Positions 1 through 64,000 of a stretch of 64,000 bases of DNA are shown here, piece by piece. Made by a program: the position numbers and the translations under genes. Source of the stretch: Clostridia bacterium (GTDB lineage: Bacteria; Bacillota; Clostridia; UBA1212; DUPL01); assembly GCA_050951325.1 (NCBI GenBank), contig JBMNIW010000012.1, forward strand, positions 64,001 through 128,000, written 5' to 3'. Within the stretch, counting starts at the first letter, position 1; each line of letters begins with the position of its first letter. The notes under the pieces are model-generated. The model saw only the letters and a program-made list of their open reading frames with translations. It searched no databases and was not told where the DNA came from.

Positions 1-2
1 AA

Positions 3-1943
3 GAGGAACTTTTAAGCCTTGGCTGGAAGGATATAATTACTCCTGAAGATTTCGACGAGGAAGTTGAAAACTGTTTGAAAATACATTCTGGCAACTGCAC
101 CATTGAAAAAAGAATCAGAAAAACAGACGGCAGCCTCGCATGGGTCAAGATGTTCGTGGTTTCCATATCCAACGTATTCAGCAGCATCCCAAGCCACATC
201 TGCTTCGTACAGGATATTACTGCCGAGAAAATGATAGAATACAACCTTATCGAGAGTGAGCGCAGCAAGGAAGTTCTTCTAACCCATTTGCCCGGTCTTG
301 CTTTCAGATGCCTTAATGATGAAAATCGGACGATGCTGTTTGTTTCAAACGGCTCTTATGAGCTTACGGGATACTATCCTGAAAGCCTGCTGAACAATAG
401 AGATCTTTCATATAACGATCTGATTGCTCCTGAATACAGGGACAGACTCAGAAACGAGTGGGACCGCTGTATAAAAAATCACGAAACCTTCAAACATGAG
501 TATGAAATAATCACAGCCAAAGGAGAAAGAAAGTGGGTTATTGAAATGGGGCAGCCCATCTACAATGACCAAGGCGAACCCGAAGCCCTGGAAGGCATAG
601 TGCTTGACATAACCGACAGAAAGTCTGTTGAACTTAATCTCCGCTACTATTTCGAACACGACAGATGGACGCATTTAAAGAACAGAAATGTCCTGGAAAA
701 ACATCTGTACGAAGATTACATGAAAGGCGAGACGGTCAAGAGAGCTGTGGTTGGTGTAAACCTTGGCGCCATGTATTTCATAACATTGTCTCACGGTTTT
801 CATTACACCCAGGAATATGTAAGAAACATAGCAAGAGCGCTGGAATCTCTCTGTACCGATAACATTACCCTTTACAACACTTATGAGTATCGCTTTGTGT
901 TTTATATAAAGGGATACAAGGACAAGGATGAAATTGCCCTGTTTTGCGAAAAGATAAAGAGCACACTGGATTCCGTGCTTGGTGTTGAGAGAATAGGCGG
1001 CGGCATTGGCGTTGTGGAAATTGACAAGGATAACGAATACAATGTGGATCTGATTCTTAGAAACCTTCTCATAGCATCAGAAAGAGCTGTCAACGGAAAA
1101 CCTACCGAGTTTGAGTACTGCTTCTTTGATGTGGAGATGGAAGTTCAGATGAACCGCGAAAAGGACATACAGAATGACCTGAACAAGATTGCAACTACCA
1201 ACAGGAATGATGACAATCTGTTCCTTCTTTATCAACCCATTATTGACCTTTCTTCAAATAAAATCTATGGGTTTGAAGCACTGTCAAGGTTGAATACCAA
1301 AAAGTACGGAGTAGTTCCACCCCTGGAGTTCATTAATATTGCAGAAAAAACAAGATTGATTATCCCCATTGGCGTTAAGATAATCCGCAAGGCTTTTGGA
1401 TTCCTTAAGAAGCTTGAGAATATGGGATATGGAAATGTTAATATTTCAATAAACATATCTGCAATCCAGCTTATATACAGTGATTTTGCACAAGTTGTAA
1501 TGAACATTATTGATGAGATGGAGATTTCTCCTGACAATATTACTTTTGAAATAACAGAGTCAGTTTACGTTGCCAATTACGATAAGGTAAACGAAATAAT
1601 TGGGCAGCTTAGATTGATAGGAATCCATATTGCCATTGATGATTTTGGCAAAGGATATTCCTCCCTTGCAGCAGAACTTGGTCTTCAGGCCAACTGTTTG
1701 AAAATAGACAAGTTCTTTATTGATTCCATCATGACAACGGATCCGGACAAGGCTATTACCAGCGATATAATTTCCATGGCTCATAAGCTTGGGCACTATG
1801 TTATAGCAGAAGGAGTTGAGCATGAATTACAAAAAAAGTATCTCGTTAACTGTGGTTGTGAAAAAGTTCAAGGATTTTTGTTCAGTAAACCTGTAAACAA
1901 GGATGAGGCGATTAGTCTTTTAATGGAGATGGGCACCGTTTAA
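3..1943 (+). CDS. PAS-PAS-degenerate GGDEF-EAL c-di-GMP phosphodiesterase (5' end outside window)
   Basis: Frame open from base 3; PAS/PAC motifs (KTDGSLAWV, GERKWVIE...GIVLDITDRK); GGDEF replaced by YEYRF; intact FEALSR, DDFGKGYSSL, AEGVE. Confidence 0.9.
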   Translation, partial: EELLSLGWKDIITPEDFDEEVENCLKIHSGNCTIEKRIRKTDGSLAWVKMFVVSISNVFSSIPSHICFVQDITAEKMIEYNLIESERSKEVLLTHLPGLAFRCLNDENRTMLFVSNGSYELTGYYPESLLNNRDLSYNDLIAPEYRDRLRNEWDRCIKNHETFKHEYEIITAKGERKWVIEMGQPIYNDQGEPEALEGIVLDITDRKSVELNLRYYFEHDRWTHLKNRNVLEKHLYEDYMKGETVKRAVVGVNLGAMYFITLSHGFHYTQEYVRNIARALESLCTDNITLYNTYEYRFVFYIKGYKDKDEIALFCEKIKSTLDSVLGVERIGGGIGVVEIDKDNEYNVDLILRNLLIASERAVNGKPTEFEYCFFDVEMEVQMNREKDIQNDLNKIATTNRNDDNLFLLYQPIIDLSSNKIYGFEALSRLNTKKYGVVPPLEFINIAEKTRLIIPIGVKIIRKAFGFLKKLENMGYGNVNISINISAIQLIYSDFAQVVMNIIDEMEISPDNITFEITESVYVANYDKVNEIIGQLRLIGIHIAIDDFGKGYSSLAAELGLQANCLKIDKFFIDSIMTTDPDKAITSDIISMAHKLGHYVIAEGVEHELQKKYLVNCGCEKVQGFLFSKPVNKDEAISLLMEMGTV

Positions 1944-1952
1944 GCGGTGCCC
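1931..1952. terminator. Bidirectional hairpin between convergent EAL gene and serS
   Basis: GGGCACCG-tttaag-CGGTGCCC. Confidence 0.6.
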
Positions 1953-1959
1953 TTAACAT

Positions 1960-3238
1960 TTATCCTATTACCTCTTTACCACCCATGTACATTCTCAATG
2001 GCTCAGGTATTCTAATCGTACCGTCTTCGTTGAGGTTGTTCTCAAGAAATGCAATGAGCATTCTTGGTGGAGCAACAACAGTGTTATTCAAAGTATGGGC
2101 AAAATAGTTACCATCCTTGCCTCTTACACGAATTCCAAGCCTTCTTGCCTGAGCATCACTCAGATTGGAGCAGCTTCCAACCTCAAAGTATTTCTGCTGC
2201 CTTGGAGACCAGGCTTCCACGTCTACACTCTTAACTTTAAGGTCTGCAAGGTCGCCGGAGCAGCATTCCAGAACCCTTACAGGGATGTCTAGAGTTCTGA
2301 AGAACTCTACCGCATACTGCCAGAGTTTGTCAAACCACGCTTTACTGTCCTCAGGCTTGCAGACAACAACCATTTCCTGCTTTTCGAACTGATGGATTCT
2401 GTATACTCCCCTCTCCTCTATGCCATGAGCTCCTACTTCCTTTCTGAAGCAGGGTGAATAGCTGGTAAGCGTTTGAGGAAGGGATTCTTCATCAAGTATT
2501 GTGTCTATAAACTTGCCTATCATGGAGTGCTCGCTTGTACCTATTAAATACAAGTCTTCTCCTTCAATCTTGTACATCATGTTTTCCATCTCGGCAAAGC
2601 TCATGACTCCACTGACCACATTGCCGCGTATCATGAAGGGCGGAATGTAGTAGGTAAAGCCTTTGTCTATCATGAAGTCTCTTGCATAGGCAAGTACAGC
2701 TGAATGCAGTCTTGCAATATCTCCTTTTAGATAATAAAAGCCGTGGCCGGATGTCTTTCTTGCAGCTGTCCAGGTCAATACCGTCAAGCCTCTCCATTAT
2801 GTCCACATGGTATGGAATCTCAAAATCAGGCACAACCGGTTCGCCAAAACGCTCCACTTCCACATTCTCAGAATCATCCTTGCCTATGGGTACCGTATCA
2901 TCTATGATATTGGGAATCTGAAGCATTATCTCCTGGACTTTTTCAAAGTATTCCTTCTCAAGTCTTTCCGACTCTTCCAATTGCTTTGCCATTTTTCCAA
3001 TCTGGCTCTTTATCTTTTCTGCTTCTTCTCTTTTTCCTTCCCTCATCAATGTGCCTATTTGCTTGCTTATTGTGTTTCTTTCACTTCTTAAATTGTCGCT
3101 TCTTAATTTTGCTTCTCTGTATTTGGCGTCAAGTTCAATTACTTCATCTACCAGAGGAAGCTTTTCAAATTGGAACTTCTTTTTAATGTTTTCTCTTACC
3201 AAATCAGGATCTTTTCTTATCAATCTAATATCTATCAT
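1960..3238 (-). CDS. serS: Seryl-tRNA synthetase, split by +1 frameshift near 2765 (probable assembly error)
   Basis: N-terminal coiled coil (MIDIRLIR...IPNIID), YLIGTSEH, CFRKEVGAHG, RIHQFEKQE, EVGSCSN, HTLNNT; halves in ORFs 2564..3238 and 1960..2787. Confidence 0.95.
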
Positions 3239-3255
3239 TTAAAAACCTCCTTGAG

Positions 3256-3476
3256 ATAAAAATAACCTTCAATCCCGAAAATGGGACGGAAGGTTCCGCG
3301 TTGCCACCCAAATTGTCATAAATGTATTATGACCACTTGCACGGTACTTTAAAGGGTACCAACCTTCAGCTTTCACTGATTGCTCGAGAAGTGGAAAGGT
3401 TTGTGTTCTTTCCGACTTGCACCAACCGTCGGCTCTCTTTGAAGAAGGGACAAACCATTTTCTTCCGTCATAGCAA
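3256..3476 (-). promoter_or_regulatory. T-box riboswitch leader of serS
   Basis: Minus strand: stem I-like region with AGAGAG/GGTG motifs and a UCC (Ser) codon, T-box GGGTGGCAACGCG (3297-3309), terminator AACCTTC...GAAGGTT then T-run. Confidence 0.85.
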
Positions 3477-3596
3477 ACAAACTTATTTCTTTTGGATGAT
3501 TATATATCATTTTGGAGAAATAATCAAGTTAATAAAAAGGACCACATTAAGGGATAAGTTACTAGGATTTGATGGATCATACGTGCCTTTTGCATT

Positions 3597-4438
3597 GCTT
3601 ACGTCCCCATACAGGGATAGATTGCGACTGCGGCCAACAAAGAGAAGAGTAATTACCGTCCCCGCGTGGGGATAGATTGCGACGCAGGCTTCCGTGCGAT
3701 GACGCAGAAAATACAATTACCGTCCCCGCGTGGGGATAGATTGCGACACGAAGGACGTGATCCTCAAAGCTAGGGCAGGAGGGATTACCGTCCCCGCGTG
3801 GGGATAGATTGCGACGAGACATGTTTTGCAATCCTGGTTTGCATTACCGTCCCCGCGTGGGGATAGATTGCGACCATAACCGTAGTCCTACAGATGAAGG
3901 TTACAATAATTACCGTCCCCGCGTGGGGATAGATTGCGACATGAATAGCGTTTGACTTCTCCATTCTTTGGCGAGATTACCGTCCCCGCGTGGGGATAGA
4001 TTGCGACTGAATAGCGCTTATTCTCATATATCTTTGGGGATTACCGTCCCCGCGTGGGGATAGATTGCGACCAACTAGGGCGGAGCAGGCGTTATATCAA
4101 GATACCGTCCCCGCGTGATAGATTGCGCTACCAGCTGACAATAGACAGCGGCTACTTATTACCGTCCCCGCGTGGGGATAGATTGCGACTAAACCACCTG
4201 TTTCGTAAATAAAGTTGTCGCCCGCGTGGGGATAGATTGCGACTGTATCTAAGTACTGGAATTAATTTGGTCATTACCGTCCCCGCGTGGGGATAGATTG
4301 CGACTAATCTCTGCGTTTATTGTCGTTTACCACGTCTCGATTACCGTCCCCGCGTGGGGATAGATTGCGACGAATGAGCACATGCCAGGACGAACAATTC
4401 CCAATCATTACCGTCCCCGCGTGGGGATAGATTGCGAC
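3597..4438 (-). CRISPR. Orphan CRISPR array, 14 repeats / 13 spacers, repeat GTCGCAATCTATCCCCACGCGGGGACGGTAAT (minus strand)
   Basis: 32-bp repeat starts at 3652,3716,3784,3843,3909,3976,4040,4158,4273,4340,4407; degenerate trailer 3597-3628; damaged copies ~4102 and 4221; spacers 23-36 bp. Confidence 0.97.
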
Positions 4439-4620
4439 AGCGGCTGAAAAAAGGCCCCTTTTTTCTTATTATACAATGCTTTTTTATTGTCAAAGTGCGA
4501 ACCTAGGTTTTTTAGTATAAAAAACTTGCAAGATTTTGAGCAAAAACACCACAAATGCACTAATTACATATGGTGCGAATCCCCTAGGGTTTTCATGATC
4601 ACTTCATATTCGCACTCTAT
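4439..4620 (-). promoter_or_regulatory. CRISPR leader
   Basis: AT-rich non-coding stretch next to intact repeats with GTGCGAA...TTCGCAC motifs (4493-4500, 4573-4615); degenerate repeat lies at the opposite end. Confidence 0.7.
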
Positions 4621-4870
4621 GTTTCCTATCATGATAATTAGAATACCATCATACTGCTCAATTTGCAATTGCTGTGTTTGTTAAGAATAGTGCCTTACAA
4701 AATTCCAATGCTGTCAGAATATACTTGCTTAATCCAAGAACCATGGTTTTTATGTAAACCAATATATTCTCATTTTCATCTCTGACATTATTTTTATCCG
4801 TCTTGTTGCAGTATCATTCATGGTCAAATAATGCTGACCTTAGTACTAGCAAATCCGTATTATTATCTTA

Positions 4871-5027
4871 ATAATCTGCCCCGTATGGGGATAGCTTGCA
4901 ACGAACAAATCACACAAAAATATATATTTTGCATCGTTACCGTCCCCTCGTGGGGATGAGTTGCGACATAAGTATTCAGAGACAGTAGATAACTTTTTTT
5001 GTTATCGTTACCGTTTGGGGAGGTTGT
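4871..5027 (-). CRISPR. Second degenerate mini-array with variant repeat GTCGCAACTCATCCCCACGAGGGGACGGTAAC
   Basis: Degenerate repeat 4871-4902, 33-bp spacer, repeat 4936-4967, 39-bp spacer, partial repeat from 5007 (GTTACCGT...TGGGG). Confidence 0.75.
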
Positions 5028-5869
5028 CAATGTACTACTCTTAAAATACCATCATGCTCTTCAATTTGCAAGAAGAAGGGTCTTTCCTGTGTCAGGGTGT
5101 TTGGCCTATGGAAAGTGAGCATGAGGTTTCCATTAAGGTCTTTAAAAATCATTGCATGACCGCCATCATCCTTGTATAGTGGTTTGTCAACATGAATAAA
5201 GGGTTCGTTAATTCCATTTGTAGACTTTGCCATGCCTATGGTATAACCTGTGTCAGAAAAACTTGACCATATCAGTATAAGTGAGCTATCGCTCATCTTG
5301 TATATAAATGGACCATCGGTTACATAACTGTCACCATTAATGGGACTTATCCAAGGCGCTTCTGAAGCGGTTAAGATTGTCCTTGGTTCTGAAACAGCTT
5401 CTTTCAGATCACCACTTAACTGCACCAAACAAAAAGTCCCGTCTTTTATTTGCACCCACTCATGGGCAAATATTGAGTAAGGTATACCCTCTTCCACGTA
5501 AAACGTTCCATCCAGACACTCCCAGTTTCTTGGAGTGTAAGGCTCATCTGTAAGGGGTTTGTAGGGTCCTTCTACTTTGTCAGCTACAAGTATCTGGGTT
5601 CCTCTGCACTTTGCTTCTGACTTGAAGCTGGCAAACATGTAGTATTTGCCTTTGTATTTGTGAACTTCAGGTGCCCAGAAATCCCTGTCAGACCAAAATC
5701 CTTCAGGAGGATCGAAAGCTATAATTGGCTCTTCAAATTCTTCAAGGTCTTTACTTTTCCATACGAGGAATTTCTGCTTCTTGAGGCTCATGGTTGTACC
5801 AAACATGTAGTATGTATCGTCTTCTACCAAGACAAATGGATCCCGCACATTAATATCCGTCCTCTTCAT
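5027..5869 (-). CDS. Glycoside hydrolase family 43 protein
   Basis: RDPF, FWAPEVH, CLDG, VTDGPF, GGHAM motifs. Confidence 0.9.
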   Translation of the reverse strand: MKRTDINVRDPFVLVEDDTYYMFGTTMSLKKQKFLVWKSKDLEEFEEPIIAFDPPEGFWSDRDFWAPEVHKYKGKYYMFASFKSEAKCRGTQILVADKVEGPYKPLTDEPYTPRNWECLDGTFYVEEGIPYSIFAHEWVQIKDGTFCLVQLSGDLKEAVSEPRTILTASEAPWISPINGDSYVTDGPFIYKMSDSSLILIWSSFSDTGYTIGMAKSTNGINEPFIHVDKPLYKDDGGHAMIFKDLNGNLMLTFHRPNTLTQERPFFLQIEEHDGILRVVH

Positions 5870-6054
5870 TATATATCACCTTCCTGGTTGTTCTGTATTA
5901 TTGGAGCTTCCTCTATTCTTTCATCGTTGTAGCTGCCAACAACTGTCCTTTTACATCTCCAGAATGTATTTGACGATACTATGCTTCCCCTTGAGTTGTC
6001 TATTACTATCGCATCATGAGTTATATCATTGAAAGCATTTCCTGTGATATTGTT
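5869..6054 (-). pseudogene. C-terminal remnant of IS-disrupted beta-helix protein
   Basis: Translates NITGNAFNDITHDAIVIDNSRGSIVSSNTFW...EGDI*; stop overlaps GH43 ATG (TAATG). Confidence 0.75.
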
Positions 6055-7643
6055 AAATTTTAAATATTATTTAATACTCTCGATTTTGCTAGAAATGGGG
6101 AGTATAAGATGTTAAAATTATTATCTAAGATTAGATTAGAAAAAGACCTGGAGTATGCGCAGAAAGAAGAGTTCAAAAAAACATATAGGCAAAAAAGCAC
6201 TGACTTCACAAGAAAAAGGAAGTTAACTATGTTTGATATCATTCTATCTACCATTACTCGAGTTGGTTTTTCATTGAAACTTGAAATCAGGAGATATTTA
6301 AAGATGAAACAAGATGACAAAACTGTATCAAAAGTAGCGTATTTAAAACAACGTTTAAAGCTTGATCCCAAAGCTTTTCTCGCTTTGAATAGCTTTCATT
6401 TAAAGAATTTCTACAACGAAGAGACAGCAAGAACAATTAAGAATTATTTAGTTCTCGCTGTTGACGGTAGTAATATTACTATACCCACAAATAAAGAAAC
6501 TCTAGAATTATATGGTAACTCCTCGGTGCCATCTGCAAAGCCTACTGCACAGATTGGTCTTTCTTGTATATACGATGTGTGTAATGAATTTATTTTAGAT
6601 ATATCTATTAACAGGAATAATTTTGACGAACGTGCTGCTGCCGAGAAGAATATTGATAACATTGCTGAAATTATTGAAGACAAAGCCTTTATCGTTTTGT
6701 TTGATAGAGGTTATCCTTCAATTGAAAATATGCTTAATCGATTCGAGAAGGGACAAAAATTTCTCATGAGGTTAAGCTCTTCGCAGTTCAAAAGAGAGCA
6801 ATCGTCTATGACTTTCGATGATGAAATTATTGAGATAAAATTTGATCAGACCCGTATTAACCCTTATCGAAATACAAAGTTTGCAGAGAAACTACGTACT
6901 GTTGGTTCTATGTTTGTAAGATTTGTACGCGTGCATTTATCTTCCGGTGAAACTGAGTATCTTGCTACTAATTTAAGCCAAGAAGAGTTCAATACCAAAG
7001 AAATTTCGGACTTGTATTTTATGCGATGGGCAATAGAAACAGTATATGATACCTTAAAAAACAAATTAGTAATCGAAAATTTTACAGGAACAAAACCGTT
7101 ACTTATAGAACAAGATATATATGCGACAGTATATCTGTGTAACATTATCCAAGATGTTATTCGAGATGCCGAAGAATCGTTAAAGCGTGAGGGAAAACTT
7201 AACAAATACAAACATGTTATGACTATAAATAAAAACTTCGCAATCGGAGTAATGAGGGATGAACTAATAGGATTTGTAGCAACTGATAGTGATGTTGAAC
7301 GCAGAATCTTATTCGAGAAAGTCATAAAAGAAATACAATCAGAACTTATACCTGTAAGAAAAGGGCGTTCTTTCAACAGACACAAAAATGCAAAAAGCAA
7401 GAGGTTCTTTAATAATATTAAAAGAAACTCCTAGTTTTCCATATTCCTAATATTTACATAGCAAGAGTTATTGTTATAAACTATAACTTAACTTTTTTAT
7501 GTCATTTTTTAAATCTGTAACAAGACAAAGATAAAGTGTATTAGAAGGATCAATAAAATACCGTGCCAGTTAATTTAAGATTTGAAATAAACTAAGAGAT
7601 CGCAACAAAACATGTATTGCGATCTCTTAAGTTAATGACATTG
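6055..7643 (+). mobile_element. IS4-family insertion sequence, left end apparently lost
   Basis: AT-rich; transposase; right terminus CTTAAGTTAATGACATTG (7626-7643) abuts interrupted gene; no matching left IR or TSD seen. Confidence 0.8.
6109..7434 (+). CDS. IS4-family DDE transposase
   Basis: LAVDGS, LFDRGY, Y-x2-R-W-x-IE-x6-K (YREK) motifs. Confidence 0.92.
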   Translation: MLKLLSKIRLEKDLEYAQKEEFKKTYRQKSTDFTRKRKLTMFDIILSTITRVGFSLKLEIRRYLKMKQDDKTVSKVAYLKQRLKLDPKAFLALNSFHLKNFYNEETARTIKNYLVLAVDGSNITIPTNKETLELYGNSSVPSAKPTAQIGLSCIYDVCNEFILDISINRNNFDERAAAEKNIDNIAEIIEDKAFIVLFDRGYPSIENMLNRFEKGQKFLMRLSSSQFKREQSSMTFDDEIIEIKFDQTRINPYRNTKFAEKLRTVGSMFVRFVRVHLSSGETEYLATNLSQEEFNTKEISDLYFMRWAIETVYDTLKNKLVIENFTGTKPLLIEQDIYATVYLCNIIQDVIRDAEESLKREGKLNKYKHVMTINKNFAIGVMRDELIGFVATDSDVERRILFEKVIKEIQSELIPVRKGRSFNRHKNAKSKRFFNNIKRNS

Positions 7644-8378
7644 GCAGATGCCCTGCATTTTGGGGTCGATTAGTATTGAGACTTTGCTTGACTGGTCTAA
7701 CATGTTGTTTGATATGTCAAGATGCAGTATGGAGTTAACCGTTATCTGCTCCTTGCCTGTATTCAGAAACATGTTTCTTGCTACCTTGAGTCCCTCAGGC
7801 CTGTTGTTCTCTGAAGAGTTTATCAAAAGTCCTTTTCCAGTACCATATATTCTGCAGTCAAATATATTGCTGTTAATATTTATCTTCCCAGGTATCGTAG
7901 TACAGTTTATTGAATAGCTTTCAGGCTCTGCATTTTCAAATGCACAATTCACAATATCTGTATACGATCCATTGAATATGAGCATGGTGCTTATATTGCC
8001 TGTGATGTTTGAAAAACTGCATCCATACAAATCATGTCCAAAACCGTCATCAAGATACAAACAGCTTCCTGATTTTCCTTCATGTCTAAAAGAAACTTCC
8101 TTTATCTTGACTTTCCCGTCAGTATTGGTTCTTGCCATGTCTATATCATCGTCGGTATAGATTACCGAGTTGCCTGTTCCCTGTATGACAAGCAGCTTAT
8201 TGGATTCCTTGCTCCCTATACACAAGGTATTCCTTACTCTGTAGGTGCCTGAGGGCAGGTAGCAGACCTGCTTTGTCCTTTGAGCTTCCTTCATGCATTC
8301 ATTCAGGGCAGCTGTATCATCCGCCCTGCCATCGCCTGTTGCTCCATAATCCTTAAAATTCAAATAGCTTTCGAGCAT
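7644..8378 (-). pseudogene. Parallel beta-helix (pectate lyase 3/GH28-like) protein, N-terminal part truncated by IS4
   Basis: KDYGATGDGRADDTAAL, YLPSGTY, Asn-ladder repeats; reading frame runs into IS end. Confidence 0.8.
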
Positions 8379-10702
8379 ATAATCTCCCTTTCTTCTTCAT
8401 TGTACTCAAATACATATGTCGTTCCTGTATTCGTATTAACTGATATTGTCTTATCTTTGTACCTTACTGTCAGCATTCCACCCACGGTTGAGTATATGGT
8501 TGCTCGGACCAGTTTGTTATCAGACCAGACAATCTCTTTTACTAAGAATCCGCCCCTTGCACATAGGCCATAAACACTACCCTCCTTCCACTTGTCAGGA
8601 AGGGCAGGCAGCAGGTGTATTTGGTTGTATGCACTGCATACAAAAATTTCACACATGCCTGCAAGTGTGCCAAAGTTGCCGTCAATCTGAAACACTTTGT
8701 CCGTCTCCCCTATTGGATGTGCTCCAAAAAGGTTTGGGTAAACAAGCCTGTTGGATGGATCAAAGGCAATCTTCAGCATCCGGTAAGCATTATCAGCGTC
8801 ACCAAGTCTTGCGTATTGGGCAATCCTCCATGCAATTCCCCACAACGTCCAGTCTCCAGGCTTTGATCTTGCTGCCAGTGTTGTTTTAACAGCTTTTCTA
8901 ATCTCCTCATCCTCCAGATCAACACATGACAGAGGATATACTCCAACCAGGTTGGATATATGTCTATGGGCATCATGCGGATCATCATAATCATGGAATA
9001 AAAACTCCTGGACCTGACCCCATCTCCCTATTTTCACGCATGAAGGCAGTTTTTCTTTTGCCTTTTGCATTTTTTCTATCAGTTTCTTGTCTTTTCCTAA
9101 AGTATTGGCTGCCTGTATCATGTCGGAAAACAGCTGGTGCACTATTTGATTGTCAAAAGAAGAGGCAAAAGATATGTATTTTTCCTCAGGTCCTCGCTGT
9201 ACCAATTCAGGAGACGTGGAAGGACAGGTTACAAGATAAGTGTTTCCTTCCTCATCCGTATACTCAGTTAAAAAGGACAGAATGAATTCTGCAGCACCTT
9301 TTAGAGTCTTGTATATTTTCTTGAGATATTTCCTGTCCATAGTGTATAGATAAATGTCAAACAGCTGGTTTGCCAGCCATGCACCGCAGGTTGGAGTAAG
9401 GCCCCAAGGACCGTCCACGGGACCTGTTATGTTCCACAAGTCAGTATTGTGATGCAAAACCCATCCCTTTTTTATACCGTACAGTTTTTCAGCGGTGATT
9501 CTGCCTTGCTCTGTCAGTTTGATTATTTTATCAACAAACACATTGGCACACTCATTAAGGTTTGCGCAACATACAGGAAAGTAATTCATCTGCAAATTTA
9601 TATTCGTCGTATATTTACTATCCCAGGGTGGATATTTCAGGTTGTTCCATATGCCTTGAAGATTAGCTGGCTGACCACCATCTCTTGATGAAGATATCAT
9701 AAGATAGCGGTTGTATTGGAAAAACAGCGCAAGTAGAGATGCATCCTCGTTTTCCTTGAATTTTTCTATTCTTTCATCTATAGGTAATGCATCATTATCT
9801 TCGCCAAGATTTATGGATGCCTTTTTAAAGATTTTTGTGTAGTCATTTATGTGCTCTTCCTTGAGTTTGTCGTATCCTTTTTTCTGTGCCAAATCCAATA
9901 CAGATAAAGCCTTGTTCTTGTAGTCAACACCCAGAGTCTTGTAATCCTTGAAATTGGTGGCGACAGTTATTAGAATATCGCAACTTTCTGCATCAATCAC
10001 TTTGAGAGAGCTGCCCTGTTTTTCAATCTGACCGCCCCTTGGAAGAACCATGACTGCCACCATAAACTTGAGTTTTCCCTCAATCTCTTTTCTTGTGTCT
10101 GTGATGCCATCAAATATTAGAATATTATCTTCTATGGAAAGATCACCTATCATGTCGCTGGAAAATGTAATGTCAAAGTCCATAGTTTTTTCTGATGATG
10201 TTATTCTTGACGCAATTACATTTGACGGGTAATTTGCAAAGTATTCTTTTGTATACTTCGTTCCCTGCACGGTGTAACTGCAGAAAGCGACCGCATGATT
10301 TAAATCAAGCGTTCTTTTGTAGCTTTCATGGTTTTCATGGTTGGGAAAACTTATGAGAACCTTGCCAGCATATTGATACGTCTGCCCGTGGTGCTTGTTC
10401 CCGTCCTTCATTCCATAAAAGAAGGTTTTTTCCCAAGCCTTGTCCTGGTTTGGGTTTTCCCTAAGCTGGATTCTACTTAGACCATCAAAGTCATCTTTGG
10501 AAACGCTTAGGTTGTTTGAATAGGGGCTTCCTGTCCATATGGTGCATTCATTTATATGCAGGATATCCCTTTGAGGAGTGCCGTAAATCATTCCGCCTAA
10601 ATTTCCGTTTCCTATTGGTAGACCTTTGTAATAATCGTTGTCGGCAGGTTTGTTGTACCACATGACATAGGGGTAATATGGAGGTTTGTTTGGATTGTCC
10701 AT
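8360..10702 (-). CDS. GH95 alpha-L-fucosidase-like glycosidase
   Basis: LPIGNGNLG, PANLQGIWN, YTTNINLQMNY, PSTSPE, HRHIS, FQIDGNFG, LLPALP. Confidence 0.92.
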   Translation of the reverse strand: MDNPNKPPYYPYVMWYNKPADNDYYKGLPIGNGNLGGMIYGTPQRDILHINECTIWTGSPYSNNLSVSKDDFDGLSRIQLRENPNQDKAWEKTFFYGMKDGNKHHGQTYQYAGKVLISFPNHENHESYKRTLDLNHAVAFCSYTVQGTKYTKEYFANYPSNVIASRITSSEKTMDFDITFSSDMIGDLSIEDNILIFDGITDTRKEIEGKLKFMVAVMVLPRGGQIEKQGSSLKVIDAESCDILITVATNFKDYKTLGVDYKNKALSVLDLAQKKGYDKLKEEHINDYTKIFKKASINLGEDNDALPIDERIEKFKENEDASLLALFFQYNRYLMISSSRDGGQPANLQGIWNNLKYPPWDSKYTTNINLQMNYFPVCCANLNECANVFVDKIIKLTEQGRITAEKLYGIKKGWVLHHNTDLWNITGPVDGPWGLTPTCGAWLANQLFDIYLYTMDRKYLKKIYKTLKGAAEFILSFLTEYTDEEGNTYLVTCPSTSPELVQRGPEEKYISFASSFDNQIVHQLFSDMIQAANTLGKDKKLIEKMQKAKEKLPSCVKIGRWGQVQEFLFHDYDDPHDAHRHISNLVGVYPLSCVDLEDEEIRKAVKTTLAARSKPGDWTLWGIAWRIAQYARLGDADNAYRMLKIAFDPSNRLVYPNLFGAHPIGETDKVFQIDGNFGTLAGMCEIFVCSAYNQIHLLPALPDKWKEGSVYGLCARGGFLVKEIVWSDNKLVRATIYSTVGGMLTVRYKDKTISVNTNTGTTYVFEYNEEEREIICSKAI

Positions 10703-10930
10703 TTTTCAACACCAACCATAGCATTAGTAGTATCAAAGTTATACCATATTGGAGTATTTGTTACAAGGGTTTGCTCGGTTCATTTATTTGCAATTTCCGA
10801 GGAATTGTTGTGATTCAATGAATAAAGGTTAATTGCAAAAGTAAATGCAAATGAAAAAGTGTCTCCGACACATCAGCTCCCCTAGCCCCTCAATCTTGAG
10901 GGGAACTATGGTGTTTCTTTTTTTTACTGT

Positions 10931-11374
10931 TTGTCTTATAATAACAACATGAACATATTGCAAGAAATATTTAAAGATAACTTTGAGCAGATGTTATATT
11001 TATTGAAACCACGGAAAACAGTGGTTGAAAATGTAGAAAAGATGATACATTGCGGTGACCCATTGTATGGCGGTGCCATGTACGGTTGTTCAGATTGTGG
11101 CAGATTTAAGTTTGTTCCTTTCAGATGTCATAGCAGGTTCTGCCCCACCTGTGGAATCAAATATACAATGGACCGTACAACTGCAATGTCTTTTAAAATC
11201 GTTAATGCTCATCATCGACATGTCGTCTTTACAATTGCAGAGGAACTTCGAGGTTATTTCCTTGAAGATCGCGACCTTCTCAATTGTCTTTTCTCCGCAG
11301 TCAATCAAGTAGTGCATAGATTATTTTGCCCCATACAGAGAAATCGTTGCGTTTTTTGCTGGTTTAATCTATAA
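10931..11374 (+). pseudogene. IS91-family transposase N-terminal fragment
   Basis: Zn-binding CSDC...FRCHSRFCPTCG and HRHVVFTI; ends before HUH/Y2 catalytic region. Confidence 0.8.
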
Positions 11375-11516
11375 TTTAAAATAAAAGGTTCAGTTAGAGG
11401 ATGTTTTTGGGCATGACAAACTAGCCTTGCATAATTTCTTAATTTTTACGAAGAAGTAAATGCAAAGCTTTTTGACTCATTTTGCCCGCCAGGAGTTATC
11501 AATGTTTAGGATATGA

Positions 11517-12824
11517 TTATTTTATTAAAACTGGATGCAAGATTACATCCTTTGCTGGTATTTCAACCAGACCGAGTTTTGCGGCGATTTCATCGCCATA
11601 TATTGCTTTGAAGACAGCAATTGGCGATTTATCCCCAAGCCTCGGTCTGGGGTATGAGTTTATATGATTAGTAATCAGGTCTGTTTTTTCCCGATTAAGT
11701 CCGGAAAAAGACGACCCCTTAGACAAAATGCAACGGAAAAACTCATGGTTCCTTTCACATTTTGCCTTTTGGTTTGAGTTCATAGGATCACAGTAAAACA
11801 CTCTCGACTGAGCTTCCCCTGTTTCTCTATTAATCTCAATGGTGGTTGGATCGGTGAACTCGGAGCCCCTGTCAGTGAGAATGACAGGGAACAGTTTTGA
11901 GAATTCCGAATCTGTCAGCTTTGACCTGAGTTCATCAAATATCTCCGCTACTGAGCGAGCTGTATTGGTACTGCGGTAGAAGTATAGCTGCAAATCGCAG
12001 TTTTTGAAAAGCAAGGACAGCACAACTGCCGATTCGCCCTTTCTTCCCATAACAGTATCCATTTCAACAACGTTGACATAACCGCTTTGTTCCAGATAAG
12101 CCTGGAAATCGGAATATGTCCTGCCTTTGAAGCACTGCTTGTCCACTTTTACGGCAGGTCCGGCTTTTTTTCTTAACCTTCTCTGGACGGTACGTGACAA
12201 ATCGGTAGGTTTGGCTGACAAAAGCCCCATATGTAAGTATTTGTATACACTTCTTTCGGAAAGGTTCAAAACATCTTTTTGCTCCGTGCATATCAAGTGT
12301 ATTGATTGTCCTTTTTTCAATCTTGGAGAAATGATATCGTCAATATGCTTCAAATGCTCACCGGTTACCGAAATGCCCTGTCTGGATTCCGAGAGCTTTT
12401 TCCTGTACTCTTTGTGCGCTTTTTCGGCATCATACAAGTATTTGGACAGTGGACATCTTGGTTTCTTTTCACAGCTATTGCAAACATATGGCGGAGAATC
12501 ATATCTGGTACATATATCTTCCTCGAACTCACTGCAAAAATCATTACATCCACCGCAGTACTTGCAATTCTTGTGGTGTATTGCCTCGCATGAAGGCTTT
12601 TTGCATTTACCCGCGATTTTGCAGTCAAAACGCTTTTTACACGCATTTTTGGTTTGCATGGTTGAAACCTCTTTTCGACTGATGAAAACACGATGTTTTT
12701 TTACTTCTCTCATAATGGTGCTTGCCGGTCGTGACAAATCCACAGCTATTTCAGCAAACGATTTACCTTCCTTAAGCATTTTTTGAATGGTGATCCTGTC
12801 TTCCAATGTCAAATGTTTACCCAT
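11517..12824 (-). CDS. IS30-family transposase with Cys-rich insert
   Basis: N-terminal HTH (HLTLEDRITI), EMDTV, LTDRGSEF, QKAKCERNH, NSYPR. Confidence 0.92.
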   Translation of the reverse strand: MGKHLTLEDRITIQKMLKEGKSFAEIAVDLSRPASTIMREVKKHRVFISRKEVSTMQTKNACKKRFDCKIAGKCKKPSCEAIHHKNCKYCGGCNDFCSEFEEDICTRYDSPPYVCNSCEKKPRCPLSKYLYDAEKAHKEYRKKLSESRQGISVTGEHLKHIDDIISPRLKKGQSIHLICTEQKDVLNLSERSVYKYLHMGLLSAKPTDLSRTVQRRLRKKAGPAVKVDKQCFKGRTYSDFQAYLEQSGYVNVVEMDTVMGRKGESAVVLSLLFKNCDLQLYFYRSTNTARSVAEIFDELRSKLTDSEFSKLFPVILTDRGSEFTDPTTIEINRETGEAQSRVFYCDPMNSNQKAKCERNHEFFRCILSKGSSFSGLNREKTDLITNHINSYPRPRLGDKSPIAVFKAIYGDEIAAKLGLVEIPAKDVILHPVLIK

Positions 12825-13073
12825 AAATGCCTCCTTCTACTCCTGGACAGGCAACAAGGAAATAATTGCACATAATTAGGAAAAAGTAAACGCAATTTTT
12901 ATGGGTACCCTCCGGTACCCATAAAGGCATTTGGTATTAGGAAAAAGTAAATGCAACTCTAGCCATAAGTTATTAGAATGTGAGTATTTGCATCTTCGGA
13001 AGAAGTAAATGCAACTGTATCTTTGCATTTAAAAATTCAAATGACCTTAATGAATATATTTTAAATAAACCAG

Positions 13074-13102
13074 TTTACATTTGGCCAATGCTTGTATATA
13101 AT
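13074..13102 (+). promoter_or_regulatory. sigmaA promoter
   Basis: TTTACA-N17-TATAAT upstream of GGAGG RBS. Confidence 0.65.
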
Positions 13103-13134
13103 ATGAGTAAAATAATACTAGGAGGTAATGCATA

Positions 13135-13767
13135 ATGAGGAAACTTATTGTTTTTATGCTTGTTATGGTCGTAGTCCTGTCAATGACGCTAATACCCTCC
13201 TCCGCTGAGGATGATTTGGTCGTCGATTTGGGTGCTATCGGCGGTGTCGAAAATTATGGTCCCCATGGCTATCCTGACCAAAAACTGCTAATGTTTGGTT
13301 ATGGAACTGTTGTAAAACTAGGTAATTTCGATTTGTCAAAATATGATGCTATGGAAATTACATATGCAACAGACCTCGCATTCCAAGCAATGAAAGAGGG
13401 AATGAAACATGTGGCTATTCTTGGTATCAAATCAGCAGAATCTCCAATTTTCGGATATGCAAACCTGGATTTCAATGAAGAGAACTCCCTTGGCTGGGCT
13501 CCATTGACAGATGCGGATCCAGAAGCTAATCCTGACGGAGTCAACTGGGACAAAGGCGAAAGAAAGTGTGTAATTGACCTTTCCGGACAAAATTACAACG
13601 GAGACGTATATCTGATGTGTTTCAACTCAACAGGCAACGAAACCCTTGTTGTTGAAATCAAGCTCATTGCAGCTCAAGAAAATCCGACTACTGGCGACTT
13701 TGGTATAATCGGTATGGCTATTGTTACTGCTTATGCAACAACTTTGACAAAGAAGAAAAAGCGTTAA
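13135..13767 (+). CDS. Secreted protein with sortase-like anchor (NPTTGD), CBM-like domain
   Basis: Signal peptide; NPTTGD + hydrophobic segment + KKKKR. Confidence 0.75.
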   Translation: MRKLIVFMLVMVVVLSMTLIPSSAEDDLVVDLGAIGGVENYGPHGYPDQKLLMFGYGTVVKLGNFDLSKYDAMEITYATDLAFQAMKEGMKHVAILGIKSAESPIFGYANLDFNEENSLGWAPLTDADPEANPDGVNWDKGERKCVIDLSGQNYNGDVYLMCFNSTGNETLVVEIKLIAAQENPTTGDFGIIGMAIVTAYATTLTKKKKR

Positions 13768-13786
13768 TGATCCGATATACCCTTCA

Positions 13787-13829
13787 AACAGCAGGAAATA
13801 TGGGTGTCATATCCATATTTCCTGCTGTT
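13787..13829. terminator. Intrinsic terminator
   Basis: AACAGCAGGAAATATGG...CCATATTTCCTGCTGTT inverted repeat. Confidence 0.7.
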
Positions 13830-13990
13830 ATTTCTTTCCACTTCAACTCTGCATAAAAGTTAAGCATGCTTGAATGGATGGTCTTTTGCGAAAGGAAGAT
13901 GTCGCAATATATTTGGGTGAAAACTAGGATTTTGTACACCCATCCATTAGACATCGAGAAGTATAACGGGCCTGAGCTGATCCCTTCTTG

Positions 13991-14464
13991 TCAATAATCT
14001 ATTTTTCTATACTTAAATCCTCTATCAAAATACATTTGTTTGTCCATAATAAGTGGTATTCCAAAAAACTCTTCCAACATTCTTGTTAGTTTCAGAACAT
14101 CCTCGCATTCGAGGAGCCGGTATAATCTTTTTAACTCCGACTGATCTATTTCTAGTTTGTCAAGCATCAGCTGAAGCTTTCTTCTTGTGACTGAATATGC
14201 ATTATAATATATATATGCAATTCTTCTCCCTGCTTCACACATCTGTAAATATGATTTTCTATCAGTGGAAGCAAAGGATAATACAGGTTTGTCAATAATT
14301 TCAGATAATCTTAATGCATAGTATGGTGTTTCCAAATTAGTAAAAAAACTATCAACAAGGGTCACCCAGTCATCAGAGGATTTGCATATGAAGTGTCTTT
14401 TTCTAAACTCCTTCGGTATATCCGTTATACTGGCTTTGTACACATGAATGATTCCAGCACCCAT
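13991..14464 (-). CDS. Hypothetical protein
   Basis: 157-aa ORF with AAGGAG RBS. Confidence 0.6.
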   Translation of the reverse strand: MGAGIIHVYKASITDIPKEFRKRHFICKSSDDWVTLVDSFFTNLETPYYALRLSEIIDKPVLSFASTDRKSYLQMCEAGRRIAYIYYNAYSVTRRKLQLMLDKLEIDQSELKRLYRLLECEDVLKLTRMLEEFFGIPLIMDKQMYFDRGFKYRKIDY

Positions 14465-14567
14465 TTATACTCCTTCCACAAATATTAGAAAAAAGAAAAA
14501 GGGAACATGCATTAGGTAACATCTAATGCACATCCCCTTTTTGTATCAACCTCATTGATTTAATAGT

Positions 14568-15191
14568 TCACGCCATATCTTTTCTCTTCTTGAATACAAC
14601 AACTCCAGTTGCTGCAATAAGCAAAACGTATGCAAGAATAGTGGTTGAGTCGTATGTTGGCGGGTTGTCATCTGCTACAAATATGCACGACTTTGCCATG
14701 TAGTTTTGCTCGGTACCATTTATATAGGTAACAGCTCCTACATCTGGATTTTTACCATCGGTCCAAACGCCAAGATCGTTTGTCGCAGCATCCCTTGGCA
14801 TCAGGACCAAGTATGTACCAGGTCCATAATATCCATTGACATCAAGTCTGAAGTCTGAATTGTCTGCATGCAGCTCGGAATGTGATTCAAGTCTATCGCC
14901 TGCAACAGTTGTTGCATAATCCGTATCCCATTTGAAGAGAACGATTTCACCTGTGCTGTCTTTTTTTGTCCAAGTAGGACTATCAATAAAAACGAACGCT
15001 TTAAGCATTTTACCTTCCGGCACAGTAAACTTGACTGCAATATCGCCGACAGCAAGAACATTTTTGGGACCGTCTCCTCCACCGGATTTATACAAATCAA
15101 TACGCTCCTCTGCAGCACTTACCGGTAAAACCATGGCAAATATGCAGACTAATACAAGTATCAAGGCAACTTTTCTCATTAAGGTTTTCAT
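14568..15191 (-). CDS. Secreted protein with sortase-like anchor (NPPTYD)
   Basis: Signal peptide ending VSA; NPPTYD + TM + KKRK; terminator hairpin ~14499-14540. Confidence 0.75.
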   Translation of the reverse strand: MKTLMRKVALILVLVCIFAMVLPVSAAEERIDLYKSGGGDGPKNVLAVGDIAVKFTVPEGKMLKAFVFIDSPTWTKKDSTGEIVLFKWDTDYATTVAGDRLESHSELHADNSDFRLDVNGYYGPGTYLVLMPRDAATNDLGVWTDGKNPDVGAVTYINGTEQNYMAKSCIFVADDNPPTYDSTTILAYVLLIAATGVVVFKKRKDMA

Positions 15192-15222
15192 AGGTACACC
15201 CCCGTATTTTTGCTTTAGCTAA

Positions 15223-15251
15223 ATTATATTTACAATCCAGATATCTGTCAA
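15223..15251 (-). promoter_or_regulatory. Consensus sigmaA promoter
   Basis: TTGACA-N17-TATAAT on minus strand. Confidence 0.75.
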
Positions 15252-15355
15252 TAGTATTTTAATATTTTATTTACACTCTCTAATTACAGTTATTTTATTG
15301 TTCTTTTACTTTTTAGCCCACCCTGGTATAATATTATCTATACGGTTTCAAGGAG

Positions 15356-15988
15356 ATGTATATGCATATTCTAAGTATAAAATCATTGAATTTCAAAAAT
15401 AAAATTTTCTACAAAGATGTAAACATTGAAAAAGGACAAATAGTTTTCTTAAGAGGTGCCAGCGGTAGTGGAAAAAGTACTCTTCTAAGACTTATCAATG
15501 CAACCCTTCCATTGGAAGAAGGAACAATTCTTTACAACAACAAGGATATTCGCGAGATTGACACAATTACATTGAGAAGGGAAATAATTCTCGCAGGTCA
15601 GTCAGTATATCTGTTTCCAGGAACAATAAAAGATAATTTCAAGAGGTATCACGAGTACAGAGAATCGCAAGTTCCTTCAGATGAGGTAATAAGGTCCTTG
15701 CTTGACACAAGCTGTATCGATTTTGATATCGACACAGTATGCAACAACTTTTCAGGAGGAGAAAGACAAAGAGTTTTCATAAGCATCGCCTTAAGCTTTA
15801 AACCTAGGGTATTGCTACTGGACGAGCCTACATCCGCTTTGGATAACGCAACTGCAGACCGGCTTATGAGCAATCTTGTCACACACTGCAAGCAGAATTA
15901 CATGACTATGATTATTGTAAGCCATGATCAGACCATTACTGAAAAATATGCTGAGGTTACAATAGATATTGGGGAGGGTGTAAAATGA
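15356..15988 (+). CDS. fetA: ABC ATP-binding protein (FetA/YbbL-like)
   Basis: GASGSGKST, FSGGE, LLLDEPT; overlaps permease. Confidence 0.75.
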   Translation: MYMHILSIKSLNFKNKIFYKDVNIEKGQIVFLRGASGSGKSTLLRLINATLPLEEGTILYNNKDIREIDTITLRREIILAGQSVYLFPGTIKDNFKRYHEYRESQVPSDEVIRSLLDTSCIDFDIDTVCNNFSGGERQRVFISIALSFKPRVLLLDEPTSALDNATADRLMSNLVTHCKQNYMTMIIVSHDQTITEKYAEVTIDIGEGVK

Positions 15989-16755
15989 GCGGAGCTGCTT
16001 CAATTAGTCTTGTACGATTCATAATAATCTACCTTTTATTGCTGATAGTTATAGCAATAATGAAGAAAAGCAAAATCAACCAGACAAAACTGCTTTTTGT
16101 TGCAAGTATAAGAATGACATTGCAGCTGGTTATTGCAGGTTTTATTCTAACATACATTTTTAAACACCCACACCCTGTATTCACAGTTCTTTATCTTGCA
16201 TCGATGATAACCTTTGCTATCCACAGAGTTCTTTCGAGGAACAAGGAATTGAATACGAATTTTAAAATCGTGATTGGATTTTCCTTGGCCTTTTCAGGGC
16301 TTGGGATTGTCGCCTATTTTGTAATGGCTGTTGTAAATCAGAGCATTTTCAATCCCCAATATACCATTCCCCTGTCCGGCATGATTGTTGGAAACGCCAT
16401 GACAGGAGTAAATCTTGGTGTAAAAACATTCCTTGAATCAATATCAGCAGAGAAACCCAGGATTGAAGCTTTAATAAATTTCGGAGCAAAACCAAAGGAC
16501 ATACTGCTGCCTTTTGTAAATCAGTCGCTTGAGACCGCCCTTCTTCCTACACTAAACAACATGGTAGGAATGGGCATTGTATCCCTCCCTGGAATGATGA
16601 CAGGTCAGATTCTTTCAGGAACAATGCCGACAACTGCTATTCTTTATCAGATATCCATCATGATTGCCATATGTACGGTTGTATGCCTTTCAGTTTTCGG
16701 TTCTTTATATCTGGGTTACAGGACTCTATACAATGAGAGAAACCAGTTTCTATGA
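15985..16755 (+). CDS. fetB: ABC permease (FetB/UPF0014)
   Basis: RMTLQL, IPLSGMIVGNAM, GIVSLPGMMTGQILSG. Confidence 0.85.
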   Translation: MSGAASISLVRFIIIYLLLLIVIAIMKKSKINQTKLLFVASIRMTLQLVIAGFILTYIFKHPHPVFTVLYLASMITFAIHRVLSRNKELNTNFKIVIGFSLAFSGLGIVAYFVMAVVNQSIFNPQYTIPLSGMIVGNAMTGVNLGVKTFLESISAEKPRIEALINFGAKPKDILLPFVNQSLETALLPTLNNMVGMGIVSLPGMMTGQILSGTMPTTAILYQISIMIAICTVVCLSVFGSLYLGYRTLYNERNQFL

Positions 16756-16873
16756 TTTCTTTTATTTCAGCATTCCTTTGTAAGTGATATGACATAAAAA
16801 ATCCATCATCGGTTCAAGCTGCATACTTGAAATGATGATGGTTTATTTGTCTTTCTTTATATAACTTTTCTGG

Positions 16874-18406
16874 TTATAAGCTCATCTCGTACAGTTTAAT
16901 GTCACTAACAGTTACATCGGAGTTCTGAAGGATAAAGCCCATTGTACCATTGGGTTTGCCAAGGTGTACAAAGGTTTGGACATGCAGGTCGTTTACATAC
17001 AGCTCGTAAACGTTTCTTCTGTACAAGAGTTTGAAGGTATGCGTAGTATTTGCATCTACTCCCTTAACATTTGCGCAACCTTCATCTATGGTATCTATTA
17101 TCTCATTTTTCATTATGTTGTTGGATATTGAAACATTTGTAACATAGGATTTCCTTTTGTATGGATGCCCTATTTCAAGTTCAATACCCATTCCTTTATC
17201 ATCTTCCTCTCCCATGAACACTCCAAAAGTTGCAGGTCTCCAACATTGGGTCTTATTGTTGACCTCGTCATAGTGAGGATAACTGTTTGCTGCAAACTTG
17301 CCTTCCAGGATAAATCCCTTTTCCAGATCCAGCTTGCGGTCAATTGTAACGAGCATTTTTCTGTCGTTAACGACAGGATCGTCGCTCCCTTCAACGCATG
17401 CATGAAATCCGTCGTTGCTCGGTACAAATATTTTATCACGCCAAGAAGGATAAAGTTTTGTAGTATTGAAAGAGAGATTAAAGGCATCGCTGTCCAATTT
17501 TATTTCTATGCCCTTCAAAAGATCATTTTGCTCCCAGTATGCAAGTCTCAAATGCCCGTCCTCATCAACATGAGCTTTCCTTAAGGGCAGCAACCAAATC
17601 TCATACGGACCTCCTGCATCCACTGCATTACTGATGAGTAGCTGACCATCGCCTCGTGCAAAGCATGCCAGGTTCTGAACAAAGACCCTGCCTTCAAGCC
17701 TGTCAAAGCCACACAACCTGAAAGCTTCCTTGTCGGGCTTGAACGGACCCATTGGACTGTCGCCTATAAAAGTATAAAGTCCGTAGCCATAGTTGCCTGC
17801 ATATCCTACAAATCCACCTATGTAGTAGTATTTGCCGTTTATTTTCTCAACTCCACCGCCTTCAAGGCAGTTGATGGGAGGAATGCCGCCCCACTCTATT
17901 ACAGGAGGCTTGTGGCTTGTCCAGTTTACTCCATCCTTGCTTGTCAGGATTCCAAAACAGGACTTGTATTCAGGCTTGGGGGTAGCCACTGGATAGCCAT
18001 AATATGTGTCTCCCTCTTTAATTACATACATATGGTCGTATCTTCCTTCGCCCTGATACCATCTTGTGTCAGGGGTGGCCTTGCCAACATATTCCCATTC
18101 TTTAAGGTCTTTTGACCTGTAGAATCTCAATGTGTCGTTGTTGGCTCTTGATTCTTCACTGAAGCTCCCAAAGTTAACCATTACATACTCATCTGTCTCA
18201 TAGACAAACATCTTGCACACACCGTTTGTGTCTTCAAGGACGGCACCCACATCCTCCCAGTGAACTCCATCCTCCGACACAGCCATGTACATGTGATTAT
18301 CCAAATCCGTATGCTTTTCCTTATACATTGAGAACATGTAGTATTTGCCGTTTATATACATAACAGTAGGGTCCCACATGCACCCTGTCCTTGGCTTGAA
18401 TATCAT
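16874..18406 (-). CDS. GH32/GH43-clan beta-propeller glycosidase with C-terminal beta-sandwich
   Basis: MWDP, Asp-boxes SEDGVHW/SKDLKEW/SKDGVNW, RYDH, CLEG. Confidence 0.7.
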   Translation of the reverse strand: MIFKPRTGCMWDPTVMYINGKYYMFSMYKEKHTDLDNHMYMAVSEDGVHWEDVGAVLEDTNGVCKMFVYETDEYVMVNFGSFSEESRANNDTLRFYRSKDLKEWEYVGKATPDTRWYQGEGRYDHMYVIKEGDTYYGYPVATPKPEYKSCFGILTSKDGVNWTSHKPPVIEWGGIPPINCLEGGGVEKINGKYYYIGGFVGYAGNYGYGLYTFIGDSPMGPFKPDKEAFRLCGFDRLEGRVFVQNLACFARGDGQLLISNAVDAGGPYEIWLLPLRKAHVDEDGHLRLAYWEQNDLLKGIEIKLDSDAFNLSFNTTKLYPSWRDKIFVPSNDGFHACVEGSDDPVVNDRKMLVTIDRKLDLEKGFILEGKFAANSYPHYDEVNNKTQCWRPATFGVFMGEEDDKGMGIELEIGHPYKRKSYVTNVSISNNIMKNEIIDTIDEGCANVKGVDANTTHTFKLLYRRNVYELYVNDLHVQTFVHLGKPNGTMGFILQNSDVTVSDIKLYEMSL

Positions 18407-18409
18407 TGC

Positions 18410-19214
18410 CTATGCCTCCTTTAACAGCTTTATTCCGTCTTTATATGAATCAGGGTTTCCTGCCACAACACTTGAAGGTTTGTCTAACGGAATGTCGTTT
18501 CCGTTAAAGTCGCTTATAATGCCACCTGCTTCCTGGATAAGTATTATGCCTGCCGCATAATCCCAAGGATGAAGAATTAATTCAAAAAAGAAATCCGCTC
18601 TTCCTGCTGCAATATAACCAAGGTCAAGGGCTGCTGAACCTGTTCTCCTTATATCCTTAGTATTTAAGAATACATGTTTCAGAATATCGAAGGTTCTGTC
18701 ATGGGTATCGTTGGTGCTGGGAGAAGTACCAAAAAGTACAAGGGAATCCTTTATGCCATGCCCGCTTACATGTATTCTCTTGTTGTTAAGGTATGCGCCT
18801 TTTCCCTTCACTGCATGGAATATCTCGTTAGTATAGGGGTTCATGACCACACCAAGCAAGATTTTTCCGTCTTTTCCGTATGCAACGGAGATACTGCTGT
18901 GTCTGAAATCATGTACAAAGTTTGTGGTTCCGTCCACCGGGTCTATGAGAAAGAATTCATGGACAAACTTTGACTCTCCCACTTGGCCACTGTCTTTTGT
19001 GTCTTCCTCTCCTATTACCAGTACATCGGGATACAGCTTTCCCAGCTCGTGAATCAAGGAATTCTGCACTTCCAGATCATATTTCGTAACCACATCACGG
19101 TTGCTCGCCTTTATTTCAATATCCATATCACTCTCATTTGCACCCAAATCCCTTGTAAGGATTTTTGCTGCATTCTTTCACCGCTTTAATTACATCCTCT
19201 ACATTAACTCTCAT
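18410..19214 (-). CDS. suhB: Inositol monophosphatase family protein, +1 frameshift near 19178
   Basis: GEE, IDPVDGTTNF, GSAALD, PWDYAAG; real start ATG 19214 with AGGAGG RBS in another frame. Confidence 0.85.
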
Positions 19215-19360
19215 ACAATCCTCCTGTTTCACATCATGATCATATTCATATACTAATACAGATTTGCAATTTGGACAATCCGTTTTACTCAGACCATTTT
19301 GTTTTCACACAAAAATGTGATAAAATACATTATTATTTATTGCACAAAAGGGGTGATTTG

Positions 19361-20071
19361 ATGCTTCAATTTGTTGATACCCTTAGAGAGTTCAGTTTGC
19401 TGACTGTGGTTATAAGGCTTCTTTTGGCGCTTTTGCTAGGTGGTCTTGTTGGGCTTGAAAGAGAAAGGAACCGTCAGGCGGCAGGCCTGCGTACCCATAT
19501 CCTTGTCTGCACGGCAGCAACCATGACTATGCTTATTGGCATATTTGCCAAGGAAGTCATAGATCTAACTACTGATCCACTTAGAATTGCAGCGCAGGTT
19601 GTATCAGGTATCGGTTTTATCGGTGCTGGTGCAATAATGGTCCGCAGCGGAAGACATATAAAAGGGGTTACAACTGCTTCAGGCCTGTGGTGCACTGCTG
19701 CCATTGGGCTTGCGATAGGAGCAGGCTTTTATGAAGGTGCAATTGTTTGCTCTGTCATTGTGTTGATAGTCATGACTCTGCTTAAAAAGCTAGACAGGTC
19801 CCTTCTTTTCAAGGATACCGACAGCTTTATATATTTCGAGATTATAGGCAGCGAAAATGTAAATCAGGTCTTTGATGATTTGAGAGGATTATCCCTTGAT
19901 CTTACCCTGAATGAAATAATGCCGCCAAAAAGCGGCACCAATGGTAATGTAGGTGTTGTAATCAAACTTAACAATCCGGTTAATGATATAAGAAAGGTAA
20001 GCAATGCCATAAAAAAGATTGACAATGTAGCCTTCTCAATCCCGGACAGAGGAACCTCGGATACTATTTAA
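19361..20071 (+). CDS. MgtC/SapB family membrane protein
   Basis: GLERE, AGLRTHILV, RIAAQVVSGIGFIGAG, GVTTA. Confidence 0.9.
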   Translation: MLQFVDTLREFSLLTVVIRLLLALLLGGLVGLERERNRQAAGLRTHILVCTAATMTMLIGIFAKEVIDLTTDPLRIAAQVVSGIGFIGAGAIMVRSGRHIKGVTTASGLWCTAAIGLAIGAGFYEGAIVCSVIVLIVMTLLKKLDRSLLFKDTDSFIYFEIIGSENVNQVFDDLRGLSLDLTLNEIMPPKSGTNGNVGVVIKLNNPVNDIRKVSNAIKKIDNVAFSIPDRGTSDTI

Positions 20072-20943
20072 ACAAACAGGAAACACAGTATACCCAGTGT
20101 ATTCAAGCCTATTGACAAAAGGTCTTTTTTTCCTGGTTTCTCTTTAAAAAATACATAAGCCAAAAAAGCTGTAATAACTACAATTGCCGCACTGAGTATT
20201 GGAAACTGCACCGATGCGTCCATTACTCTAGCTGCCGACAAGCTGAAAACGTTTCCTGTGGAATTCATTGCAGTATACAAAACAATTGGAACAATAAAAA
20301 TTGGTCTGAATTGAAACCTTGGAAGTTTAAACCCGTCATTATGTACGACAAGTAGAACAGCTGAAGATATTAGGAATATAAAGATTCCACATACAAAAAG
20401 AAAGTTGTTTGTAGGAACCCTGCCTTTTGATATTTCCGCACCCTTTGAAGCAACACTTATTAATCCATTAGCTGTAAAAACTACCATACAAAGAATGAAA
20501 AAGAAAGTTCCTTCCTTGCTCTTCTCACTGCCTATGTTTTGAATGATTATTGCCAAAAAAATTATGAGGGTACCGATAATCTTCATGAAACCAAGTTTCT
20601 CATCCCACATGAGAACACCTGCAAGGAAAGGAAGTATCAGACCTCCACTTAAGAGGAACATGGTCACCTTGCCAACGGAACCTCTGTTTATTGCAAGTAT
20701 GGAGCATATACTGCAGACTACCGTGGCAACGGAGTACACCAAGGCCCATGATATGGTGCTGGCAGTAACTCTTATGCTGAATCCACTTAAAATCAAAAAT
20801 AGAAAAACAGCTATGAATCCTTTGACAAAAGAGAACCATACCCCAGACTTTACGCCGCCTTTTGTCATCAGTTCATATTTCTTGCTGAATATGAACTGAA
20901 TGCTAAAGGCCAATATGGCAACTGCCAAATAAAAATATTCCAT
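20068..20943 (-). CDS. EamA/DMT family transporter
   Basis: About 10 TM segments in two repeats, FFKEK end motif. Confidence 0.75.
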   Translation of the reverse strand: MEYFYLAVAILAFSIQFIFSKKYELMTKGGVKSGVWFSFVKGFIAVFLFLILSGFSIRVTASTISWALVYSVATVVCSICSILAINRGSVGKVTMFLLSGGLILPFLAGVLMWDEKLGFMKIIGTLIIFLAIIIQNIGSEKSKEGTFFFILCMVVFTANGLISVASKGAEISKGRVPTNNFLFVCGIFIFLISSAVLLVVHNDGFKLPRFQFRPIFIVPIVLYTAMNSTGNVFSLSAARVMDASVQFPILSAAIVVITAFLAYVFFKEKPGKKDLLSIGLNTLGILCFLFV

Positions 20944-20958
20944 AACTCAACCTCTTGC

Positions 20959-22039
20959 TTAAGATATTGTGCCGCCTCCAACGACCGTATCTCCATCGTA
21001 AAGGACAACCGCCTGCCCTTTTGTAATGGCCCTTTGAGGTTTCTCAAAATCAACGCTGAAGGAATTCTCTCCAGTTCTTCTGACTATTGCCCAATCCTCT
21101 TTGTGGTTGTATCTGATTTTCGCCTTCAGTCGCGCAGAGTCTTCCAGCACATCTTCTAGTATAAGGTTTATATTCGCCGCGTCAAGATGTGTTCCGTATG
21201 CATCTTCGTCATAGCCCACCACAACCGTGTTGTCGCAAGGCCTGATGTCACACACATACAGAGGTCTTTTGTCCACCAGCCCGAGACCTCTTCTCTGACC
21301 AATCGTGTAGTGGATTATGCCTTTGTGTTTTCCAAGGACATTGCCGTCCTTATCCACAAAGTATCCTTCATTCGTATTTCCTCTTTGTGTAATCCTCTAT
21401 GAATTTTGCATAGTCACCATCAGGAACGAAGCATATGTCCTGACTTTCCTGCTTTCTTGCGTTGACAAAACTGTACTTTTCAGCAAGTTCCCTTACTTCC
21501 GTCTTGTGCAGGTCTCCCAAGGGAAATATGGTATGACCAAGCTGTTCCTGTGTAAGCGAATATAGAACATAGCTCTGGTCCTTTGTCAGGTCCACGGCCT
21601 TTTTAAGAAGATACCTGTTCCTTTTCTCGTCATACTCTATCCTTGCATAATGACCCGTTACAACATAATTGTATCCTAGTTCCTTTGCCTTCTGGTAAAG
21701 GAGATCAAACTTCATGAATCTGTTGCAGTCAATGCAAGGGTTTGGAGTTGCTCCATGCTCGTAAGCAAAAATAAATTTGTCTATTACCTTTTCCTTAAAG
21801 TTGTCGGTAAAGTTAAGCACGTAGTACGGCATGTCAAGTTCAGCTGCCACCCTCCTTGCATCATTTATATCCTCAAGGGAGCAGCAAGTCTTGGTTGCCG
21901 AAATATTTATATCGTCATTGCTGAATAGTTTCATGGTTATGCCTATAACGTCATAACCTCTTTCTTTCATTAAAGCGGCGGCTACTGAACTGTCAACGCC
22001 GCCACTCATTGCAATTAATGCCTTTTTCTCATTACTCAT
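20959..22039 (-). CDS. mnmA: tRNA 2-thiouridylase, +1 frameshift near 21372
   Basis: [50 protein letters not shown]. Confidence 0.93.
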
Positions 22040-22964
22040 TTGAAAACATTGGTGTGGACAAATACCTCTCTCCTGTGTCTGGCAACACAGCCACAATAAC
22101 TTTATCCTTGTTCTCTTCCCTCTTCGCAAGCTGTATGGCTGCATACATGGCTGCACCGGAGGATATTCCCACCAAGACTCCTTCCTTTCTAGCTATCATT
22201 CTGCCTGTTTCAAAGGCGTCTTCGTTTGCAACAGTTATTATCTCATCATATACGTCAGTATTCAAGACTGTTGGAACAAATCCTGCTCCAATTCCCTGAA
22301 TTTTGTGAGGACCTGTTACACCTTTTGACAGGACAGGTGAATCAGTAGGTTCAACGGCGACCACCTTTATATTTGGATTCTTTGACTTCAAAAATTCGCC
22401 TGCTCCGGTGATGGTGCCGCCAGTTCCGATTCCGGATACCAGAATATCCACCTTTCCATCTGTATCCTCCCATATCTCAGGACCTGTTGTCTTCCTGTGT
22501 ATTTCAGGGTTTGCCAAGTTCTCAAACTGGGATGGTATAAAACTGTTTGGATACTGGCTTGCTATTTCTTCAGCCTTTGCTATGGAACCCTTCATGCCCT
22601 TTGCGCCTTCTGTCAATACAAGTTCAGCGCCATAAGCTTTCAGAAGATTTCTTCTTTCAACACTCATTGTTTCCGGCATCGTCAATATTATTTTCATACC
22701 CTTTGAAGCACATACAGCAGCAAGCCCAATTCCTGTGTTTCCGCTGGTAGGCTCAACAATTACAGTATCCTTGTTAACCTTTCCTGCCTTAATGGCCTCT
22801 TCAATCATGGCCACCGCTATTCTGTCCTTGACACTGCCTGCAGGATTGAAATATTCAAGCTTTGCAAATATTTTTCCATGCAGCCCGAATTCTTTCTCAA
22901 TGTTTGTCACCTCAAGCAGGGGTGTCCTTCCAATCATCTCCGAAAAACTTTTATAAACCTTCAC
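22032..22964 (-). CDS. cysK: Cysteine synthase A
   Basis: [39 protein letters not shown]. Confidence 0.97.
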
Positions 22965-22991
22965 AAACAGACCTCCTAAATTTATACTCTT

Positions 22992-23051
22992 AATTCCTAC
23001 TTGATTAATAGGATTTGATACATTATATACAACTCAAGCTGACGCTGTCAA
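22992..23051 (-). promoter_or_regulatory. cysK sigmaA promoter with CymR-type box
   Basis: TTGACA-N18-TATAAT (23051-23022) followed by palindrome AATTCCTACTTGATTAATAGGATTT (22992-23016). Confidence 0.7.
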
Positions 23052-23211
23052 TTATATTTATTGTTTTTTTCTCTAACTCTATGATAGCACAAAAAGGAAT
23101 CCCGGAGCAAAAAATGTGCAAATTGAAAACAAGGCGTTTCTGTGGTATAATTAAGGCAGGCAATAAAACGTAGTGCGGTAGACAAAAGACGACATCACGG
23201 AGGAAGAATAT

Positions 23212-24060
23212 ATGAAAATAGCCGCAATTTCCGACATACATGCAAATCATCTGGCTTTGGAGACCATATTACAGTATGTCGAACGAGAAGGGATAAAACA
23301 CATTTTGTTCTTGGGCGATTACATCACCGACTGTCCTTATCCCGGCAAAACCGTTAGCCTGTTATATGAATGTTTGGAAAAATACAACTGCTTTTTTATC
23401 CGGGGAAACCGGGAAGATTACCTGATAAACCATCATTATAACCCCAACAACAACTGGAAATACTCATCAAGCACCGGCTCACTTCTTTACACTTATTCAA
23501 ACATAACACAAAATGACATTGAGTTTTTCAAATCAATGCCCGTTTCCATGAAAGTTAAAATTGATGACTATCCTTCAATATTCATCTGTCACGGATCGCC
23601 CGTCAAAACAAAAGACTGGCTTTATGAAAAGGACGAACTTATTTACTCCCATATTAAAGACATAGACTGCAAATACTTTATCTTTGGACACAGCCACAGG
23701 TCATATTCAAAAAATATATTTGGGAAGAAAGTTTTATTCTGTCCAAGTGCGGGCCTGCCCGCCAACAACAATACTGACGCACAGTTTTTAGTTCTTGAAT
23801 ACAATGACATTGAATGGACCAGCAAAGTCGTAAGTCTGCCCTACAACCGCGAAAAGCTTGTGCAGGAGTTTCATGAAAGCCGTTTGATTGAAAAGTCAAG
23901 AATATGGGCAAAATGCATACTCAAACAGCTTGGCACGGGTATTGAATGCTGTGCCAGCTGTGTGAAACTTGCCCGCAAAAAAGCCAATTCAAGCGCTTCA
24001 TGGGACACCGTTCCTGAAAAGTACTGGATAGAAGCTGCAAGAGAACTCGGCATTAGTTGA
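23212..24060 (+). CDS. Metallophosphoesterase family protein
   Basis: SDIHAN, LGD, RGNRE, CHGSP, GHSH. Confidence 0.88.
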   Translation: MKIAAISDIHANHLALETILQYVEREGIKHILFLGDYITDCPYPGKTVSLLYECLEKYNCFFIRGNREDYLINHHYNPNNNWKYSSSTGSLLYTYSNITQNDIEFFKSMPVSMKVKIDDYPSIFICHGSPVKTKDWLYEKDELIYSHIKDIDCKYFIFGHSHRSYSKNIFGKKVLFCPSAGLPANNNTDAQFLVLEYNDIEWTSKVVSLPYNREKLVQEFHESRLIEKSRIWAKCILKQLGTGIECCASCVKLARKKANSSASWDTVPEKYWIEAARELGIS

Positions 24061-24108
24061 GAACTTTGCGATACTGTGGTAATATAGACAATCGTGAGGT
24101 GAAGATAC

Positions 24109-24507
24109 TTGAAGATTTCCACTAAAGGAAGATACGCATTACGTATGCTGATTGATCTTGCAGAAAACAGGGACCAGGGATTCGTCTCCCTTAAAGATAT
24201 TGCTGAAAGGCAGAGTATTTCGAGGAAATACCTTGAGCAGATTGTACAGCTTCTTAACAAAACGGATATGCTGAAAACCAGCAGGGGGTACAATGGCGGA
24301 TACATGCTTGCAAAAGACCCTTCAGAATACAGAGTGATTGACATACTGGAACTTACGGAGGGAAATCTGGCTTGTGTTTCCTGTCTTGAGGACGAGGTAA
24401 ACGAATGTAAAAGAGCAGGCTTCTGCAAATCCTTGAAAGTATGGCAGGGGCTAGACAATGTTATACGAAGCTACCTGAGCAGCATAACCCTGCAGGATCT
24501 TATCTAG
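24109..24507 (+). CDS. Rrf2-family regulator (CymR/IscR-like)
   Basis: ISTKGRYALR, YLEQI, RGYNGGY, Cys cluster; close to cysK. Confidence 0.9.
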   Translation: MKISTKGRYALRMLIDLAENRDQGFVSLKDIAERQSISRKYLEQIVQLLNKTDMLKTSRGYNGGYMLAKDPSEYRVIDILELTEGNLACVSCLEDEVNECKRAGFCKSLKVWQGLDNVIRSYLSSITLQDLI

Positions 24508-24561
24508 ATTATACATTATCGAATAACAAAAGAAATGCATACAATATACCAGGGCATTTAA

Positions 24562-25308
24562 ATGGTGTATTGTATGTATTTTTTTAGTTTTTGCAAACTG
24601 GATGAAATTCTGAAAAAGGAAGGAAAAGCTACCTGTCAGAGGTATTTTAAAAGCAAGCTGGAGGAGAACAGAAACCTTGCAGCAAGACTTGTTAATGATA
24701 CAAGGATTACTTTTCCTTGTTTTTTTGTTCTTATGCCTGTTTTAGAAGAGAAGAATATCTATTCTTTATTAAGAGATGACTTGAAAAAGGCATACGATTT
24801 TTCACAAAGCGTTTCGGTTAACAAACCATCAAATCTTAAAAAAGACATGAAGAATAAAATAATGCTCAAATGGATAGTTGAGAGCAGCCTCCTTCATAAT
24901 AACCTGGGCGGGAATTTTAATGAAGTGGTTGATGTCGCTGTGTCCATCTTGGCAAACGAGTACCGGGAGCTGTCGCTGCTCGGTACAATTTCGGAACTTA
25001 TATTCTTAAGATACAGAAACGACGAAAACATCCATGATCTTGTCTGGGCATATTTCAGATTCAACACCCCCATCACTCTGAAATACATTGCAAGATTTCT
25101 TGATTCAAAGAATCCCAAGGACAGAAAACTTGCTAAAAAGCTTTTAGGCTGTGAAGCAAAGTCCTGTAAAGACTTTCTTAAATATATGACTGAAGACGAA
25201 TCAAAGATGATTTATACGGACGAGAGTTTTCAGTACGCATCAAACCCACGAGTATATGCAGCAAAGGAAGGTACAGACCATGATTTACATAAAGGGAAGC
25301 AAGTTTGA
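24562..25308 (+). CDS. Hypothetical protein, likely sporulation-linked
   Basis: 248-aa ORF overlapping tgl; CATACAAT (sigmaE-like -10) at 24538-24545. Confidence 0.6.
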   Translation: MVYCMYFFSFCKLDEILKKEGKATCQRYFKSKLEENRNLAARLVNDTRITFPCFFVLMPVLEEKNIYSLLRDDLKKAYDFSQSVSVNKPSNLKKDMKNKIMLKWIVESSLLHNNLGGNFNEVVDVAVSILANEYRELSLLGTISELIFLRYRNDENIHDLVWAYFRFNTPITLKYIARFLDSKNPKDRKLAKKLLGCEAKSCKDFLKYMTEDESKMIYTDESFQYASNPRVYAAKEGTDHDLHKGKQV

Positions 25309-26074
25309 CATAACCGAGCTAAAAAGCACTTACCCGGTACAAAGTGTTGAACATAAGGTTCTTGTCAAAATGGACGAAAGTTCTTTTAGGTATAACTTCA
25401 AGAGCGAGGATGTTTTAAAGTTTGAGCTTCTTTTAAGAAAAGAAATTGCTGCCTCTGCAAGAGCGCTTGATAGAAGCGGTTTTGGGTTTGCCGTCTTCAG
25501 TAAATCCGAGTGCAATCCAGAGTACTGGAACCGGGAAAACAATGGCGGTTTTTCTTTGAAACAAGGCAAAAGTCCTTCGAAGGCTATACGCAACATATTT
25601 GAAAACGGCAGACTTTACAGAAACGAATGTGCCACAGCCATGGTTATTGTCTACTACGGAGCCCTTTTGTCCGTTTTCAAAGACAGGTTTGATGAGACTT
25701 TTCCCTACATTTACCTTATGGATTGGTATATAATCGATCCTTTGCTGCAGGGGATTGGTTACCCCAGAAAAGCCCACGACATGCTTATAGGTGACAGGGC
25801 ATACTTCAAAAATCCCGACGTTCATCCTGAAACGATGTGGCTGCAAGGTGAAAATGTGATTGTTCTGGCAGAGGATCTGTACTACGGTCACGGCATAGGT
25901 ATTGCAAATGCAGAAACCTTTATTGAGATACTGAACAGAAACAGAAAGGAAGGAGCTGCAAAAAGCGCCTACCTCATGGATGAAGTGGCGCGTCCTGATT
26001 TCGAGTTATTGTCAGATGTATATCATGAAAGGATTGCCGTAGCACAAACAATTTACTGGAGAAATATAGTTTGA
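25280..26074 (+). CDS. tgl: Spore coat protein-glutamine gamma-glutamyltransferase
   Basis: ECATAM, GDRAYFKNPD, QGENVI, YYGHGIG. Confidence 0.9.
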   Translation: MIYIKGSKFDITELKSTYPVQSVEHKVLVKMDESSFRYNFKSEDVLKFELLLRKEIAASARALDRSGFGFAVFSKSECNPEYWNRENNGGFSLKQGKSPSKAIRNIFENGRLYRNECATAMVIVYYGALLSVFKDRFDETFPYIYLMDWYIIDPLLQGIGYPRKAHDMLIGDRAYFKNPDVHPETMWLQGENVIVLAEDLYYGHGIGIANAETFIEILNRNRKEGAAKSAYLMDEVARPDFELLSDVYHERIAVAQTIYWRNIV

Positions 26075-26806
26075 CTAGTCTCTGCCGTAGATGGAGGGCA
26101 GTTTTCTTTTATGCTCGCTTCTTGAGTGATACCTGTCTATAATCTCCTTGTCCCTTTCATCTGCCGTCCCCCTGGTTATATATTCGTCTATGGCAGCATA
26201 AGTTACACCCATGTCCTGTTCATCGGTTTGACCTTCGTAAAGACCTGCGGATGGAGCCTTGGTAATTATGTTCTCAGGTGCATTGAAATATTTCAAATAC
26301 TCCACAACTTCCGTTGCTGTTAAATCTCCTATGGGATTGAAGTCGTAACCGCCATCTCCCCATTTTGTAAAGTACCCCATGTATATCTCACTTCTGTTGC
26401 CTGTTCCTGCCACCAGAAGATTTTCTGACTGGGCGATTGTATAAAGGGTGGTCATCCTGAGCCTTGGATTTATGTTTGAATCAGCAAGCGCCGATATTTC
26501 GGTTGCTTTTCCTATTGCTTCTACAAGGGCTTTCTTTGCCTCGGTAAGATCCACAACCCTGGTTTCTATGTCAAACTGCTTGGCAAGCTTTATTGCATCC
26601 TCATAGTCTTCCCCATAGTTTCTCTTTGAGCTGCAAGGCATGATTACACCAATGGTATTCTCGCATGCAAGCTTGCATAAAATCAAAACAAGGGCACTGT
26701 CTTTTCCACCGCTGTTCCCAAGGATTATTCCCTTGGCATTGCTTTCCTTAAGTTTATCCTGAATGTATTTTACTCTGTTTTCTGTCTCTTGTTTGTAATC
26801 TCTCAT
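26075..26806 (-). CDS. nadE: NH3-dependent NAD+ synthetase
   Basis: SGGKDS, RLRMTTLY, GYFTKWGDG, KAPSAGL, SEHKR. Confidence 0.93.
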   Translation of the reverse strand: MRDYKQETENRVKYIQDKLKESNAKGIILGNSGGKDSALVLILCKLACENTIGVIMPCSSKRNYGEDYEDAIKLAKQFDIETRVVDLTEAKKALVEAIGKATEISALADSNINPRLRMTTLYTIAQSENLLVAGTGNRSEIYMGYFTKWGDGGYDFNPIGDLTATEVVEYLKYFNAPENIITKAPSAGLYEGQTDEQDMGVTYAAIDEYITRGTADERDKEIIDRYHSRSEHKRKLPSIYGRD

Positions 26807-26855
26807 AGTAACACTTCCTGTACCTTATTCTGCAATTATAGCCTATTTCATTTTA

Positions 26856-27890
26856 TTATTTTTGTAAAGGTTTGCTTGTTGCAAGTGCAATAAACCTTTC
26901 ACCATTTTTGTTAACTGCACAGTAGAAATGATATACCACTTCATTGTCTTTTAAAACCCAAGGTTTATGAGCATAGATATTTTCCCATTCATATTCGCTT
27001 TGTATGAGGGGTGAGCCTCTCCATTTTGTCCACTCAACCAAATCATATGAACATGCAAAAGTGTTGTATGCACCTTTTCCCTCTTCACGAATGAAGTAAA
27101 ACATGATATAAATATCGTCTATCTTTACAATCTGAGGGTCTCCACTTATCCTTACCCCGGGGTTGTCCTTTATGTCGTCTATGACAGGGGTGTCGCCATA
27201 CCTCTCCCAGCGGACCGCATCATTTGATACTGCAAGATATATCCTTTCTTTATTGCTCTCATCTTTTGCATTGTATGCATTTACATATTTGTACCCGGTA
27301 ATGCCATCAATATCCTCAAACAGATAACTTTTATACAGCGTTCTTCTTTCATACTCCCTTGCATCAACATCATCGGGTCTTAAAATGGGCTCTTCAAGCC
27401 TTGTTACTGTAGTTGGATCAGTTGGATCTAAAAAATATGCAAGACCCATGTACAGAGGATCCGGCTCGTATCCGTCACTGTTGCCCGCCAGATATGAAAA
27501 ATAGTATCTGTCGTTCACTTTTCTAATCTCGTTGGTTTTGCCAAACTCAACATCCACAAAGGCTGCATATCCTGCACACTGCTTGCTGTCCCATCTGTTT
27601 TTATCGTTTCTTCTCAGTATTGTACAATATTGCTCCCAGTTGATTAAGTCTTCTGATTTTGCAAGATGAGTCTCGTATCCGGAAACATTTACATCCTTTG
27701 ATATCGTTATGTACAGCATGTACCAACTGTCCTTATGCTTGAAAATGGATGGACTGTCAGTCAGAAATTCATCGTACTTAATAACCGGCCCTATTTTGTA
27801 TGGTGTCTTTACCATATCATATATCCTGTCCATGGTTTCTGGCTCGAGTTTCCTGTTCTTAAACTTTCTGTCTGGATTAAACGGTACCAT
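26856..27890 (-). CDS. Five-bladed beta-propeller glycosidase/phosphorylase-like protein
   Basis: TDSP, SEDLINW, SNDAVRW, GDPQ, SYDLVEW, AHKP. Confidence 0.7.
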   Translation of the reverse strand: MVPFNPDRKFKNRKLEPETMDRIYDMVKTPYKIGPVIKYDEFLTDSPSIFKHKDSWYMLYITISKDVNVSGYETHLAKSEDLINWEQYCTILRRNDKNRWDSKQCAGYAAFVDVEFGKTNEIRKVNDRYYFSYLAGNSDGYEPDPLYMGLAYFLDPTDPTTVTRLEEPILRPDDVDAREYERRTLYKSYLFEDIDGITGYKYVNAYNAKDESNKERIYLAVSNDAVRWERYGDTPVIDDIKDNPGVRISGDPQIVKIDDIYIMFYFIREEGKGAYNTFACSYDLVEWTKWRGSPLIQSEYEWENIYAHKPWVLKDNEVVYHFYCAVNKNGERFIALATSKPLQK

Positions 27891-27973
27891 TACCTCACCT
27901 TCCTCTTTTACTCGGACCAATTATATAACTTATGCAAAAAGTGCGCAACCTAAAACAGTCACGCACTTTTATG

Positions 27974-28180
27974 TTACAGGGTTTTATACCCCATTTCCTC
28001 TATCTTGTGTTTGATAACCTGCAAAGAGGTCACCGACGGCTCGTAATCAACTGATGCGGCTCTTCCATTCAAATCAATATTTACATTCATAACACCGTCC
28101 AAAGTTCCCAGAATGCTGGCTATTCTGCTGGCATCATCGGATGTGGCCAACCCACCTATATTTATAATTGTATTTTTCAT
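27974..28180 (-). CDS. HMA/CopZ-fold protein lacking CxxC
   Basis: 68 aa; LDGV..V.IDL, VDY, IEEMGY; no Cys; strong RBS. Confidence 0.7.
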   Translation of the reverse strand: MKNTIINIGGLATSDDASRIASILGTLDGVMNVNIDLNGRAASVDYEPSVTSLQVIKHKIEEMGYKTL

Positions 28181-28302
28181 ACTTTCCCTCCAATATTTCT
28201 TTTAGTAATATTTTGCCTTTGTATTGCTTTTTTATTCTTTTCAGGCATAAGAAAAGAGCTGTAATATTTAATACAGCCCTTTCCATAACCAATTTACAGA
28301 AT

Positions 28303-29055
28303 TCATTTCTTTTTTGTTCTCCAAATAATTAATATAGCAACTGCTCCCAGTACACAAATACCAGTCACTGCACCAATAACATATAAATTAACACCATCTC
28401 CATCCGTTCCAGGGGACGCAGTGGGTGCTTTGGTCTGTCCTTGTGTCTTGTCAGGTTTTTCAGTAGGTTGTGGTTTTGGTGTTGGAGTTTTTGCTGGTGT
28501 CGGTGTTGTCCCATCATCCTTAGTTACAAACTCCAGATTGCCAACAAACATTCTTGCAGAGTATTCTATGTACACATACAAGTCTCCATTGTAATCTGGC
28601 TCAAGAATTTCCATTTGCAAATCCTTGGGCTCGGCCAAAGGCAGTGTTGCTTCTTCAATCTTTGCTGTTGCTACTACCTGCGTACCTTCCTTGTCCTTGG
28701 TAAGTGATACTTTATTGTTTGTCATGTCAGGAGTTCCGTCAGTGACATAGAAAAAACTAATCATGTCAATAATCGACATGTCATGCTTGCCAATATATAT
28801 CCAGCCAGGTTCTCTTTTATGTCTAGACCAGTCGGAAACCAGCCATAGATACTCCTGATTGTGATCCCAATTACTATAATTGCACCTTAAGTTGTGGACA
28901 TTCTCACCAAAATAGTCTTCTTCTACGGCATTGACACCTATTTTCCTTGCTCCAAGCTCTTCCCAGTCAAAATATATTGTGTGTACTACCGCATGGCTGC
29001 AAATCAGGGATGATACAAATATGAATAGCAATGTAGTTACTATCAGTTTCTTCAT
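28303..29055 (-). CDS. Membrane-anchored surface protein, paralog of 29052-29732
   Basis: Signal peptide, NQEYLWLVSDWSR domain, Pro/Thr linker, C-terminal TM + RTKKK. Confidence 0.75.
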   Translation of the reverse strand: MKKLIVTTLLFIFVSSLICSHAVVHTIYFDWEELGARKIGVNAVEEDYFGENVHNLRCNYSNWDHNQEYLWLVSDWSRHKREPGWIYIGKHDMSIIDMISFFYVTDGTPDMTNNKVSLTKDKEGTQVVATAKIEEATLPLAEPKDLQMEILEPDYNGDLYVYIEYSARMFVGNLEFVTKDDGTTPTPAKTPTPKPQPTEKPDKTQGQTKAPTASPGTDGDGVNLYVIGAVTGICVLGAVAILIIWRTKKK

Positions 29056-29732
29056 AACGCATACCCTTCTCTTTTCTTGACCAAAACAAGCAGCATGAGT
29101 ATTACTGCAGCAGGCACCAATGCGGTAAAACCGTCCAGTGTCTCAGGATTCTGAGGTTCTTCTGTCTCTGGAAGTTCCTGAGTTTCCACAATCGTAAGAA
29201 CAAAATTACCGACAAACATTCTAATATCATAGTCGATATACAAATACATGGGTCCTGTGTAGCCTGCATCAAGAATTTCCATTTCTTTGTGCTTTGGATT
29301 CGCAAGACCGCCTGTTACCTCGGTTACTTTGGCTGAAGCCACTTTCTGTGTGCCTTCCGCATCCTTTGTAAATGATACAAAAGCTTCCATTGATGATGCG
29401 CTGTTTGTTACATAATCAAACTCAATCTTTTTGATCTTTGACATGTCATACTCTCCAAGGTACAAGGAGGCCGGTTCCTTGGGAGCACGCGACCAATCCG
29501 ATACAAGCCAAAGATACTCTTGGTTTTTGTCCCAGCTGCTATGGGCGCAGCGCATATTAACCACACCCGGACCATGATAGTCTTCTGGTTGGGCAGAAGT
29601 GCCGATAAATTTAACGCCCAGTTCCCGCACATCCAGCATAACTTGGTTTTCTTCTGCGCTTGCATATAACGCCATTAACAGCATGCATACAGCCACAATC
29701 ACAATAAAGGGCCTTTTCTTCAATTTCAACAC
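29052..29732 (-). CDS. Surface protein with sortase-like anchor (NPETLD)
   Basis: Signal peptide, NQEYLWLVSDWSR domain, NPETLD + TM + KKR. Confidence 0.75.
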   Translation of the reverse strand: MLKLKKRPFIVIVAVCMLLMALYASAEENQVMLDVRELGVKFIGTSAQPEDYHGPGVVNMRCAHSSWDKNQEYLWLVSDWSRAPKEPASLYLGEYDMSKIKKIEFDYVTNSASSMEAFVSFTKDAEGTQKVASAKVTEVTGGLANPKHKEMEILDAGYTGPMYLYIDYDIRMFVGNFVLTIVETQELPETEEPQNPETLDGFTALVPAAVILMLLVLVKKREGYAL

Positions 29733-29766
29733 CTCCAGTTTTCTTTATTCATTCCGTCTTGTTCAT

Positions 29767-31116
29767 TCAGTCAGCATAAGAGACCAAATCCGTATCGTAA
29801 GTAAGATATGTAGGATACTTTCCTTTCATGTATATTACATCGGTGTCGTCATGTGCGTTGAAAGGTATGATAGGCCTTATCAGCACATCCGTATCGGAAG
29901 TATCCAGCACCGTATGCGTCCAAGTTTTGCCGTAGTCTGAGGTCACCCACTTTTCAATAGACCACACTCCATCCTTTTCTTTGGATACATACAATGTCTG
30001 CATGTCTTTCTTGTCGAAGGATATACCGCCAAAGTACCTGTTTCCAGGAACAGCAGCCCAGCCTGAGTCGGTTACTGTCTCCAATACCCATTCACCAGTC
30101 GATGCTTCGTAATAGCAGTATTTATAGGAGCAGTTTTCAGGTCCTGTGAACACACCAAACAGACATGCAACCTTATCCCCCATAAAGGATGTGTCAAACA
30201 ATCTTGTTTTAAGCTGGACTTCCTCGGGTACATAAGCTGCATCAAAATCTCTTGGAGTAAGCATTGATGCCTTGCTGGTGTTCAAATCACCAATATGCTT
30301 TCCTCCGGTTGTGTATATATTGCCATCCTGATCAAAGTAACCATAACGTATGGCCTGGTCTTTTCCGTTGTTTGGATGGCATGTCATGAATACATTTATC
30401 TTTCCTCTTGTTTTGTCCGCTTGTGTCCAAAGATAATATTGTCCTCCATTAGGCTCGTTAAGCCAGACCACTTCTTCCGTCCAGGAGTCAGTGGAGTAAT
30501 CATAAACCCGTGTTGCCCAGTTGTTCATACTGTACCTGTAGAAGATTCTGTATTTGGTCTGTCCAATTCTATGAAGCTGGATATATGTAACGGAGCCGGC
30601 ACTTGTTATGCTTTTCTCCTCTGTGAAATTCGATATGTCTTCCACATCAGATATTCTCCATCGGATAAGCTTATCCGCACTGTGTCTTGCATATACGGCC
30701 AAGATTTTGCCATCAGGTAATATGCCTAAAGCAGCCGAGTTATGGTCGTCTTTTTCAAAATTGGCCAGAGTGAATGTCACATATTGTCCTGTCTCGTGAT
30801 CAAGGGATGTAACACTCATCTGGCCATTTTCATTTACATACGAAAGATAAGTTTTGTCTTTCTGTCCTACATATCTCAATGCGAGCGCATTCGTCCACCA
30901 GGTATAGGCTCCGTCTTTGGCAAACACTTTTGGAACTCCTGGCTCGGTGGTCCTGTTTGCAGAAGCATTCAGTTCAGTACCCCAGGTCCAAGTTTCTTTT
31001 TTCATAAAACCTCCACCTTCAGTCAATTTAGGAATGTATATTATGCTAATTGCTATTAAAACAGCACAAACAACAAGTACAATAACGGTTAAAACAATTC
31101 TTGCAGTTGTATTCAT
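29767..31116 (-). CDS. Membrane-anchored BNR-repeat beta-propeller protein
   Basis: N-terminal TM, DDHN, YARH, TSDYGKTW Asp-box. Confidence 0.7.
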   Translation of the reverse strand: MNTTARIVLTVIVLVVCAVLIAISIIYIPKLTEGGGFMKKETWTWGTELNASANRTTEPGVPKVFAKDGAYTWWTNALALRYVGQKDKTYLSYVNENGQMSVTSLDHETGQYVTFTLANFEKDDHNSAALGILPDGKILAVYARHSADKLIRWRISDVEDISNFTEEKSITSAGSVTYIQLHRIGQTKYRIFYRYSMNNWATRVYDYSTDSWTEEVVWLNEPNGGQYYLWTQADKTRGKINVFMTCHPNNGKDQAIRYGYFDQDGNIYTTGGKHIGDLNTSKASMLTPRDFDAAYVPEEVQLKTRLFDTSFMGDKVACLFGVFTGPENCSYKYCYYEASTGEWVLETVTDSGWAAVPGNRYFGGISFDKKDMQTLYVSKEKDGVWSIEKWVTSDYGKTWTHTVLDTSDTDVLIRPIIPFNAHDDTDVIYMKGKYPTYLTYDTDLVSYAD

Positions 31117-31223
31117 CTAATCCCACCCGACAACATACTGTTAAGTCCAGTCTATAGACTGTATATGCACATGTCAACTGCGATAATTGAAAGAATCCAC
31201 TCATTAATATGTAAATTCCACTT

Positions 31224-32036
31224 TTAGACAGAGAACTTCTTTCTATACTCTCCCGGGGTAAGTCCGTATCTTTTCTTGAATTCATTGTAAAAATACTTGC
31301 TGTCCTTGTAGCCTACATAATTCATAATTGAAAGAACGTCTGAATCGGAGCTGCAGAGCATGTGTGCAGCGGTTTCAAGCCTTATCATTTTTGTGTATTC
31401 GGTCAGAGTAAGACCTACCTTTCTTTTAAACAGAATTGAAAAGTATTTTGGTGTAACGTGGGCTTTTTCAGCAAGCAGCTTCAGGGACACCTTTGAGTAG
31501 GAGGATGTGTCCTTAAAGAAGCTGTTAACAAGCTCCAGGAGCTCGTCTCTTGTAAAGTACTGGTTTTGCTCGGAGCAATTATTTACAGGACGCAGCATCT
31601 TCAAAAGGAGGCTTCGGAAGTGATTCTGCAGGATTTTCTCATAGCCTGCCTTTTTGCTGTAGTACTCATACAACATATCCTGAATAATGTTTTTAAACTC
31701 CGCACCTCTCCCCTTGATAACACTTGCTTTAATGTCAACCTGGCAGTCCTTTGGCACTGCTTCGGGCAGGAATATTACATTTATCCAGGCAAAATCCCTG
31801 GAAAGTGGCTGAAATTTGTGGGTATCGTCTTGTACGACACTGACCAGATCACCTGCCTTTATGTTCTGTTGAACGTCGTTTACGGAATATAGTCCATGTC
31901 CCTTTGTTATGTACGTAATTTCAATAAAATCATGAGCGTGTTTCATTATGCCATGGTTGAACATGGATTCGTTCATACATATTTTTTCTCCCTTTCTTGA
32001 AAGCTCGCAAAACTTAAAAACCTTCATGGCTTGCAT
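31224..32036 (-). CDS. AraC-family regulator
   Basis: Cupin HAHDFIEI; C-terminal VGYKDSKYF..FKK..GLTPGEYR. Confidence 0.9.
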   Translation of the reverse strand: MQAMKVFKFCELSRKGEKICMNESMFNHGIMKHAHDFIEITYITKGHGLYSVNDVQQNIKAGDLVSVVQDDTHKFQPLSRDFAWINVIFLPEAVPKDCQVDIKASVIKGRGAEFKNIIQDMLYEYYSKKAGYEKILQNHFRSLLLKMLRPVNNCSEQNQYFTRDELLELVNSFFKDTSSYSKVSLKLLAEKAHVTPKYFSILFKRKVGLTLTEYTKMIRLETAAHMLCSSDSDVLSIMNYVGYKDSKYFYNEFKKRYGLTPGEYRKKFSV

Positions 32037-32200
32037 CCCCCTGTTTTAACCCCTGTTTTTACTCGGACCAATTAATTATACCACACTTGTTGTGTTGAAA
32101 TAGCCTAAAAAAACTTAATGAATTCCACCCCTTTAATTAATTGGTCCGTGTGATAAGATTTATTTAAACATACCGTATAATCACAAAGGGGGTTATATAA

Positions 32201-32929
32201 ATGAGAAAAACTTGGTTTTTGTACGCATTGGTCCTAATCCTTATCCTTTCAAGTTGTACACCCGTTGATGAAGATAAGGATGGTGCTAAATCAACACCCA
32301 CACTATCTATAAGGACTGAAGCCCCGGGTACTACAGAAACACCTGATAAAGAGCCCACTTCGGAACCTACTGAAGAACCATCACCCGAGCCGGTTCCAAC
32401 GGTTGAACCAGGCAAGGAAACGTATGCAGAGGGAATTAAGGATCCTGACAAGGGAGCCAGGTACACTTTCAGACCTTCAAAGGGACGTCCCGACCATATC
32501 ATGATTAACGAGTCATTGGCCACTCAGTTCTTTGCAACGACCACCTTCAATAAACTTGAGTTGGAATGTCCAAGTTACCATGACAATATTGGTACTATTG
32601 TAATGGAGCTTTACAGATGGATGGGCTCATACGACCTTACTTTGGACAAAGATAGCAATCCTCCAGTTGTTGTAGAAGAATTTGTGGATTACCCCGACAA
32701 TGCAATTCTTGCAATTGAGCTTGACGAACCTTTGGTTGACGGTGAGTACCTGCTCTATCTTACAACTCCCGATCCAGCAGAACAGGTTGGTGTTTGGGCA
32801 ACCTATGAAGCGGAAAATTTGCATACAAGAACATACAAGGACAACGAGGAATTTGAAGGAGTAGGTTTTGGTCCAATAATCTACTACACAAAGACGCCCA
32901 ACAAACTTTACGGACCAATTTCAGGCTAA
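32201..32929 (+). CDS. Lipoprotein with Pro/Thr/Glu linker
   Basis: Lipobox LSSC; LYRW..SY...GEYLL domain. Confidence 0.75.
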   Translation: MRKTWFLYALVLILILSSCTPVDEDKDGAKSTPTLSIRTEAPGTTETPDKEPTSEPTEEPSPEPVPTVEPGKETYAEGIKDPDKGARYTFRPSKGRPDHIMINESLATQFFATTTFNKLELECPSYHDNIGTIVMELYRWMGSYDLTLDKDSNPPVVVEEFVDYPDNAILAIELDEPLVDGEYLLYLTTPDPAEQVGVWATYEAENLHTRTYKDNEEFEGVGFGPIIYYTKTPNKLYGPISG

Positions 32930-32943
32930 AGGAAAGCAATATA

Positions 32944-34680
32944 ATGAAAATGTATGAATACCAATCCTTTCAAGAATCAGACAAAAAAGTACTCATGTTT
33001 TATCACTTGTGGCATGGATGTTTTACAGAAAGTGCTGTTAATATCGACATTCATGCCCCAAGGAACATAACCAGAACAATAAAGGAGAACAGAGATGCCC
33101 TTAATAACGAAGATATTTGGGGCCCCTATATCTCCTATCACTATTGGGGAGAGCCCTTGTTTGGTTACTATGATCTTGCCAAGGATGAGTATGTTATTAG
33201 AAAGCATGCACAAATGCTAACAGATGGCGGCGTGGACGGCATTGTAATTGACTACTCCAATTACATGGGAGGTCGCGGAAAAGCCTATACAAAAAATGAG
33301 CTCACAAATCTGCTAGAGACATATTTAAAAATGAGGGAAGAAGGAAACAGAACACCCGATGTAGCCATAATGTGCACCTGGAGCGCAGAAGAAGGTGCCA
33401 GGGCTGCCAATGACTTTTATGAAGACTTTTACTCTAAGGACAAATATTACGATATTTGGTTCAAGTGGGAAGGCAAGCCCCTTATACTTGTACATCCTCA
33501 AAAGATTTCATATGAGCTCAAAGACTTCTTTACCACAAGAAGGCCCTATCCTTTCTTGACACCCGTTGACGAGGAAAATGCCTGGCCCTGGCTTTCACTA
33601 TACCCACAAAAATGCGGGTATACGAAGGACAACCCGAAAGAAGTTGTTTCTGTAGGAATTGCCCAAAACTGGTCTGATAGTCTTGACTTTTTCAGTGCAA
33701 GAGATGAAAAAGGCCACTTTATAACCAGAGGAAGAAGCTGGTCTTCAAAAGGGCACAAGCTTCTAAAGGATCCTACCAGCAGTCTTTACGAAAGCCATAA
33801 AGGTGCAAATTTCAACGAATGCTTTGAAAGAGCGATAGAGCTTGATCCAAACGTCATTTTTGTAACTGGCTTTAATGAATGGATTGCTGCAAGATTTAAA
33901 AATGTACCCAGTTGGGCACGAATGTCAAAGGACACAACTCCACCTTTTGGGGCCTTTTGCGATGCCTTTACCACGGAGTTCAGCCGTGACATTGAACCCA
34001 CCAGAGAAGAGGAACTCAAAGACAGTTTCTATTTGATGCTGGTGGAGAATGTTCGCAGGTATAAGAGGGTGGAGAGTAAAACTGATATAATTGTTCCAAT
34101 CAGAATTGAAATCGACGGTAATTTTGAAGATTGGGATGGTGTAGAAAATGAATATCACGACGATGTTAATGATATTGCAAACAGACATGCTCAAGGTATA
34201 GGAAGACATGTCTATGTAAACACAACAGGAAGAAACGATTTTAAACTAATGAAAGTTGCCTATGACAATGATTACATATTCTTCTTCTGTGAAACAGTGT
34301 CTGACATTACACCATATACTGACGAGAACTGGATGAATCTCCTTTTGCATGTATCTTTTGACAGACCCCACTGGGAAGGTTACAATTTTATCGTAAACAG
34401 AACAGGAGTCAGGAATAACCACACAACTCTTGAAAAGTCCTTGGGAGGTTTCAACTGGGAAGTTGTAGACGATAAAATACCGTACCGAGTAAAAGGCAAC
34501 AAGCTGGAGCTGGCTATAAAGAGAAATGTTCTTGGCGTTTGTGACAAGGATATTGACTTTATGTTTAAATGGTGCGACAACATTAAGTACGAAGATATTC
34601 TCAACTTTTACACCGATGGCGACACAGCTCCCAATGGAAGATTCAATTTCAGGTTTTGTACAAAGGAGGTACAGACATGA
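32944..34680 (+). CDS. GH99/GH71-like TIM-barrel glycosidase-like protein, no signal peptide
   Basis: FYHLWH, HYWGEPLFGYY, IRKHAQML...VD, FNEW. Confidence 0.65.
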   Translation: MKMYEYQSFQESDKKVLMFYHLWHGCFTESAVNIDIHAPRNITRTIKENRDALNNEDIWGPYISYHYWGEPLFGYYDLAKDEYVIRKHAQMLTDGGVDGIVIDYSNYMGGRGKAYTKNELTNLLETYLKMREEGNRTPDVAIMCTWSAEEGARAANDFYEDFYSKDKYYDIWFKWEGKPLILVHPQKISYELKDFFTTRRPYPFLTPVDEENAWPWLSLYPQKCGYTKDNPKEVVSVGIAQNWSDSLDFFSARDEKGHFITRGRSWSSKGHKLLKDPTSSLYESHKGANFNECFERAIELDPNVIFVTGFNEWIAARFKNVPSWARMSKDTTPPFGAFCDAFTTEFSRDIEPTREEELKDSFYLMLVENVRRYKRVESKTDIIVPIRIEIDGNFEDWDGVENEYHDDVNDIANRHAQGIGRHVYVNTTGRNDFKLMKVAYDNDYIFFFCETVSDITPYTDENWMNLLLHVSFDRPHWEGYNFIVNRTGVRNNHTTLEKSLGGFNWEVVDDKIPYRVKGNKLELAIKRNVLGVCDKDIDFMFKWCDNIKYEDILNFYTDGDTAPNGRFNFRFCTKEVQT

Positions 34681-36665
34681 CAAGAAAAATATTGGCAATA
34701 CTTCTTTGCCTTCTTATGGCTGCCACACTAATGGGCAATACACCCTTTTGGGATACATACCCCGATACATGGGTGCTGATTGATGAACTGGGGAGGGAAA
34801 CTCCCACCGCAAAGGAAACCGGCCCTGTCAGGAAGGATAAATACGTAGTAATTTTCTATCACATATGGCATGGGGATTTCATGGCTCCCACAGTAAGCAG
34901 CGACCCTCAGGCTCCCAGGAATGTATCCAGGATAATCAGGGAGAATGAGGACTGGCATACCAATACGAAACTTTGGGGACCAAACATATCCTATCACTAC
35001 TGGGGTGAGCCCTTGTTTGGTTACTATGATCTGGCCAACGATGAGTATGTCATCAGGAAGCACGCACAAATGCTTTCAGACTGCGGCGTTGATGCGATAG
35101 TCATTGACTATTCAAACTACATGGGTGGCGGCGGCATGGGATACACCAAAAAGGCTTTAACTAATCTTCTCAATGTTTTTAACAAGATAAGGTCCGAGGG
35201 TAAGAAAACTCCTCAAGTAATGTTTTTGTGCACCTGGGGTCTTTCTGAAAGCGCAAAGGCAGCTCAAGACTTCTACAATGATTTTTATACGAAGAAAGAG
35301 TACAAGGACCTTTGGTTCATATATGAGGGAAAACCGTTGATTCTGGCACATCCGGACTACATGAGTGATGAACTTAAAAGCTTCTTTACAATAAGGAAAC
35401 CCTATCCTTTTTATACTCCTGTAGATGCTGAAAACACATGGCCCTGGCTGTCCCTTTATCCTCAGGAGCCTGGATATACGCAGGACAATCCTTGCGAGGT
35501 GGTTTCCGTAGGTGTTGCACAGAACTGGTCTGAGAGTCTGGATTTCATGAGTTCCCAGGATGAAAACGGCAACTTTATCGCAAGAGGAAGAAGCTTTACT
35601 TCAAAGAATCAAAAGCTTTTGAAAAATCCAACAAGTAGTGAATACGAAAGCGCAAAGGGTCTAAACTTCCAAGAAAGCTTTGACAGGGCGATCGAACTTG
35701 ATCCCACCGTTATTTTCGTCACAGCATTCAACGAATGGATCGCAGCAAGGTTTTTGGATATTCCTGACTGGGCTGCTTTATCCAAGAACCCGACTCCACC
35801 TTTTGGCGGTTTCTGCGATGTCTTTACAACCGAATTCAGCAGAGACATAGAACCTACCAGGGAAGGTGGTCTTAACGACAATTTCTACAACCAACTGGCA
35901 ATAAACATTAGAAGGTTCAAGGGTACCGGCAAACAGAAGCATGAAGCAAAGCCAAAAACCATAACAATCGATGGTGACTTTGGCGACTGGGATGACATTC
36001 ACCTTGAGTACAGGGACGATATGTATGACATTTCAGTCAGGGATGCAAAGGGTATTGGCAAAAACCATTATATAAACACGTCTGGAAGAAATGACTTTAA
36101 AGTCTGCAAAGTAACCCATGACAACAATAACGTATATTTCTATGTGGAAACTATGGAGCCTCTTACTCCCTTTGACGGGCCTTACTGGATGAATCTTTTT
36201 ATTCGTGTTAAAGGCAAAGGTGCTCATGACAAGTCCTGGGAAGGCTTCCAATACATTCTTAGCAGAAGAAATGTAAGTGAAGACTACACCCGTCTTGAAA
36301 GAAGCACCGGAGGTTGGAACTGGGAAATTGTTTACGACTACGTTGAATACAAGGTAACAGAAAACAAGATGGAACTTGCAATTCCGCGTTATGCTCTTGG
36401 TATAGACAATACTAAAAACATTGACATAGAGTTTAAATGGTTTGACAATATGCAGCATGAAGGCGACCCTTTGGAGTTCTATTTAAACGGAGACACGGCT
36501 CCAAACCAGAGGTTTGCTTACTCATACAGATTTATTGGCGATAACAAAGGCGATAAATCACCTGCTTTGACAATAGCTTTAGGAGCAGGACTGGTTGTAC
36601 TATCCATTTTAATTGTGATAGTAATACTAATATCAAATAAAAAGAAGAGGGGTATTAATGGTTAA
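34677..36665 (+). CDS. GH99/GH71-like paralog with signal peptide and C-terminal TM anchor
   Basis: Same motifs as upstream gene; ATG overlaps upstream stop; AGGAGG RBS. Confidence 0.65.
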   Translation: MTRKILAILLCLLMAATLMGNTPFWDTYPDTWVLIDELGRETPTAKETGPVRKDKYVVIFYHIWHGDFMAPTVSSDPQAPRNVSRIIRENEDWHTNTKLWGPNISYHYWGEPLFGYYDLANDEYVIRKHAQMLSDCGVDAIVIDYSNYMGGGGMGYTKKALTNLLNVFNKIRSEGKKTPQVMFLCTWGLSESAKAAQDFYNDFYTKKEYKDLWFIYEGKPLILAHPDYMSDELKSFFTIRKPYPFYTPVDAENTWPWLSLYPQEPGYTQDNPCEVVSVGVAQNWSESLDFMSSQDENGNFIARGRSFTSKNQKLLKNPTSSEYESAKGLNFQESFDRAIELDPTVIFVTAFNEWIAARFLDIPDWAALSKNPTPPFGGFCDVFTTEFSRDIEPTREGGLNDNFYNQLAINIRRFKGTGKQKHEAKPKTITIDGDFGDWDDIHLEYRDDMYDISVRDAKGIGKNHYINTSGRNDFKVCKVTHDNNNVYFYVETMEPLTPFDGPYWMNLFIRVKGKGAHDKSWEGFQYILSRRNVSEDYTRLERSTGGWNWEIVYDYVEYKVTENKMELAIPRYALGIDNTKNIDIEFKWFDNMQHEGDPLEFYLNGDTAPNQRFAYSYRFIGDNKGDKSPALTIALGAGLVVLSILIVIVILISNKKKRGING

Positions 36666-38496
36666 AGATGTATTCTATGAATTGCCTGCAGGAAGTGTTA
36701 AAATTGACGGGCTGTTTGAGGACAAAATCAACAACATTGTGGAAAACACATTGAAAAAACTCAATTATGAGAAACTGGTGGACTTTTTCAGGCTTACACT
36801 CAATCAGTTTGCCACAGGAGAATTCTGGGGTAAAACGGTTCGTGCAGGCTGTCTTCTGTATAATTTCACCCAGGATGAGGAACTGTTTAGTATCCTGGAG
36901 GAAACGGTAAACGACATGCTGTCTGTTCAAAAGGAGGACGGATGCATTAGTACAGTACCTTATGAAACCCAGCCCAACGGAACTCACGGCTCTGATATGT
37001 GGGAGAGAAAGTATGCAATGCTTGGTCTTCTTTCTTACTATGACATTACAGGCAGAGAAGATGTTCTGAACGCAATAATGAGGCTTTGCGACTATACAAT
37101 CTCGCAAGTAGGCAATCCGCCAAAAACACCTATTACTGAAACAGGCTGGGCGTTTTACGGCATAGAGTCCAGCTCCATTCTTGAGCCTGTAGTGAGGTTG
37201 TATAATATAACAAGGGAAAAGAGATATCTTGATTTTGCCAAATATATCATAGATTCAGGGGCATGCAAGAGGGAGAATATCTTTGAGGCAATATACAAAA
37301 AGGAACCAAAGGATATAGGAGGCAATGGCATACCTGAAGAAAGCATTGCAAAAGCCTATGAAATGATGTCCTGCTTTGAAGGTATGCTTGAGTTCTACAG
37401 GGCAACCGGCGATGAAAAATACAAGGAAAATGTACAAATCTTTTATGACAAACTTATCGAGCAGGAAATCACCCTGTTAGGCTCTGGTGGAGCTAACAAG
37501 CCCTTTAACTTAGGTCCTGGAATTGGCGAGCAGTGGAACCATACCGCCTACGAGCAGACAAATCCAGATATTGATCTTATGATGGAAACTTGTGTGACTG
37601 TTTACTGGATGAAGCTTTGTCATCAGCTTTTTAGACTGACAGGCAACTCAAAGATTGCGGATCAGCTAGAAATTTCTGCATACAATGCACTAATCGGCGC
37701 TATAAAGCCGGATGGGAAATTCTTTGAGTACTTCCCCAGATTCAATGGAACAAGGAATCCAAAGGTCAACTACAGTTTTAATATTGATGGGTTCGACTTA
37801 AGCTGCTGCACAGCAAACGGTCCTACAGGTCTTGCACTGTTTGCTTCTGGCATATACATGAAGACTGAAAACGGACTTGCCATAAACTATTATGTACCAG
37901 GAAAAGTCACACTGGAGGACTTTAGCCTTGTTGTTGATACTGATTATCCTGTTACAGGCAGAGTGAATCTCAAGGTGGAGACAAAGGAAAAGAAGCAAAT
38001 GGAACTAATGTTCAGAGTACCTTCCTGGACAAAAGCTTTTACAATTCGTATAAATGATGAAGATGTAACAAATATTGATAATGGATATGCAAAGGTTGAC
38101 AGACTGTGGCAGAGTGGCGATTTAATAAGCCTAGATATTGACATGACATGCAAAGTGTTTGATGCTCCTCTTGGTAGCAACAGATTAGGCGACGATTTCG
38201 CAGCCGTTATGAGAGGTCCGATTCTTCTTGCAAGAGACAGAAGGCTCGGAGAAGACATTTATGAAAAAGTTTCTTTCTGGCATCTTGATTTTGAACCGAG
38301 AAAGCAGCAAAAGAGGGTGCGTGAATACGACAGCGAGCCTGAATGCATTCTGGTAGAACCTGAGATTGACGCACTTATGCAGGTAAAAATCAAGACAGAC
38401 AAGGGATATATAAATATGATTGATTACCAGTCTGCAGGCATTACATGGGATGAAAGCTCCGAGTTTGCAAGCTGGTTGCCTAGAGAAAACAGATAA
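36658..38496 (+). CDS. GH127 beta-L-arabinofuranosidase-like protein
   Basis: GEFWGK, METC, SCC, TDYP, RVPSW, RGP. Confidence 0.85.
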   Translation: MVKDVFYELPAGSVKIDGLFEDKINNIVENTLKKLNYEKLVDFFRLTLNQFATGEFWGKTVRAGCLLYNFTQDEELFSILEETVNDMLSVQKEDGCISTVPYETQPNGTHGSDMWERKYAMLGLLSYYDITGREDVLNAIMRLCDYTISQVGNPPKTPITETGWAFYGIESSSILEPVVRLYNITREKRYLDFAKYIIDSGACKRENIFEAIYKKEPKDIGGNGIPEESIAKAYEMMSCFEGMLEFYRATGDEKYKENVQIFYDKLIEQEITLLGSGGANKPFNLGPGIGEQWNHTAYEQTNPDIDLMMETCVTVYWMKLCHQLFRLTGNSKIADQLEISAYNALIGAIKPDGKFFEYFPRFNGTRNPKVNYSFNIDGFDLSCCTANGPTGLALFASGIYMKTENGLAINYYVPGKVTLEDFSLVVDTDYPVTGRVNLKVETKEKKQMELMFRVPSWTKAFTIRINDEDVTNIDNGYAKVDRLWQSGDLISLDIDMTCKVFDAPLGSNRLGDDFAAVMRGPILLARDRRLGEDIYEKVSFWHLDFEPRKQQKRVREYDSEPECILVEPEIDALMQVKIKTDKGYINMIDYQSAGITWDESSEFASWLPRENR

Positions 38497-38504
38497 GAGT
38501 ATTG

Positions 38505-38537
38505 AAAAATGCCAGAGGTTTTAGCCTCTGGCATTTT
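38505..38537. terminator. Bidirectional terminator
   Basis: AAAATGCCAGAGG-tttag-CCTCTGGCATTTT between convergent genes. Confidence 0.8.
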
Positions 38538-38539
38538 AT

Positions 38540-40096
38540 TTACTCACCAATTTTTAGTATCGGTGTAAGTCTCTCATTTAAAGATTCCGCATCCACAATA
38601 AATTCTTCAAAGGTACGGGTCTTTTCCTTGTTCCAGGTATTCTCGCTAAGAGCAGGAAGTCTTTCAAGAAGCAACCTCATCTCCTCTTTAACACCGTCTT
38701 CAACATTCTCAAATTGCTTTTCAATGTGGTCTCCCCATGCCAGCAATTGTCCTCCAATAACCTTGTCATGAGGCTCAATCTTGATTCCACCTGTTTTAAT
38801 ATATGGGGACTGGGGATGCACAGGCTTCCATGAGAAAATATCCCACTCGAAGACTTCCTCCACCGGCCATTTCGCCACAGGAGTTACAACATACATGGGA
38901 TTCCATGAGCAGTTGATTATTGTAAATCCACCCTCAAGTAGGTCTGGTGTTATCTGATAGTAGTTCTCCCAGCTCATGACGATGATATCCTTTGATACCA
39001 TGTCGTTAACCTCTTTAGCAAAGCCTTCCCAAACTATCGGAGTTTTTTCATTCTTGAACACCACATTTCCAATACGGGAGACGAAATGTGCAAGCATCTG
39101 TTCTGACAAAAGTCTCTTATCGGACATGTCCGAGTCAATTCCTTGTGTCTTTGCATAGTCCCTGCACCTCTTGCACTGGGTCCAGTTTGCTATAGCGGCT
39201 TCATCTCCACCTATGTGAATGTATTTGGAGTATTTAAAGATTTCACACAGCTCGTCAAATATTGTCTCAAGAGCCTCAAAAGCATCCTCATGCTGGTGGA
39301 TGATACCGCCAAATCCGAATATCTTCGAGTATTTCTGCTGGAATTGAGTACAGTGCCCTGGTATGTCTATCTCAGGCATAAGTTCAATGCCTCTTTCATG
39401 GGCATATTCAACCAAAGTATTCAGCTGTTCCTTTGTGTAATGCCTGTTCTCTGTTGGAAGATCAGGATATGCATCACTTGGCAGAGTATAGCTCTGGTCG
39501 TCCGTAAAGTGGAGATGCAGTACAGATATTTTGTAGAAATAGCACATGTCAACATAGTTTAAGAGATACTCAAACTCATGCCAATCTCTTGCCAGATCCA
39601 CCATCATGCCTCTGTAGGTGGAATCAGGGGCATCGTTTATCTCCACTGCCGGGATATATATTCCGTCTTCCGCCTTCTCCATAATTTGAAGAAGAGTTGC
39701 AAGGCCATTGTTAATGCCCTTTTCAGTTGATGCGTAAACTTTTATGCTTTTTTTGTCCGCAACAATTCTGTATGCTTCGCCATCAAGCCCATTGTCTTTA
39801 TTCAATACGATATCCGCTTTATTATTTTCCTTGAACTCAACGTCAAAAAGCTTTTTGCCATACTCGCTAAAGGAGTTCATGGCATTTTTAAACTCGTTTT
39901 CCTCAGTCTTTATGGTTGCATTGTACTTGTACGCTTTATATTCACCCTTGTCGTTCTTCTCGCCGTTTATCTCCTTGGGATTTGGCACCAAGTTGAAAGA
40001 CTCAACAAATTTGCTCTCCCTGTTGAATCCCTGACAGGCACCTAATACACCTAGCAGCATAAACGACAAAATGATGTATAAAGTCTTCTTTAGCAT
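38540..40096 (-). CDS. GH20 beta-N-acetylhexosaminidase lipoprotein
   Basis: Lipobox LGAC, RGMMVDLAR, HLHFTDDQ, PEIDIPGH, HIGGDE. Confidence 0.92.
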   Translation of the reverse strand: MLKKTLYIILSFMLLGVLGACQGFNRESKFVESFNLVPNPKEINGEKNDKGEYKAYKYNATIKTEENEFKNAMNSFSEYGKKLFDVEFKENNKADIVLNKDNGLDGEAYRIVADKKSIKVYASTEKGINNGLATLLQIMEKAEDGIYIPAVEINDAPDSTYRGMMVDLARDWHEFEYLLNYVDMCYFYKISVLHLHFTDDQSYTLPSDAYPDLPTENRHYTKEQLNTLVEYAHERGIELMPEIDIPGHCTQFQQKYSKIFGFGGIIHQHEDAFEALETIFDELCEIFKYSKYIHIGGDEAAIANWTQCKRCRDYAKTQGIDSDMSDKRLLSEQMLAHFVSRIGNVVFKNEKTPIVWEGFAKEVNDMVSKDIIVMSWENYYQITPDLLEGGFTIINCSWNPMYVVTPVAKWPVEEVFEWDIFSWKPVHPQSPYIKTGGIKIEPHDKVIGGQLLAWGDHIEKQFENVEDGVKEEMRLLLERLPALSENTWNKEKTRTFEEFIVDAESLNERLTPILKIGE

Positions 40097-40097
40097 T

Positions 40098-41372
40098 TTA
40101 TTCTCTTCCTTTCTTGCTTCTGATAATTATGAACACAATTGCAGCTACTGCAATTATTGCCACTACAACAACACCAATAATTATACCAGTATTACCTTTG
40201 TCATCTTTTTCGCCTGTTTCGGTTGGCTTTTCCGTCTCGGCGGCAGTCTGAGTAGGAGTGGTTTCCAAAGTCGGAGTAGGTTCTGGTGTTTCTGTCGGCT
40301 CCGGGGTATATACAGGTCTTTCATCAAGCTCGGCAAAAAGATTTTCAATTATGTCGAGTTTTAAGGTGCCTTCTTCATACACGTCTCCATCCAGATATGA
40401 TGTAACTCCTTCTTTTGTTGCATGCGCCCAGAGGTTAAGACCATCATAACAAGAAATTTCAACCAGATAGTCTCCAAGAGCATAAGCCCTGTCAAAACGC
40501 ACATAGAAGTGCTCGTATTGTCCAGGACCGCCGGACTCGGCTTCAATGACATTGTGGTAAATTGGAGTCTGGCTTGTAGTGGTGTCATAGTCGTCTTTCC
40601 ATTTATACACCTTCAGTTCAATCTCACCATACCCTGTCTCAAGGAACAAATCATTGAAAACGATTCCTGTAAACTTCCCGTTCTTTACTGAAAATTTATG
40701 AGCCACACTTGCATAGTTTCCAACCTGAATGTAGCTGAGGCCATCTGCAGAAGCACCGTTTCCATATGCCGCTATAATTACTTCCTGTGAATCAATATTG
40801 GTATTAGGTTCTTCGTTAAGTTCTGCCGCAGGGTCTACTATGCAGTTAATTCTATACGATACATTTTCATAAACTTCCTGCTCAAAGTACGCAACACTGT
40901 CAGAATGTGCAGCATGGGTTGGTATATGCAAGGGATTTCCTGACAACCTATAGTATACCAACAGGTACTCACCTTCAGCAAAAGCCCTGTCAAAATCAAC
41001 CGTGAAGTCTGCTTCACCGGGATTCACCCATCCCTGGGACACAGAATCTTCTATCATGTCTGAGAAGATTGGTGATCCTGAGATTGTTGTCCGATAGTCC
41101 GTATCCCATTTATACAGTATGAGGGCGGTGGACATGGGGGCTGCATACCAGCTGGGTACTACCAGTCCGACGAACTTTCCTCCTTTTACATTAAGACGTA
41201 CAGCCACTATTCCTTCACCAGTGTTTTTGAATCTGCTTCCATCTGGAGCTTCTTCATCACTGTACATTTTTATTAAGCTTTCTTCTGCGTGTATGCCTCC
41301 AAAAGAGGCAAGACACAGTATGAGTGCTAGGGTAAATAAAATCATTCTGGTTATGTTCTTCATTATGTACAC
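40098..41372 (-). CDS. Membrane-anchored surface protein with two internal domain repeats
   Basis: Signal peptide, two YKWxxDYxTT...FDRA..G.YL repeats, PT linker, TM + basic tail. Confidence 0.75.
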   Translation of the reverse strand: MYIMKNITRMILFTLALILCLASFGGIHAEESLIKMYSDEEAPDGSRFKNTGEGIVAVRLNVKGGKFVGLVVPSWYAAPMSTALILYKWDTDYRTTISGSPIFSDMIEDSVSQGWVNPGEADFTVDFDRAFAEGEYLLVYYRLSGNPLHIPTHAAHSDSVAYFEQEVYENVSYRINCIVDPAAELNEEPNTNIDSQEVIIAAYGNGASADGLSYIQVGNYASVAHKFSVKNGKFTGIVFNDLFLETGYGEIELKVYKWKDDYDTTTSQTPIYHNVIEAESGGPGQYEHFYVRFDRAYALGDYLVEISCYDGLNLWAHATKEGVTSYLDGDVYEEGTLKLDIIENLFAELDERPVYTPEPTETPEPTPTLETTPTQTAAETEKPTETGEKDDKGNTGIIIGVVVVAIIAVAAIVFIIIRSKKGRE

Positions 41373-41610
41373 CTCGCCAAATATTTTTATCCTCCTTTAT
41401 TACCTATAATATATCATATATTTGAGAAAAATCGTTTAAAAAAATGTCGTAACAAAAGTGTTCAAATATATATGGATGGCATAATAAAAATAATTTAACA
41501 AAAGGAATGCAACGGAGGTTATTAGCTACCGTTTCTTGTGATAAATGCAGATTGATTCTATTGTTATAAAATTCAAATTGTGTTAGAATTTGAATCAAGG
41601 AGGAAGAGAC

Positions 41611-42489
41611 GTGCACAAACTTTACAGAGGACAAGATGAATACGGAAGAAGAGAGGTTGCGGAATACAGATATATCGACAAGAACTTCCCTTTGAAAATA
41701 GGGAGGGTTGTGTATCTTAGAAAATGCATCCCTCTTGGAACTGAGATTCACAAGGACGCCTTTGAGATTACTTACATGACCAAGGGCAAACAAATTTACG
41801 AGGTCGAAGGCATAAAGCACACGGTTTATGCAGGAGAAACCTTCATTACTCTTCCTGATGAAGAACACAGTACCGGTGGAGAACCTTTCGACAAGTCAGA
41901 GTTTTTCTACATGATAGTTGAACTAAAAAACTTCCCCGAATACTTTCTTTCTCCAACAAAAGATGAAAGAAAAAGTCTTCTTGATGCATGTATTGAAACC
42001 TTCAAGGAAAACAGAATTATTCAGCTTGGTTTTGAAGCTCATCACTACTTTAATACTATACTGGAAACATTTGAATCAGACAGCCCTTTCAAAATGACTA
42101 TTGTAAGGAATGCTCTTACTGATTTGTTGATTATGATGCTTGATAGCTCCAACGTTAAAAAGGAAACCAAAGATCCTTTCCTCACGCCTGTATTGGAATA
42201 TATTGATGAGAATTTTGAGTCTCACATAGACATGCAGTATCTTGCCGACATGGCAGGTGTAAGCAAGTCAAGGTTTCAAAAGAAATTCAAGGAGTATACG
42301 GGTTTTCCACCAAGGGAATACATCATGAGAAAAAAGGTGGAAAGGGCAAGAGAACTCTTGGACAATTCAGACCTTACAGTAACCGACATTGCTTTCATGC
42401 TTAACTTCTCATCTTCCCAATATTTCAGTACAGTATTTAAGCAGTATACAAATATAACGCCAGTGGAATACAAGAATAGTAAGAAATAA
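41611..42489 (+). CDS. AraC-family regulator
   Basis: HKDAFEI cupin; IAFMLNFSSSQYFSTVFK..TP.EYK; start inferred from RBS. Confidence 0.88.
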   Translation: MHKLYRGQDEYGRREVAEYRYIDKNFPLKIGRVVYLRKCIPLGTEIHKDAFEITYMTKGKQIYEVEGIKHTVYAGETFITLPDEEHSTGGEPFDKSEFFYMIVELKNFPEYFLSPTKDERKSLLDACIETFKENRIIQLGFEAHHYFNTILETFESDSPFKMTIVRNALTDLLIMMLDSSNVKKETKDPFLTPVLEYIDENFESHIDMQYLADMAGVSKSRFQKKFKEYTGFPPREYIMRKKVERARELLDNSDLTVTDIAFMLNFSSSQYFSTVFKQYTNITPVEYKNSKK

Positions 42490-42522
42490 GGTCGAAAGTT
42501 ATAACCTTCCGACCTTTTTGCT

Positions 42523-45500
42523 TTACTTCAATATTTCAACTATTGGTTTTTCAAGGACTCCCATGTCTTTCAGGCTGTACTCATAACTCCAGCTGTCGCC
42601 TGTTGTCCTCCATGCATCAGGACCAAACCACCATGTCTTTTCATTGCAGTTATGCAGTGTTCCAAAAGAGTTGTGGCGGTTTCCGTACAGTACAAGTCCA
42701 AGAACATGCTTTCCTTTCTTCACATTTGGTATTACCAATTCATATGGAGCGTATACAATCTTTCCAGCTTCCTTGGAGTCGAGCAATACCTTGACAAGAG
42801 ATCCTCTGTATTTTGGAATCCTTACTCTTAATGCGCTGTCTTCCTCAAGCTCAATTTCATTATGATAAACAATATTTGCACCATAGAAAGGCATTCCCTG
42901 GTCAGTTATTGTTCCGTAACGCACTTTGTCGCTTCTTTCAGTTATTGTCTTCTTTGTTCCTTCAACAACAACGCCAAAGTCTCCTAAAATATAGCACCAT
43001 TCAACATTTGTGCGCTTTCCAAATGGAATTGAAACTTCAAGGATGTTCGTACCCTTTTTTATCTCAGGCAGCCTTACAGTCTTTATGGCTTCGTCTGTAA
43101 ACCAGCCAACAACCTTGCTCGCAACCTTTTCACCATTGAAAACAATTTCAATCCTTTCAGCATCCTCTATGGCAAGCAGAGGTTCCTTTACAGTTATCTC
43201 ACTGTGTATTGTAAACCTGAGTCTTGCTTTGTGGACAATCTCCTCTTCTTCAACCGTCCAGGGCTGAGGAAATGCGCTTCTTCTAAGCTGCCAGCCGAGT
43301 CTTTCCCTCAGTTTGTTGTCAGCTCTCAATATCTCTTCAGCTTCGTTGTACTCTTCATCATCAAGAGCATACTCGGCAATATCTAGAAGATACACATTAG
43401 GCTCCTCAAGGGTATACGATACATTATCCATGATTTCAACCTTTTCAAGTTTTCCAAGTCTTAAGAGCAAGCTGTCGTAGGAGTGCAGTTTTGCATACAC
43501 AACTGTATTCCCGTTTTCATAGGAGAATTCTGCATCCTTTACCTCTCCATTAATCGTGTCATATACTTTCGGATAATACTCACCCTTGATTACAATCTTG
43601 AGATTTTCAGCCTGAGTATCTTCCTTGTCATTTACATGAACACCTCTTGCTATAAACAGCCACATGCAGTTTTCATCATCACGCAAGTTGTAGAGGTACT
43701 TGTCACTTATTTCATTATCCTTGTAGATGTTTATAATCTTATCTTCACCAAGGACTTCAAGTATCTTCTCCCTTTCGAAAGGAACCTTTATGCTGTCATT
43801 GTAAAGAGCTTCAATTTCATTGGTTGCAGTCGCATCCATGTATTTTGGACACTCTCCAACAAAAACAATCTTGCCGCCCTTTTCCTTGAATGCCTTGAGT
43901 CTTTCATAAGTGGTTCTGCGCATGGTTTCCATTCCAGGAACTATGATTGTATCATATTCCATTTCTCCCACTTTGAGGGGACTGCCAGCTTCCTTGCAAA
44001 GGTCAGGCAAAATAGATTCTGCTATAAAATCAAAGTCTACCTGTCCAAGCAAAAGCCATTTGGTTATATTCTGAAAGTTGTGCTCCAGAGCCCATCTCTT
44101 TTCTGATGTTGTATCTTCCGGACCCAGATGCAGCCAGTAACTCTCAACAGGGTGTACAACTCCAACCTTTACAACCGGCTTGCCACGGGTTAATGCGGTA
44201 TTCAGTCTTGCAAAATGATCCTCTACATAGGAATACTCCTTGTACCATGGTGATTGATAGTTTATTGTTGCTGGATAGTCTCTCTTTGACTCTCCGGCCA
44301 TGGACACCCAGGACAAATGATGAACCCTCACAGTAACGCCCAAGGCCGCCTGCCAGTCTCCCTGGAACTTGTGTCCTCTAAAATCAAAAACCCAGTTCGT
44401 TACACCATAAAGTTCGGAAAGAACTCCTTCTCTTCCATATTGATGTGCAGCAGATTGCGCCTGCTTTGCTGTAGTATATTCAGTTGCATCGCAGAGCATA
44501 TCAATACCTGGCAGCTGGAAGGACCTATAATGTCTCATTGTTTCTCCTATGGCATAGCTTTGAGACAGAAGAGTAGGCTCTTCCATCATGTGGCCTGTCA
44601 GCATTAGATTATTTTCTTCACACCAATCTCCGCACTGATCTGAAAAACACCTTGAAAACAGTTCGGTCGTATAATCACTGTAATGATATTTAACTCTTGA
44701 GACCTTGCCTCCTTCAAGCGACCATATCAGCTCGGGCAGGTAATCAAGGATGTCGTAACCGTACTCTTTTTTGAATCCTTCAATGAGGTGGTGTGTCCAA
44801 GGCAGTACTGTTCTTTCCTTGGCCAATGCCTTTTTCATGTAATGTCTTCTATGAACCTGAGGCTCGTCGGTAAAGATTGCAGGTACACTTTCTCCAAATT
44901 TGTCACCTACCGCCTCTTTGTATGCCTCATAGGTAATATCTATGAATTTCTTCATCGACTCTTTGTCCAGTGTATCTACATATGCCTGGTTATTGAACCA
45001 AGGGTTGTCTCCCCCTATTTCAAGGAATGCATACCATTTGTTGCCTCCTTCTTCGTCCCTTCCTATCCTTGTGTATGATGCGAGTTCACCCCTGTCATTA
45101 AGGACTATATCATAGCTTGCAAAGAAGAATGGCTTTCCCGTTTCAAGACATTCTTCCAATGTTTTTGCATCGTCTTGTTTGTCTTCAGGGTTGAAGGTCA
45201 TAATCTTAACCCTGTGTCTCTTTTCCTTTGTCACAAGACCTCCTGCAAAGCCTGATGGCCATCTGTCTTCATCATATAGCCAGGCAAGCATTTCTTCCTT
45301 TTCTGCTTTTTTGACGCAGAACTTTACAAGGTCCATAAATTCCTCTCCCAGGTACTCGTTTGCCATACCAGTCCTTGAATGCATGTGGAATCCCCCAAGA
45401 CCCATTTCCTTCATATATTCAATCTGTCTGCCCAAAATGTCTTTGTTCAGCTTGCAGTTCCAAGCCCAAAAGGGTGTTCCCCTGTATTCAGCAGTTGGAT

Positions 45501-45552
45501 TTTTAAAAAGTTTTTCATCAAGCTCTTTTGACTTGTTCTTTTTGTAAAGCAT
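42523..45552 (-). CDS. GH106-like (alpha-L-rhamnosidase-type) glycosidase
   Basis: PFWAWN, LYDEDRWPSGFAGG, FTDEP, PGIDML, LSELYG. Confidence 0.8.
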   Translation of the reverse strand: MLYKKNKSKELDEKLFKNPTAEYRGTPFWAWNCKLNKDILGRQIEYMKEMGLGGFHMHSRTGMANEYLGEEFMDLVKFCVKKAEKEEMLAWLYDEDRWPSGFAGGLVTKEKRHRVKIMTFNPEDKQDDAKTLEECLETGKPFFFASYDIVLNDRGELASYTRIGRDEEGGNKWYAFLEIGGDNPWFNNQAYVDTLDKESMKKFIDITYEAYKEAVGDKFGESVPAIFTDEPQVHRRHYMKKALAKERTVLPWTHHLIEGFKKEYGYDILDYLPELIWSLEGGKVSRVKYHYSDYTTELFSRCFSDQCGDWCEENNLMLTGHMMEEPTLLSQSYAIGETMRHYRSFQLPGIDMLCDATEYTTAKQAQSAAHQYGREGVLSELYGVTNWVFDFRGHKFQGDWQAALGVTVRVHHLSWVSMAGESKRDYPATINYQSPWYKEYSYVEDHFARLNTALTRGKPVVKVGVVHPVESYWLHLGPEDTTSEKRWALEHNFQNITKWLLLGQVDFDFIAESILPDLCKEAGSPLKVGEMEYDTIIVPGMETMRRTTYERLKAFKEKGGKIVFVGECPKYMDATATNEIEALYNDSIKVPFEREKILEVLGEDKIINIYKDNEISDKYLYNLRDDENCMWLFIARGVHVNDKEDTQAENLKIVIKGEYYPKVYDTINGEVKDAEFSYENGNTVVYAKLHSYDSLLLRLGKLEKVEIMDNVSYTLEEPNVYLLDIAEYALDDEEYNEAEEILRADNKLRERLGWQLRRSAFPQPWTVEEEEIVHKARLRFTIHSEITVKEPLLAIEDAERIEIVFNGEKVASKVVGWFTDEAIKTVRLPEIKKGTNILEVSIPFGKRTNVEWCYILGDFGVVVEGTKKTITERSDKVRYGTITDQGMPFYGANIVYHNEIELEEDSALRVRIPKYRGSLVKVLLDSKEAGKIVYAPYELVIPNVKKGKHVLGLVLYGNRHNSFGTLHNCNEKTWWFGPDAWRTTGDSWSYEYSLKDMGVLEKPIVEILK

Positions 45553-45588
45553 TGTTACCCTCCTATCCTTTCCTATGCTGATATTATA

Positions 45589-47076
45589 TCAGAACTTTTC
45601 TATAAATGTACCCCTAAATGCTTCTCTTATGTCGTTTACTTTTCCAGTGACAATATAGTAGGAGTATTCAAACGGCTCAAAGGATTTCATCTCAAAAGTT
45701 CTTAACGGGGCAACATAGTTGGTTGCTGAATTCTTAGGATCCTTGCTTCCATTGTAGCTAAACCTTCCAGCAAGAAGGATTTCCACATTCGGAGTGAAAA
45801 GGCCTATGCCGTAATCGCTTGAATCCACCCATGCACACCAGGTTTCAGTATTTCCCTTTCTTACATTAAAATAAGCATTGGAGTTGCCTCCCCAGAACTC
45901 AAGGTCATGCTTGTATGTCAACGTATCATCCGTCCAGGGCTTTGTTCCGTTGTAGTAAACGAAGGTATCCAGATAACTGATAACGTAAAACGCTGGCAAC
46001 TCCTGATGTCTTGCATTTGCCTTGTATCCGGAAAAGTCAACAAATCGGTTTTTAACAACAATAGCGTTTTCTTCCAGTCTGTACTCATTTTCCATGTAGC
46101 TGAAGGTAGGAGAATTTATATGTCCCCAGTCAAGGGGTCTGCACTTTATGTATATATACTCCTTGTATATTTCAAAGTCCACTATCTTGCTTGAGTTATT
46201 ACCCTTGTCTCCTCCCTGGACCGGGTTGTATGGCCAATCGTTGCCCATAAACTCACCTTTCACATAGGGAGGGTTCATGGTTCCATAGTATGACTGCTGG
46301 ACGAGTCTGCCTGTATCAGCCCGGTTTAGCAGATTATCCAAAGAGCCATCTTTGTTGGTCTTGTCTTTGATATAGTTGATGGCCCCTCCCCACAATAGAT
46401 CTATTCCGACTTTGTGGTAGTCATTTTCCAAATAAACAACCGTCGCCGGCACACTTACAATATCCACTTTGAAATCTACAAGTTTGAAGTTAGCAGAAGA
46501 CCCCTTTATCGAGTTCAGAGCAATCTTCTTTATTTTTGCACCTTTCTGATTGTTGAAAAATCCATCCACCAGTGACGAAAACTCTTTGTTAGTTCCAGGC
46601 TCCAGGAAGAATTCTTCCAAATGCGAGGTTCTACCCAATGAGTAGTGAATATATCCTTTCAGGTAGTCGGTAGATGTGTACTTTATTATGTATTTATTAA
46701 ACTCATGCTCCTCTTTTTCCTCGAGCAGCATTTCAAAGTCTTCACCAATTGTGTACATACCATCCTTCACACCAAGTTCGTTGTTGAATGTGAATACACC
46801 AATATCCACTGCCAAGGTATTATCAATATGTGGAGTTGGAGATGGTGTTGAGGTAGGCTTTGGGGTTGTTTTTTGTGGTGTCTTTGTTGGCTCGGGGGTG
46901 GGGGGTGGCGTTTCTTCAGGAGTTTCCGTTAGCGGAACTTCTGTTACCTTGCTTTCTGTCGGAGTGGGTGTTTCAATAACTGGATCTTGAGTTTTTACTC
47001 CGATATTGTCTCCTATACCACAGGAAGCAGTAAAGATTAGGAATAAAAAAAGTGTGAATATAATTGTCTTTTTCAT
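45589..47076 (-). CDS. Lipoprotein of unknown function, Pro/Thr linker
   Basis: Lipobox-like TASC; TPTP-rich region. Confidence 0.75.
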   Translation of the reverse strand: MKKTIIFTLFLFLIFTASCGIGDNIGVKTQDPVIETPTPTESKVTEVPLTETPEETPPPTPEPTKTPQKTTPKPTSTPSPTPHIDNTLAVDIGVFTFNNELGVKDGMYTIGEDFEMLLEEKEEHEFNKYIIKYTSTDYLKGYIHYSLGRTSHLEEFFLEPGTNKEFSSLVDGFFNNQKGAKIKKIALNSIKGSSANFKLVDFKVDIVSVPATVVYLENDYHKVGIDLLWGGAINYIKDKTNKDGSLDNLLNRADTGRLVQQSYYGTMNPPYVKGEFMGNDWPYNPVQGGDKGNNSSKIVDFEIYKEYIYIKCRPLDWGHINSPTFSYMENEYRLEENAIVVKNRFVDFSGYKANARHQELPAFYVISYLDTFVYYNGTKPWTDDTLTYKHDLEFWGGNSNAYFNVRKGNTETWCAWVDSSDYGIGLFTPNVEILLAGRFSYNGSKDPKNSATNYVAPLRTFEMKSFEPFEYSYYIVTGKVNDIREAFRGTFIEKF

Positions 47077-47234
47077 TCATCTTTCTCCTTTGTCAAGGAT
47101 TCGTCTTGCATGGGTATAACGTACCATAATCAAATGTACATTGCAATAAGAATAAGTCGAATAATGTCAATGAAGAAATATAATTACCCATATACAATAT
47201 TTCCTGACTTATCAAGCTGACCTTTTATGATTTA

Positions 47235-47752
47235 TTACTCTTTTATATATGGACCGCTTTGCTTTTCAAACATTATTGCATAAAGACCGTCTTTACGAAT
47301 CAACTCCTTGTGGGTTCCGCTCTCAACAATCACTCCATTTGAGAAAACAATTATTCTGTCAGCAATTTGGGAAGCCGTAAGGCGATGTGAAATAAAGATG
47401 GCGGTTTTGTCATGTACCGCTTTCATATACCCTTCGTAAATCTCACTCTCTGCTTTTATATCAAGACTTGCAGTAGGTTCATCCAGGATAAGTATAGGAG
47501 CATTCTTGTACAACGCTCTTGCCAGAGCAAGTTTTTGCGACTGGCCACCTGTGCACGAAGTTGCTCAGACCAGTTTGGGATAACACTGCTTCTATATCGC
47601 CGTTCTGTTCATCGGCTGTAATATTTTCTTTTATGGTAAACGCAAATATTTTAAAATCCTGGAACACTGCGCTAATTAACTTTTTGTACTCTTCATTTGG
47701 TATGTCCCATATATCGACACCATTTACAGTTATCTTCCCTTTGTCGGTCTGT
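47235..47752 (-). pseudogene. ABC ATP-binding domain remnant
   Basis: KGKITVNG..SAVFQDF..ENI fragment, signature region deleted/frameshifted, ILDEPTASLD and ISHR; no N-terminus. Confidence 0.8.
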
Positions 47753-47754
47753 TA

Positions 47755-48438
47755 TTATTTCTTTTTGTACTCATACTCTTTTTCATTTATAAGGTTGCCG
47801 TTTGAATAAAACTCCTTTTCTCCCACCAGATTTCCCTTAATGTCGTAATAGTAGCGGGTATAAAATATCACATTGTCCTCCGAAACATAGTATTCAGCTT
47901 TTAACACTTTCCCTTTTTCGTCGTTGATGTACTTTGTAAAGGTGGTGACATCACCCAACGTACTTTTTACCATGACAAGAAACCCATTCTCGTCATACTC
48001 ATATTCTTCTACAATGCCAGTGTCTAAAAACTCCATTATTGCCACATCACCATTCTCATTGAGAGTGACATCCACCACTTCTTTCGCTTCACGACCTTCT
48101 TTTAACTCCACAATCTTATAACCGGTCTCATCATAAATCCAGTTGGTAACCCCTTCAATTTGACCATCTTTGTTGAAATTAGTAGACTCAATTTCCCTTC
48201 CCTGCTCGTCGTACCTGATAACATTGTAGAATTCAATCTCATCCTCTTCGTTATACATAGTCTTCTTGACAATGTTCTGCTCGTCATTCTCATACTCATA
48301 GGTGATATAGGATTCTACATTGCAATCCGCATCCAAATTTATTTCCTTTGTCAACAAGTACTCCGTGCTGCTGTTGCAAGCTGCCAACATAAGCAGCGTT
48401 CCCAGTATAATACATACTGTTGTGATTCTCTTTCCCAT
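47755..48438 (-). CDS. YD/RHS-like repeat lipoprotein
   Basis: Lipobox LAAC; repeated YxYDxxG. Confidence 0.75.
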   Translation of the reverse strand: MGKRITTVCIILGTLLMLAACNSSTEYLLTKEINLDADCNVESYITYEYENDEQNIVKKTMYNEEDEIEFYNVIRYDEQGREIESTNFNKDGQIEGVTNWIYDETGYKIVELKEGREAKEVVDVTLNENGDVAIMEFLDTGIVEEYEYDENGFLVMVKSTLGDVTTFTKYINDEKGKVLKAEYYVSEDNVIFYTRYYYDIKGNLVGEKEFYSNGNLINEKEYEYKKK

Positions 48439-48450
48439 TTTTTCCTCCCA

Positions 48451-49218
48451 TCAGTTTGCCTTTTTATACTCATACCTTGTAATGCCTATCTGTATGTCAT
48501 ATGGTGAAAACACCTCAATTGCAACGAGGTTTCCATTTTTATCGTAGGTATGCTTCAGGTATCTTGCAAGTTCGCCATTCTGATAATCCTGGCGTTCAAG
48601 CACTCTCCCTTTTGAGTCGTTGATATAAATAGTATATACACCGTAAGCATCATCGTTCTTCACATGGCATTTAATGAGATATCCGCTTTCATCATACTCA
48701 TATTCCTCGATAATTTTTGAGTTTAAACTCGTCACATTCTCAATCTTTAAGGTATCACCCTTGTCATTCAAGATAACTTTTCGTGTAAATTTTATGTTGG
48801 AATCCTCATCATATGTAACCTCTGTATGTCCTGATTCCTCATAGGTATTCACTTTTGTTGAGTATGCAACACCACTTTTATTGTATAGTTTCTTTTCTAT
48901 TTCCCTACCCTTATCATCATATTTGTATACTGCACGGCTTTCCAAAGAGTTTCCAATATGCTTTTCTGAAATGACAAGCTTGTTGTCCTTGTCATACTGA
49001 TATGAGATATAGTGTCTAATATTCCCGTCCTTGTCGCAATCCGACTCCTTAACCAGATTATTCTTTTTGTCGTACTCATAAAGTATGTAATACCTAACGC
49101 TTCCATCTACATCATAGACTGTCTGCTTTGTCATCAAATATTCAATTTCGCCACCGCAGGCTGACAAAGCAAGCAATGATGTCAGCAGTACGAATAATAT
49201 GGATAATCTATTTATCAT
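48451..49218 (-). CDS. YD/RHS-like repeat lipoprotein
   Basis: Lipobox LSAC; repeated YxYDxxG/N; paralog of downstream gene. Confidence 0.75.
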   Translation of the reverse strand: MINRLSILFVLLTSLLALSACGGEIEYLMTKQTVYDVDGSVRYYILYEYDKKNNLVKESDCDKDGNIRHYISYQYDKDNKLVISEKHIGNSLESRAVYKYDDKGREIEKKLYNKSGVAYSTKVNTYEESGHTEVTYDEDSNIKFTRKVILNDKGDTLKIENVTSLNSKIIEEYEYDESGYLIKCHVKNDDAYGVYTIYINDSKGRVLERQDYQNGELARYLKHTYDKNGNLVAIEVFSPYDIQIGITRYEYKKAN

Positions 49219-49390
49219 GACATCCTCCAACTGTGTTTATACGATGATTATACTGTACAGACCATTTTGGGACAACTATACTTTATCCCTATTTTATTAA
49301 CACACCGTGAACAAATCTCACATTTCATATTTTCATAAAGGGTTGTAAACATATCCATACTATGCTAAAATCAGCGCACGAGGTGATTTA

Positions 49391-50512
49391 ATGAAACTTG
49401 ATTTGGATATTGAACAATTTTGGAAAGATGATGAACTGGCCCACAAAGAGAACTGTTTTTCAAAAGAGGCCCCTCAGGTGGCTCTGGGTATTAGAATGAG
49501 TGACGAATGCGTATTTGCAGAGCTAGGAGAGGAAGGCCAGCCTTGGGGACACACTCCTCTCGAAAGAAGAATAGAGCTCAATAAAAGATACAATGAAAAG
49601 GCTTTAAAAATAGTGGGAAGAAAACTGCTGAGAGAAGAGTTTCCTGATCCGAATTCAGCATTACCTCCAGTTAAGGGGATTGGAGAAGTATTTGGAGGAC
49701 AATATGTATTTGACGGGAATACTACATGGCTCAAAAGGACTATAAACACTCCAGAAGAGTTAAAGGAAAGACTCGATATTATCGATAAGATGGATATAAG
49801 GAGTTTTATACTTCCGCAAAACTGGGAAAGCGAAAAGAAGAGAGTCTACGAAACATATGGTAAAAAACCCGGACTTTTCCGTGGTGTAAGAGGTCCGGTT
49901 ACATTGGCTACATCGGTATTTGGTACAGAAAACCTGATATTCCTTATTTACGATGACCCGGATTTGGCAAAAAGATTTTCAGACACAATTACCAGGGTAT
50001 TGTTGGCGTACATAGATATATTTATAGAAGAGGCGGGTTACACACAGGACAATTTCATTCATGGATTTGCATTCAGCGATGATGACTGTTGCCTTCTGAC
50101 ACCTGAAATGTATGAGTTCTTCGCATACCCAATTCTTAAGACGGTGTTTGAGAAAACTGCTCCAAACCCTGAAGACTGGAGATATCAGCATTCAGACTCA
50201 GACATGGGGCATTTGATTCCAATTCTTGCAAGGTTTAACTTAACAGGATGCAATTTTGGACCTACAGTCACAGTAAGGGAAATTAGAAAGCACATGCCCA
50301 ATACCCGCATAGACGGACAACTGTCTCCGTTAACTTTTATGAGAAACGACGAAGAGCAAATAACCAAGGAAGTTTTAAGGGATATTGAGATGGCAAAAGA
50401 AAATGATGCAAGAGGCCTCAACCTCACGACGGCAGGCTCAATTAACAACGGCTCTCTTCTCAGCAGCATGCGCCTTATAATGGCTTTAATTCAGAACTAT
50501 GGCAGATATTAA
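49391..50512 (+). CDS. Uroporphyrinogen decarboxylase-fold protein
   Basis: RGPVTLA, SDDD...LTPEMYEFFAYP, HSD, IDGQLSP. Confidence 0.75.
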   Translation: MKLDLDIEQFWKDDELAHKENCFSKEAPQVALGIRMSDECVFAELGEEGQPWGHTPLERRIELNKRYNEKALKIVGRKLLREEFPDPNSALPPVKGIGEVFGGQYVFDGNTTWLKRTINTPEELKERLDIIDKMDIRSFILPQNWESEKKRVYETYGKKPGLFRGVRGPVTLATSVFGTENLIFLIYDDPDLAKRFSDTITRVLLAYIDIFIEEAGYTQDNFIHGFAFSDDDCCLLTPEMYEFFAYPILKTVFEKTAPNPEDWRYQHSDSDMGHLIPILARFNLTGCNFGPTVTVREIRKHMPNTRIDGQLSPLTFMRNDEEQITKEVLRDIEMAKENDARGLNLTTAGSINNGSLLSSMRLIMALIQNYGRY

Positions 50513-50530
50513 GCAATTGGAGAGATATGA

Positions 50531-51064
50531 ATGGAAGTACGTGTATCTACTGTTGTAAATTACAATGAATACAAAACCTTTTTCAGGTTTTCAATGTTCC
50601 GGGGCAAAGGATACAGATTCAAATCTTTTGCTTCAGTTCTAATCATGCTTGCTGCAATAGCAGTATCATTGTCCGGAACCATCTTATACTATAACCCCCT
50701 TATGCTTTTTGCATTTATTTTCTCTCTGTTTATGACCATAACTCTTCTAATTATTTGGTTTTATATGCCGAGATATTCATACATAAATACATTCATAGCA
50801 AAAGGATCCAAGGACGATTTTGTGTTTTTGGATGATATATTCATGGTGAGTTCCGTAACTGAGTATATAAAAAGCCAGACAGAAATCAGCTACAGTCAGG
50901 TTTTTAAAATCTACGAAACCAACAAACACATATACATTTACCTTAGTCCTGGATTTGCTTACATAATCAACAAAAAGACATTTGTTTATCACGCAGACAT
51001 TGCGGAACTTAGAAGTTTTTTTGTATCAAAGATGCCTGATAAGTATATAAACTGTTTGTCATGA
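50531..51064 (+). CDS. YcxB-like membrane protein
   Basis: Two TM segments then ISYSQVFKIYET..IYIY....AYIINK. Confidence 0.7.
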   Translation: MEVRVSTVVNYNEYKTFFRFSMFRGKGYRFKSFASVLIMLAAIAVSLSGTILYYNPLMLFAFIFSLFMTITLLIIWFYMPRYSYINTFIAKGSKDDFVFLDDIFMVSSVTEYIKSQTEISYSQVFKIYETNKHIYIYLSPGFAYIINKKTFVYHADIAELRSFFVSKMPDKYINCLS

Positions 51065-51070
51065 AATATT

Positions 51071-51481
51071 TCATCTTAATGGTACAATCTTACGCCAAAG
51101 AGGAATCTTGAATCTTTGGCGTATTTTTTTTGCATGCAACGTTTCCTTTCTTCTGTATATCTTTGACACCACTCCAACCACATGTTCGGGAAAAACAATG
51201 CCGTCTGTTCTTTTGTACGCATCGCCTTTTGTCACGTATCCAAGGTCAGTTTTTCTGTAGACCCTGCGCAGGACAAATATACCTTCAGCAGGTTCAAGCA
51301 TAACTATGTCTCCGATATCAAGGTCCCTGCCATCGGAGTAAACAAGCTCTATCTTGTCAATTCCTTTTCTGACAAGAGGTTCCATATCACTTGTTATTGC
51401 AGTAAACCTGACACCTTCGCATACTTTCAAAAGGCTTCTAATAGCTGGGAGCAAATCCTTAACAAATATGTCCACAAGCAT
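51071..51481 (-). CDS. S24/S26 peptidase-like protein, degenerate active site
   Basis: TSDMEP, GDIVM, VLRRV, TKGDA, VVGVV. Confidence 0.7.
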   Translation of the reverse strand: MLVDIFVKDLLPAIRSLLKVCEGVRFTAITSDMEPLVRKGIDKIELVYSDGRDLDIGDIVMLEPAEGIFVLRRVYRKTDLGYVTKGDAYKRTDGIVFPEHVVGVVSKIYRRKETLHAKKIRQRFKIPLWRKIVPLR

Positions 51482-51482
51482 T

Positions 51483-51953
51483 CTAAACCCCTTTTATTAT
51501 TCTCCTTCTAATTCTTGCCACCAAAGTGTAGAGATATAACAGCTGCCTGCGAAAGATTCTAAGCTTTCTCCACATTGTAAAGACCAAACACCAAACAACA
51601 TTATTACAGTCAATGCTTAAATCTCCTCTGTATATTCTCTCAACCCTGCCAATAACATCACAAACAGGGACGCTTCCATCGCTGTAAAGGCAGGCATCCC
51701 CTATTGTATAAACCGTTCCCCCCCTCACCTTATATATTCTATGAAGTATATATTTATTGCATATTCTAAATAAAACTATATCCCCGAGCTTTACCTTGCA
51801 AAATGTACCGAGCAGAACCTTGTCTTTGTTGTGCCGTATAAAAGGCAGCATGCTGTTTCCGGACACAGTGAATTTAACCCTCAAGTTTTGTCTTAGCAAT
51901 TCCTCAACTAGAGGGAACAAATCCTTACACGACACTATTCTCTTATACGTCAT
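51483..51953 (-). CDS. S24/S26 family peptidase
   Basis: GNSMLP, GDIVLF, LHRI, IGDA, VIGRV. Confidence 0.85.
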   Translation of the reverse strand: MTYKRIVSCKDLFPLVEELLRQNLRVKFTVSGNSMLPFIRHNKDKVLLGTFCKVKLGDIVLFRICNKYILHRIYKVRGGTVYTIGDACLYSDGSVPVCDVIGRVERIYRGDLSIDCNNVVWCLVFTMWRKLRIFRRQLLYLYTLVARIRRRIIKGV

Positions 51954-51967
51954 TGCAGCCTTAACAC

Positions 51968-52786
51968 CTACAAATCAAGTATTGCCTTTTTTAGTGTCTC
52001 AACTGCCGTGTAATCCTTTACGCATTCAAGCTTCAGCATGGGTATGCTCGTTACCATGTCGTCAATATAATCCAGGGCATAGTTCATAAGCTCCACACTC
52101 CACTTTGGAGCAAATACATGTTCAGCAAGGTTTAGAAATGCTTCATAGGGATTTAGTCTTGTTGCCATGTTTCGTTTACTCTTTTCCAGCATGACAAATA
52201 CATCAATCTTTATCTTTCGATTCACAAATTCTCCTGATGTCCCGCACCAAGGCTGACCGAAGGCATGCCATACACCTTCGACTTTACGGCATAATGCTCT
52301 ATCCCCGTTTATGACCAATGCGTTTTCATAATCTCTCCACATTCTTGCATGGGTGGTCTTTCCACCAGCTGACTCCGCACATAGGATGATCCCTTTTCCG
52401 TTCCATTCAAGTACAACACCATGAAACACAACTCCTCCATAAGGAAGAACTGCGTACGAGAAGGGCTTTTTTAGTTCGTAGTATATTACATGGTCGATCC
52501 TGTCATTTTTCTTGCCTGCATAGATGCTCCACTTTCTCCAATCCTTACTTGCACTTAGAACGTTCTGGTTCTTAAGCTCAATTTTGTAACCATCTTCTGT
52601 TACATCAACCACCTTGTCGTCTTCAATAGTAATACAATTATTGTCTAACACAACTTCCAGCTCAAAATCGCTATCTTTCTTGTCACAAACAAAAGATTTG
52701 AACGCAAGGGCATGAGGTGTAAACATATCCAAATCAGCTTTGATGCAATATCCGCCAATGTTTAAATATGTATACTCCACTTCCAT
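51968..52786 (-). CDS. HPr-kinase-like P-loop protein (PadeK/ScmC-like)
   Basis: FHGVV, AESAGGKTTH, NGDR, PWCGTS. Confidence 0.8.
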   Translation of the reverse strand: MEVEYTYLNIGGYCIKADLDMFTPHALAFKSFVCDKKDSDFELEVVLDNNCITIEDDKVVDVTEDGYKIELKNQNVLSASKDWRKWSIYAGKKNDRIDHVIYYELKKPFSYAVLPYGGVVFHGVVLEWNGKGIILCAESAGGKTTHARMWRDYENALVINGDRALCRKVEGVWHAFGQPWCGTSGEFVNRKIKIDVFVMLEKSKRNMATRLNPYEAFLNLAEHVFAPKWSVELMNYALDYIDDMVTSIPMLKLECVKDYTAVETLKKAILDL

Positions 52787-52791
52787 TTCAA

Positions 52792-53106
52792 TCAGCTCTG
52801 TAACTCTCCAAAATAGAAACCTGGATGTTTTGTATTACCTATATTATCTTTCATCCCATTAGCATAAGGATCAAAGGTTATGTCTTTATTTAGATATCTG
52901 TCGAGCAAGTCATCTATAGCTGCAAATACTGCGGCAGCACTACAATCATGCAGTGTTCCGCTATTAAAACTAACATTATATGATTTATTATCAACTTTTA
53001 GAGTCCCTTTAAAGTTAAAATGTTTGTAGCCAAAACACGTATCTGCAATGCTTTCCCCTAAGCAAATTTCTTCAAATCTTAACTTTGGCTTTTCATACAT
53101 TTTCAT
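52792..53106 (-). CDS. Putative RiPP-like precursor (104 aa)
   Basis: Leader YEKPKL...GESIADT, Cys24 and Cys55, C-terminal Ser; overlaps rSAM stop; GGAG RBS. Confidence 0.75.
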   Translation of the reverse strand: MKMYEKPKLRFEEICLGESIADTCFGYKHFNFKGTLKVDNKSYNVSFNSGTLHDCSAAAVFAAIDDLLDRYLNKDITFDPYANGMKDNIGNTKHPGFYFGELQS

Positions 53107-54163
53107 ATATTTCACTCCCTTTCGTTGAGATTAGCTTTTCTAATATCTTATGACTGTATTCAGCCTCTCGGCATAGATATTTTGGATTGCCAAATAAACT
53201 CTTTGTTTCACAGTATCTCAAGGCAGGACATGCCATGCAAAACAACTTATACTTGCAATCGCGACATGCGTCTATTTGCTTCAATTCAGGCACAGTTTCC
53301 ACAAATGTCTCCCAAGCCTTTTCAAAACCCTCGGTCAATGGATCTGTCATAAACTCTCCAAGCAATTGGCATCCAATTAATTTCCCATCCCAAGTAATTG
53401 TATATGACTGGATACCTGCGTCGCATCCAAATAATTCGCTCTTCTTTTCTTCTACTGTATATTCTATCTCTATTGGCTTATCAATTAAATCCTTCGACAA
53501 TCTCTCCAAATACGCTCCATAAATAAAATCAATATTCTCCTCAGGTGACAATCTGCATGCATCCACTTCAGCAATGCCATGGCGTGTGGTTCTACAAACA
53601 ATCCTGCTCCTGCTAAAAGTAATGTCCTCTCCAAAACTCTTTGCCAGCATATATATGTTTTTGTAATCTTCAATGTTGTCTTTAATAATCGTTGTTCTAA
53701 TATTAATTGATGAAGGCAAAGTCGTTAATTTCTTCACTCCATCCAGCATTCTGTAAAAAGCATTGCCGCTACCGCACACCTTATCATAAATGGATGGATT
53801 GGAGCCATAAACAGATATTCCAATCTGATGAGGAGGACACTTTTCCAACGCATCCATTACTTTGTCGCTGACAAGAGTTGCATTGGTGTACAGGACAATA
53901 ACAAATCCCATTTTATATATTTCCGTATAAATCTCGCAAAAGTCCTTTCGCAGCATAGGTTCTCCACCTGTCAGCAAAAGCTGCAATGTTCCGCAGTCCC
54001 TTGCCTGCTTTGCGAGATCAATCCACTCTTTGGTTGTAAGTTCCCTAAGGCCCAAACTGCTTATTGTGTCCTCATCCACCCTGACAAGGCACATTTTGCA
54101 TTTCAGATTGCACCTGGCAGTCAGTTCAAAGGTACCGTTTAAAGGTATTCTCTCTTCGTGCAT
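53093..54163 (-). CDS. Radical SAM/SPASM-domain protein
   Basis: CNLKCKMC, TGGEP, YTNAT, CDAG...DGKLIGC, CRDC...FCMACP..C...LC. Confidence 0.93.
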   Translation of the reverse strand: MHEERIPLNGTFELTARCNLKCKMCLVRVDEDTISSLGLRELTTKEWIDLAKQARDCGTLQLLLTGGEPMLRKDFCEIYTEIYKMGFVIVLYTNATLVSDKVMDALEKCPPHQIGISVYGSNPSIYDKVCGSGNAFYRMLDGVKKLTTLPSSINIRTTIIKDNIEDYKNIYMLAKSFGEDITFSRSRIVCRTTRHGIAEVDACRLSPEENIDFIYGAYLERLSKDLIDKPIEIEYTVEEKKSELFGCDAGIQSYTITWDGKLIGCQLLGEFMTDPLTEGFEKAWETFVETVPELKQIDACRDCKYKLFCMACPALRYCETKSLFGNPKYLCREAEYSHKILEKLISTKGSEIYENV

Positions 54164-54164
54164 T

Positions 54165-54437
54165 TTATTCCTCCTCCATAAGAATACCAAAAGTTTTGAG
54201 TTCCTCCAAAAAGTCACTTGCGTCACTTTTTGCAATCTCCAAAGGAACCTCATACTCCCTCATAATACAAGAGACCAGCTCTTCAAAACCCTTCTCCTCT
54301 TGGAGTACTTCGAATATATATGCGCCTGTTTCATTTAAGACCATAATACCGTTAGCTTTTTTTATTGCCTCTCCAAGTGGGACTATAATATATGCATCTC
54401 TAATTTTCCTCAGTACAAAATTTTGATTGACACGCAT
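54165..54437 (-). CDS. PqqD/RRE family protein
   Basis: FVLRKI, LNETGAYIFEVL, EYEV....A..D...FLEEL...GIL. Confidence 0.9.
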   Translation of the reverse strand: MRVNQNFVLRKIRDAYIIVPLGEAIKKANGIMVLNETGAYIFEVLQEEKGFEELVSCIMREYEVPLEIAKSDASDFLEELKTFGILMEEE

Positions 54438-54450
54438 TTGCAGCACCTCG

Positions 54451-54717
54451 CTATTCTTCCAGCATTTTTTGCTCTTTAAGGATGGATATGAATGCCTGGA
54501 CATCCTGACGAGCTTCCTCTTCCGTAACGTCATATTCACTTATCAGACTGTCAACTAGTTCGTCAAATGTAGTCTCTTCCATTAGTTTACCGAACAAAAA
54601 CGCTGCTGTATTATTAACTGCAATTACACCATCCAGGTCCACCACACTATCTTCTACTGGAATAATAACGTTAGTACCTGCGATTTTGCGCATAATGTAA
54701 TTTCCGCAAACCTTCAT
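54451..54717 (-). CDS. PqqD/RRE family protein
   Basis: YIMRKIAG, VNNTAAFLF, EYDV.EEEARQDVQAFI..L. Confidence 0.9.
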   Translation of the reverse strand: MKVCGNYIMRKIAGTNVIIPVEDSVVDLDGVIAVNNTAAFLFGKLMEETTFDELVDSLISEYDVTEEEARQDVQAFISILKEQKMLEE

Positions 54718-54739
54718 TAACCCTCCTCCCTTCTTAATA

Positions 54740-55630
54740 CTAACCAACATAGACCACAAGGCGCTGTGTAACACTCACCCCTTCCGAATTACTTACAGAA
54801 TAAGTGACAGTGTACTGACCTTCCTTATTCGTATCCACTTTGCCCGAGAAACCAACTAACTCCGTTAAATCACCATCCTTCTGATCATACGCACTCTTTA
54901 TATACTCATAAGGATTAAATACATCCCCTTTTTTCAAAGCCACGGTTTTTCTTGTAAGTATCAGGGTAGGGCCTGCACTACTACCTTCTACTTCAACAAA
55001 AATGGACTTGCTGGCAACATCGTTGAACATGTTTTGTACAGTGAAAGTAAATTTGTATTTGAAAGAGTCTGCAAATGCTTCATAGTTATACGAAATGGTC
55101 CGAGTAATGTCATTTCCAAAGCCGTCATCCGCCCTTATGGCATCCTTTTCAATCAGAACAGTCACCAAATCATCAAGATCCTCACTGGTTATTACAACAT
55201 CATTTGAAACATGTATTGACGGTCCTGTGTAGTTTATGAGGCTGAGGCGTCTTTCATTGATTGCTAAATTCCCATTTGAGCCAACCACGCTGTACCTTAC
55301 AATCTTCTTTCCAATTGAAGTGTCAGTAACAATAATTACATTGACCTGGTCGGTGATGTCTGTCTTGCCGTCGATATCCAAAGCAGTCACACCTTCCATA
55401 ATGTCAAAAGCCTCTTTTCCAGAGTACTTCATATCACCGAGCGAAAGTCTGATGGTTGGTTTCTTGTTTGAATCAACACCGCTAATGTTTGAAAGGCTCG
55501 CTTTAATAATATCCTTGTTGATTGCATATGCTATGTCCTGATGAAAAAAGTACAACATAAACAAACTGACTATCGATACTGCGGCAAGCACTATTATCGT
55601 TATATTCTTAACAATCTTCAATTGCATCAC
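54740..55630 (-). CDS. Membrane-anchored Ig-like repeat (DUF5011-like) protein
   Basis: N-terminal TM; three repeats GVTALDIDG.DIT / ADDGFGNDIT / AYDQKDGDLT...VDTNKEGQYTVTYSV. Confidence 0.75.
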   Translation of the reverse strand: MMQLKIVKNITIIVLAAVSIVSLFMLYFFHQDIAYAINKDIIKASLSNISGVDSNKKPTIRLSLGDMKYSGKEAFDIMEGVTALDIDGKTDITDQVNVIIVTDTSIGKKIVRYSVVGSNGNLAINERRLSLINYTGPSIHVSNDVVITSEDLDDLVTVLIEKDAIRADDGFGNDITRTISYNYEAFADSFKYKFTFTVQNMFNDVASKSIFVEVEGSSAGPTLILTRKTVALKKGDVFNPYEYIKSAYDQKDGDLTELVGFSGKVDTNKEGQYTVTYSVSNSEGVSVTQRLVVYVG

Positions 55631-55633
55631 CTC

Positions 55634-56845
55634 CTAATTAACAAGACCATATTCTTCAAGAAGAGCAAGCCTCCTTCTTGCAACACTCAAACCTTTAACC
55701 ATTCTAGGCTCTTCTGTTCTTCTCATATATTTAATAATTCTTAATACCCACACAACAGGAAGTAAAAAAGGATGTTTCTGAAGTACTGGGTACGAATATT
55801 TAAGATACTCTCTGGAAGGAAAGCATGCCTTCAAAAACCCGAAAATGACATTCCCTTTCTTCCTGTTTAAAGATGCCACCTGTACAACCGGTCCTGAAAA
55901 AACCCTCTCGCTACTGGACTTTCCAAACACTCCTCCTTCAATCATGTCAACAAGCAAAGCAGCACGGTTTGTTACTTTCAAACTTTTGCCAAAAGGAATG
56001 CCAGAAACGTCTAAACTTATCCCCAGTTCATTATTTCCTATGTCAAACAAGCAGTAAAGCAATTGCTCACAACCGAGTTCTCTAACTATTGCAATTATTT
56101 GCTCCCAGCAAATCTGCTCATAGTACTTTTTTGCATAAAGAACCGAATCCATACACTGCCTTATACCTACACCATAACTTATCAAGTGTTTATATAAGTG
56201 AAGGAAGATAAACAGGAAGTGATCCGTGTGACAAAGGGAGTATATTTCACATCCTTCGATTTCCAGCGTTATGCATCTATCAAAGGATTCCCTAAAGTAT
56301 TTATTAAGCGCCTTCCTTACACCCGATAAACCAAATGGATTAACATGCACTTCAATACATAGATTTAAATCAGGGGATATATATGAAATTGCCTGAGCAT
56401 CCTTTGGGTCTTTGTTTGCACTTGCTGCATCCACTTTGTATCCGTATCTTAAAAGCAAGTCATGGCAAAGATCATAATCTTCCTTTCGTATGTAAATATC
56501 TTCGTCAGAAGATGTCCGAAGATCCGGTGATTCATACAAACTTCTTACAACAAGACCTTTTAACACAAGAGGCTTAACTCCGTTTTGTACAAGATAATTG
56601 TACACCTTAATGAAAGCAAAAGTTCTTTTAGTCTGGCTTATCATGTTGTATAACGCCTGACTACGCATACTCTCTTTACCTTCAAACTCAAGCAAACTTG
56701 CAGCATCATAAACAAGAGGGAGAAGGTTGTGTTTGCGGGCAAGGGTAAATACCTCATCAAGGTCCACATCTAATTCAATATTCGGCTTTTGGTTTCTTAT
56801 ATGACTTTCAATAAGCTTCAAGAACGTCTTGTAGGTCGGGTTCAA
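55634..56845 (-). CDS. Nucleotidyltransferase family protein (NTP_transf_5-like)
   Basis: VLKG...LY...RTSSDEDI, IEVH, HLYKH...GVGIRQCMD; TTG start after GGAGG. Confidence 0.85.
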   Translation of the reverse strand: MNPTYKTFLKLIESHIRNQKPNIELDVDLDEVFTLARKHNLLPLVYDAASLLEFEGKESMRSQALYNMISQTKRTFAFIKVYNYLVQNGVKPLVLKGLVVRSLYESPDLRTSSDEDIYIRKEDYDLCHDLLLRYGYKVDAASANKDPKDAQAISYISPDLNLCIEVHVNPFGLSGVRKALNKYFRESFDRCITLEIEGCEIYSLCHTDHFLFIFLHLYKHLISYGVGIRQCMDSVLYAKKYYEQICWEQIIAIVRELGCEQLLYCLFDIGNNELGISLDVSGIPFGKSLKVTNRAALLVDMIEGGVFGKSSSERVFSGPVVQVASLNRKKGNVIFGFLKACFPSREYLKYSYPVLQKHPFLLPVVWVLRIIKYMRRTEEPRMVKGLSVARRRLALLEEYGLVN

Positions 56846-58586
56846 GACTTTCACCTCCGCCAAATAACGTACACTTGCCGCCACTTACTCGGTACACTCT
56901 GTCACAAATACCAAGCACGCTTGGCCTGTGTGTTGTAAGTATGCAGGTTACTTCGCCCTTTATCCTCTTTATATTCATCAGAATCTTTCTCTCGGTATCA
57001 ACATCGAGGCTGCTGGTGGCTTCATCAAGGAGCAGTATTGGAGCTTTCCTTATCAACGCCCTGGCAATAGAGAGCCTTTGTATCTGTCCTTCCGAAAAAT
57101 TCTTTCCTCTTTCCTCAACATTTGAGTTGATTCCATCCGGCAGGTTTGATACAAAATCATACGCATCTGCCATTACCAACGCATCCTTTATTTCCTCTTC
57201 TGTTGCATCGGGCTTTGCCAGTCTCAAGTTATCTGCAATTGTACCTGAGAATAACATATTGTCCTGAGGAACATAGGAAAAAAGAAGTCTTGCCTTGTCG
57301 TCAAACACAATGTTTTTATGCTTCTCGTTAAAGGGATAAATGCCAAGTCTTCCTTTTTGATGTTTTAATTGTCCAAGCAATATCTTAAGCAGGGTGGTTT
57401 TTCCTCCTCCCGAAGGACCAACCAGTGCAATGGTCTCCCCAGGCCTTGCCAGGATGCACGCATCTTCAAACACCTTCTTTCCTTTTCTGTAACTGAAGGA
57501 AACATCCTCAAGACTAATTACCACTCCTCTTTTCCTTGCACTTTTAAGTGTCTGCTCATCATTGGTAGCATCACAGTCATCTGTTGGCTTTTCAATGATT
57601 TCCATAATTCTTCCTGCTGATGTTGTTGCAGATATGGAAGATGGGATTAAGGATATTAAGGAAGAGAAGCTTGATCTGAGCATACCTGCGAGCTGCAGGA
57701 ACAATACCATTGTTCCAAAGGTAATGAAACCTTGGTACAATCTGAATACCGCCCAGCCAAAACAAAGATATGATACAATTAGTCCGGTTATCGACATAAA
57801 CAGATGAGTGTGTATTGAAAACTTGTTGTAGTCCAGGCTTGTTGTCTTAAAGTTTTCCAACTGCTCTTTGTGTCTGTTTGTAAATACAGACTTCAGCCCC
57901 AGAGCTTTAATAGCTGCAATATTTACAAAAGACTCTTCATGGTAGGACATAAGTTTCGAACTTGCTTCCCTCATTTTTTTGTTGTGCTTCCTCATTTTCT
58001 TTACCAGTAAATCCGATACAATCATTGATACTGGTGCACTGGCAAGAGCCAATATAGCCATAACATAGTCAAAGTACATGATGATTATAAATGAGCCGGT
58101 AAACTGCAATACCCTTGTTATGAAGCTTGGTATCATGCCTACAACACTACCCGCAACAGTCCTTGCATCAGAGTTGATTCTATTTAGAAGGTCTCCTGAA
58201 TGAAAGTCCATTAAATGCTCCGAGTCAATATTTAATATGCTGTCATAGATGTCTATTCTTATGTCATTTATTACCCTTAAATCAATTTTTGAGGTAATCC
58301 TGTTGGTTAGTGCTCCTGTCAATATCTCAAACAAACCAAAAGATATGTATATTACTGCTATCGTGACAATAACTTTTATCTGCCTGTTTGCAAGGCTGTC
58401 TATTAAATATTTGGAGGCAACAGCATTGAGAAGCCCGAATATTGCGCCAATGGAAAAGAGGAAGATATAAAATGCGACTTGTGCTTTATATCTTTTTATG
58501 TACCCTAATATCCATTTTGCCTCTATCCACATTTCTTTTAAAGACCCGTCTTGGATCTTCCTCTTTATGTTAAACAGATTCACCAT
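56808..58586 (-). CDS. ABC exporter, fused permease/ATPase, no C39 peptidase domain
   Basis: Six-TM domain, GPSGGGKTT, FSEGQ, LLLDEATSSLD. Confidence 0.92.
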   Translation of the reverse strand: MVNLFNIKRKIQDGSLKEMWIEAKWILGYIKRYKAQVAFYIFLFSIGAIFGLLNAVASKYLIDSLANRQIKVIVTIAVIYISFGLFEILTGALTNRITSKIDLRVINDIRIDIYDSILNIDSEHLMDFHSGDLLNRINSDARTVAGSVVGMIPSFITRVLQFTGSFIIIMYFDYVMAILALASAPVSMIVSDLLVKKMRKHNKKMREASSKLMSYHEESFVNIAAIKALGLKSVFTNRHKEQLENFKTTSLDYNKFSIHTHLFMSITGLIVSYLCFGWAVFRLYQGFITFGTMVLFLQLAGMLRSSFSSLISLIPSSISATTSAGRIMEIIEKPTDDCDATNDEQTLKSARKRGVVISLEDVSFSYRKGKKVFEDACILARPGETIALVGPSGGGKTTLLKILLGQLKHQKGRLGIYPFNEKHKNIVFDDKARLLFSYVPQDNMLFSGTIADNLRLAKPDATEEEIKDALVMADAYDFVSNLPDGINSNVEERGKNFSEGQIQRLSIARALIRKAPILLLDEATSSLDVDTERKILMNIKRIKGEVTCILTTHRPSVLGICDRVYRVSGGKCTLFGGGESLEPDLQDVLEAY

Positions 58587-59997
58587 AATACCTCAACTTC
58601 CTGTAGTAGGGATATTTGTATAAATAACCGTACCTGTAACCGTAACTGCCTATACCCGTTTCTGTGAATGTTAAAACTGCTCCGAGCACATTCACGCGGC
58701 TGTATGACAAAGACGTCAAAGAGTCTATTATCAGACTTCTTTTGGCATAATCCTGTCTTATGCAGTAAATTGCATGGTCCGCATATTTTGCAAAAGCAAC
58801 AGCATCTGGAACCATGTGACATGGTGGAGTGTCTATTATTACAAAATCAGCCATGTTTCTAAGCATTGCAATAACTTCTACAAGGGAGTAATGTGACAAT
58901 ATCTTGTTTGGATTTTGATATGATTTGTGTCCTGCAAGTAAGCTAATATTGTATTTGTTAATATAATATATGCTGTGTTCTATGGTTTGTTCTCCCTCTA
59001 CAATCTCCCCGATACCTTTAAGAGGCATGACAATATCCAACATGTTCAGGACCGAAGGATTCCTCAAATCACCATCTACAAGGATTACTGAGTAACCCAT
59101 TTGTCCAAGAGAAATACTTAAGTTTATGGCAACGGTTGTCTTTCCTTCCTGGGGTACACTGCCTGCTATTACAATTACATTGTTCTTTTTGTCCGATGTT
59201 TCCTTTAGCAATTTCGTTCGTATCGAACGGATCGACTCGTTAAAAGCACTTCCTACTTTCTCATTCAGGATGTTTATGGAATAATCAATGTCTTTTTTTC
59301 GTCTCTTGAACTTCACCACCGGAAGCACTCCAAGGCATTCGAGGTTGAGTATTTTCCTTACATCATCCACCTTTCTTATTGTTGTTCTGGTCAATGCGTA
59401 AAGGAATATAAATCCGCAGCCAAGCACGAACCCTGCCAGAAAGCCTATCTTTGTCATACGGGAATAAATAGGTCGGTTTGTAGGAGTTGTCGGCACTTTA
59501 GGGGATGACAGCATGTTCATCTTTGTATCTCCTATTACAAACTCAGCCACTTTTGGATAGTTCCTAATTACCGAGTTAAGTATGTTGTATGCGTCATTTG
59601 GGTTTATGCTGGTTACCATTATTGTAAAAAGATTTGTGTCGGGTATTGCTACAGCGTATATACTTCCATTAAGGTAAGGTACGTTCAGATCCTCGCACAC
59701 AATTTCCTGAAGAAGATAGCTGTTTAAAATGTATGGAAATGTTACCGCCATCTGGGATGCGGTCTGACTATTGTAGTAGTAGCGGTAGCTGTACCCTGCG
59801 TAATTGTCCTCATATGCTGCAAGAATTGTGAAGGTGGCTTTTGATGTGTATAACGGAGTATACTTTCTTGCAGAGACATAAAAGAACAGCCAGGACATAA
59901 CGCTTGCAAGCACAAGCACAAGATACCACAATCTTTTTATCCCCTTAATCAAGTCACTTAGAAGTACCATAATATCTATAGAGGTTTCATTATCCAT
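58570..59997 (-). CDS. Wzz/CpsC-CpsD fused BY tyrosine kinase (copy 2)
   Basis: Two TM flanking loop; GSVPQEGKTT, VDGDLRNP, IIDTPP; Tyr tail YGYRYGYLYKYPYY. Confidence 0.9.
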   Translation of the reverse strand: MDNETSIDIMVLLSDLIKGIKRLWYLVLVLASVMSWLFFYVSARKYTPLYTSKATFTILAAYEDNYAGYSYRYYYNSQTASQMAVTFPYILNSYLLQEIVCEDLNVPYLNGSIYAVAIPDTNLFTIMVTSINPNDAYNILNSVIRNYPKVAEFVIGDTKMNMLSSPKVPTTPTNRPIYSRMTKIGFLAGFVLGCGFIFLYALTRTTIRKVDDVRKILNLECLGVLPVVKFKRRKKDIDYSINILNEKVGSAFNESIRSIRTKLLKETSDKKNNVIVIAGSVPQEGKTTVAINLSISLGQMGYSVILVDGDLRNPSVLNMLDIVMPLKGIGEIVEGEQTIEHSIYYINKYNISLLAGHKSYQNPNKILSHYSLVEVIAMLRNMADFVIIDTPPCHMVPDAVAFAKYADHAIYCIRQDYAKRSLIIDSLTSLSYSRVNVLGAVLTFTETGIGSYGYRYGYLYKYPYYRKLRYYGESV

Positions 59998-61411
59998 GAC
60001 GCACCTCCTTTGTGTCGTCTTTCTTCTTATACAAAGGGACTCTTCTGTAATAGTAGCTTTTATACATGTTGTTTTTTAGAGAGTTAATAAAAGGAAAACC
60101 TTTAAGATTGTTTAAAACAACGCCAAGCAAATGGCATTTGCTTTGCTCCAGTCTGTCAATTGCATCATTTATTTCTCCAACTCTTGCAAAGTCCTGTTTA
60201 ACTACTAGTATTGAAGCATCTGTAATGTTTGCGAGTATTTCTCCATCGGACACTGCACTAAGCGGCGGTGTATCTATGATTACGAAGTCCATTTCCTTTG
60301 CGTATCCGTCCAAAAGATTTTGAAAATCCTTGCTTGCAAGAATCTCTGCAGAGTCTTTGTATGATTCCTTGTTCAGCATGAGCCATACATTGCTCCTTTC
60401 ATCAACTTTTGGTTTTTTCCCCTGGATGAAATCCCTAAAACTACCTGCATCCTTTTTCCCTAGTATTTTGTACAACGCAGGCTTTTTTAGATCCGCATCC
60501 AACAGTAGAACTTTATGGTTGTTCTCAGCGAGAGTTAGCGCAATATTTGCACACACTGTGGACTTTCCTTCGTTTTCATTTACGCTTGTAACCAGTATGC
60601 TTTTCAATCCCATACGTTGGCAGCTGTTTTCTATTTTCATGCACAATTTTTTGTATGAGCATACAAAATCAAAACTTGCAAACATATCAGTAACAAGTGG
60701 CGTTCTCTTTGCCCGCTTTATAATCTGCCTTATGGTTTTGTACTTTTTCTCATGCCTTATGGTTGAAAGCAGTTTTGTATCCAGCTTGGAATTTGCTTGT
60801 TTTTCATTCTTTACAGTATCCCTAAAGTATGAAAGAGCACAAACTGCACAGGTTGACAAAAACGCACCTGCTGCAAAGGACAGTTTTTTTATCCTTGACT
60901 CATCCATGCTGTTTACCGGCCACCCTGACATCTCAATGTCTTCAATGACTTCAAGGTGCGCATTCCCATATATGTAATCAGACACAAGCCGGTAGTTTTC
61001 AATAATGAGCTTCAAGGTCTTGAAAGCATCTTCAGGATTTTTGGCTGTTACTCCAACCACCAAAAGGTTTGTTTCAGGTATGGCGTAGGCATCAATTTTA
61101 CCAGGAAGTTCATCATACCCTGCAATTTGAGACGCTTTCTCCTTCAAAATATCACTGTCCATTATTTGGGTGAAAATGTTTGCCATTTCTATCGTGGTAC
61201 TTAGATTGGCATACATGGAACTGGTTGCGTCTTTTGTACTCACTACAAATGTAACCTGACTTCTGTACTCAGGCACATATGTGTATCTGACATATGATAC
61301 TGCAAGCATCGCAACAACCGCTCCGCCAAGTACTATTGCCCACAAGTTGAAAAGAATATCTCTCAGCAAAGTAAAGATATCGATATCTTCGACACTAAAC
61401 TCTTTCTCCAT
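59990..61411 (-). CDS. Wzz/CpsC-CpsD fused BY tyrosine kinase (copy 1)
   Basis: TSVNENEGKST, LDADLKKP, IIDTPP; Tyr tail MYKSYYY. Confidence 0.9.
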   Translation of the reverse strand: MEKEFSVEDIDIFTLLRDILFNLWAIVLGGAVVAMLAVSYVRYTYVPEYRSQVTFVVSTKDATSSMYANLSTTIEMANIFTQIMDSDILKEKASQIAGYDELPGKIDAYAIPETNLLVVGVTAKNPEDAFKTLKLIIENYRLVSDYIYGNAHLEVIEDIEMSGWPVNSMDESRIKKLSFAAGAFLSTCAVCALSYFRDTVKNEKQANSKLDTKLLSTIRHEKKYKTIRQIIKRAKRTPLVTDMFASFDFVCSYKKLCMKIENSCQRMGLKSILVTSVNENEGKSTVCANIALTLAENNHKVLLLDADLKKPALYKILGKKDAGSFRDFIQGKKPKVDERSNVWLMLNKESYKDSAEILASKDFQNLLDGYAKEMDFVIIDTPPLSAVSDGEILANITDASILVVKQDFARVGEINDAIDRLEQSKCHLLGVVLNNLKGFPFINSLKNNMYKSYYYRRVPLYKKKDDTKEVRHG

Positions 61412-62247
61412 TACGCATTCCCTTCTTCAACAACACATACCATGCTTGTTGTATAGGTTTCGGCACCTTCGCTCACACTATAGTAGATTTTGTACTCTCC
61501 TGGCTTGGATGTGTCCAGATCGGAATAGATATTCACATGGGAGATGTCAAGAAACAGACCGTCAATGCCCGTTACAGACTGTATGTAATCTTTTGGGTTA
61601 ACTTCCTCACCAGTATTTACATACAAAACGTAACTCTCCAGTTTAATCTTTGGCGTTTTGACATTCCTTTCCCTGACCACCACCTCAAAGCTCAAATCCA
61701 CCACATCGCCTTTTGAATTTGTAACCTTGGCATTTACTGTGTACACTCCGGGTACATTTGTTGTCAGATTGCCAATGTCATACTTTATCTTGTTGCTTAT
61801 GTCCCCATCGATGAGACAATAGCATTTTATGAAGTCTTCCATGTTTATAGTACTGCCGATATAAAACTGTGGTTCATGGTCAATTTGAAATCTTGGTGAT
61901 TCGTAGTCTGTGTACTTTACCTTTCTTGTAAGTTTGGACACGTTGTTATCGCTGTCGCACACCGCATACGTTATGTTGCATACGCCCTTCTCAAGAAACT
62001 TTGATACGTTTTCAATGAGTATTTTGTCAGTCACATCCCCATCCTTGTCGTCATGGGCAGACAACCCTTCAAACAACTTGTCCTTATCCATAATGCTCAC
62101 CTCAATTACTTTACGGTCGCTTGTTATGCTCGGATATGTTCCATTGGTTTTTACTCCGTACACTCCAAACTGGATAAAGTAAAAGATGCCTGTCACAATG
62201 GACAAGAGAAAGACAACCATTCTGAAAATTTTCACAAAAACCCCCAC
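61411..62247 (-). CDS. Membrane-anchored Ig-like repeat (DUF5011-like) protein
   Basis: N-terminal TM; AHDDKDGDVT, IDGDISNKI..PGVYTV, LDTSKPGEYKIYYSV. Confidence 0.75.
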   Translation of the reverse strand: MGVFVKIFRMVVFLLSIVTGIFYFIQFGVYGVKTNGTYPSITSDRKVIEVSIMDKDKLFEGLSAHDDKDGDVTDKILIENVSKFLEKGVCNITYAVCDSDNNVSKLTRKVKYTDYESPRFQIDHEPQFYIGSTINMEDFIKCYCLIDGDISNKIKYDIGNLTTNVPGVYTVNAKVTNSKGDVVDLSFEVVVRERNVKTPKIKLESYVLYVNTGEEVNPKDYIQSVTGIDGLFLDISHVNIYSDLDTSKPGEYKIYYSVSEGAETYTTSMVCVVEEGNA

Positions 62248-62963
62248 CTATCAATATTCTCGTCTTTTAATATTCTCCTTGGATTTATATAAAATAACGT
62301 TTTTGCATATTCAGAACCGTAGCGGTAACAAATATAATCGTACGCTTCGTCTAGTCTGGTGGTTCTTTGGTATGGACTGTGGGCGTCACTAGCGACTATA
62401 TGTACAAGACCATGTTTAAGCATGTATTTGGCCAATTTTTGCGCAGTTGCTCCAAATTGACCAAGTACGCTCCCTTTGTTAACTTGAAATATACAACCTT
62501 GGCTTGCCAGTTGCATTAGTAGACTTGTGTCATCATAAAACAGCTCATATCTTTCGGGATGTGCAATGATTGGAATGAGATTTGCGTTTATGATAGATTT
62601 GATATTTGTAAGAATGTTATGAGTTAAGTCTAAGACGGGTAATTCGATTAATATGTATCTGGTGTTGTTAATTGTTATCAGTTTATTGTCCTTTACTAGG
62701 TCAACCACATCTTTTGTAAGGTAAATTTCCATTCCTTTGTACAAGGTTATTGGTATTTCTTTTGTTAAATCCTGCAGTTTCTTAAAACAGTTTTCGAACC
62801 ATTCTCCATAGTAGTTGTTATGTATCGGGATATTACTGTGCGGCGTTGCTACCAATGCTCTTACTCCGCACTGACATGCCATCTCCAGCATTCTGACGGA
62901 TTCGTAGTAAGACACAGAACCATCATCGACACCTGGTATCAGGTGTGCATGAATGTCTATCAT
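62232..62963 (-). CDS. CpsB/CapC PHP-family tyrosine phosphatase
   Basis: IDIHAH..PGVDDGS, ATPH, AHPERY, ASDAH. Confidence 0.92.
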   Translation of the reverse strand: MIDIHAHLIPGVDDGSVSYYESVRMLEMACQCGVRALVATPHSNIPIHNNYYGEWFENCFKKLQDLTKEIPITLYKGMEIYLTKDVVDLVKDNKLITINNTRYILIELPVLDLTHNILTNIKSIINANLIPIIAHPERYELFYDDTSLLMQLASQGCIFQVNKGSVLGQFGATAQKLAKYMLKHGLVHIVASDAHSPYQRTTRLDEAYDYICYRYGSEYAKTLFYINPRRILKDENIDRWGFL

Positions 62964-63057
62964 TTTATCGCCTTCTTAAATGAATGCCAAATTTCCCGTG
63001 TTGTTTGGAAACTGTGAATAAAGTGTTTTTCGTTGCTGTGTTTTGGGATTACACACA

Positions 63058-63086
63058 ATTATATCAGTGCAATTTATTAAAGTAAA
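63058..63086 (-). promoter_or_regulatory. sigmaA promoter of the 14-gene operon
   Basis: TTTACT-N17-TATAAT with extended TG. Confidence 0.6.
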
Positions 63087-63148
63087 TACTTTTGGGTAAT
63101 AACTTTATTTCCCAAGGAAATAAAAGTACAATATTCCCCAATGTTATT

Positions 63149-63640
63149 CTACTCTTTCCCTTTAATAAGCGCTTCTTTATCAAGCACTGCAAGTTTTACA
63201 TCAATGTCATAATCCTGAAGAAATTCTTTAATTGCAGAGGTAGCCACTTTAAGCGCTTCATCTTTAGGATAGCCATATATTCTGCTTGATATTAAAGGAA
63301 AAGCTATGCTTTTACATTCATGCTCCACAGCCAGTTTCAATGAGTTTGTATAAGCATTGTGTAAGAGACGCAGATTATCCTCTTTACTCCACTGGCTGTA
63401 TATGGGTCCTGCAGTGTGGATTACATACTTTGCAGGCAGATTAAAGCCAGGGGTAATAACTGCTTCTCCTGTTTTTATGGGTGCAAGTTTGTTGCATGCT
63501 TCTTGAAGTTTGCTTGCTCCGGCAGCTCTAAAAATAGCTCCGCAAACACCGCCACCCATTTTTAGCTGGGTGTTGGCAGCGTTGACAATCGCATCCACCT
63601 TCAATTTTGTTATGTCCTGCTGAACAATCTCAAATGACAT
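63149..63640 (-). CDS. Macro domain protein
   Basis: DIT, AIVNAAN, GGGVCGAI, VIHTAGP, SIAFPLIS. Confidence 0.92.
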   Translation of the reverse strand: MSFEIVQQDITKLKVDAIVNAANTQLKMGGGVCGAIFRAAGASKLQEACNKLAPIKTGEAVITPGFNLPAKYVIHTAGPIYSQWSKEDNLRLLHNAYTNSLKLAVEHECKSIAFPLISSRIYGYPKDEALKVATSAIKEFLQDYDIDVKLAVLDKEALIKGKE

Positions 63641-63679
63641 TGCACAACCTCCATTAGACAGCTTTTATCAAATAAAATA

Positions 63680-63710
63680 GCCAGCAGCTCGCTTATCGAA
63701 ACTGCTGGCA
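63680..63710 (-). terminator. Intrinsic terminator
   Basis: GCCAGCAG...CTGCTGGC hairpin followed by T-rich run on minus strand. Confidence 0.65.
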
Positions 63711-63723
63711 TAATTCAGCTTAA

Positions 63724-64000
63724 TTATATCGCTTTTACAAGTTCATCTATTAATACCAGGTTGCTTAATCTTTCTAGTTTGATTTCTGTCTTTCTGCAGA
63801 AATCGGCTAAAGTATCATAACAAATGTCACGCTTGCAGTATATCACTTTGGGACGCCCATGAACTGTAATCTTCTGCGTTATGAAATCATAGATTTCTTT
63901 AGCAGGATTTTGTGTTGGCAAAACAACTTTTACACCCAGAATTGATTCAGACAAGTTCTCTCCGAGTACGACCAATCTGCCTATTGCAGGCCTGTCCAGA
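63724..64000 (-). CDS. Hypothetical protein, 3' part only
   Basis: Frame continues past window edge; GRPKVIY...IKL C-terminus. Confidence 0.5.
   Translation of the reverse strand, partial: LDRPAIGRLVVLGENLSESILGVKVVLPTQNPAKEIYDFITQKITVHGRPKVIYCKRDICYDTLADFCRKTEIKLERLSNLVLIDELVKAI

Follow-up and report, generated by a model that had tools for sequence, protein, structure and literature searches.

A Clostridial operon that joins an LPP-type peptide cassette to a capsule-type tyrosine-kinase head

A 64,000-nucleotide stretch of DNA from a Clostridia bacterium (GCA_050951325.1 JBMNIW010000012.1:64001-128000; the window) carries, in one operon, a four-gene tyrosine-kinase head of the capsule-locus type and a RiPP cassette. 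We favour, with a probability of roughly 0.6, the reading that these are two modules which repeatedly travel together in Clostridia and have here been merged, the head tying the peptide to surface-polysaccharide or biofilm control. The RiPP half is a Clostridial, radical-SAM-bearing subtype of the pathway for linear polyphosphorylated peptides (LPPs), and we define it here as a subfamily with precursors of about 100 residues that end in serine. According to the authors who described LPPs in 2026 (PMC13381572), LPPs and paeninodins have no known biological role; of the genomic context they note only that the clusters are loosely associated with capsule loci in Bacilli. In Clostridia the link between LPP and capsule genes is both tighter and wider: in about half of the loci with complete flanks, among the best 80 of 586 relatives, the four-gene head either adjoins LPP-type genes or is interspersed with them. 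The pairing may thus point to a role for LPPs, namely to modify, prime or regulate surface polysaccharide, and this is a testable question.

Layout of the operon and its kinase head

All 14 minus-strand ORFs were found in the window (Table 1), and adjoining genes range from an overlap of at most 89 nt, smaller at the likely true starts, to a gap of 14 nt. ORF coordinates and family profiles bear out the sequence-only reading that these are 14 co-oriented, overlapping or abutting genes of the families it named, and their spacing supports its proposal of one tight operon. The operon is bordered by a macro-domain gene on its upstream side (63149-63640) and, downstream, by a convergent YcxB-like gene (50531-51064). 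The single sigmaA promoter of that reading was not sustained; the promoter scan found 38 sites against 38.0 expected by chance.

Table 1. Genes of the operon and the candidate promoter, in window coordinates
Feature	Coordinates	Strand	Basis and remarks
Candidate promoter	63086-63058	-	TTTACT-17-TG-TATAAT (extended -10); best candidate of a scan at chance level
CpsB-type PHP phosphatase, operon gene 1	62232..62963	-	PF19567, 219 bits
Ig1, membrane protein	61411..62247	-	N-terminal hydrophobic segment and Ig-like domains; PF16403, 3 stretches
WzcA, fused Wzz and BY-kinase	59990..61411	-	TIGR01007 118.5 bits; PF02706
WzcB, fused Wzz-like and BY-kinase	58570..59997	-	TIGR01007 113.2 bits
MsbA-like ABC exporter, LppD analogue	56808..58586	-	PF00664 and PF00005
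PF14907 nucleotidyltransferase, LppN/PsmN analogue	55634..56884	-	145.7 bits; true start may be downstream
Ig2, second Ig-like membrane protein, within RiPP half	54740..55630	-	PF16403
PqqD1, discrete RRE	54451..54774	-	PF05402 55.8 bits
PqqD2, second discrete RRE	54165..54539	-	PF05402 50.8 bits; likely true start near 54437
Radical SAM/SPASM peptide maturase	53093..54253	-	PF04055; likely start 54163
Precursor, 104-107 aa	52792..53115	-	YxxPxL leader, invariant Cys27, C-terminal Ser
HprK-like kinase, LppK/PadeK analogue	51968..52786	-	P-loop and invariant motifs in alignment
S24a, SpI-like leader peptidase, LppS analogue	51483..51953	-	PF00717, TIGR02228
S24b, S24a paralogue	51071..51481	-	Catalytic Ser to Asp, His to Arg

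Family profiles gave no match among the 14 operon proteins to glycosyltransferase, Wzx, Wzy, sugar-nucleotide enzyme or asparagine-synthase-like cyclase families, and none in the operon or its flanks to priming transferase, glycosyltransferases, Wzx or Wzy. Just past the window end are a second CpsD, a TGA-interrupted CpsB and a NusG-like gene; this partly broken second CpsD/CpsB set lies ~7 kb upstream. A canonical EPS locus, in which CpsC and CpsD are split and a priming transferase and GT2 genes are present, lies about 90 kb away.

The control set of a capsule locus is present in the operon: a CpsB phosphatase (165 bits against the Cps4B profile, under its cut-off), Wzz, and BY-kinase with Walker A, A' and B motifs and a Tyr cluster. 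WzcA and WzcB, paralogues of 27% identity, both exceed the TIGR01007 cut-off of 108 bits. Each keeps its Walker motifs (A, A' and B in WzcA), with 5 Tyr among the last 40 residues of WzcA and 10 among those of WzcB. Ig1 has a homologue upstream of WzcA in 71 of the 80 Wzc loci (best 80 of 586 relatives), and forms one BLAST cluster with Ig2, to which it is 24% identical. These four genes share the phosphatase, the Wzz-like domain and the kinase motifs with the CpsB/CpsC/CpsD control modules of Wzy-type capsule loci in Firmicutes and with orphan modules such as TkmA/PtkA/PtpZ of B. subtilis. They differ in that modulator and kinase are fused and form a conserved A/B pair, and in the Ig-like membrane protein always found between CpsB and WzcA; moreover, this copy is without glycan genes in cis.

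The operon is under purifying selection. A metagenome contig 87% identical to it keeps the gene order, with dN/dS of 0.06-0.24 for all shared genes that have synonymous differences. The four head genes are intact, with dN/dS of 0.06-0.11 at dS 0.45-0.79; against locus L079 the values are 0.10 for WzcA and 0.06 for WzcB. L079 itself has a stop at kinase codon 168, a local frameshift in WzcA and an in-frame stop within the N-terminal extension of PqqD2; the kinase stop and the frameshift could be decay or assembly error.

The peptide half and its published relatives

The precursor, a 107-aa ORF without a family match and the sole ORF of its type in the window, is a real gene, as previously proposed: its profile has 161 matches, which marks a conserved family. 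In an alignment of the closest relatives Y7, P10, A24 and C27 are invariant and the C-terminal Ser is present in 20/20 sequences. Among the small matches to the profile the terminal Ser is found in 85/114, and it ends 14/14 of the candidate precursors that adjoin kinases in 13 Wzc-linked loci. This residue is suggestive of a phosphorylation site. The AF2 model of the precursor is largely disordered (pLDDT 51.8).

The radical SAM protein has a CX3CX2C motif and C-terminal SPASM-type cysteines, and its nearest solved structures are PqqE, SkfB and SuiB. These cysteines, the proximity to SkfB and PqqE, and the invariant Cys27 of the precursor would fit a modification on Cys of the sacti- or ranthipeptide type. 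The HprK-like kinase has a P-loop, although only weak profile matches (ScmC, 21 bits); the window protein has no Pfam match and its relatives a weak one. Its homologues include the kinases of HPrK-PqqD-S24-NTase loci from the same bacterial order, and it is 41-50% identical to cassette kinases. The nucleotidyltransferase translation shows a D-E-D motif, and the top NCBIfam matches of the exporter are MsbA_rel and MsbA, both under their equivalog cut-offs. S24a and S24b match archaeal-type signal peptidase I (TIGR02228) best, again under the cut-off. Both are S24/S26-like, as the sequence-only reading had it, but as a pair of active peptidases they fall short: Ser34 and His71 of S24a occupy columns conserved in 53/55 homologues, and S24b has neither residue. 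S24b is still under purifying selection (dN/dS 0.12).

The system had been put forward as undescribed, a claim that does not hold, since its kinase, RRE, peptidase, nucleotidyltransferase and ABC exporter make up the set of the LPP family. [quoted passage not shown] The operon shares all of these. Like the LPP clusters, it encodes no macrolactam cyclase, has a long precursor whose leader contains YxxPx, and lies in or next to capsule or EPS loci, a BY-kinase being only a few genes off; the same source already reports that, in Bacilli, LPP clusters can sit within capsule loci. Compared with what is described there, the operon has a radical SAM/SPASM enzyme in addition, and its RRE and its peptidase are each present twice, one peptidase being catalytically dead. 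Its leader (YxxPxL) matches the published motif YxxPxVLxHQxIxFETxxS only over YxxPx and then follows another conserved pattern, an invariant A..C(W/F)G in place of HQxIxFETxxS; it has an invariant C-terminal Ser, whereas phosphorylation in the published case falls on Ser3 of the core. It also differs in its Clostridial host and in being joined within a single operon to CpsB, an Ig-like protein and a pair of fused Wzz/BY-kinases, EPS genes not being in cis. The strings 'radical SAM', 'Wzz' and 'Clostridi' do not occur in the main text of PMC13381572.

Paeninodin and pseudomycoidin clusters are a further point of comparison. According to PMC6993621, PadeK and PsmK phosphorylate the C-terminal Ser and PsmN is required for hexose addition to the resulting phosphate; by analogy, the operon may share an HprK-family kinase acting on a C-terminal Ser and a PF14907-type enzyme, besides an RRE reading a [Y/W]xxP leader and an ABC exporter. 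The operon differs from the clusters in that source by its precursor, about fivefold longer, by the added radical SAM enzyme, and by having neither lasso cyclase nor B2 cysteine protease; family profiles gave no match to macrolactam synthetase (C) or B2 cysteine protease among the 14 operon proteins. With SynChlorMet (ScmC/ScmD/ScmE/ScmF) the operon has in common a kinase-like protein, a PqqD and a radical SAM/SPASM enzyme, for which ScmE is the top NCBIfam match (111 bits; WgkB, 99 bits; each under cut-off), though it has one radical SAM enzyme and SynChlorMet two. Membership of SynChlorMet was rejected on bit scores against cut-offs (ScmC 21.2 against 125, ScmD 19.3 against 100, ScmE 111.2 against 400, ScmF 64.9 against 400).

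Recurrence of the pairing and of each half alone

From the Wzc side the survey covered the best 80 of 586 relatives, a non-random set in which related genomes are not independent; the counts in this paragraph refer to it. The exact order CpsB-Ig1-WzcA-WzcB occurs in 42/80 loci, and Ig1-WzcA-WzcB in 18 more. Co-conservation of the Wzc/CpsB and RiPP genes, on which the sequence-only reading had staked its case, is seen from this side: at least two LPP families stand beside the head in 24/47 fully flanked loci, in both Lachnospiraceae and Oscillospiraceae, and the LPP label changes 19 times on the WzcB tree. Four loci (L140, L151, L153, L158) have S24 and ABC genes interleaved between WzcB and CpsB. 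Priming transferase, glycosyltransferase, Wzx or Wzy genes are found in 38/47 related head loci. EPS genes (LCP, CapD, priming transferase, GT1, GT2, EpsG) accompany 21 of the 24 LPP-linked heads and are missing from 3, so the EPS-less window copy is a minority form, and the proposed absence of polysaccharide genes, true of these 14 proteins, fails as a defining trait. Of the 47 fully flanked head loci, 16 are without any LPP family, and in 6 both LPP and EPS genes are absent. The RREs of Wzc-linked loci match PqqD2 best in 21 loci and PqqD1 in 7. Cultured strains are among the carriers of such loci, for example in the Dorea, Anaerostipes and Fusibacillus records, and the pairing recurs in many gut and digester Clostridia.

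From the cassette side, the PqqD-rSAM-precursor-kinase-S24 core recurs in 17-22 of 24 loci, patchily and in varied genomic contexts. For the kinase/rSAM/precursor core, the 23 nearest relatives all lack a Wzc gene within 10 kb, and CpsB is found in L065 alone, after its ABC gene. The window kinase falls in the stand-alone clade (SH-aLRT 99), outside the Wzc-linked clade, and PqqD1 is the top match for the RREs of most stand-alone cassettes (16 loci among L060-L078, 4 of L080-L083, and L001). The three nearest WzcB relatives (L161, L084, L090) have the four-gene head alone among housekeeping genes, without LPP and without EPS genes. Each half stands by itself in its nearest relatives, so the coupling is recurrent yet not obligatory.

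Readings of the pairing

We infer all the chemistry below, and likewise any link between the modules, be it physical or regulatory. On the favoured reading the RRE or RREs would bind the YxxPxL leader of the ~100-aa precursor, the radical SAM/SPASM enzyme would modify the core, with the invariant Cys as the likeliest site, and the HprK-like kinase would place one or more phosphates on the invariant C-terminal Ser, to be elaborated by the PF14907 nucleotidyltransferase. S24a, possibly partnered by the catalytically dead S24b, would cleave off the leader, and the MsbA-like pump would export the mature product. The second module would be an autonomous membrane signalling head, made up of CpsB phosphatase, Ig-like protein and two active fused Wzz/BY-kinases, which opens a Wzy-type EPS operon in most relatives. 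EPS genes are not in cis here, and the head therefore most likely acts in trans, coupling the peptide's synthesis or export to the control of surface polysaccharide or biofilm. The sequence-only reading had proposed that the exported peptide may be displayed or polymerised at the cell surface.

The two halves may instead be merely juxtaposed, the head regulating distant EPS genes or other proteins in the manner of an orphan tyrosine-kinase module while the cassette separately makes a secreted peptide, for example an antimicrobial or a signal; co-location would then reflect shared regulation or an island-like clustering of surface and biofilm genes with no shared product. We consider this somewhat unlikely. 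The occurrence of each half alone, the head loci without LPP or EPS genes, the patchy and varied contexts of the cassette, and the joint upregulation of lpp, lasso and eps genes that PMC13381572 reports for stationary phase with no link demonstrated, are all compatible with it. It accords less well with translationally overlapping genes that form a single operon here, an Ig paralogue within the RiPP half, and S24 and ABC genes between WzcB and CpsB elsewhere. Nor does it accord with a 51% co-location among fully flanked loci (best 80 of 586), far above chance for one or two kinase copies per genome, even if kinship inflates the figure.

That the head is a decaying leftover of a capsule locus shorn of its glycosyltransferases seems very improbable. 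The sequence-only reading had recognized that homologous loci running on into capsule operons would count in favour of such a remnant; most LPP-linked relatives do so, three do not, and the broken CpsD/CpsB set upstream and the WzcA frameshift of L079 point the same way. Set against this are four intact head genes with Walker motifs and Tyr clusters, the purifying selection on them, and nearest relatives in which these four genes stand as a unit on their own. We give equally little credence to the idea that the enzymes decorate a larger surface protein, Ig-like here and a giant BNR-repeat protein elsewhere, with the 107-aa ORF as adaptor. In 11 loci giant BNR-type proteins do neighbour the kinase, and in L001 the nucleotidyltransferase is followed by a protein of 1731 aa. 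The small ORF, however, always adjoins the kinase and has a putative RRE-binding YxxPx motif as well as the invariant C-terminal Ser, while the Ig proteins have no YxxPx-type leader and the operon has no giant protein.

A bolder extension, which we think improbable, makes the exported peptide a covalent part of the surface polysaccharide. After phosphorylation of the C-terminal Ser, the PF14907 enzyme would activate the phosphate as a nucleotide-linked anhydride, as cytidylyltransferases do with glycerol phosphate, and the peptide would pass to a sugar via a phosphodiester. The result would be peptide-capped or peptide-primed EPS, its assembly and length gated by the CpsB/Ig/WzcA/WzcB head. 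If true, LPP-type peptides would gain their missing function, and Clostridia a new class of ribosomal-peptide-glycan conjugates.

The window copy has no glycan genes in cis and is therefore a natural minimal case for the role of the head without them.

The operon and its RiPP half

The operon comprises 14 ORFs on the minus strand, with neighbouring ends that overlap or lie ≤14 nt apart. Pfam and NCBIfam assign them, in transcription order, to CpsB (PF19567, 219 bits); Ig1, an Ig-like membrane protein (PF16403); WzcA and WzcB, paralogues (27% identity) that fuse Wzz to a BY-kinase (TIGR01007, 118.5 and 113.2 bits, both above the cut-off); an MsbA-like ABC exporter; a PF14907 nucleotidyltransferase; Ig2, a second Ig-like protein (24% identity to Ig1); PqqD1 and PqqD2, RREs of the PqqD family; a radical SAM/SPASM enzyme (rSAM); the precursor, a 107-aa ORF with no family assigned; a P-loop kinase with a weak ScmC match; and S24a and S24b, S24/S26-like proteins whose top NCBIfam match is archaeal-type signal peptidase I. 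For all 14 proteins the two databases gave no match to glycosyltransferase, flippase, polymerase, sugar-nucleotide or lasso-cyclase families, and the sequence-only reading was thus right about ORFs, spacing, families and the lack of glycan-synthesis and lasso-cyclase genes. Its single sigmaA promoter gained no support from the promoter scan, which returned 38 sites where chance predicts 38.0, and the candidate upstream of cpsB is only the best of these. A macro-domain gene lies upstream of the operon and a convergent YcxB-like gene downstream.

Contigs from RNA libraries (X1–X4), at identities of at least 99%, cover scattered parts of most operon genes at depth 2–6, and long contigs of depth 19–48 connect the macro-domain gene with the 5′ region of cpsB. 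Because they carry no strand, transcript-end or single-transcript information, and DNA carry-over is possible, they were counted neither for nor against co-transcription. An apparent joint within the operon in X3 and X4 was set aside, its shorter side being 21 letters.

Coordinates of features in the window and in related loci (L-numbers)
Sequence	Coordinates	Feature
Window	51071-62963	14-gene operon
Window	51071-51481	S24b
Window	63086-63058	top promoter candidate
Window	51993-to-57182	joint in RNA-library contigs
Window	51968-54253	dS dip relative to L079
Window	47755-49230	two ORFs with faint RHS-repeat matches
Window	48451-49230	259-aa ORF
Window	42523-45552	1009-aa protein with GH106 (alpha-L-rhamnosidase) domain, adjoining a 495-aa ORF
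L079	7978-8796	kinase, AAA to TAA at codon 168
L079	28-770	WzcA, local frameshift and in-frame stop
L065	1-8668	tandem cassettes, then split ABC, CpsB, enolase
L121	9145-14184	giant protein
L001	12575-17770	1,731-aa protein 3′ of nucleotidyltransferase
L013	G000:C12:126000-145999	capsule-control and uronate-degradation genes

The operon lacks both the cyclase and the B2 protease of a lasso cluster and scores far below every SynChlorMet cut-off, so it is neither of the two. Linear polyphosphorylated peptides (LPPs) were defined as a class in a 2026 paper (PMC13381572), which describes precursors of 35–200 aa with a YxxPx... leader, a kinase that polyphosphorylates core Ser, and removal of the leader by an SpI-like enzyme helped by an RRE; it states the role of these peptides as unknown. 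All five LPP core gene types are present in the operon and a cyclase is absent, so the RiPP half, which shares five gene-content features with the class, is predicted to work like an LPP cluster; to that extent the sequence-only reading of the whole as a candidate undescribed system is not supported. The operon differs in that its precursor leader agrees with the published one in YxxPx alone, and in having an added rSAM/SPASM enzyme, two RREs and two peptidases. Radical SAM, Wzz and Clostridia go without mention in the main text of PMC13381572, the sole match of a literature search on LPP terms, and a search that reached a minority of subscription journals turned up no paper on the rSAM subtype or on a CpsB-Ig-Wzc-Wzc head with RiPP genes. 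In the PDB sequence search S24a, the kinase and the nucleotidyltransferase had no match, and PqqD1 matched only TfuB1, weakly.

The window contains exactly one precursor-type ORF. An AF2 model of it is largely disordered (pLDDT 51.8, low confidence), consistent with a peptide substrate. Across 20 aligned small ORFs (alignment A4), Tyr, Pro, Ala and Cys are invariant and every sequence terminates in Ser. A word-based query with the precursor recovered its own cluster alone; a profile of 20 small ORFs retrieved 161 proteins at E ≤ 0.001 from 1.84 billion representatives. Among the best 150 of the 161, 114 are ≤140 aa long, 112 of them with [YW]xxPx near the N-terminus and 85 with a C-terminal Ser; in the 36 long matches a DxDxDG-type loop is the only matching part, and it is through the DxDxDG...E loop that the profile matches giant repeat proteins. 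In the stand-alone clade this EF-hand-like loop follows a conserved CWG in most precursors (A4; L060–L082); the window precursor has lost it. In 13 Wzc-linked loci, all 14 candidate precursors beside kinases, picked by eye, combine a YxxPx leader with a C-terminal Ser. According to PMC6993621, the C-terminal Ser is the target of phosphorylation by PadeK in paeninodin and by PsmK in pseudomycoidin, and PsmN, a PF14907-type protein, is required for hexose addition to that phosphate. Purely by analogy with this precedent, we infer that the C-terminal Ser of the operon's precursor would be phosphorylated and then decorated.

S24a keeps the catalytic Ser and His, as do 53 of 55 homologues. S24b and its orthologue in L079, a metagenome contig related to the window, are the only two of 55 S24-like proteins without both residues; S24b is nevertheless under purifying selection (dN/dS 0.12) and is probably a non-catalytic partner.

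Association of the cassette with the tyrosine-kinase head

A kinase query against genomes and metagenomes yielded 25 related loci, in which phmmer with the 14 window proteins as queries delineated a conserved block, PqqD–rSAM–small ORF–kinase–S24. Clustering of 24 loci recovered rSAM and kinase in 22 each, the small ORF in 19, PqqD in 18, S24 in 17, ABC in six and nucleotidyltransferase in four, and no further recurrent family beyond these seven. Wzc homologues were absent within 10 kb in all 23 closest cassette relatives, and around the 20 LPP-like loci taken from the window's taxonomic order neither Wzc nor CpsB homologues occurred within ~10 kb (in the searched set the GTDB family is represented by the window's genome alone). 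The exception to the absence of CpsB near cassettes is locus L065, where CpsB lies 3′ of the ABC gene, followed by enolase and ilv genes. One of its tandem cassettes belongs to the stand-alone kinase clade and the other to the Wzc-linked clade, and CpsB is here tied to RiPP genes without any Wzc, an arrangement hinting at the phosphopeptide as a possible CpsB substrate. Of 45 genomes in the order, 24 have a distant kinase homologue (25–31% identity); in 20 of 20 loci examined (L040–L059) the kinase is followed by a co-oriented PqqD, usually with S24 and/or nucleotidyltransferase next, a gene order that agrees with the published LPP order.

Fused Wzz-BY-kinases are common in Clostridia (1193 matches at E ≤ 1e-10 among 8000 scored candidates); a single-sequence WzcA scan of genome contigs gave no match. 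With an alignment of WzcB relatives as query, 586 stretches matched, and the counts that follow rest on the best 80 of these 586, labelled by single-sequence phmmer (E ≤ 1e-4). The exact order CpsB-Ig1-WzcA-WzcB was found in 42 of the 80 and Ig1-WzcA-WzcB in 18 more, with Walker A, A′ and B motifs and Tyr-rich tails kept in both paralogues. Labels were assigned to Ig1 in 71 loci, CpsB in 53, ABC in 48, kinase and S24 in 27 each, rSAM in 22 and nucleotidyltransferase in 21; the top RRE match was PqqD2 in 21 and PqqD1 in seven. Recurrent downstream families were GT1 (28), LCP (20), GT2 (19), CapD-like (17), EpsG (9) and sortase (8). S24 and ABC sit between WzcB and CpsB in some Wzc loci. Giant proteins of ~1,700–2,600 aa with BNR or Ig-like repeats lie beside the kinase or nucleotidyltransferase in 11 Wzc loci (L121, L159, L147, L152, L097 and L151 among them).

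Of the best 80 of 586, 47 loci were fully flanked, each side extending for at least 7 kb. Two or more LPP families were present in 24 of the 47, together with EPS genes in 21 and without any in three; a single LPP family was present in seven, EPS genes without an LPP family in 10, and neither in six. The LPP label requires 19 changes on a tree of WzcB and falls on 13 of 25 Lachnospiraceae rows and nine of 23 Oscillospiraceae rows. Given this co-location, the number of changes and the two families, the pairing of LPP genes with the head is, as judged from gene neighbourhoods, recurrent and widespread, and it usually stands at the start of a full EPS operon. The co-conservation that the sequence-only reading proposed to check looks absent when approached from the kinase and is present when approached from Wzc.

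Placement of the window's copy

A quick tree (70 rows) places the window kinase as the deepest branch within the clade of stand-alone cassettes (24 rows, SH-aLRT 99); the sister clade contains 21 Wzc-linked kinases. The nearest WzcB relatives (L161, L084, L090) belong to four-gene heads alone, surrounded by housekeeping genes; PqqD1 resembles the RREs of stand-alone cassettes and PqqD2 those of Wzc-linked loci. The operon thus resembles two merged modules, either of which can exist alone. L079 is 87–88% identical to the window over 13 kb and matches its gene order from WzcA through S24b, with dN/dS of 0.06–0.24 for all shared genes with synonymous differences; on this basis we consider the merger to be maintained.

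The comparison with L079 also revealed a sharp dip in dS around the precursor, from 0.5–0.8 in the Wzc, ABC and nucleotidyltransferase genes to 0.29 in the PqqDs, 0.11 in rSAM, 0 in the precursor (one non-synonymous change) and 0.13 in the kinase, rising to 0.48 in S24a. The pattern suggests that the core was recently recombined or transferred between lineages. The lesions in the L079 kinase and WzcA could be lineage decay or assembly error.

Proposed role, alternatives and neighbouring genes

We favour, with a probability of about 0.6, a fusion in which an LPP-type pathway, of a subtype with an rSAM enzyme and serine-ended precursors, would make the peptide and an autonomous BY-kinase head would couple it to the control of surface polysaccharide, in trans in this genome, where a canonical EPS locus with split CpsC and CpsD lies ~90 kb away. 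A peptide–glycan conjugate linked through a phosphodiester seems unlikely. Mere juxtaposition, in which the two systems share regulation and nothing else, is the chief alternative and a somewhat better prospect, though still doubtful. It had been foreseen that homologous loci might run into full capsule operons, leaving this copy a decaying remnant; EPS genes do accompany 21 of the 24 LPP-linked loci, but decay is very improbable here, as the motifs are intact and selection is purifying. Equally hard to credit is a cassette that tags larger surface proteins, since the precursor has its own leader and ends in Ser.

A partly broken CpsD/CpsB/NusG set lies ~7 kb upstream of the operon. It belongs to locus L013, just past the window end, where a LytTR response regulator and a GHKL histidine kinase precede a ricin-type lectin protein, CpsD, a TGA-interrupted CpsB, a NusG-like gene, GH88 in two ORFs, KduI, an SDR and two DUF7309/DUF6930 proteins; by gene content this is a second, partly broken capsule-control set adjoining uronate-degradation genes. 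Within the window, the 495-aa ORF beside the GH106 protein had no Pfam match. The 259-aa ORF has no counterpart in L079, so an indel separates the two lineages at that position.

Follow-up and report, generated by a model that had tools for sequence, protein, structure and literature searches.

A probable peptide-modifying cassette in one operon with capsule-type regulators

The window, by which we mean the whole 64,000-nucleotide stretch that was analysed, carries 14 genes running from CpsB to the last SpI-like gene (Table 1), and positions 51968..56845 make up the downstream half of this array. Neighbouring genes overlap or are separated by no more than 22 nt throughout, and they are translationally coupled or nearly so. 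Because of this packing, and because terminator-like sites in the region are no commoner than in shuffled sequence, we regard the array as a single operon; promoter-like sites in the region likewise did not exceed their number in shuffled sequence. The operon couples a peptide-modifying pathway (radical-SAM enzyme, HPr-kinase-like kinase and signal-peptidase-like protease) to capsule-type tyrosine-kinase genes.

The earlier note had described a precursor ending in Ser, an HPr-kinase-like gene directly 3' of it and a nucleotidyltransferase in the same operon, and all three were confirmed. The precursor C-terminus reads ...GELQS, the kinase gene begins 5 nt past the precursor stop codon and its fold is indicated by both profile and AF2 model, and the nucleotidyltransferase is recognised by PF14907 within the tightly packed 14 genes. 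We put at roughly 0.5 the probability that the locus directs the maturation of a ribosomal peptide by a relative of the linear polyphosphorylated peptide (LPP) pathway of Bacilli (LppA/K/B/S/D/N; Popov et al., Nat Commun 2026, PMC13381572), with a radical-SAM/SPASM enzyme in addition and with the kinase acting on Ser104.

Table 1. Features of the operon region, in order of transcription
Feature	Position	Strand	Basis
Promoter-like site TTTACT-17-TATAAT with TG	63058..63086	-	5' of first gene; consensus match only
14-gene operon	62963 (CpsB) to 51071 (last SpI-like gene)	-	ORF positions
CpsB-type PHP phosphatase, 243 aa	62232..62963	-	PF19567, E 6.4e-65, 219 bits
Membrane-anchored Ig-like protein 1, 278 aa	61411..62247	-	PF16403, E 6.8e-16
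Wzc-like fused chain-length/tyrosine autokinase 1, 473 aa	59990..61411	-	TIGR01007 118.5 bits (cut-off 108); Wzz PF02706
Wzc-like tyrosine autokinase 2, 475 aa	58570..59997	-	TIGR01007 113.2 bits; Tyr-rich C-terminus
MsbA-like ABC exporter, 592 aa, no peptidase domain	56808..58586	-	ABC_membrane + ABC_tran
NTP_transf_5 nucleotidyltransferase	55634..56845	-	PF14907, E 2.3e-42
Membrane-anchored Ig-like protein 2, 296 aa	54740..55630	-	PF16403, E 3.5e-15
PqqD-type RRE 1	54451..54717	-	PF05402, E 5.8e-15
PqqD-type RRE 2, diverged paralogue (36% identity to RRE 1)	54165..54437	-	PF05402, E 2.2e-13
Radical SAM/SPASM peptide maturase, 356 aa from ATG 54163	53093..54163	-	PF04055, E 8.7e-20
Precursor, 104 aa, YxxP leader, family-invariant C24 and C55, invariant C-terminal Ser104	52792..53106	-	ORF and alignments
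HPr-kinase-fold P-loop kinase, 272 aa	51968..52786	-	Profile against PDB, AF2 fold match, Walker A
SpI-like leader peptidase (archaeal-type signal-peptidase-I-like), 156 aa, Ser34/His71/Asp	51483..51953	-	PF00717, 27 bits
SpI-like paralogue, 136 aa, without C-terminal helix	51071..51481	-	TIGR02228, E 3.5e-7

Conservation of the precursor C-terminus

The precursor gene has GGGAG 8 nt 5' of its ATG, and its start overlaps the end of the radical-SAM gene by 14 nt. The product is a divergent family member (20-29% identity to the others), with CFG in place of CWG and without the acidic DxDxDG loop, and its structure was modelled with low confidence (pLDDT 66). Twenty distinct related loci were compared and a precursor was found in 18 of them. 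A terminal Ser is present in 19/19 syntenic precursors, and in all 18 related loci with a precursor, a recurrence beyond what chance would give. The invariant columns of an unselected 17-sequence alignment are Y4, P7, A21, C24, N88 and S104, so that the terminal Ser is the sole invariant Ser/Thr and, leader Tyr aside, the only conserved hydroxyl residue. Remote homologues matching near full length (85-140 aa) end in Ser in 75 of 96 cases, or 76 of 104 when all short matches are counted, and in 8 further ones Ser is penultimate. The terminal Ser codon is AGY in all 19 syntenic precursors, compared with 47% of the other Ser codons in the precursors of the 18 related loci; among four precursor-like ORFs at greater distance, three also end in Ser, there encoded by TCC, and this retention despite the different codon indicates that selection acts on the amino acid. 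Owing to its strict conservation, Ser104 is, as judged from these alignments, the likeliest phosphorylation site of the precursor.

It is improbable, in our view, that the kinase instead acts on a non-terminal residue, such as a Ser/Thr by the leader cleavage site, with the terminal Ser serving as a radical-SAM cross-link partner, a recognition mark for exporter or peptidase, or an ester or acyl attachment point. The LPP kinase LppK is reported to phosphorylate core Ser3 and not a C-terminal Ser, S3A abolishing phosphorylation, and the leader layout of the window's precursor, YxxP...E..A..C, resembles the LPP leader motif (PMC13381572); S19 and T23 directly precede the invariant C24. However, the family alignment contains no conserved Ser/Thr near the leader-core junction, position 23 being T, K, Q, V, E or P, which leaves the terminal Ser as the one conserved hydroxyl besides the leader Tyr, and the characterised lasso-associated HprK-like kinases use the C-terminal Ser (PMC6993621).

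The HPr-kinase-fold enzyme

The kinase gene product, which carries the precomputed label PF27840.1, has no kinase match in local Pfam and none above cut-off to a kinase family in NCBIfam, where its best match is ScmC (E 1.6e-4). When a 21-sequence profile of the family was compared with the PDB, the top four matches were HPr kinase/phosphatases (E 4.5e-4 to 2.9e-3), a similarity limited to the P-loop, and with the AF2 model (pLDDT 83) E values near 1e-5 were obtained for chains of PEP carboxykinases and HprK/P. The Walker A motif reads AESAGGKT; among the 21 members G142, K143 and D162 are invariant and H146 nearly so. HprK/P has Asp-Asp as acidic residues following the P-loop, and PsmK has D158/D159. 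In the window's family the pair, aligned by eye, is Gly-Asp, with Gly in 21/21 members. This Gly, the confinement of similarity to the P-loop and the want of a kinase family above cut-off would suit an ATP-binding scaffold, or a phosphorylase/phosphatase resembling the reverse reaction of HprK/P, in which case the peptide would be modified by the radical-SAM enzyme only. We consider this very unlikely, given the invariant residues, the confident fold match and the fact that HprK-like proteins of three RiPP pathways are proven kinases (PMC13381572, PMC6993621).

Maturation, leader removal and export

The chemistry envisaged in the earlier note left out the radical-SAM enzyme, which is encoded both in the operon and in 18/20 related loci. 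Its translation shows CxxxCxxC and a SPASM-type Cys pattern; NCBIfam matches to ScmE, WgkB, PqqE and StsB all lie far under their cut-offs, and its nearest solved relatives are PqqE and SkfB. A PqqD gene is present in 17/20 loci, and RRE 1 is the orthologue of the one PqqD found in related cassettes. The best solved PqqD-type relatives of RRE 1 are the lasso B1 proteins TfuB1, PbaB1 (9x90) and TbiB1; the top row of the same structure search was an unrelated repeat protein.

An SpI-like gene was found in 16/20 loci, three of the four misses stopping at a contig end. The 156-aa protein matches TIGR02228 under its cut-off (E 2.7e-7). In an alignment of 15 SpI-like proteins the catalytic Ser and His, which match the essential LppS residues S29/H68/D93 (PMC13381572), are kept in 14; the sole exception is the 136-aa paralogue, where Asp and Arg replace them and which is probably a pseudo-peptidase. 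The ABC exporter has MsbA-type NCBIfam matches under cut-offs, and its orthologues (E 1e-140 to 1e-169) have genes of the CpsB/Wzc module nearby in loci L024, L025, L027 and L033.

From what is known of these families, a discrete PqqD-type RRE would bind the precursor's YxxP leader, and the radical-SAM/SPASM enzyme would make a cross-link involving one or both of the family-invariant Cys. The HPr-kinase-fold enzyme would phosphorylate Ser104, possibly several times, as conservation and the paeninodin and pseudomycoidin kinases suggest; by analogy with LppS, the SpI-like Ser/His/Asp peptidase would then remove the leader, and the MsbA-like ABC protein would export the product. The phosphate may in turn be extended with another group by the NTP_transf_5 enzyme, in the manner of PsmN; the phosphodiester link from the peptide to a sugar, lipid or wall polymer envisaged in the earlier note is speculation.

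The nucleotidyltransferase and the capsule-type module

The nucleotidyltransferase probably starts at TTG 56845, which is preceded by GGAGG, the longest ORF opening at GTG 56884. A D-E-D motif is present in the translation, and sequence search returned no solved structural relative. Its role in the peptide pathway is the least secure step of our proposal. What the earlier note had said of PadeK and of the pseudomycoidin nucleotidyltransferase holds: in pseudomycoidin the C-terminal Ser receives its phosphate(s) from PsmK, as in paeninodin it does from PadeK, and the hexose(s) carried by that phosphate depend on PsmN (Zyubko et al. 2019, PMC6993621). The note's extension of the joint kinase and nucleotidyltransferase chemistry to this locus stands in part. 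The invariant terminal Ser and the recurrence of the CpsB/Wzc association in other genomes speak for it; against it are the use of Ser3 in LPP, the lack of effect on deletion of lppN, whose product is likewise Pfam NTP_transf_5 (PMC13381572 and its supplement), and the finding of NTP_transf_5 within 6 kb of 3/20 related cassettes.

The CpsB-type phosphatase matches Cps4B NF041488 (E 2.7e-48, under cut-off). Wzc-like kinase 1 shows a Walker A motif and a C-terminal Tyr cluster, and the two Wzc-like kinases are paralogues (27% identity). In L024-L029 and L033 the orthologues of Ig-like protein 1 lie within the CpsB/Wzc module or beside it, and on this gene context it is a fixed member of the module. 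Ig-like protein 2 is its weak paralogue and has a homologue beside CpsB and NTP_transf_5 in L027. At the upstream end of the operon CpsB, an Ig-like gene and the two Wzc genes form a capsule-type phosphoregulatory module recurrently linked to such cassettes. The CpsB/Wzc partners noticed earlier recur in other genomes, the association being seen in 8/20 genomes; in L024, L025, L030 and L033, too, the cassette stands beside CpsB or the complete module, and in L025 the two form one co-directional 12-gene array. Among the ORFs from 29767 to 64000 and in 14 kb past the high-coordinate end of the window, several of them without any Pfam match, there is no recognisable glycosyltransferase, flippase or polymerase.

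Two functionally separate modules might share the operon by chance, one capsule-type (CpsB, Ig-like, both Wzc, ABC, NTP_transf_5 and Ig-like) and the other a horizontally acquired radical-SAM/kinase cassette, with the nucleotidyltransferase never touching the peptide. In L026, L028 and L029, from other Clostridia, NTP_transf_5 follows directly on the CpsB/Wzc module with no cassette in the stretch fetched, and hence may serve that module; 17/20 related cassettes have none within 6 kb. In other genomes (Clostridia) the module stands amid ordinary capsule genes (LCP, Bac_transf, CapD-like), and the 44 remaining genomes of the order to which the window belongs have no member of the precursor family, which points to acquisition. 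We nevertheless find a chance pairing doubtful, as translational coupling, or something close to it, links the 14 genes, cassettes adjoin the module in the loci named above, the LPP and paeninodin clusters of Bacilli, NTP_transf_5 included, are also embedded in capsule loci (PMC13381572), and PsmN acts on a phosphopeptide (PMC6993621).

Comparison with known systems

Among described systems the LPP pathway is the closest. As described in PMC13381572, it shares with the window an SpI-like Ser/His/Asp leader peptidase, a discrete PqqD RRE, an HprK-like kinase, NTP_transf_5, an MsbA-like exporter, location (often, for LPP) in capsule-type loci, and a long precursor (35-200 aa in LPP, 104 aa here) with a YxxP leader. 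However, the window has a radical-SAM/SPASM enzyme, which the text of that paper never mentions and which appears in its supplement solely as the column head 'Radical_SAM' of the total domain matrix. The window's precursor also belongs to a different family, one that lacks the FETxxS leader part and the core Ser3 near the cleavage site. Two Cys and the C-terminal Ser are invariant in it, in contrast to the C-termini of LPP precursors, which are described as highly variable; this kind of cassette occurs in Clostridia rather than Bacilli, and NTP_transf_5 is not a constant member of it.

The paeninodin and pseudomycoidin clusters (PMC6993621) have in common with the window an HprK-like kinase, which there adds multiple phosphates to a strictly C-terminal Ser, the terminal Ser itself, and an NTP-transferase homologue, needed in the lasso case for hexose on the phosphate. 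Lasso pathways also use a PqqD-type B1, and it is with lasso B1 structures that the RREs of the window reach their highest scores. Unlike these clusters, the window's operon showed neither a macrolactam synthetase nor a B2 cysteine protease in the domain search; it has a radical-SAM enzyme, its precursor is 104 aa long compared with about 40 aa, and its leader is presumably removed by a serine peptidase.

The SynChlorMet (SCM) cassette (NCBIfam TIGR04248-TIGR04251) places a PqqD-like protein, the HPr-kinase-like ScmC and two radical SAM/SPASM enzymes around a small peptide. ScmC, ScmD and ScmE are the best or near-best NCBIfam matches of the window's genes, but membership was ruled out by the scores (ScmC 21 against a cut-off of 125 bits, ScmE 111 against 400, ScmD 19 against 100), and the window has one radical-SAM gene where SCM has two. 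Finally, the CpsB/CpsC/CpsD-type (Wzc/Wzb-like) phosphoregulatory module of Gram-positive capsule loci and the window are alike in their PHP phosphatase, Wzz-domain and BY-kinase proteins and C-terminal Tyr clusters; in the window, by contrast, each kinase is fused to its membrane modulator, the fused gene is duplicated, and the module has an Ig-like membrane protein as a fixed component.

Gene organisation of the operon

The precursor, kinase and nucleotidyltransferase genes form part of one transcription unit. Fourteen minus-strand ORFs follow one another with every junction either overlapping or separated by a gap of at most 22 nt, a promoter-like site lies immediately 5' of cpsB, and shuffled sequences contain terminator-like sites at least as often as the operon does. 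It had been claimed in the earlier note that the precursor ends in Ser, that a kinase-like gene directly follows it and that a nucleotidyltransferase is encoded in the same operon, and all three statements hold: the 104-aa ORF terminates in ...GELQS, the start codon of the kinase gene lies 5 nt past the precursor stop, and the NTP_transf_5 gene sits within the tightly packed run. The most likely start of the nucleotidyltransferase gene is a TTG with GGAGG in front of it, at the end coordinate of the stretch that the earlier note had described, and the precursor ATG has GGGAG 8 nt 5' of it. The features discussed here are listed in the table.

Coordinates of the operon genes and of other features discussed in the text (window positions unless a locus is named)
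Feature	Coordinates	Strand
Operon, 14 ORFs	62963-51071	-
1, CpsB-type PHP phosphatase		-
2, membrane-anchored Ig-like protein		-
3 and 4, two paralogous Wzc-like fused chain-length/tyrosine-kinase proteins		-
5, MsbA-like ABC exporter		-
6, NTP_transf_5 (PF14907) nucleotidyltransferase	start (TTG) 56845	-
7, second Ig-like membrane protein		-
8 and 9, two PqqD proteins	diverged copy 54165-54437	-
10, radical SAM/SPASM enzyme		-
11, precursor, 104 aa	53106-52792	-
Terminal Ser codon of precursor	52795-52797	-
12, kinase, 272 aa	52786-51968	-
13, first S24/S26-type peptidase-like protein	51953-51483	-
14, second S24/S26-type peptidase-like protein (SpI-like paralogue)	51481-51071	-
Macro-domain (O-acetyl-ADP-ribose deacetylase-like) gene	63149-63640	-
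Terminator-like hairpin	63709-63680	
Glycoside hydrolase flank	29767-45552	
Glycoside hydrolase flank beyond the window	L023 2752-5226	
Second CpsB, CpsD-like ATPase and NusG paralogue	L023 5322-7398 (G000:C12:133322-135398)	
Locus with CpsB but no Wzc (L030)	G007:C34:1-20000	
Locus with lasso-type protease (L027)	G004:C49:10000-29999	
Precursors with calcium-loop-like segment (examples)	L015:5387-5689, L011:2947-3270	

A macro-domain gene lies between a strong, terminator-like hairpin and the operon promoter-like site, and is probably a unit apart from the operon. The flanks on both sides, including the DNA beyond the high-coordinate end of the window (L023), carry many glycoside hydrolase genes (GH20, GH127, GH106-like, GH88, BNR) along with an AraC regulator; the role of these hydrolases is in degrading glycans and not in making them.

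The terminal Ser of the precursor is conserved

When the precursor was used as the query in a word-based protein search, its own protein was the sole match (1/1 candidate). The family was therefore approached through the neighbouring kinase. A genome scan with the kinase alignment returned 20 loci, among them L008, which repeats L001, a locus already obtained with the single kinase as query; with this repeat counted once, the total is 20 distinct related loci. With an HMM built from six precursor sequences, a homologous ORF was found directly 5' of the kinase gene in 18 of them; L014 and L021 gave no precursor of the window family, and an in-frame extension upstream of the kinase in L014 was rejected as not precursor-like. 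Conservation of the terminal Ser, which the earlier note had named as a check on its proposal, is complete in this set, Ser being the last residue in 19/19 syntenic precursors (those of the 18 loci and the window) with endings as varied as GSNS, PIVS, PVHS, IDRS, PRNS, PSNS, VPKS, IDKS, PSYS, PIHS, IPQS and FIKS. It can be seen in an unselected 17-sequence precursor alignment (A4) that the invariant columns are Y4, P7, A21, C24, N88 and S104, and that no Ser or Thr other than S104 is conserved. Besides C24, a second Cys, C55, is conserved in at least 90% of the family.

A profile search over 1.84 billion representatives gave 171 matches at E<=1e-3. Of the 104 short proteins among the 150 matches listed, 76 are Ser-final; among those of 85-140 aa the figure is 75/96, with a penultimate Ser in 8 more, and several of the homologues that lack a terminal Ser look truncated. 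In the long matches the similarity is confined to a DxDxDG calcium-loop-like segment. This segment, DxDxDGxxD, is present in most family members; it draws giant repeat proteins into the profile search and gives weak EF-hand matches, which were the only matches when 17 precursors were scanned against Pfam and NCBIfam (EF-hand_6 in 3/17; no family was assigned). The window precursor is an outlier, with 20-29% identity to other members, CFG where others have CWG, and loss of the acidic residues of the loop. Its AF2 model is of low confidence (pLDDT 66), with no more than a hairpin, a helix and a tail of pLDDT below 50.

The codon of the terminal Ser is AGC or AGT in 19/19 precursors; AGY makes up 47% (55/117) of the other Ser codons of the 18 related-locus precursors. 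Four more distant precursor-like ORFs lie beside other cassettes; in three of them (L024, L025, L012) the last residue is a Ser with the codon TCC, and the fourth (L031) ends in Ser-Ala. Constant selection for Ser predicts this pattern, in which one codon class is fixed inside the family and both are used across families, and the pattern argues against a nucleotide-level signal. AGC-TGA at the end of the precursor was rejected as such a signal: the stop codon can be TGA or TAA, the distance to the following ATG is variable, and the distant families use TCC.

The 272-aa protein is related to HPr kinase

The protein encoded 3' of the precursor gave no match in a Pfam scan, and its only NCBIfam match was ScmC (E 1.6e-4); proteins of its family carry the label PF27840.1 in a public protein collection. 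When a profile of 21 kinase-family members (A3) was compared with the PDB, the four best sequences were HPr kinase/phosphatases (E 4.5e-4 to 2.9e-3), the alignment spanning the HGV...G.GKT P-loop stretch. The AF2 model (pLDDT 83, pTM 0.83) matches PEP carboxykinases and HprK/P chains (1kkl, 1kkm, 2qmh, 3tqf, 1jb1) at about E 1e-5; these two groups share one fold. In A3 the Walker A Gly and Lys, the next His and D162 are invariant or nearly so. HprK/P has Asp-Asp at the position where the window kinase family has Gly-Asp, the positions having been matched by eye.

A conserved cassette with a radical SAM enzyme

All 20 related loci come from Clostridia-type MAGs and isolates, for example Lachnospiraceae, Anaerostipes, Sharpea, Fusibacillus and Butyricicoccus. 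The order PqqD-rSAM-precursor-kinase-peptidase is maintained across them, with the radical SAM gene in 18/20, PqqD in 17/20 and the peptidase in 16/20; three of the four loci without a peptidase run off a contig end. CxxxCxxC and a Cys pattern of the SPASM type can be read in the translated radical SAM protein. Among solved structures it is closest to PqqE (E 9.4e-14) and SkfB (E 7.6e-10); its NCBIfam matches (ScmE, WgkB, PqqE, StsB and others) all fall far under their cut-offs.

The two PqqD proteins of the window (PF05402) are 36% identical to each other, and their PDB matches at E<=1 include lasso B1 proteins; the LppB structure (9x8z) is absent from the matches at that threshold. The first peptidase matches PF00717 (27 bits) and, under the cut-off, TIGR02228 (E 2.7e-7). 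Its family has the motifs SGxSMxP, LHR and GDxN...D in common, Ser34 and His71 are retained in 14/15 aligned sequences, and the Asp is also conserved. The sole exception is the second copy in the window, which has Asp and Arg at the Ser34 and His71 positions and is without the C-terminal helix, and which for these reasons probably has no catalytic activity. Related cassettes have a single PqqD and a single peptidase, to which PqqD1 and the first peptidase of the window are orthologous. The additional SpI-like paralogue and the additional, diverged PqqD of the window might together act as a precursor holder that does not cut.

The precursor family was found in none of the 44 other genomes of an order-level sample in which the window genome is the sole representative of its family, and this absence suggests that the cassette was acquired horizontally. 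The genome itself has one cassette; a second profile match in it resembles the ordinary HPr kinase.

The nucleotidyltransferase and the CpsB/Wzc module

The capsule-type genes of the window match the CpsB/Wzc type, with a PHP phosphatase (PF19567, 219 bits) and two BY-kinases that have Walker motifs and Tyr clusters (TIGR01007, 118.5 and 113.2 bits against a cut-off of 108) and are 27% identical to each other. CpsB occurs in 16/20 of the genomes and NTP_transf_5 in 14/20; in only three of the 20 loci (L001, L002, L010) is the latter no more than 6 kb from the primary cassette. No solved relative of the nucleotidyltransferase was found by sequence at E<=1.

We examined ten regions in which CpsB, NTP_transf_5 or a second kinase homologue lies on a common contig. 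CpsB, Ig-like, Wzc1 and Wzc2 genes form a recurrent module, the Wzc proteins matching those of the window at E 1e-70 to 1e-98. It is whole in L024, L025, L027, L028 and L029 and in L026 is interrupted by the end of the stretch fetched; gene order is variable, that of the window being found in L024, L026, L027 and L028. NTP_transf_5 adjoins the module in L026-L029, a close orthologue of the window ABC gene lies near it in L024, L025, L027 and L033, and rSAM/kinase/PqqD/peptidase cassettes of other subtypes lie near module genes in L024, L025 and L033. In L025 the genes run in one direction as ABC, priming sugar transferase, Ig-like, Wzc, Wzc, CpsB, CapD-like, peptidase, PqqD, a precursor-like ORF (...NHS), rSAM and kinase. 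We conclude that the linkage of peptide cassettes to capsule-type regulators is real and recurrent (8/20 genomes and the window), and that the nucleotidyltransferase is associated no less closely with the capsule module than with the kinase.

In other genomes LytR-CpsA-Psr, Bac_transf, Polysacc_synt_2 and sortase genes border the module. None of these, nor any glycosyltransferase, was found among the window ORFs scanned (29767-64000), and no glycosyltransferase was recognised in the 14 kb past the high-coordinate end of the window. About 6 kb past that end there is a second, shorter CpsB gene with a CpsD-like ATPase and a NusG paralogue. Two other loci differ in layout. In L030 a pair of kinase/rSAM cassettes and a split ABC gene are followed by CpsB without Wzc and then by enolase, and this arrangement raises the possibility that the PHP phosphatase is itself part of the phosphopeptide pathway. 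The layout of L027 is similar to that of the lasso/LPP loci reported within capsule loci of Bacilli: beside its CpsB/Wzc module lie genes for an LCP protein, for a sortase and for a lasso-type transglutaminase-like B2 protease, with two copies each of PqqD and NTP_transf_5.

A proposed pathway

Gene content, folds, synteny and conservation are the observations from which we infer each chemical step of the following scheme. The YxxP leader would be bound by the RRE, the radical SAM enzyme would cross-link the peptide via C24 and/or C55, the kinase would phosphorylate Ser104, the Ser34 peptidase would remove the leader, and the ABC protein would export the product. We put the probability of a leader-guided RiPP pathway with SpI-type cleavage at about 0.8. 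The kinase probably phosphorylates the peptide; whether it does so on the terminal Ser we would put at even odds, and action of the nucleotidyltransferase on a terminal-Ser phosphate is doubtful. A covalent bond from the peptide to a polymer or lipid is improbable. The fullest form of the idea is an equally long shot: the (poly)phosphorylated C-terminal Ser would be the handle for NTP_transf_5, a phosphodiester would join the cross-linked peptide of about 80 residues to a sugar or a lipid-linked or surface polymer, and the CpsB/double-Wzc module would govern assembly or export.

If that were true, gut Clostridia would have a capsule-like surface layer of which a ribosomal peptide is an integral, covalently bound component. 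The operon offers a compact test case for the biological role of LPPs (the linear polyphosphorylated peptides of Bacilli) and of phosphorylated lasso peptides and for the function of their nucleotidyltransferase, as it holds the kinase, the nucleotidyltransferase, an additional radical SAM enzyme and a glycosyltransferase-free BY-kinase/phosphatase module in one transcription unit, and the candidate acceptor is clear, a single invariant Ser at the extreme end of the peptide. The identity of the group on this Ser would tell whether such Clostridia cassettes yield free peptides or peptide-decorated surface polymers, and the same answer would explain why RiPP clusters of this kind occur repeatedly in capsule loci. 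At least 100 precursor clusters (50% identity) were found, and the cassettes are widespread in gut and rumen Clostridia.

Comparison with known systems

Literature searches on HPr kinase with radical SAM, PqqD and a precursor found no description of such a variant; those on HPr kinase and radical SAM RiPPs found the kinase mentioned in lasso clusters only, and those on NTP_transf_5/PF14907 found nothing on peptide modification of this sort. In the accessible parts of Popov et al. (2026; PMC13381572), the main text does not mention radical SAM or Clostridia and the supplement has 'Radical_SAM' once, as a column head in a domain matrix.

According to those parts, the LPP core consists of the SpI-like peptidase LppS, the RRE LppB, the HprK-like kinase LppK, the NTP transferase LppN and the MsbA-like LppD, and LPP clusters are often inside capsule loci of Bacilli. 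Their precursors are 35-200 aa long, with the motif YxxPxVLxHQxIxFETxxS and variable C-termini; LppK adds several phosphates to core Ser3, LppS requires LppB and its residues S29/H68/D93 and cleaves after T-1, and deletion of lppN causes no change. The transferase domain is NTP_transf_5, 140 such domains being found around 126 SpI genes (supplement of PMC13381572). Every LPP core gene has a counterpart in the window: the SpI-like peptidase with Ser/His/Asp, discrete PqqD RREs (two) and the HprK-like kinase beside the precursor, with NTP_transf_5 and an MsbA-like exporter also encoded there, although NTP_transf_5 is near the cassette in only 3/20 related loci. [quoted passage not shown]

The conserved C-terminal Ser is instead a likeness to paeninodin-type precursors. 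As far as the parts consulted of Zyubko et al. (2019; PMC6993621) go, the C-terminal Ser of pseudomycoidin is phosphorylated by PsmK, as that of paeninodin is by PadeK, and the phosphate carries one or two hexoses only if PsmN, an uncharacterised NTP transferase, is present; what the earlier note says of PadeK and of the pseudomycoidin nucleotidyltransferase agrees with this account. Unlike a paeninodin-type lasso cluster, the 14 operon proteins include no asparagine-synthase-like or transglutaminase-like match (macrolactam synthetase, B2 cysteine protease). Membership of a SynChlorMet cassette was rejected on scores of 21.2 against 125 bits for ScmC, 111.2 against 400 for ScmE, 64.9 against 400 for ScmF and 19.3 against 100 for ScmD. 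Compared with radical SAM RiPPs of the sactipeptide/ranthipeptide type, the window has the rSAM/SPASM motifs and a Cys-bearing precursor, but its RRE is discrete and not fused. Given that two LPP features differ, namely the radical SAM/SPASM enzyme and the leader motif, that lasso enzymes are missing and that the SynChlorMet scores are below their cut-offs, we would file the cluster as a variant of the LPP type that has a radical SAM enzyme, rather than as a member of the LPP family.

Follow-up and report, generated by a model that had tools for sequence, protein, structure and literature searches.

A candidate protein-sized precursor encoded beside radical-SAM/SPASM and LPP-type genes in a Clostridia operon

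We analysed a 64,000-nucleotide stretch of a Clostridia bacterium contig (JBMNIW010000012.1, assembly GCA_050951325.1; hereafter the window), in which a small open reading frame (ORF) on the minus strand at 52792..53106 encodes 104 amino acids plus a stop, MKMYEKPKLRFEEICLGESIADTCFGY...GELQS. Its ATG, at 53106, is preceded 7-8 nt upstream by AAGGGAG, a good ribosome-binding site, and its first 14 nt coincide with the end of the radical-SAM ORF; the reading frame, the ribosome-binding site, syntenic ORFs and invariant residues mark it as a precursor-type gene. A first-pass annotation of this DNA had reported the same ORF with its ELQS ending, many aromatics and 33 per cent GC over 52801-53100, all of which we recovered, counting 15 aromatic residues and a GC fraction of 0.33 for that interval vs 0.40 for the window; the two cysteines that it listed (24 and 55), however, are three, at positions 15, 24 and 55. 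Near the N-terminus, Y4, P7 and L9 form a YxxPxL motif (YEKPKL) within a predicted leader of residues 1-19 (53050..53106, minus strand), delimited by the register of the linear polyphosphorylated peptide (LPP) motif discussed below.

The ORF lies within a run of 14 minus-strand genes separated by gaps of -89 to +22 nt. In the sense of transcription, the operon opens with a CpsB-type phosphatase (62232..62963; PF19567, 6.4e-65), a membrane-anchored Ig-like protein (copy 2, 61411..62247) and two fusions of a Wzz-type membrane domain with a BY-kinase-type P-loop ATPase, both with Tyr-rich tails: copy 2 (59990..61411), with a ParA-type P-loop and the only Wzz Pfam match of the pair (PF02706, 2.6e-7), and copy 1 (58570..59997), assigned by paralogy. 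There follow an MsbA-like ABC exporter (56808..58586) with ABC_membrane and ABC_tran domains and an MsbA_rel match of 6.7e-82 that is under the cut-off, an NTP_transf_5 nucleotidyltransferase-family protein (55634..56884; PF14907, 2.3e-42) that is a PsmN/LppN-type candidate, a further membrane-anchored Ig-like protein (copy 1, 54740..55630), two PqqD-type proteins, the radical-SAM/SPASM enzyme, the small ORF, a ScmC-like P-loop protein and two S24/S26-like proteins. Promoter and terminator scans gave results no better than shuffles. The first-pass annotation had described a precursor with a lasso-type leader, coupled with PqqD and radical-SAM genes, and that description holds, the YxxP leader being of the lasso/LPP type; the annotation had missed the kinase, NTP transferase, SipW-like peptidase and capsule-kinase genes, and it is these that place the system next to the LPPs.

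The radical-SAM/SPASM enzyme (53093..54163; PF04055, 8.7e-20) likely starts at M31 of its longest ORF, which extends to 54253. A CX3CX2C motif and a seven-Cys full SPASM motif are invariant in 16 of 16 radical-SAM sequences, the invariant cysteines being C18, C22, C25, C247, C265, C300, C303, C309, C312 and C331. Its best NCBIfam match is ScmE (5.1e-32; 111.2 bits vs a cut-off of 400), followed by WgkB of the Lys-Trp type (2.5e-28), and none of the curated peptide-maturase families in NCBIfam was matched above cut-off; the nearest solved structures are PqqE (6.5e-14) and then SkfB (6.4e-10).

Two PqqD-type RREs are encoded just ahead of this enzyme: copy 1 (54451..54717; PF05402, 5.8e-15), nearer to the single RRE of related loci, and the more diverged copy 2 (54165..54437; PF05402, 2.2e-13). 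Both exceed the PF05402 cut-off, and they are the only PqqD genes in the 96%-complete genome. Against solved structures, the RRE profile matched the lasso B1 proteins TbiB1 (9.8e-9) and TfuB1 (8.8e-8) and, among structures from 2026, PbaB1 (9x90; 1.9e-6) and LppB (9x8z_B; 1.8e-5), a better fit to lasso B1 proteins than to LppB; true PqqD scored only 0.1. When RRE copy 1 was modelled together with the first 40 residues of the precursor, without controls, the complex scored 0.31 (mark 0.32), which speaks neither for nor against binding.

On the other side of the small ORF, an HPr-kinase-like P-loop protein (51968..52786; ScmC, 1.6e-4) is a candidate kinase of the LppK/PadeK type. ScmC is its sole NCBIfam match, at 21.2 bits vs a cut-off of 125. 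Invariant in its family are H122, K143 (the P-loop Lys) and D162, a single Asp in an ...NGD... context, where lasso kinases are reported with His-Lys-Asp-Asp (PMC6993621, PMC9266682). The family profile finds the genome's own HprK gene at 3.5e-4 and aligns with it in hhalign at 92% (E 5.8e-7, 74 columns), the alignment spanning the His/P-loop/Asp core; matches to HPr kinases in the PDB are weak (E 0.018), and Pfam Hpr_kinase_C is found in 11 of 19 relatives (best E 0.0013), with none at E≤1 for the window's own protein, which also gave no phmmer match in the PDB. These sequence signals are weak, and we treat the protein as a candidate kinase.

The last two genes encode signal-peptidase relatives. 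The first (51483..51953) is a soluble SipW/archaeal-type signal-peptidase homologue, a candidate LppS-like leader peptidase, with a Peptidase_S24 domain (3.8e-6) and a TIGR02228 match (2.7e-7) under its cut-off. Its catalytic set comprises GNSMLP (S34), LHR (H71) and GD...D (D86, D92), and this Ser/His/Asp/Asp set is kept in 19 of 20 aligned homologues, including all 18 from other loci. The second (51071..51481), the one exception among the 20, is a degenerate paralogue in which Asp replaces the catalytic Ser and Arg the His; it is therefore probably non-catalytic.

Relatives of the small ORF were found at a depth that varied with the method. A word-index search with the single protein retrieved only a 99%-identical copy, and an exhaustive search found two true homologues (108 and 100 aa) and one fragment; P0003, a 1660-aa repeat protein from the same search, was rejected as a low-complexity match. 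With a profile, we collected 99 precursor-family clusters of 88-129 aa whose names say only 'hypothetical'. The genomes of 60 relatives gave chance-level matches only for the precursor, and a long precursor was present in one of 398 scored genomes sampled from the class, namely its own; as the precursor does occur in more than one family of Clostridia, this points, for the class as sampled, to a rare or patchy distribution. Searching public genomes with the radical-SAM protein gave 80 loci, the 35 best of which (L009-L043) were examined. In 27 of them, the radical-SAM gene is immediately followed by an ORF with a YxxP leader: 19 loci have a long ORF (93-143 aa), and eight carry short ones (49-72 aa, 10 ORFs in all); the eight remaining loci (L036-L043) have another layout, with no YxxP ORF at that position. 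Pfam and NCBIfam scans returned no family for the precursor, 20 long relatives, seven short ones or three leader pieces.

The alignments single out a few positions. No substitution is seen at Y4, P7, C24 or C55 in any of 20 aligned long members or of 75 aligned relatives, which, judged from these alignments, is more than chance, and W/F25 is nearly invariant; YxxPx[LMIF] is present in all 20 long relatives. The window precursor also carries the G-x5-T that the first-pass annotation had paired with YxxPxL as a lasso-type feature (G17-x5-T23), but this half of the claim does not extend to the family, for of 20 aligned relatives only two keep G17 and six T23; we therefore rejected it as a lasso-type motif and put its presence here down to chance. 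The spacing L9-x7-G17 is likewise unlike the Lx3G of lasso leaders. Among 101 database members, Y..P...C[WF] is found in 95, the six misses being N-terminally truncated gene calls, while 98 end in Ser and 95 in Trp-Ser. Long ORFs taken from the loci end in Ser in 17 of 19 cases (the exceptions are L013 and L019), short ones in 1 of 10; the leaders of both kinds can be aligned, and all 19 sequences compared have the Y, the P and the first Cys.

In the subgroup of eight to which the window precursor belongs, pairwise identity is 0.49 over residues 1-19, rises to 0.68 over the junction of residues 20-27 (IADTCFGY; consensus across relatives IAD-x-C-W/F-G/A-Y), falls to 0.17-0.18 in the variable middle (residues 28-90) and recovers to 0.32 in the tail, which terminates in Ser104. 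A logo with a conserved leader, Cys-aromatic junction and terminal Ser around a variable middle had been anticipated by the first-pass annotation, and this is the pattern that the relatives give. Three codons are of particular interest, all on the minus strand: that of the invariant Cys24 (53035..53037), followed by W/F and a candidate radical-SAM site; that of Cys55 (52942..52944), invariant in the long family; and that of the C-terminal Ser104 (52795..52797), a candidate phosphorylation site given the 98 of 101 members ending in Ser and the precedent of lasso kinases.

Structure predictions were of low confidence: in the model of the window precursor (pLDDT 57.5), residues 28-52 form a hairpin and 57-72 a helix, and the tail (80-104) is disordered; that of a better-sampled relative (pLDDT 65.1, pTM 0.52) has three strands and a long helix. 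Cys55 falls after the strands, just ahead of helix 57-72, and the models suggest a small, partly folded core with two cysteines flanking a sheet. Foldseek with the better model found no match in the PDB at E≤0.001, the ESM Atlas gave unnamed Bacillota clusters only, with all structure matches at TM <0.5, and sequence searches of the PDB with the precursor and leader profiles found no LppA leader chain.

The conserved neighbourhood extends beyond the radical-SAM gene. Using tblastn with the window proteins, we found among the 35 best of the 80 loci an HPrK-like gene in 34, an S26-like gene in 27, PqqD in 26, the ABC exporter in 17 and NTP_transf_5 in 11, counted within flanks of 6 kb at most and on several short contigs. 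Wzz/BY-kinase genes occur in 16 of the 35, including 14 of the 19 long-precursor loci, Ig-like genes in 13 and CpsB in nine, and these three kinds of gene take three different orders relative to the radical-SAM core. Flippase or Wzy-type genes also adjoin L011, L013 and L019; glycosyltransferases are absent nearby in L012, L021, L023 and the window.

The closest described pathway is that of the LPPs, which were first described in 2026. Their precursors measure 35-200 aa and share the motif YxxPxVLxHQxIxFETxxS (Popov et al., Nat Commun 2026, PMC13381572), and since long LPP precursors were thus already described, the length of the window precursor is not in itself unusual, which weakens the label 'unusually long' given to it by the first-pass annotation. 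In that account, the lpp cluster comes from Paenibacillus alginolyticus; LppB is a discrete RRE, the HprK-like kinase LppK polyphosphorylates core Ser3, and the SipW-like LppS (S29, H68, D93) requires LppB and cleaves after F-3 E-2 T-1 (PMC13381572). LPP clusters also hold an MsbA-like pump and an NTP transferase and are often housed in capsule loci; LppN was inactive in the published system, in which six parts were enough for a product (PMC13381572).

Each of the six parts has a counterpart in the window, namely the precursor, a PqqD-type RRE, a candidate kinase of the HPr-kinase type, a SipW-like peptidase, an MsbA-like exporter and an NTP transferase, LppK and LppN being matched by their published description. 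Both systems are tied to capsule loci. Placing Y4 at -16 in the register YxxPxVLxHQxIxFET|xxS puts G17-E18-S19 at -3 to -1, and by this analogy leader cleavage is predicted at S19|I20, with a core beginning at I20. In this register, the Tyr at -16, the Pro, a hydrophobic residue at -11 and the Glu at -2 of the window leader line up with the published motif, and five of the eight closest relatives also have Phe at -3 (F-E-K at -3 to -1); in contrast, the window leader has no H-Q and has Gly for Phe at -3, and the phosphorylated core Ser3 is a near-invariant Asp in the window family. There are other differences from the LPPs as published. The cassette adds the radical-SAM/SPASM gene, placed before the precursor in 27 of the 35 best loci; its precursors have an invariant Cys pair and a near-invariant C-terminal Ser, whereas the published LPP motif has no invariant Cys just after the leader; CpsB and Wzz/BY-kinase genes lie inside the window operon; and the hosts are Clostridia-type anaerobes rather than Bacilli. 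The terms 'radical', 'rSAM' and 'SPASM' do not occur in the main text of PMC13381572, though its supplementary domain co-occurrence table (Supplementary Data 2) might list radical-SAM neighbours. Nor did our literature searches return a publication on the combination of radical-SAM and LPP-type machinery, or a paper from 2025 on containing both 'polyphosphorylated peptide' and 'radical SAM'.

Phosphorylated lasso peptides offer a second comparison. PadeK, ThcoK and PsmK act on the linear precursor, phosphorylating its conserved C-terminal Ser, and the attachment of hexose to the phosphate requires PsmN (PMC6993621, PMC9266682); an HPr kinase in lasso clusters is also mentioned by Letzel 2014. 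As far as these accounts go, the window shares with paeninodin (PadeK) and pseudomycoidin (PsmK/PsmN) a YxxPxL-type leader, a B1-like RRE, a kinase and NTP transferase pair and the conserved C-terminal Ser on the precursor, but its predicted core is about 85 residues long and Thr at -2 is not conserved. The first-pass annotation's statement that there is no lasso cyclase is borne out for the cassette, which also has no lasso B2 (PF13471, with no match in the 96%-complete genome); the one Asn_synthase (PF00733) match in the genome is marginal, at 21.7 bits, to a 274-aa frame about 30 kb away.

Two further systems resemble parts of the cassette. SynChlorMet (SCM, TIGR04248-04251) supplies the best NCBIfam matches, namely ScmE, ScmC and, for one RRE, ScmD, and has the same logic of a PqqD, a radical-SAM/SPASM enzyme and a kinase-like protein, but all three matches lie under their cut-offs (ScmE 111.2 vs 400, ScmC 21.2 vs 125 and ScmD 19.3 vs 100 bits) and the window has one radical-SAM enzyme, not two; the word 'SynChlorMet' appeared in no paper in our literature search. 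Sacti- and ranthipeptide maturases of the SkfB and CteB/PapB type are likewise SPASM radical-SAM enzymes acting with Cys-containing precursors; the window cassette, however, differs in having a discrete, unfused RRE, a much larger core and partners of the kinase and peptidase kind, and it matches no curated family above cut-off.

With moderate confidence, we take the ORF to encode the substrate of a radical-SAM-containing relative of the LPP pathway. Reading from the gene and its family, the invariant sites, the synteny and the enzyme classes, we infer the following route. A PqqD-type RRE would bind the N-terminal YEKPKL leader and the radical-SAM/SPASM enzyme would modify the core at or near the junction IAD-x-C-W/F-G/A-Y, most likely by forming a thioether or similar cross-link through Cys24 and/or Cys55, which are predicted to flank the beta-hairpin. 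By analogy with lasso-peptide kinases, the HPr-kinase-like enzyme could then phosphorylate the C-terminal Ser104, and the NTP_transf_5 protein might decorate the phosphate. The SipW-like peptidase, aided by an RRE, would cut the leader near S19|I20, and the MsbA-like pump would export a partly folded product of about 85 residues. Counting against phosphorylation at Ser104, the published LPP phospho-site is core Ser3, which corresponds to Asp in the window family. Short-precursor relatives keep the kinase gene and yet rarely end in Ser (1 of 10), so the target of the kinase may be another one. Counting against the role proposed for the NTP_transf_5 protein are its presence in only 11 of the 35 best loci, as seen within flanks of at most 6 kb, and the inactivity of LppN in the LPP work.

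The chemistry of the cross-link, for which the first-pass annotation had put forward a Cys thioether or an aromatic C-C link, is where the strongest competing explanation lies. In the same precursor, W/F25 or Y27 could instead be cross-linked without sulfur, through an aromatic C-C, C-N or C-O bond of the kind made by PqqE or streptide-type enzymes, and the Cys pair would then serve only for a disulfide or for metal binding; the nearest solved relative of the radical-SAM enzyme, PqqE, makes C-C cross-links, WgkB of the Lys-Trp type is its second-best NCBIfam match (2.5e-28), and the junction is rich in aromatics, with W/F25 nearly invariant. We nevertheless consider this unlikely, if a serious contender: of the core residues, the first Cys alone is unchanged across long and short precursors, no aromatic after it is conserved in the short cores, and SkfB, next after PqqE among the solved relatives, forms thioethers. 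That the precursor is phosphorylated and cleaved only, as an LPP, with the radical-SAM enzyme acting on another operon protein or a small molecule, is improbable. The published LPP product needs only the six LPP parts and the radical-SAM enzyme exceeds no curated peptide-maturase cut-off, but its gene lies directly upstream of the precursor in 27 of the 35 best loci and overlaps it in the window, a discrete RRE adjoins it, and an invariant Cys just after the leader is unlike the published LPP motif. Least probable of all is that the ORF encodes no substrate but a protein with an accessory, immunity or scaffold role in the cassette, for although its size of about 100 aa, its modelled sheet-plus-helix domain and the fact that no product has ever been detected would fit, it has an N-terminal RRE-binding leader motif in the same register as the published LPP and short RiPP-like precursors, and 50500-63700 contains no alternative ORF of the YxxP type that reaches 30 aa, except for frames inside larger genes.

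If the ORF is indeed the substrate of a radical-SAM-containing LPP relative, the locus would be a natural hybrid of the LPP pathway with a radical-SAM/SPASM enzyme working on protein-sized substrates, the precursor offering Cys24, Cys55 and Ser104 as candidate sites. The novel elements are a subfamily of protein-sized precursors and, within the operon, a conserved module of CpsB, double Wzz/BY-kinase and Ig-like genes. The operon shared by the cassette with CpsB, two Wzz/BY-kinase fusions and two Ig-like proteins suggests a cell-surface or matrix role rather than that of a classical bacteriocin. A more speculative version, which we hold to be doubtful, is that the product is a small, partly folded protein of about 85 residues, cross-linked by the radical-SAM enzyme and bearing a phospho- or phosphoglycosyl group on its last Ser, that is not antimicrobial and acts with the CpsB/Wzz-BY-kinase/Ig-like module. 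It might, for instance, be secreted or anchored and serve to prime, cap or regulate the assembly of capsule or biofilm matrix; were this true, a ribosomal protein modification pathway would be built into polysaccharide chain-length and tyrosine-kinase machinery. The link to CpsB and two Wzz/BY-kinases, conserved in three gene orders, gives a handle on why phosphorylated RiPPs occupy capsule loci.

The locus recurs in environmental data. All sampled words of 51000-56000 are present in 14 DNA runs from bioreactor and digester metagenomes, which may include the source samples, and the sole variant found was K2I; the first-pass annotation's idea of a cassette that varies between strains thus finds no support in these data. 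Four metatranscriptome libraries, each from a different study, yielded contigs that match parts of the cassette at no less than 99% identity, one of them falling within the small ORF (52846-53088) and another spanning the radical-SAM/precursor junction (53031-53290) and carrying K2I; since DNA carry-over is possible throughout, they are no proof of transcription. We did not take as evidence a single-contig 'joint' of 51993-57182 in X16 or the parts of the cassette free of RNA contigs. The K2I variant is also present in P0001. The host organism is found in anaerobic digesters, and the precursor family in Clostridia of the gut and rumen; the product may thus have a bearing on biofilms or surface biology in these communities.

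The radical-SAM cassette is accompanied by CpsB, two Wzz/BY-kinase fusions and an Ig-like membrane protein (window 58570-62963), in three gene orders; the related loci of this module are L010, L012-L014, L016-L018, L020-L025 and L028. In the window, no glycosyltransferases lie beside the CpsB, Wzz/BY-kinase and Ig-like genes. About 7-9 kb past the window's end, the same genome has what looks like a conventional polysaccharide locus (L089:6823-8899), with a second CpsB-like gene, a NusG-like gene and a BY-kinase-type ATPase encoded separately.

Within the cassette, the RRE is present as a tandem duplicate (window 54165-54717), while most related loci have a single copy; the SipW-like peptidase likewise forms a tandem pair (window 51071-51953) where most related loci have one, and neither the catalytic Ser nor the catalytic His remains in its second copy. 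The duplicate RRE and duplicate peptidase might together constitute a specialised RRE/pseudo-peptidase pair. Additional HPr-kinase-like and PqqD-like paralogues were evident near the cassette in related loci (L027:10989-12051; L030:8704-11638; L032:9800-10860; L035:1866-2357); they may belong to a second cassette or to a lasso-type cluster, as has been reported for the neighbours of linear polyphosphorylated peptide clusters.

One strain variant of the precursor, a T>A change on the plus strand at window 53102 that converts Lys2 to Ile, is carried by an RNA-library contig of metatranscriptome run X18 and by the database protein P0001. One related precursor (L013:7103-7531) has a Pro/Thr-rich C-terminal extension with GWP repeats and lacks the terminal Ser; this form may be genuine, or may stem from a frameshift or a fusion. 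Two tandem precursor genes occur in short-precursor loci (L031:5007-5338 and L033:7066-7453).

Downstream of the cassette lie two lipoprotein-like paralogues with weak RHS/YD-repeat matches (window 47755-49230), and elsewhere in the same genome a tandem pair of DUF7309 + DUF6930 proteins is encoded upstream of the macro-domain gene (L089:1225-3397).
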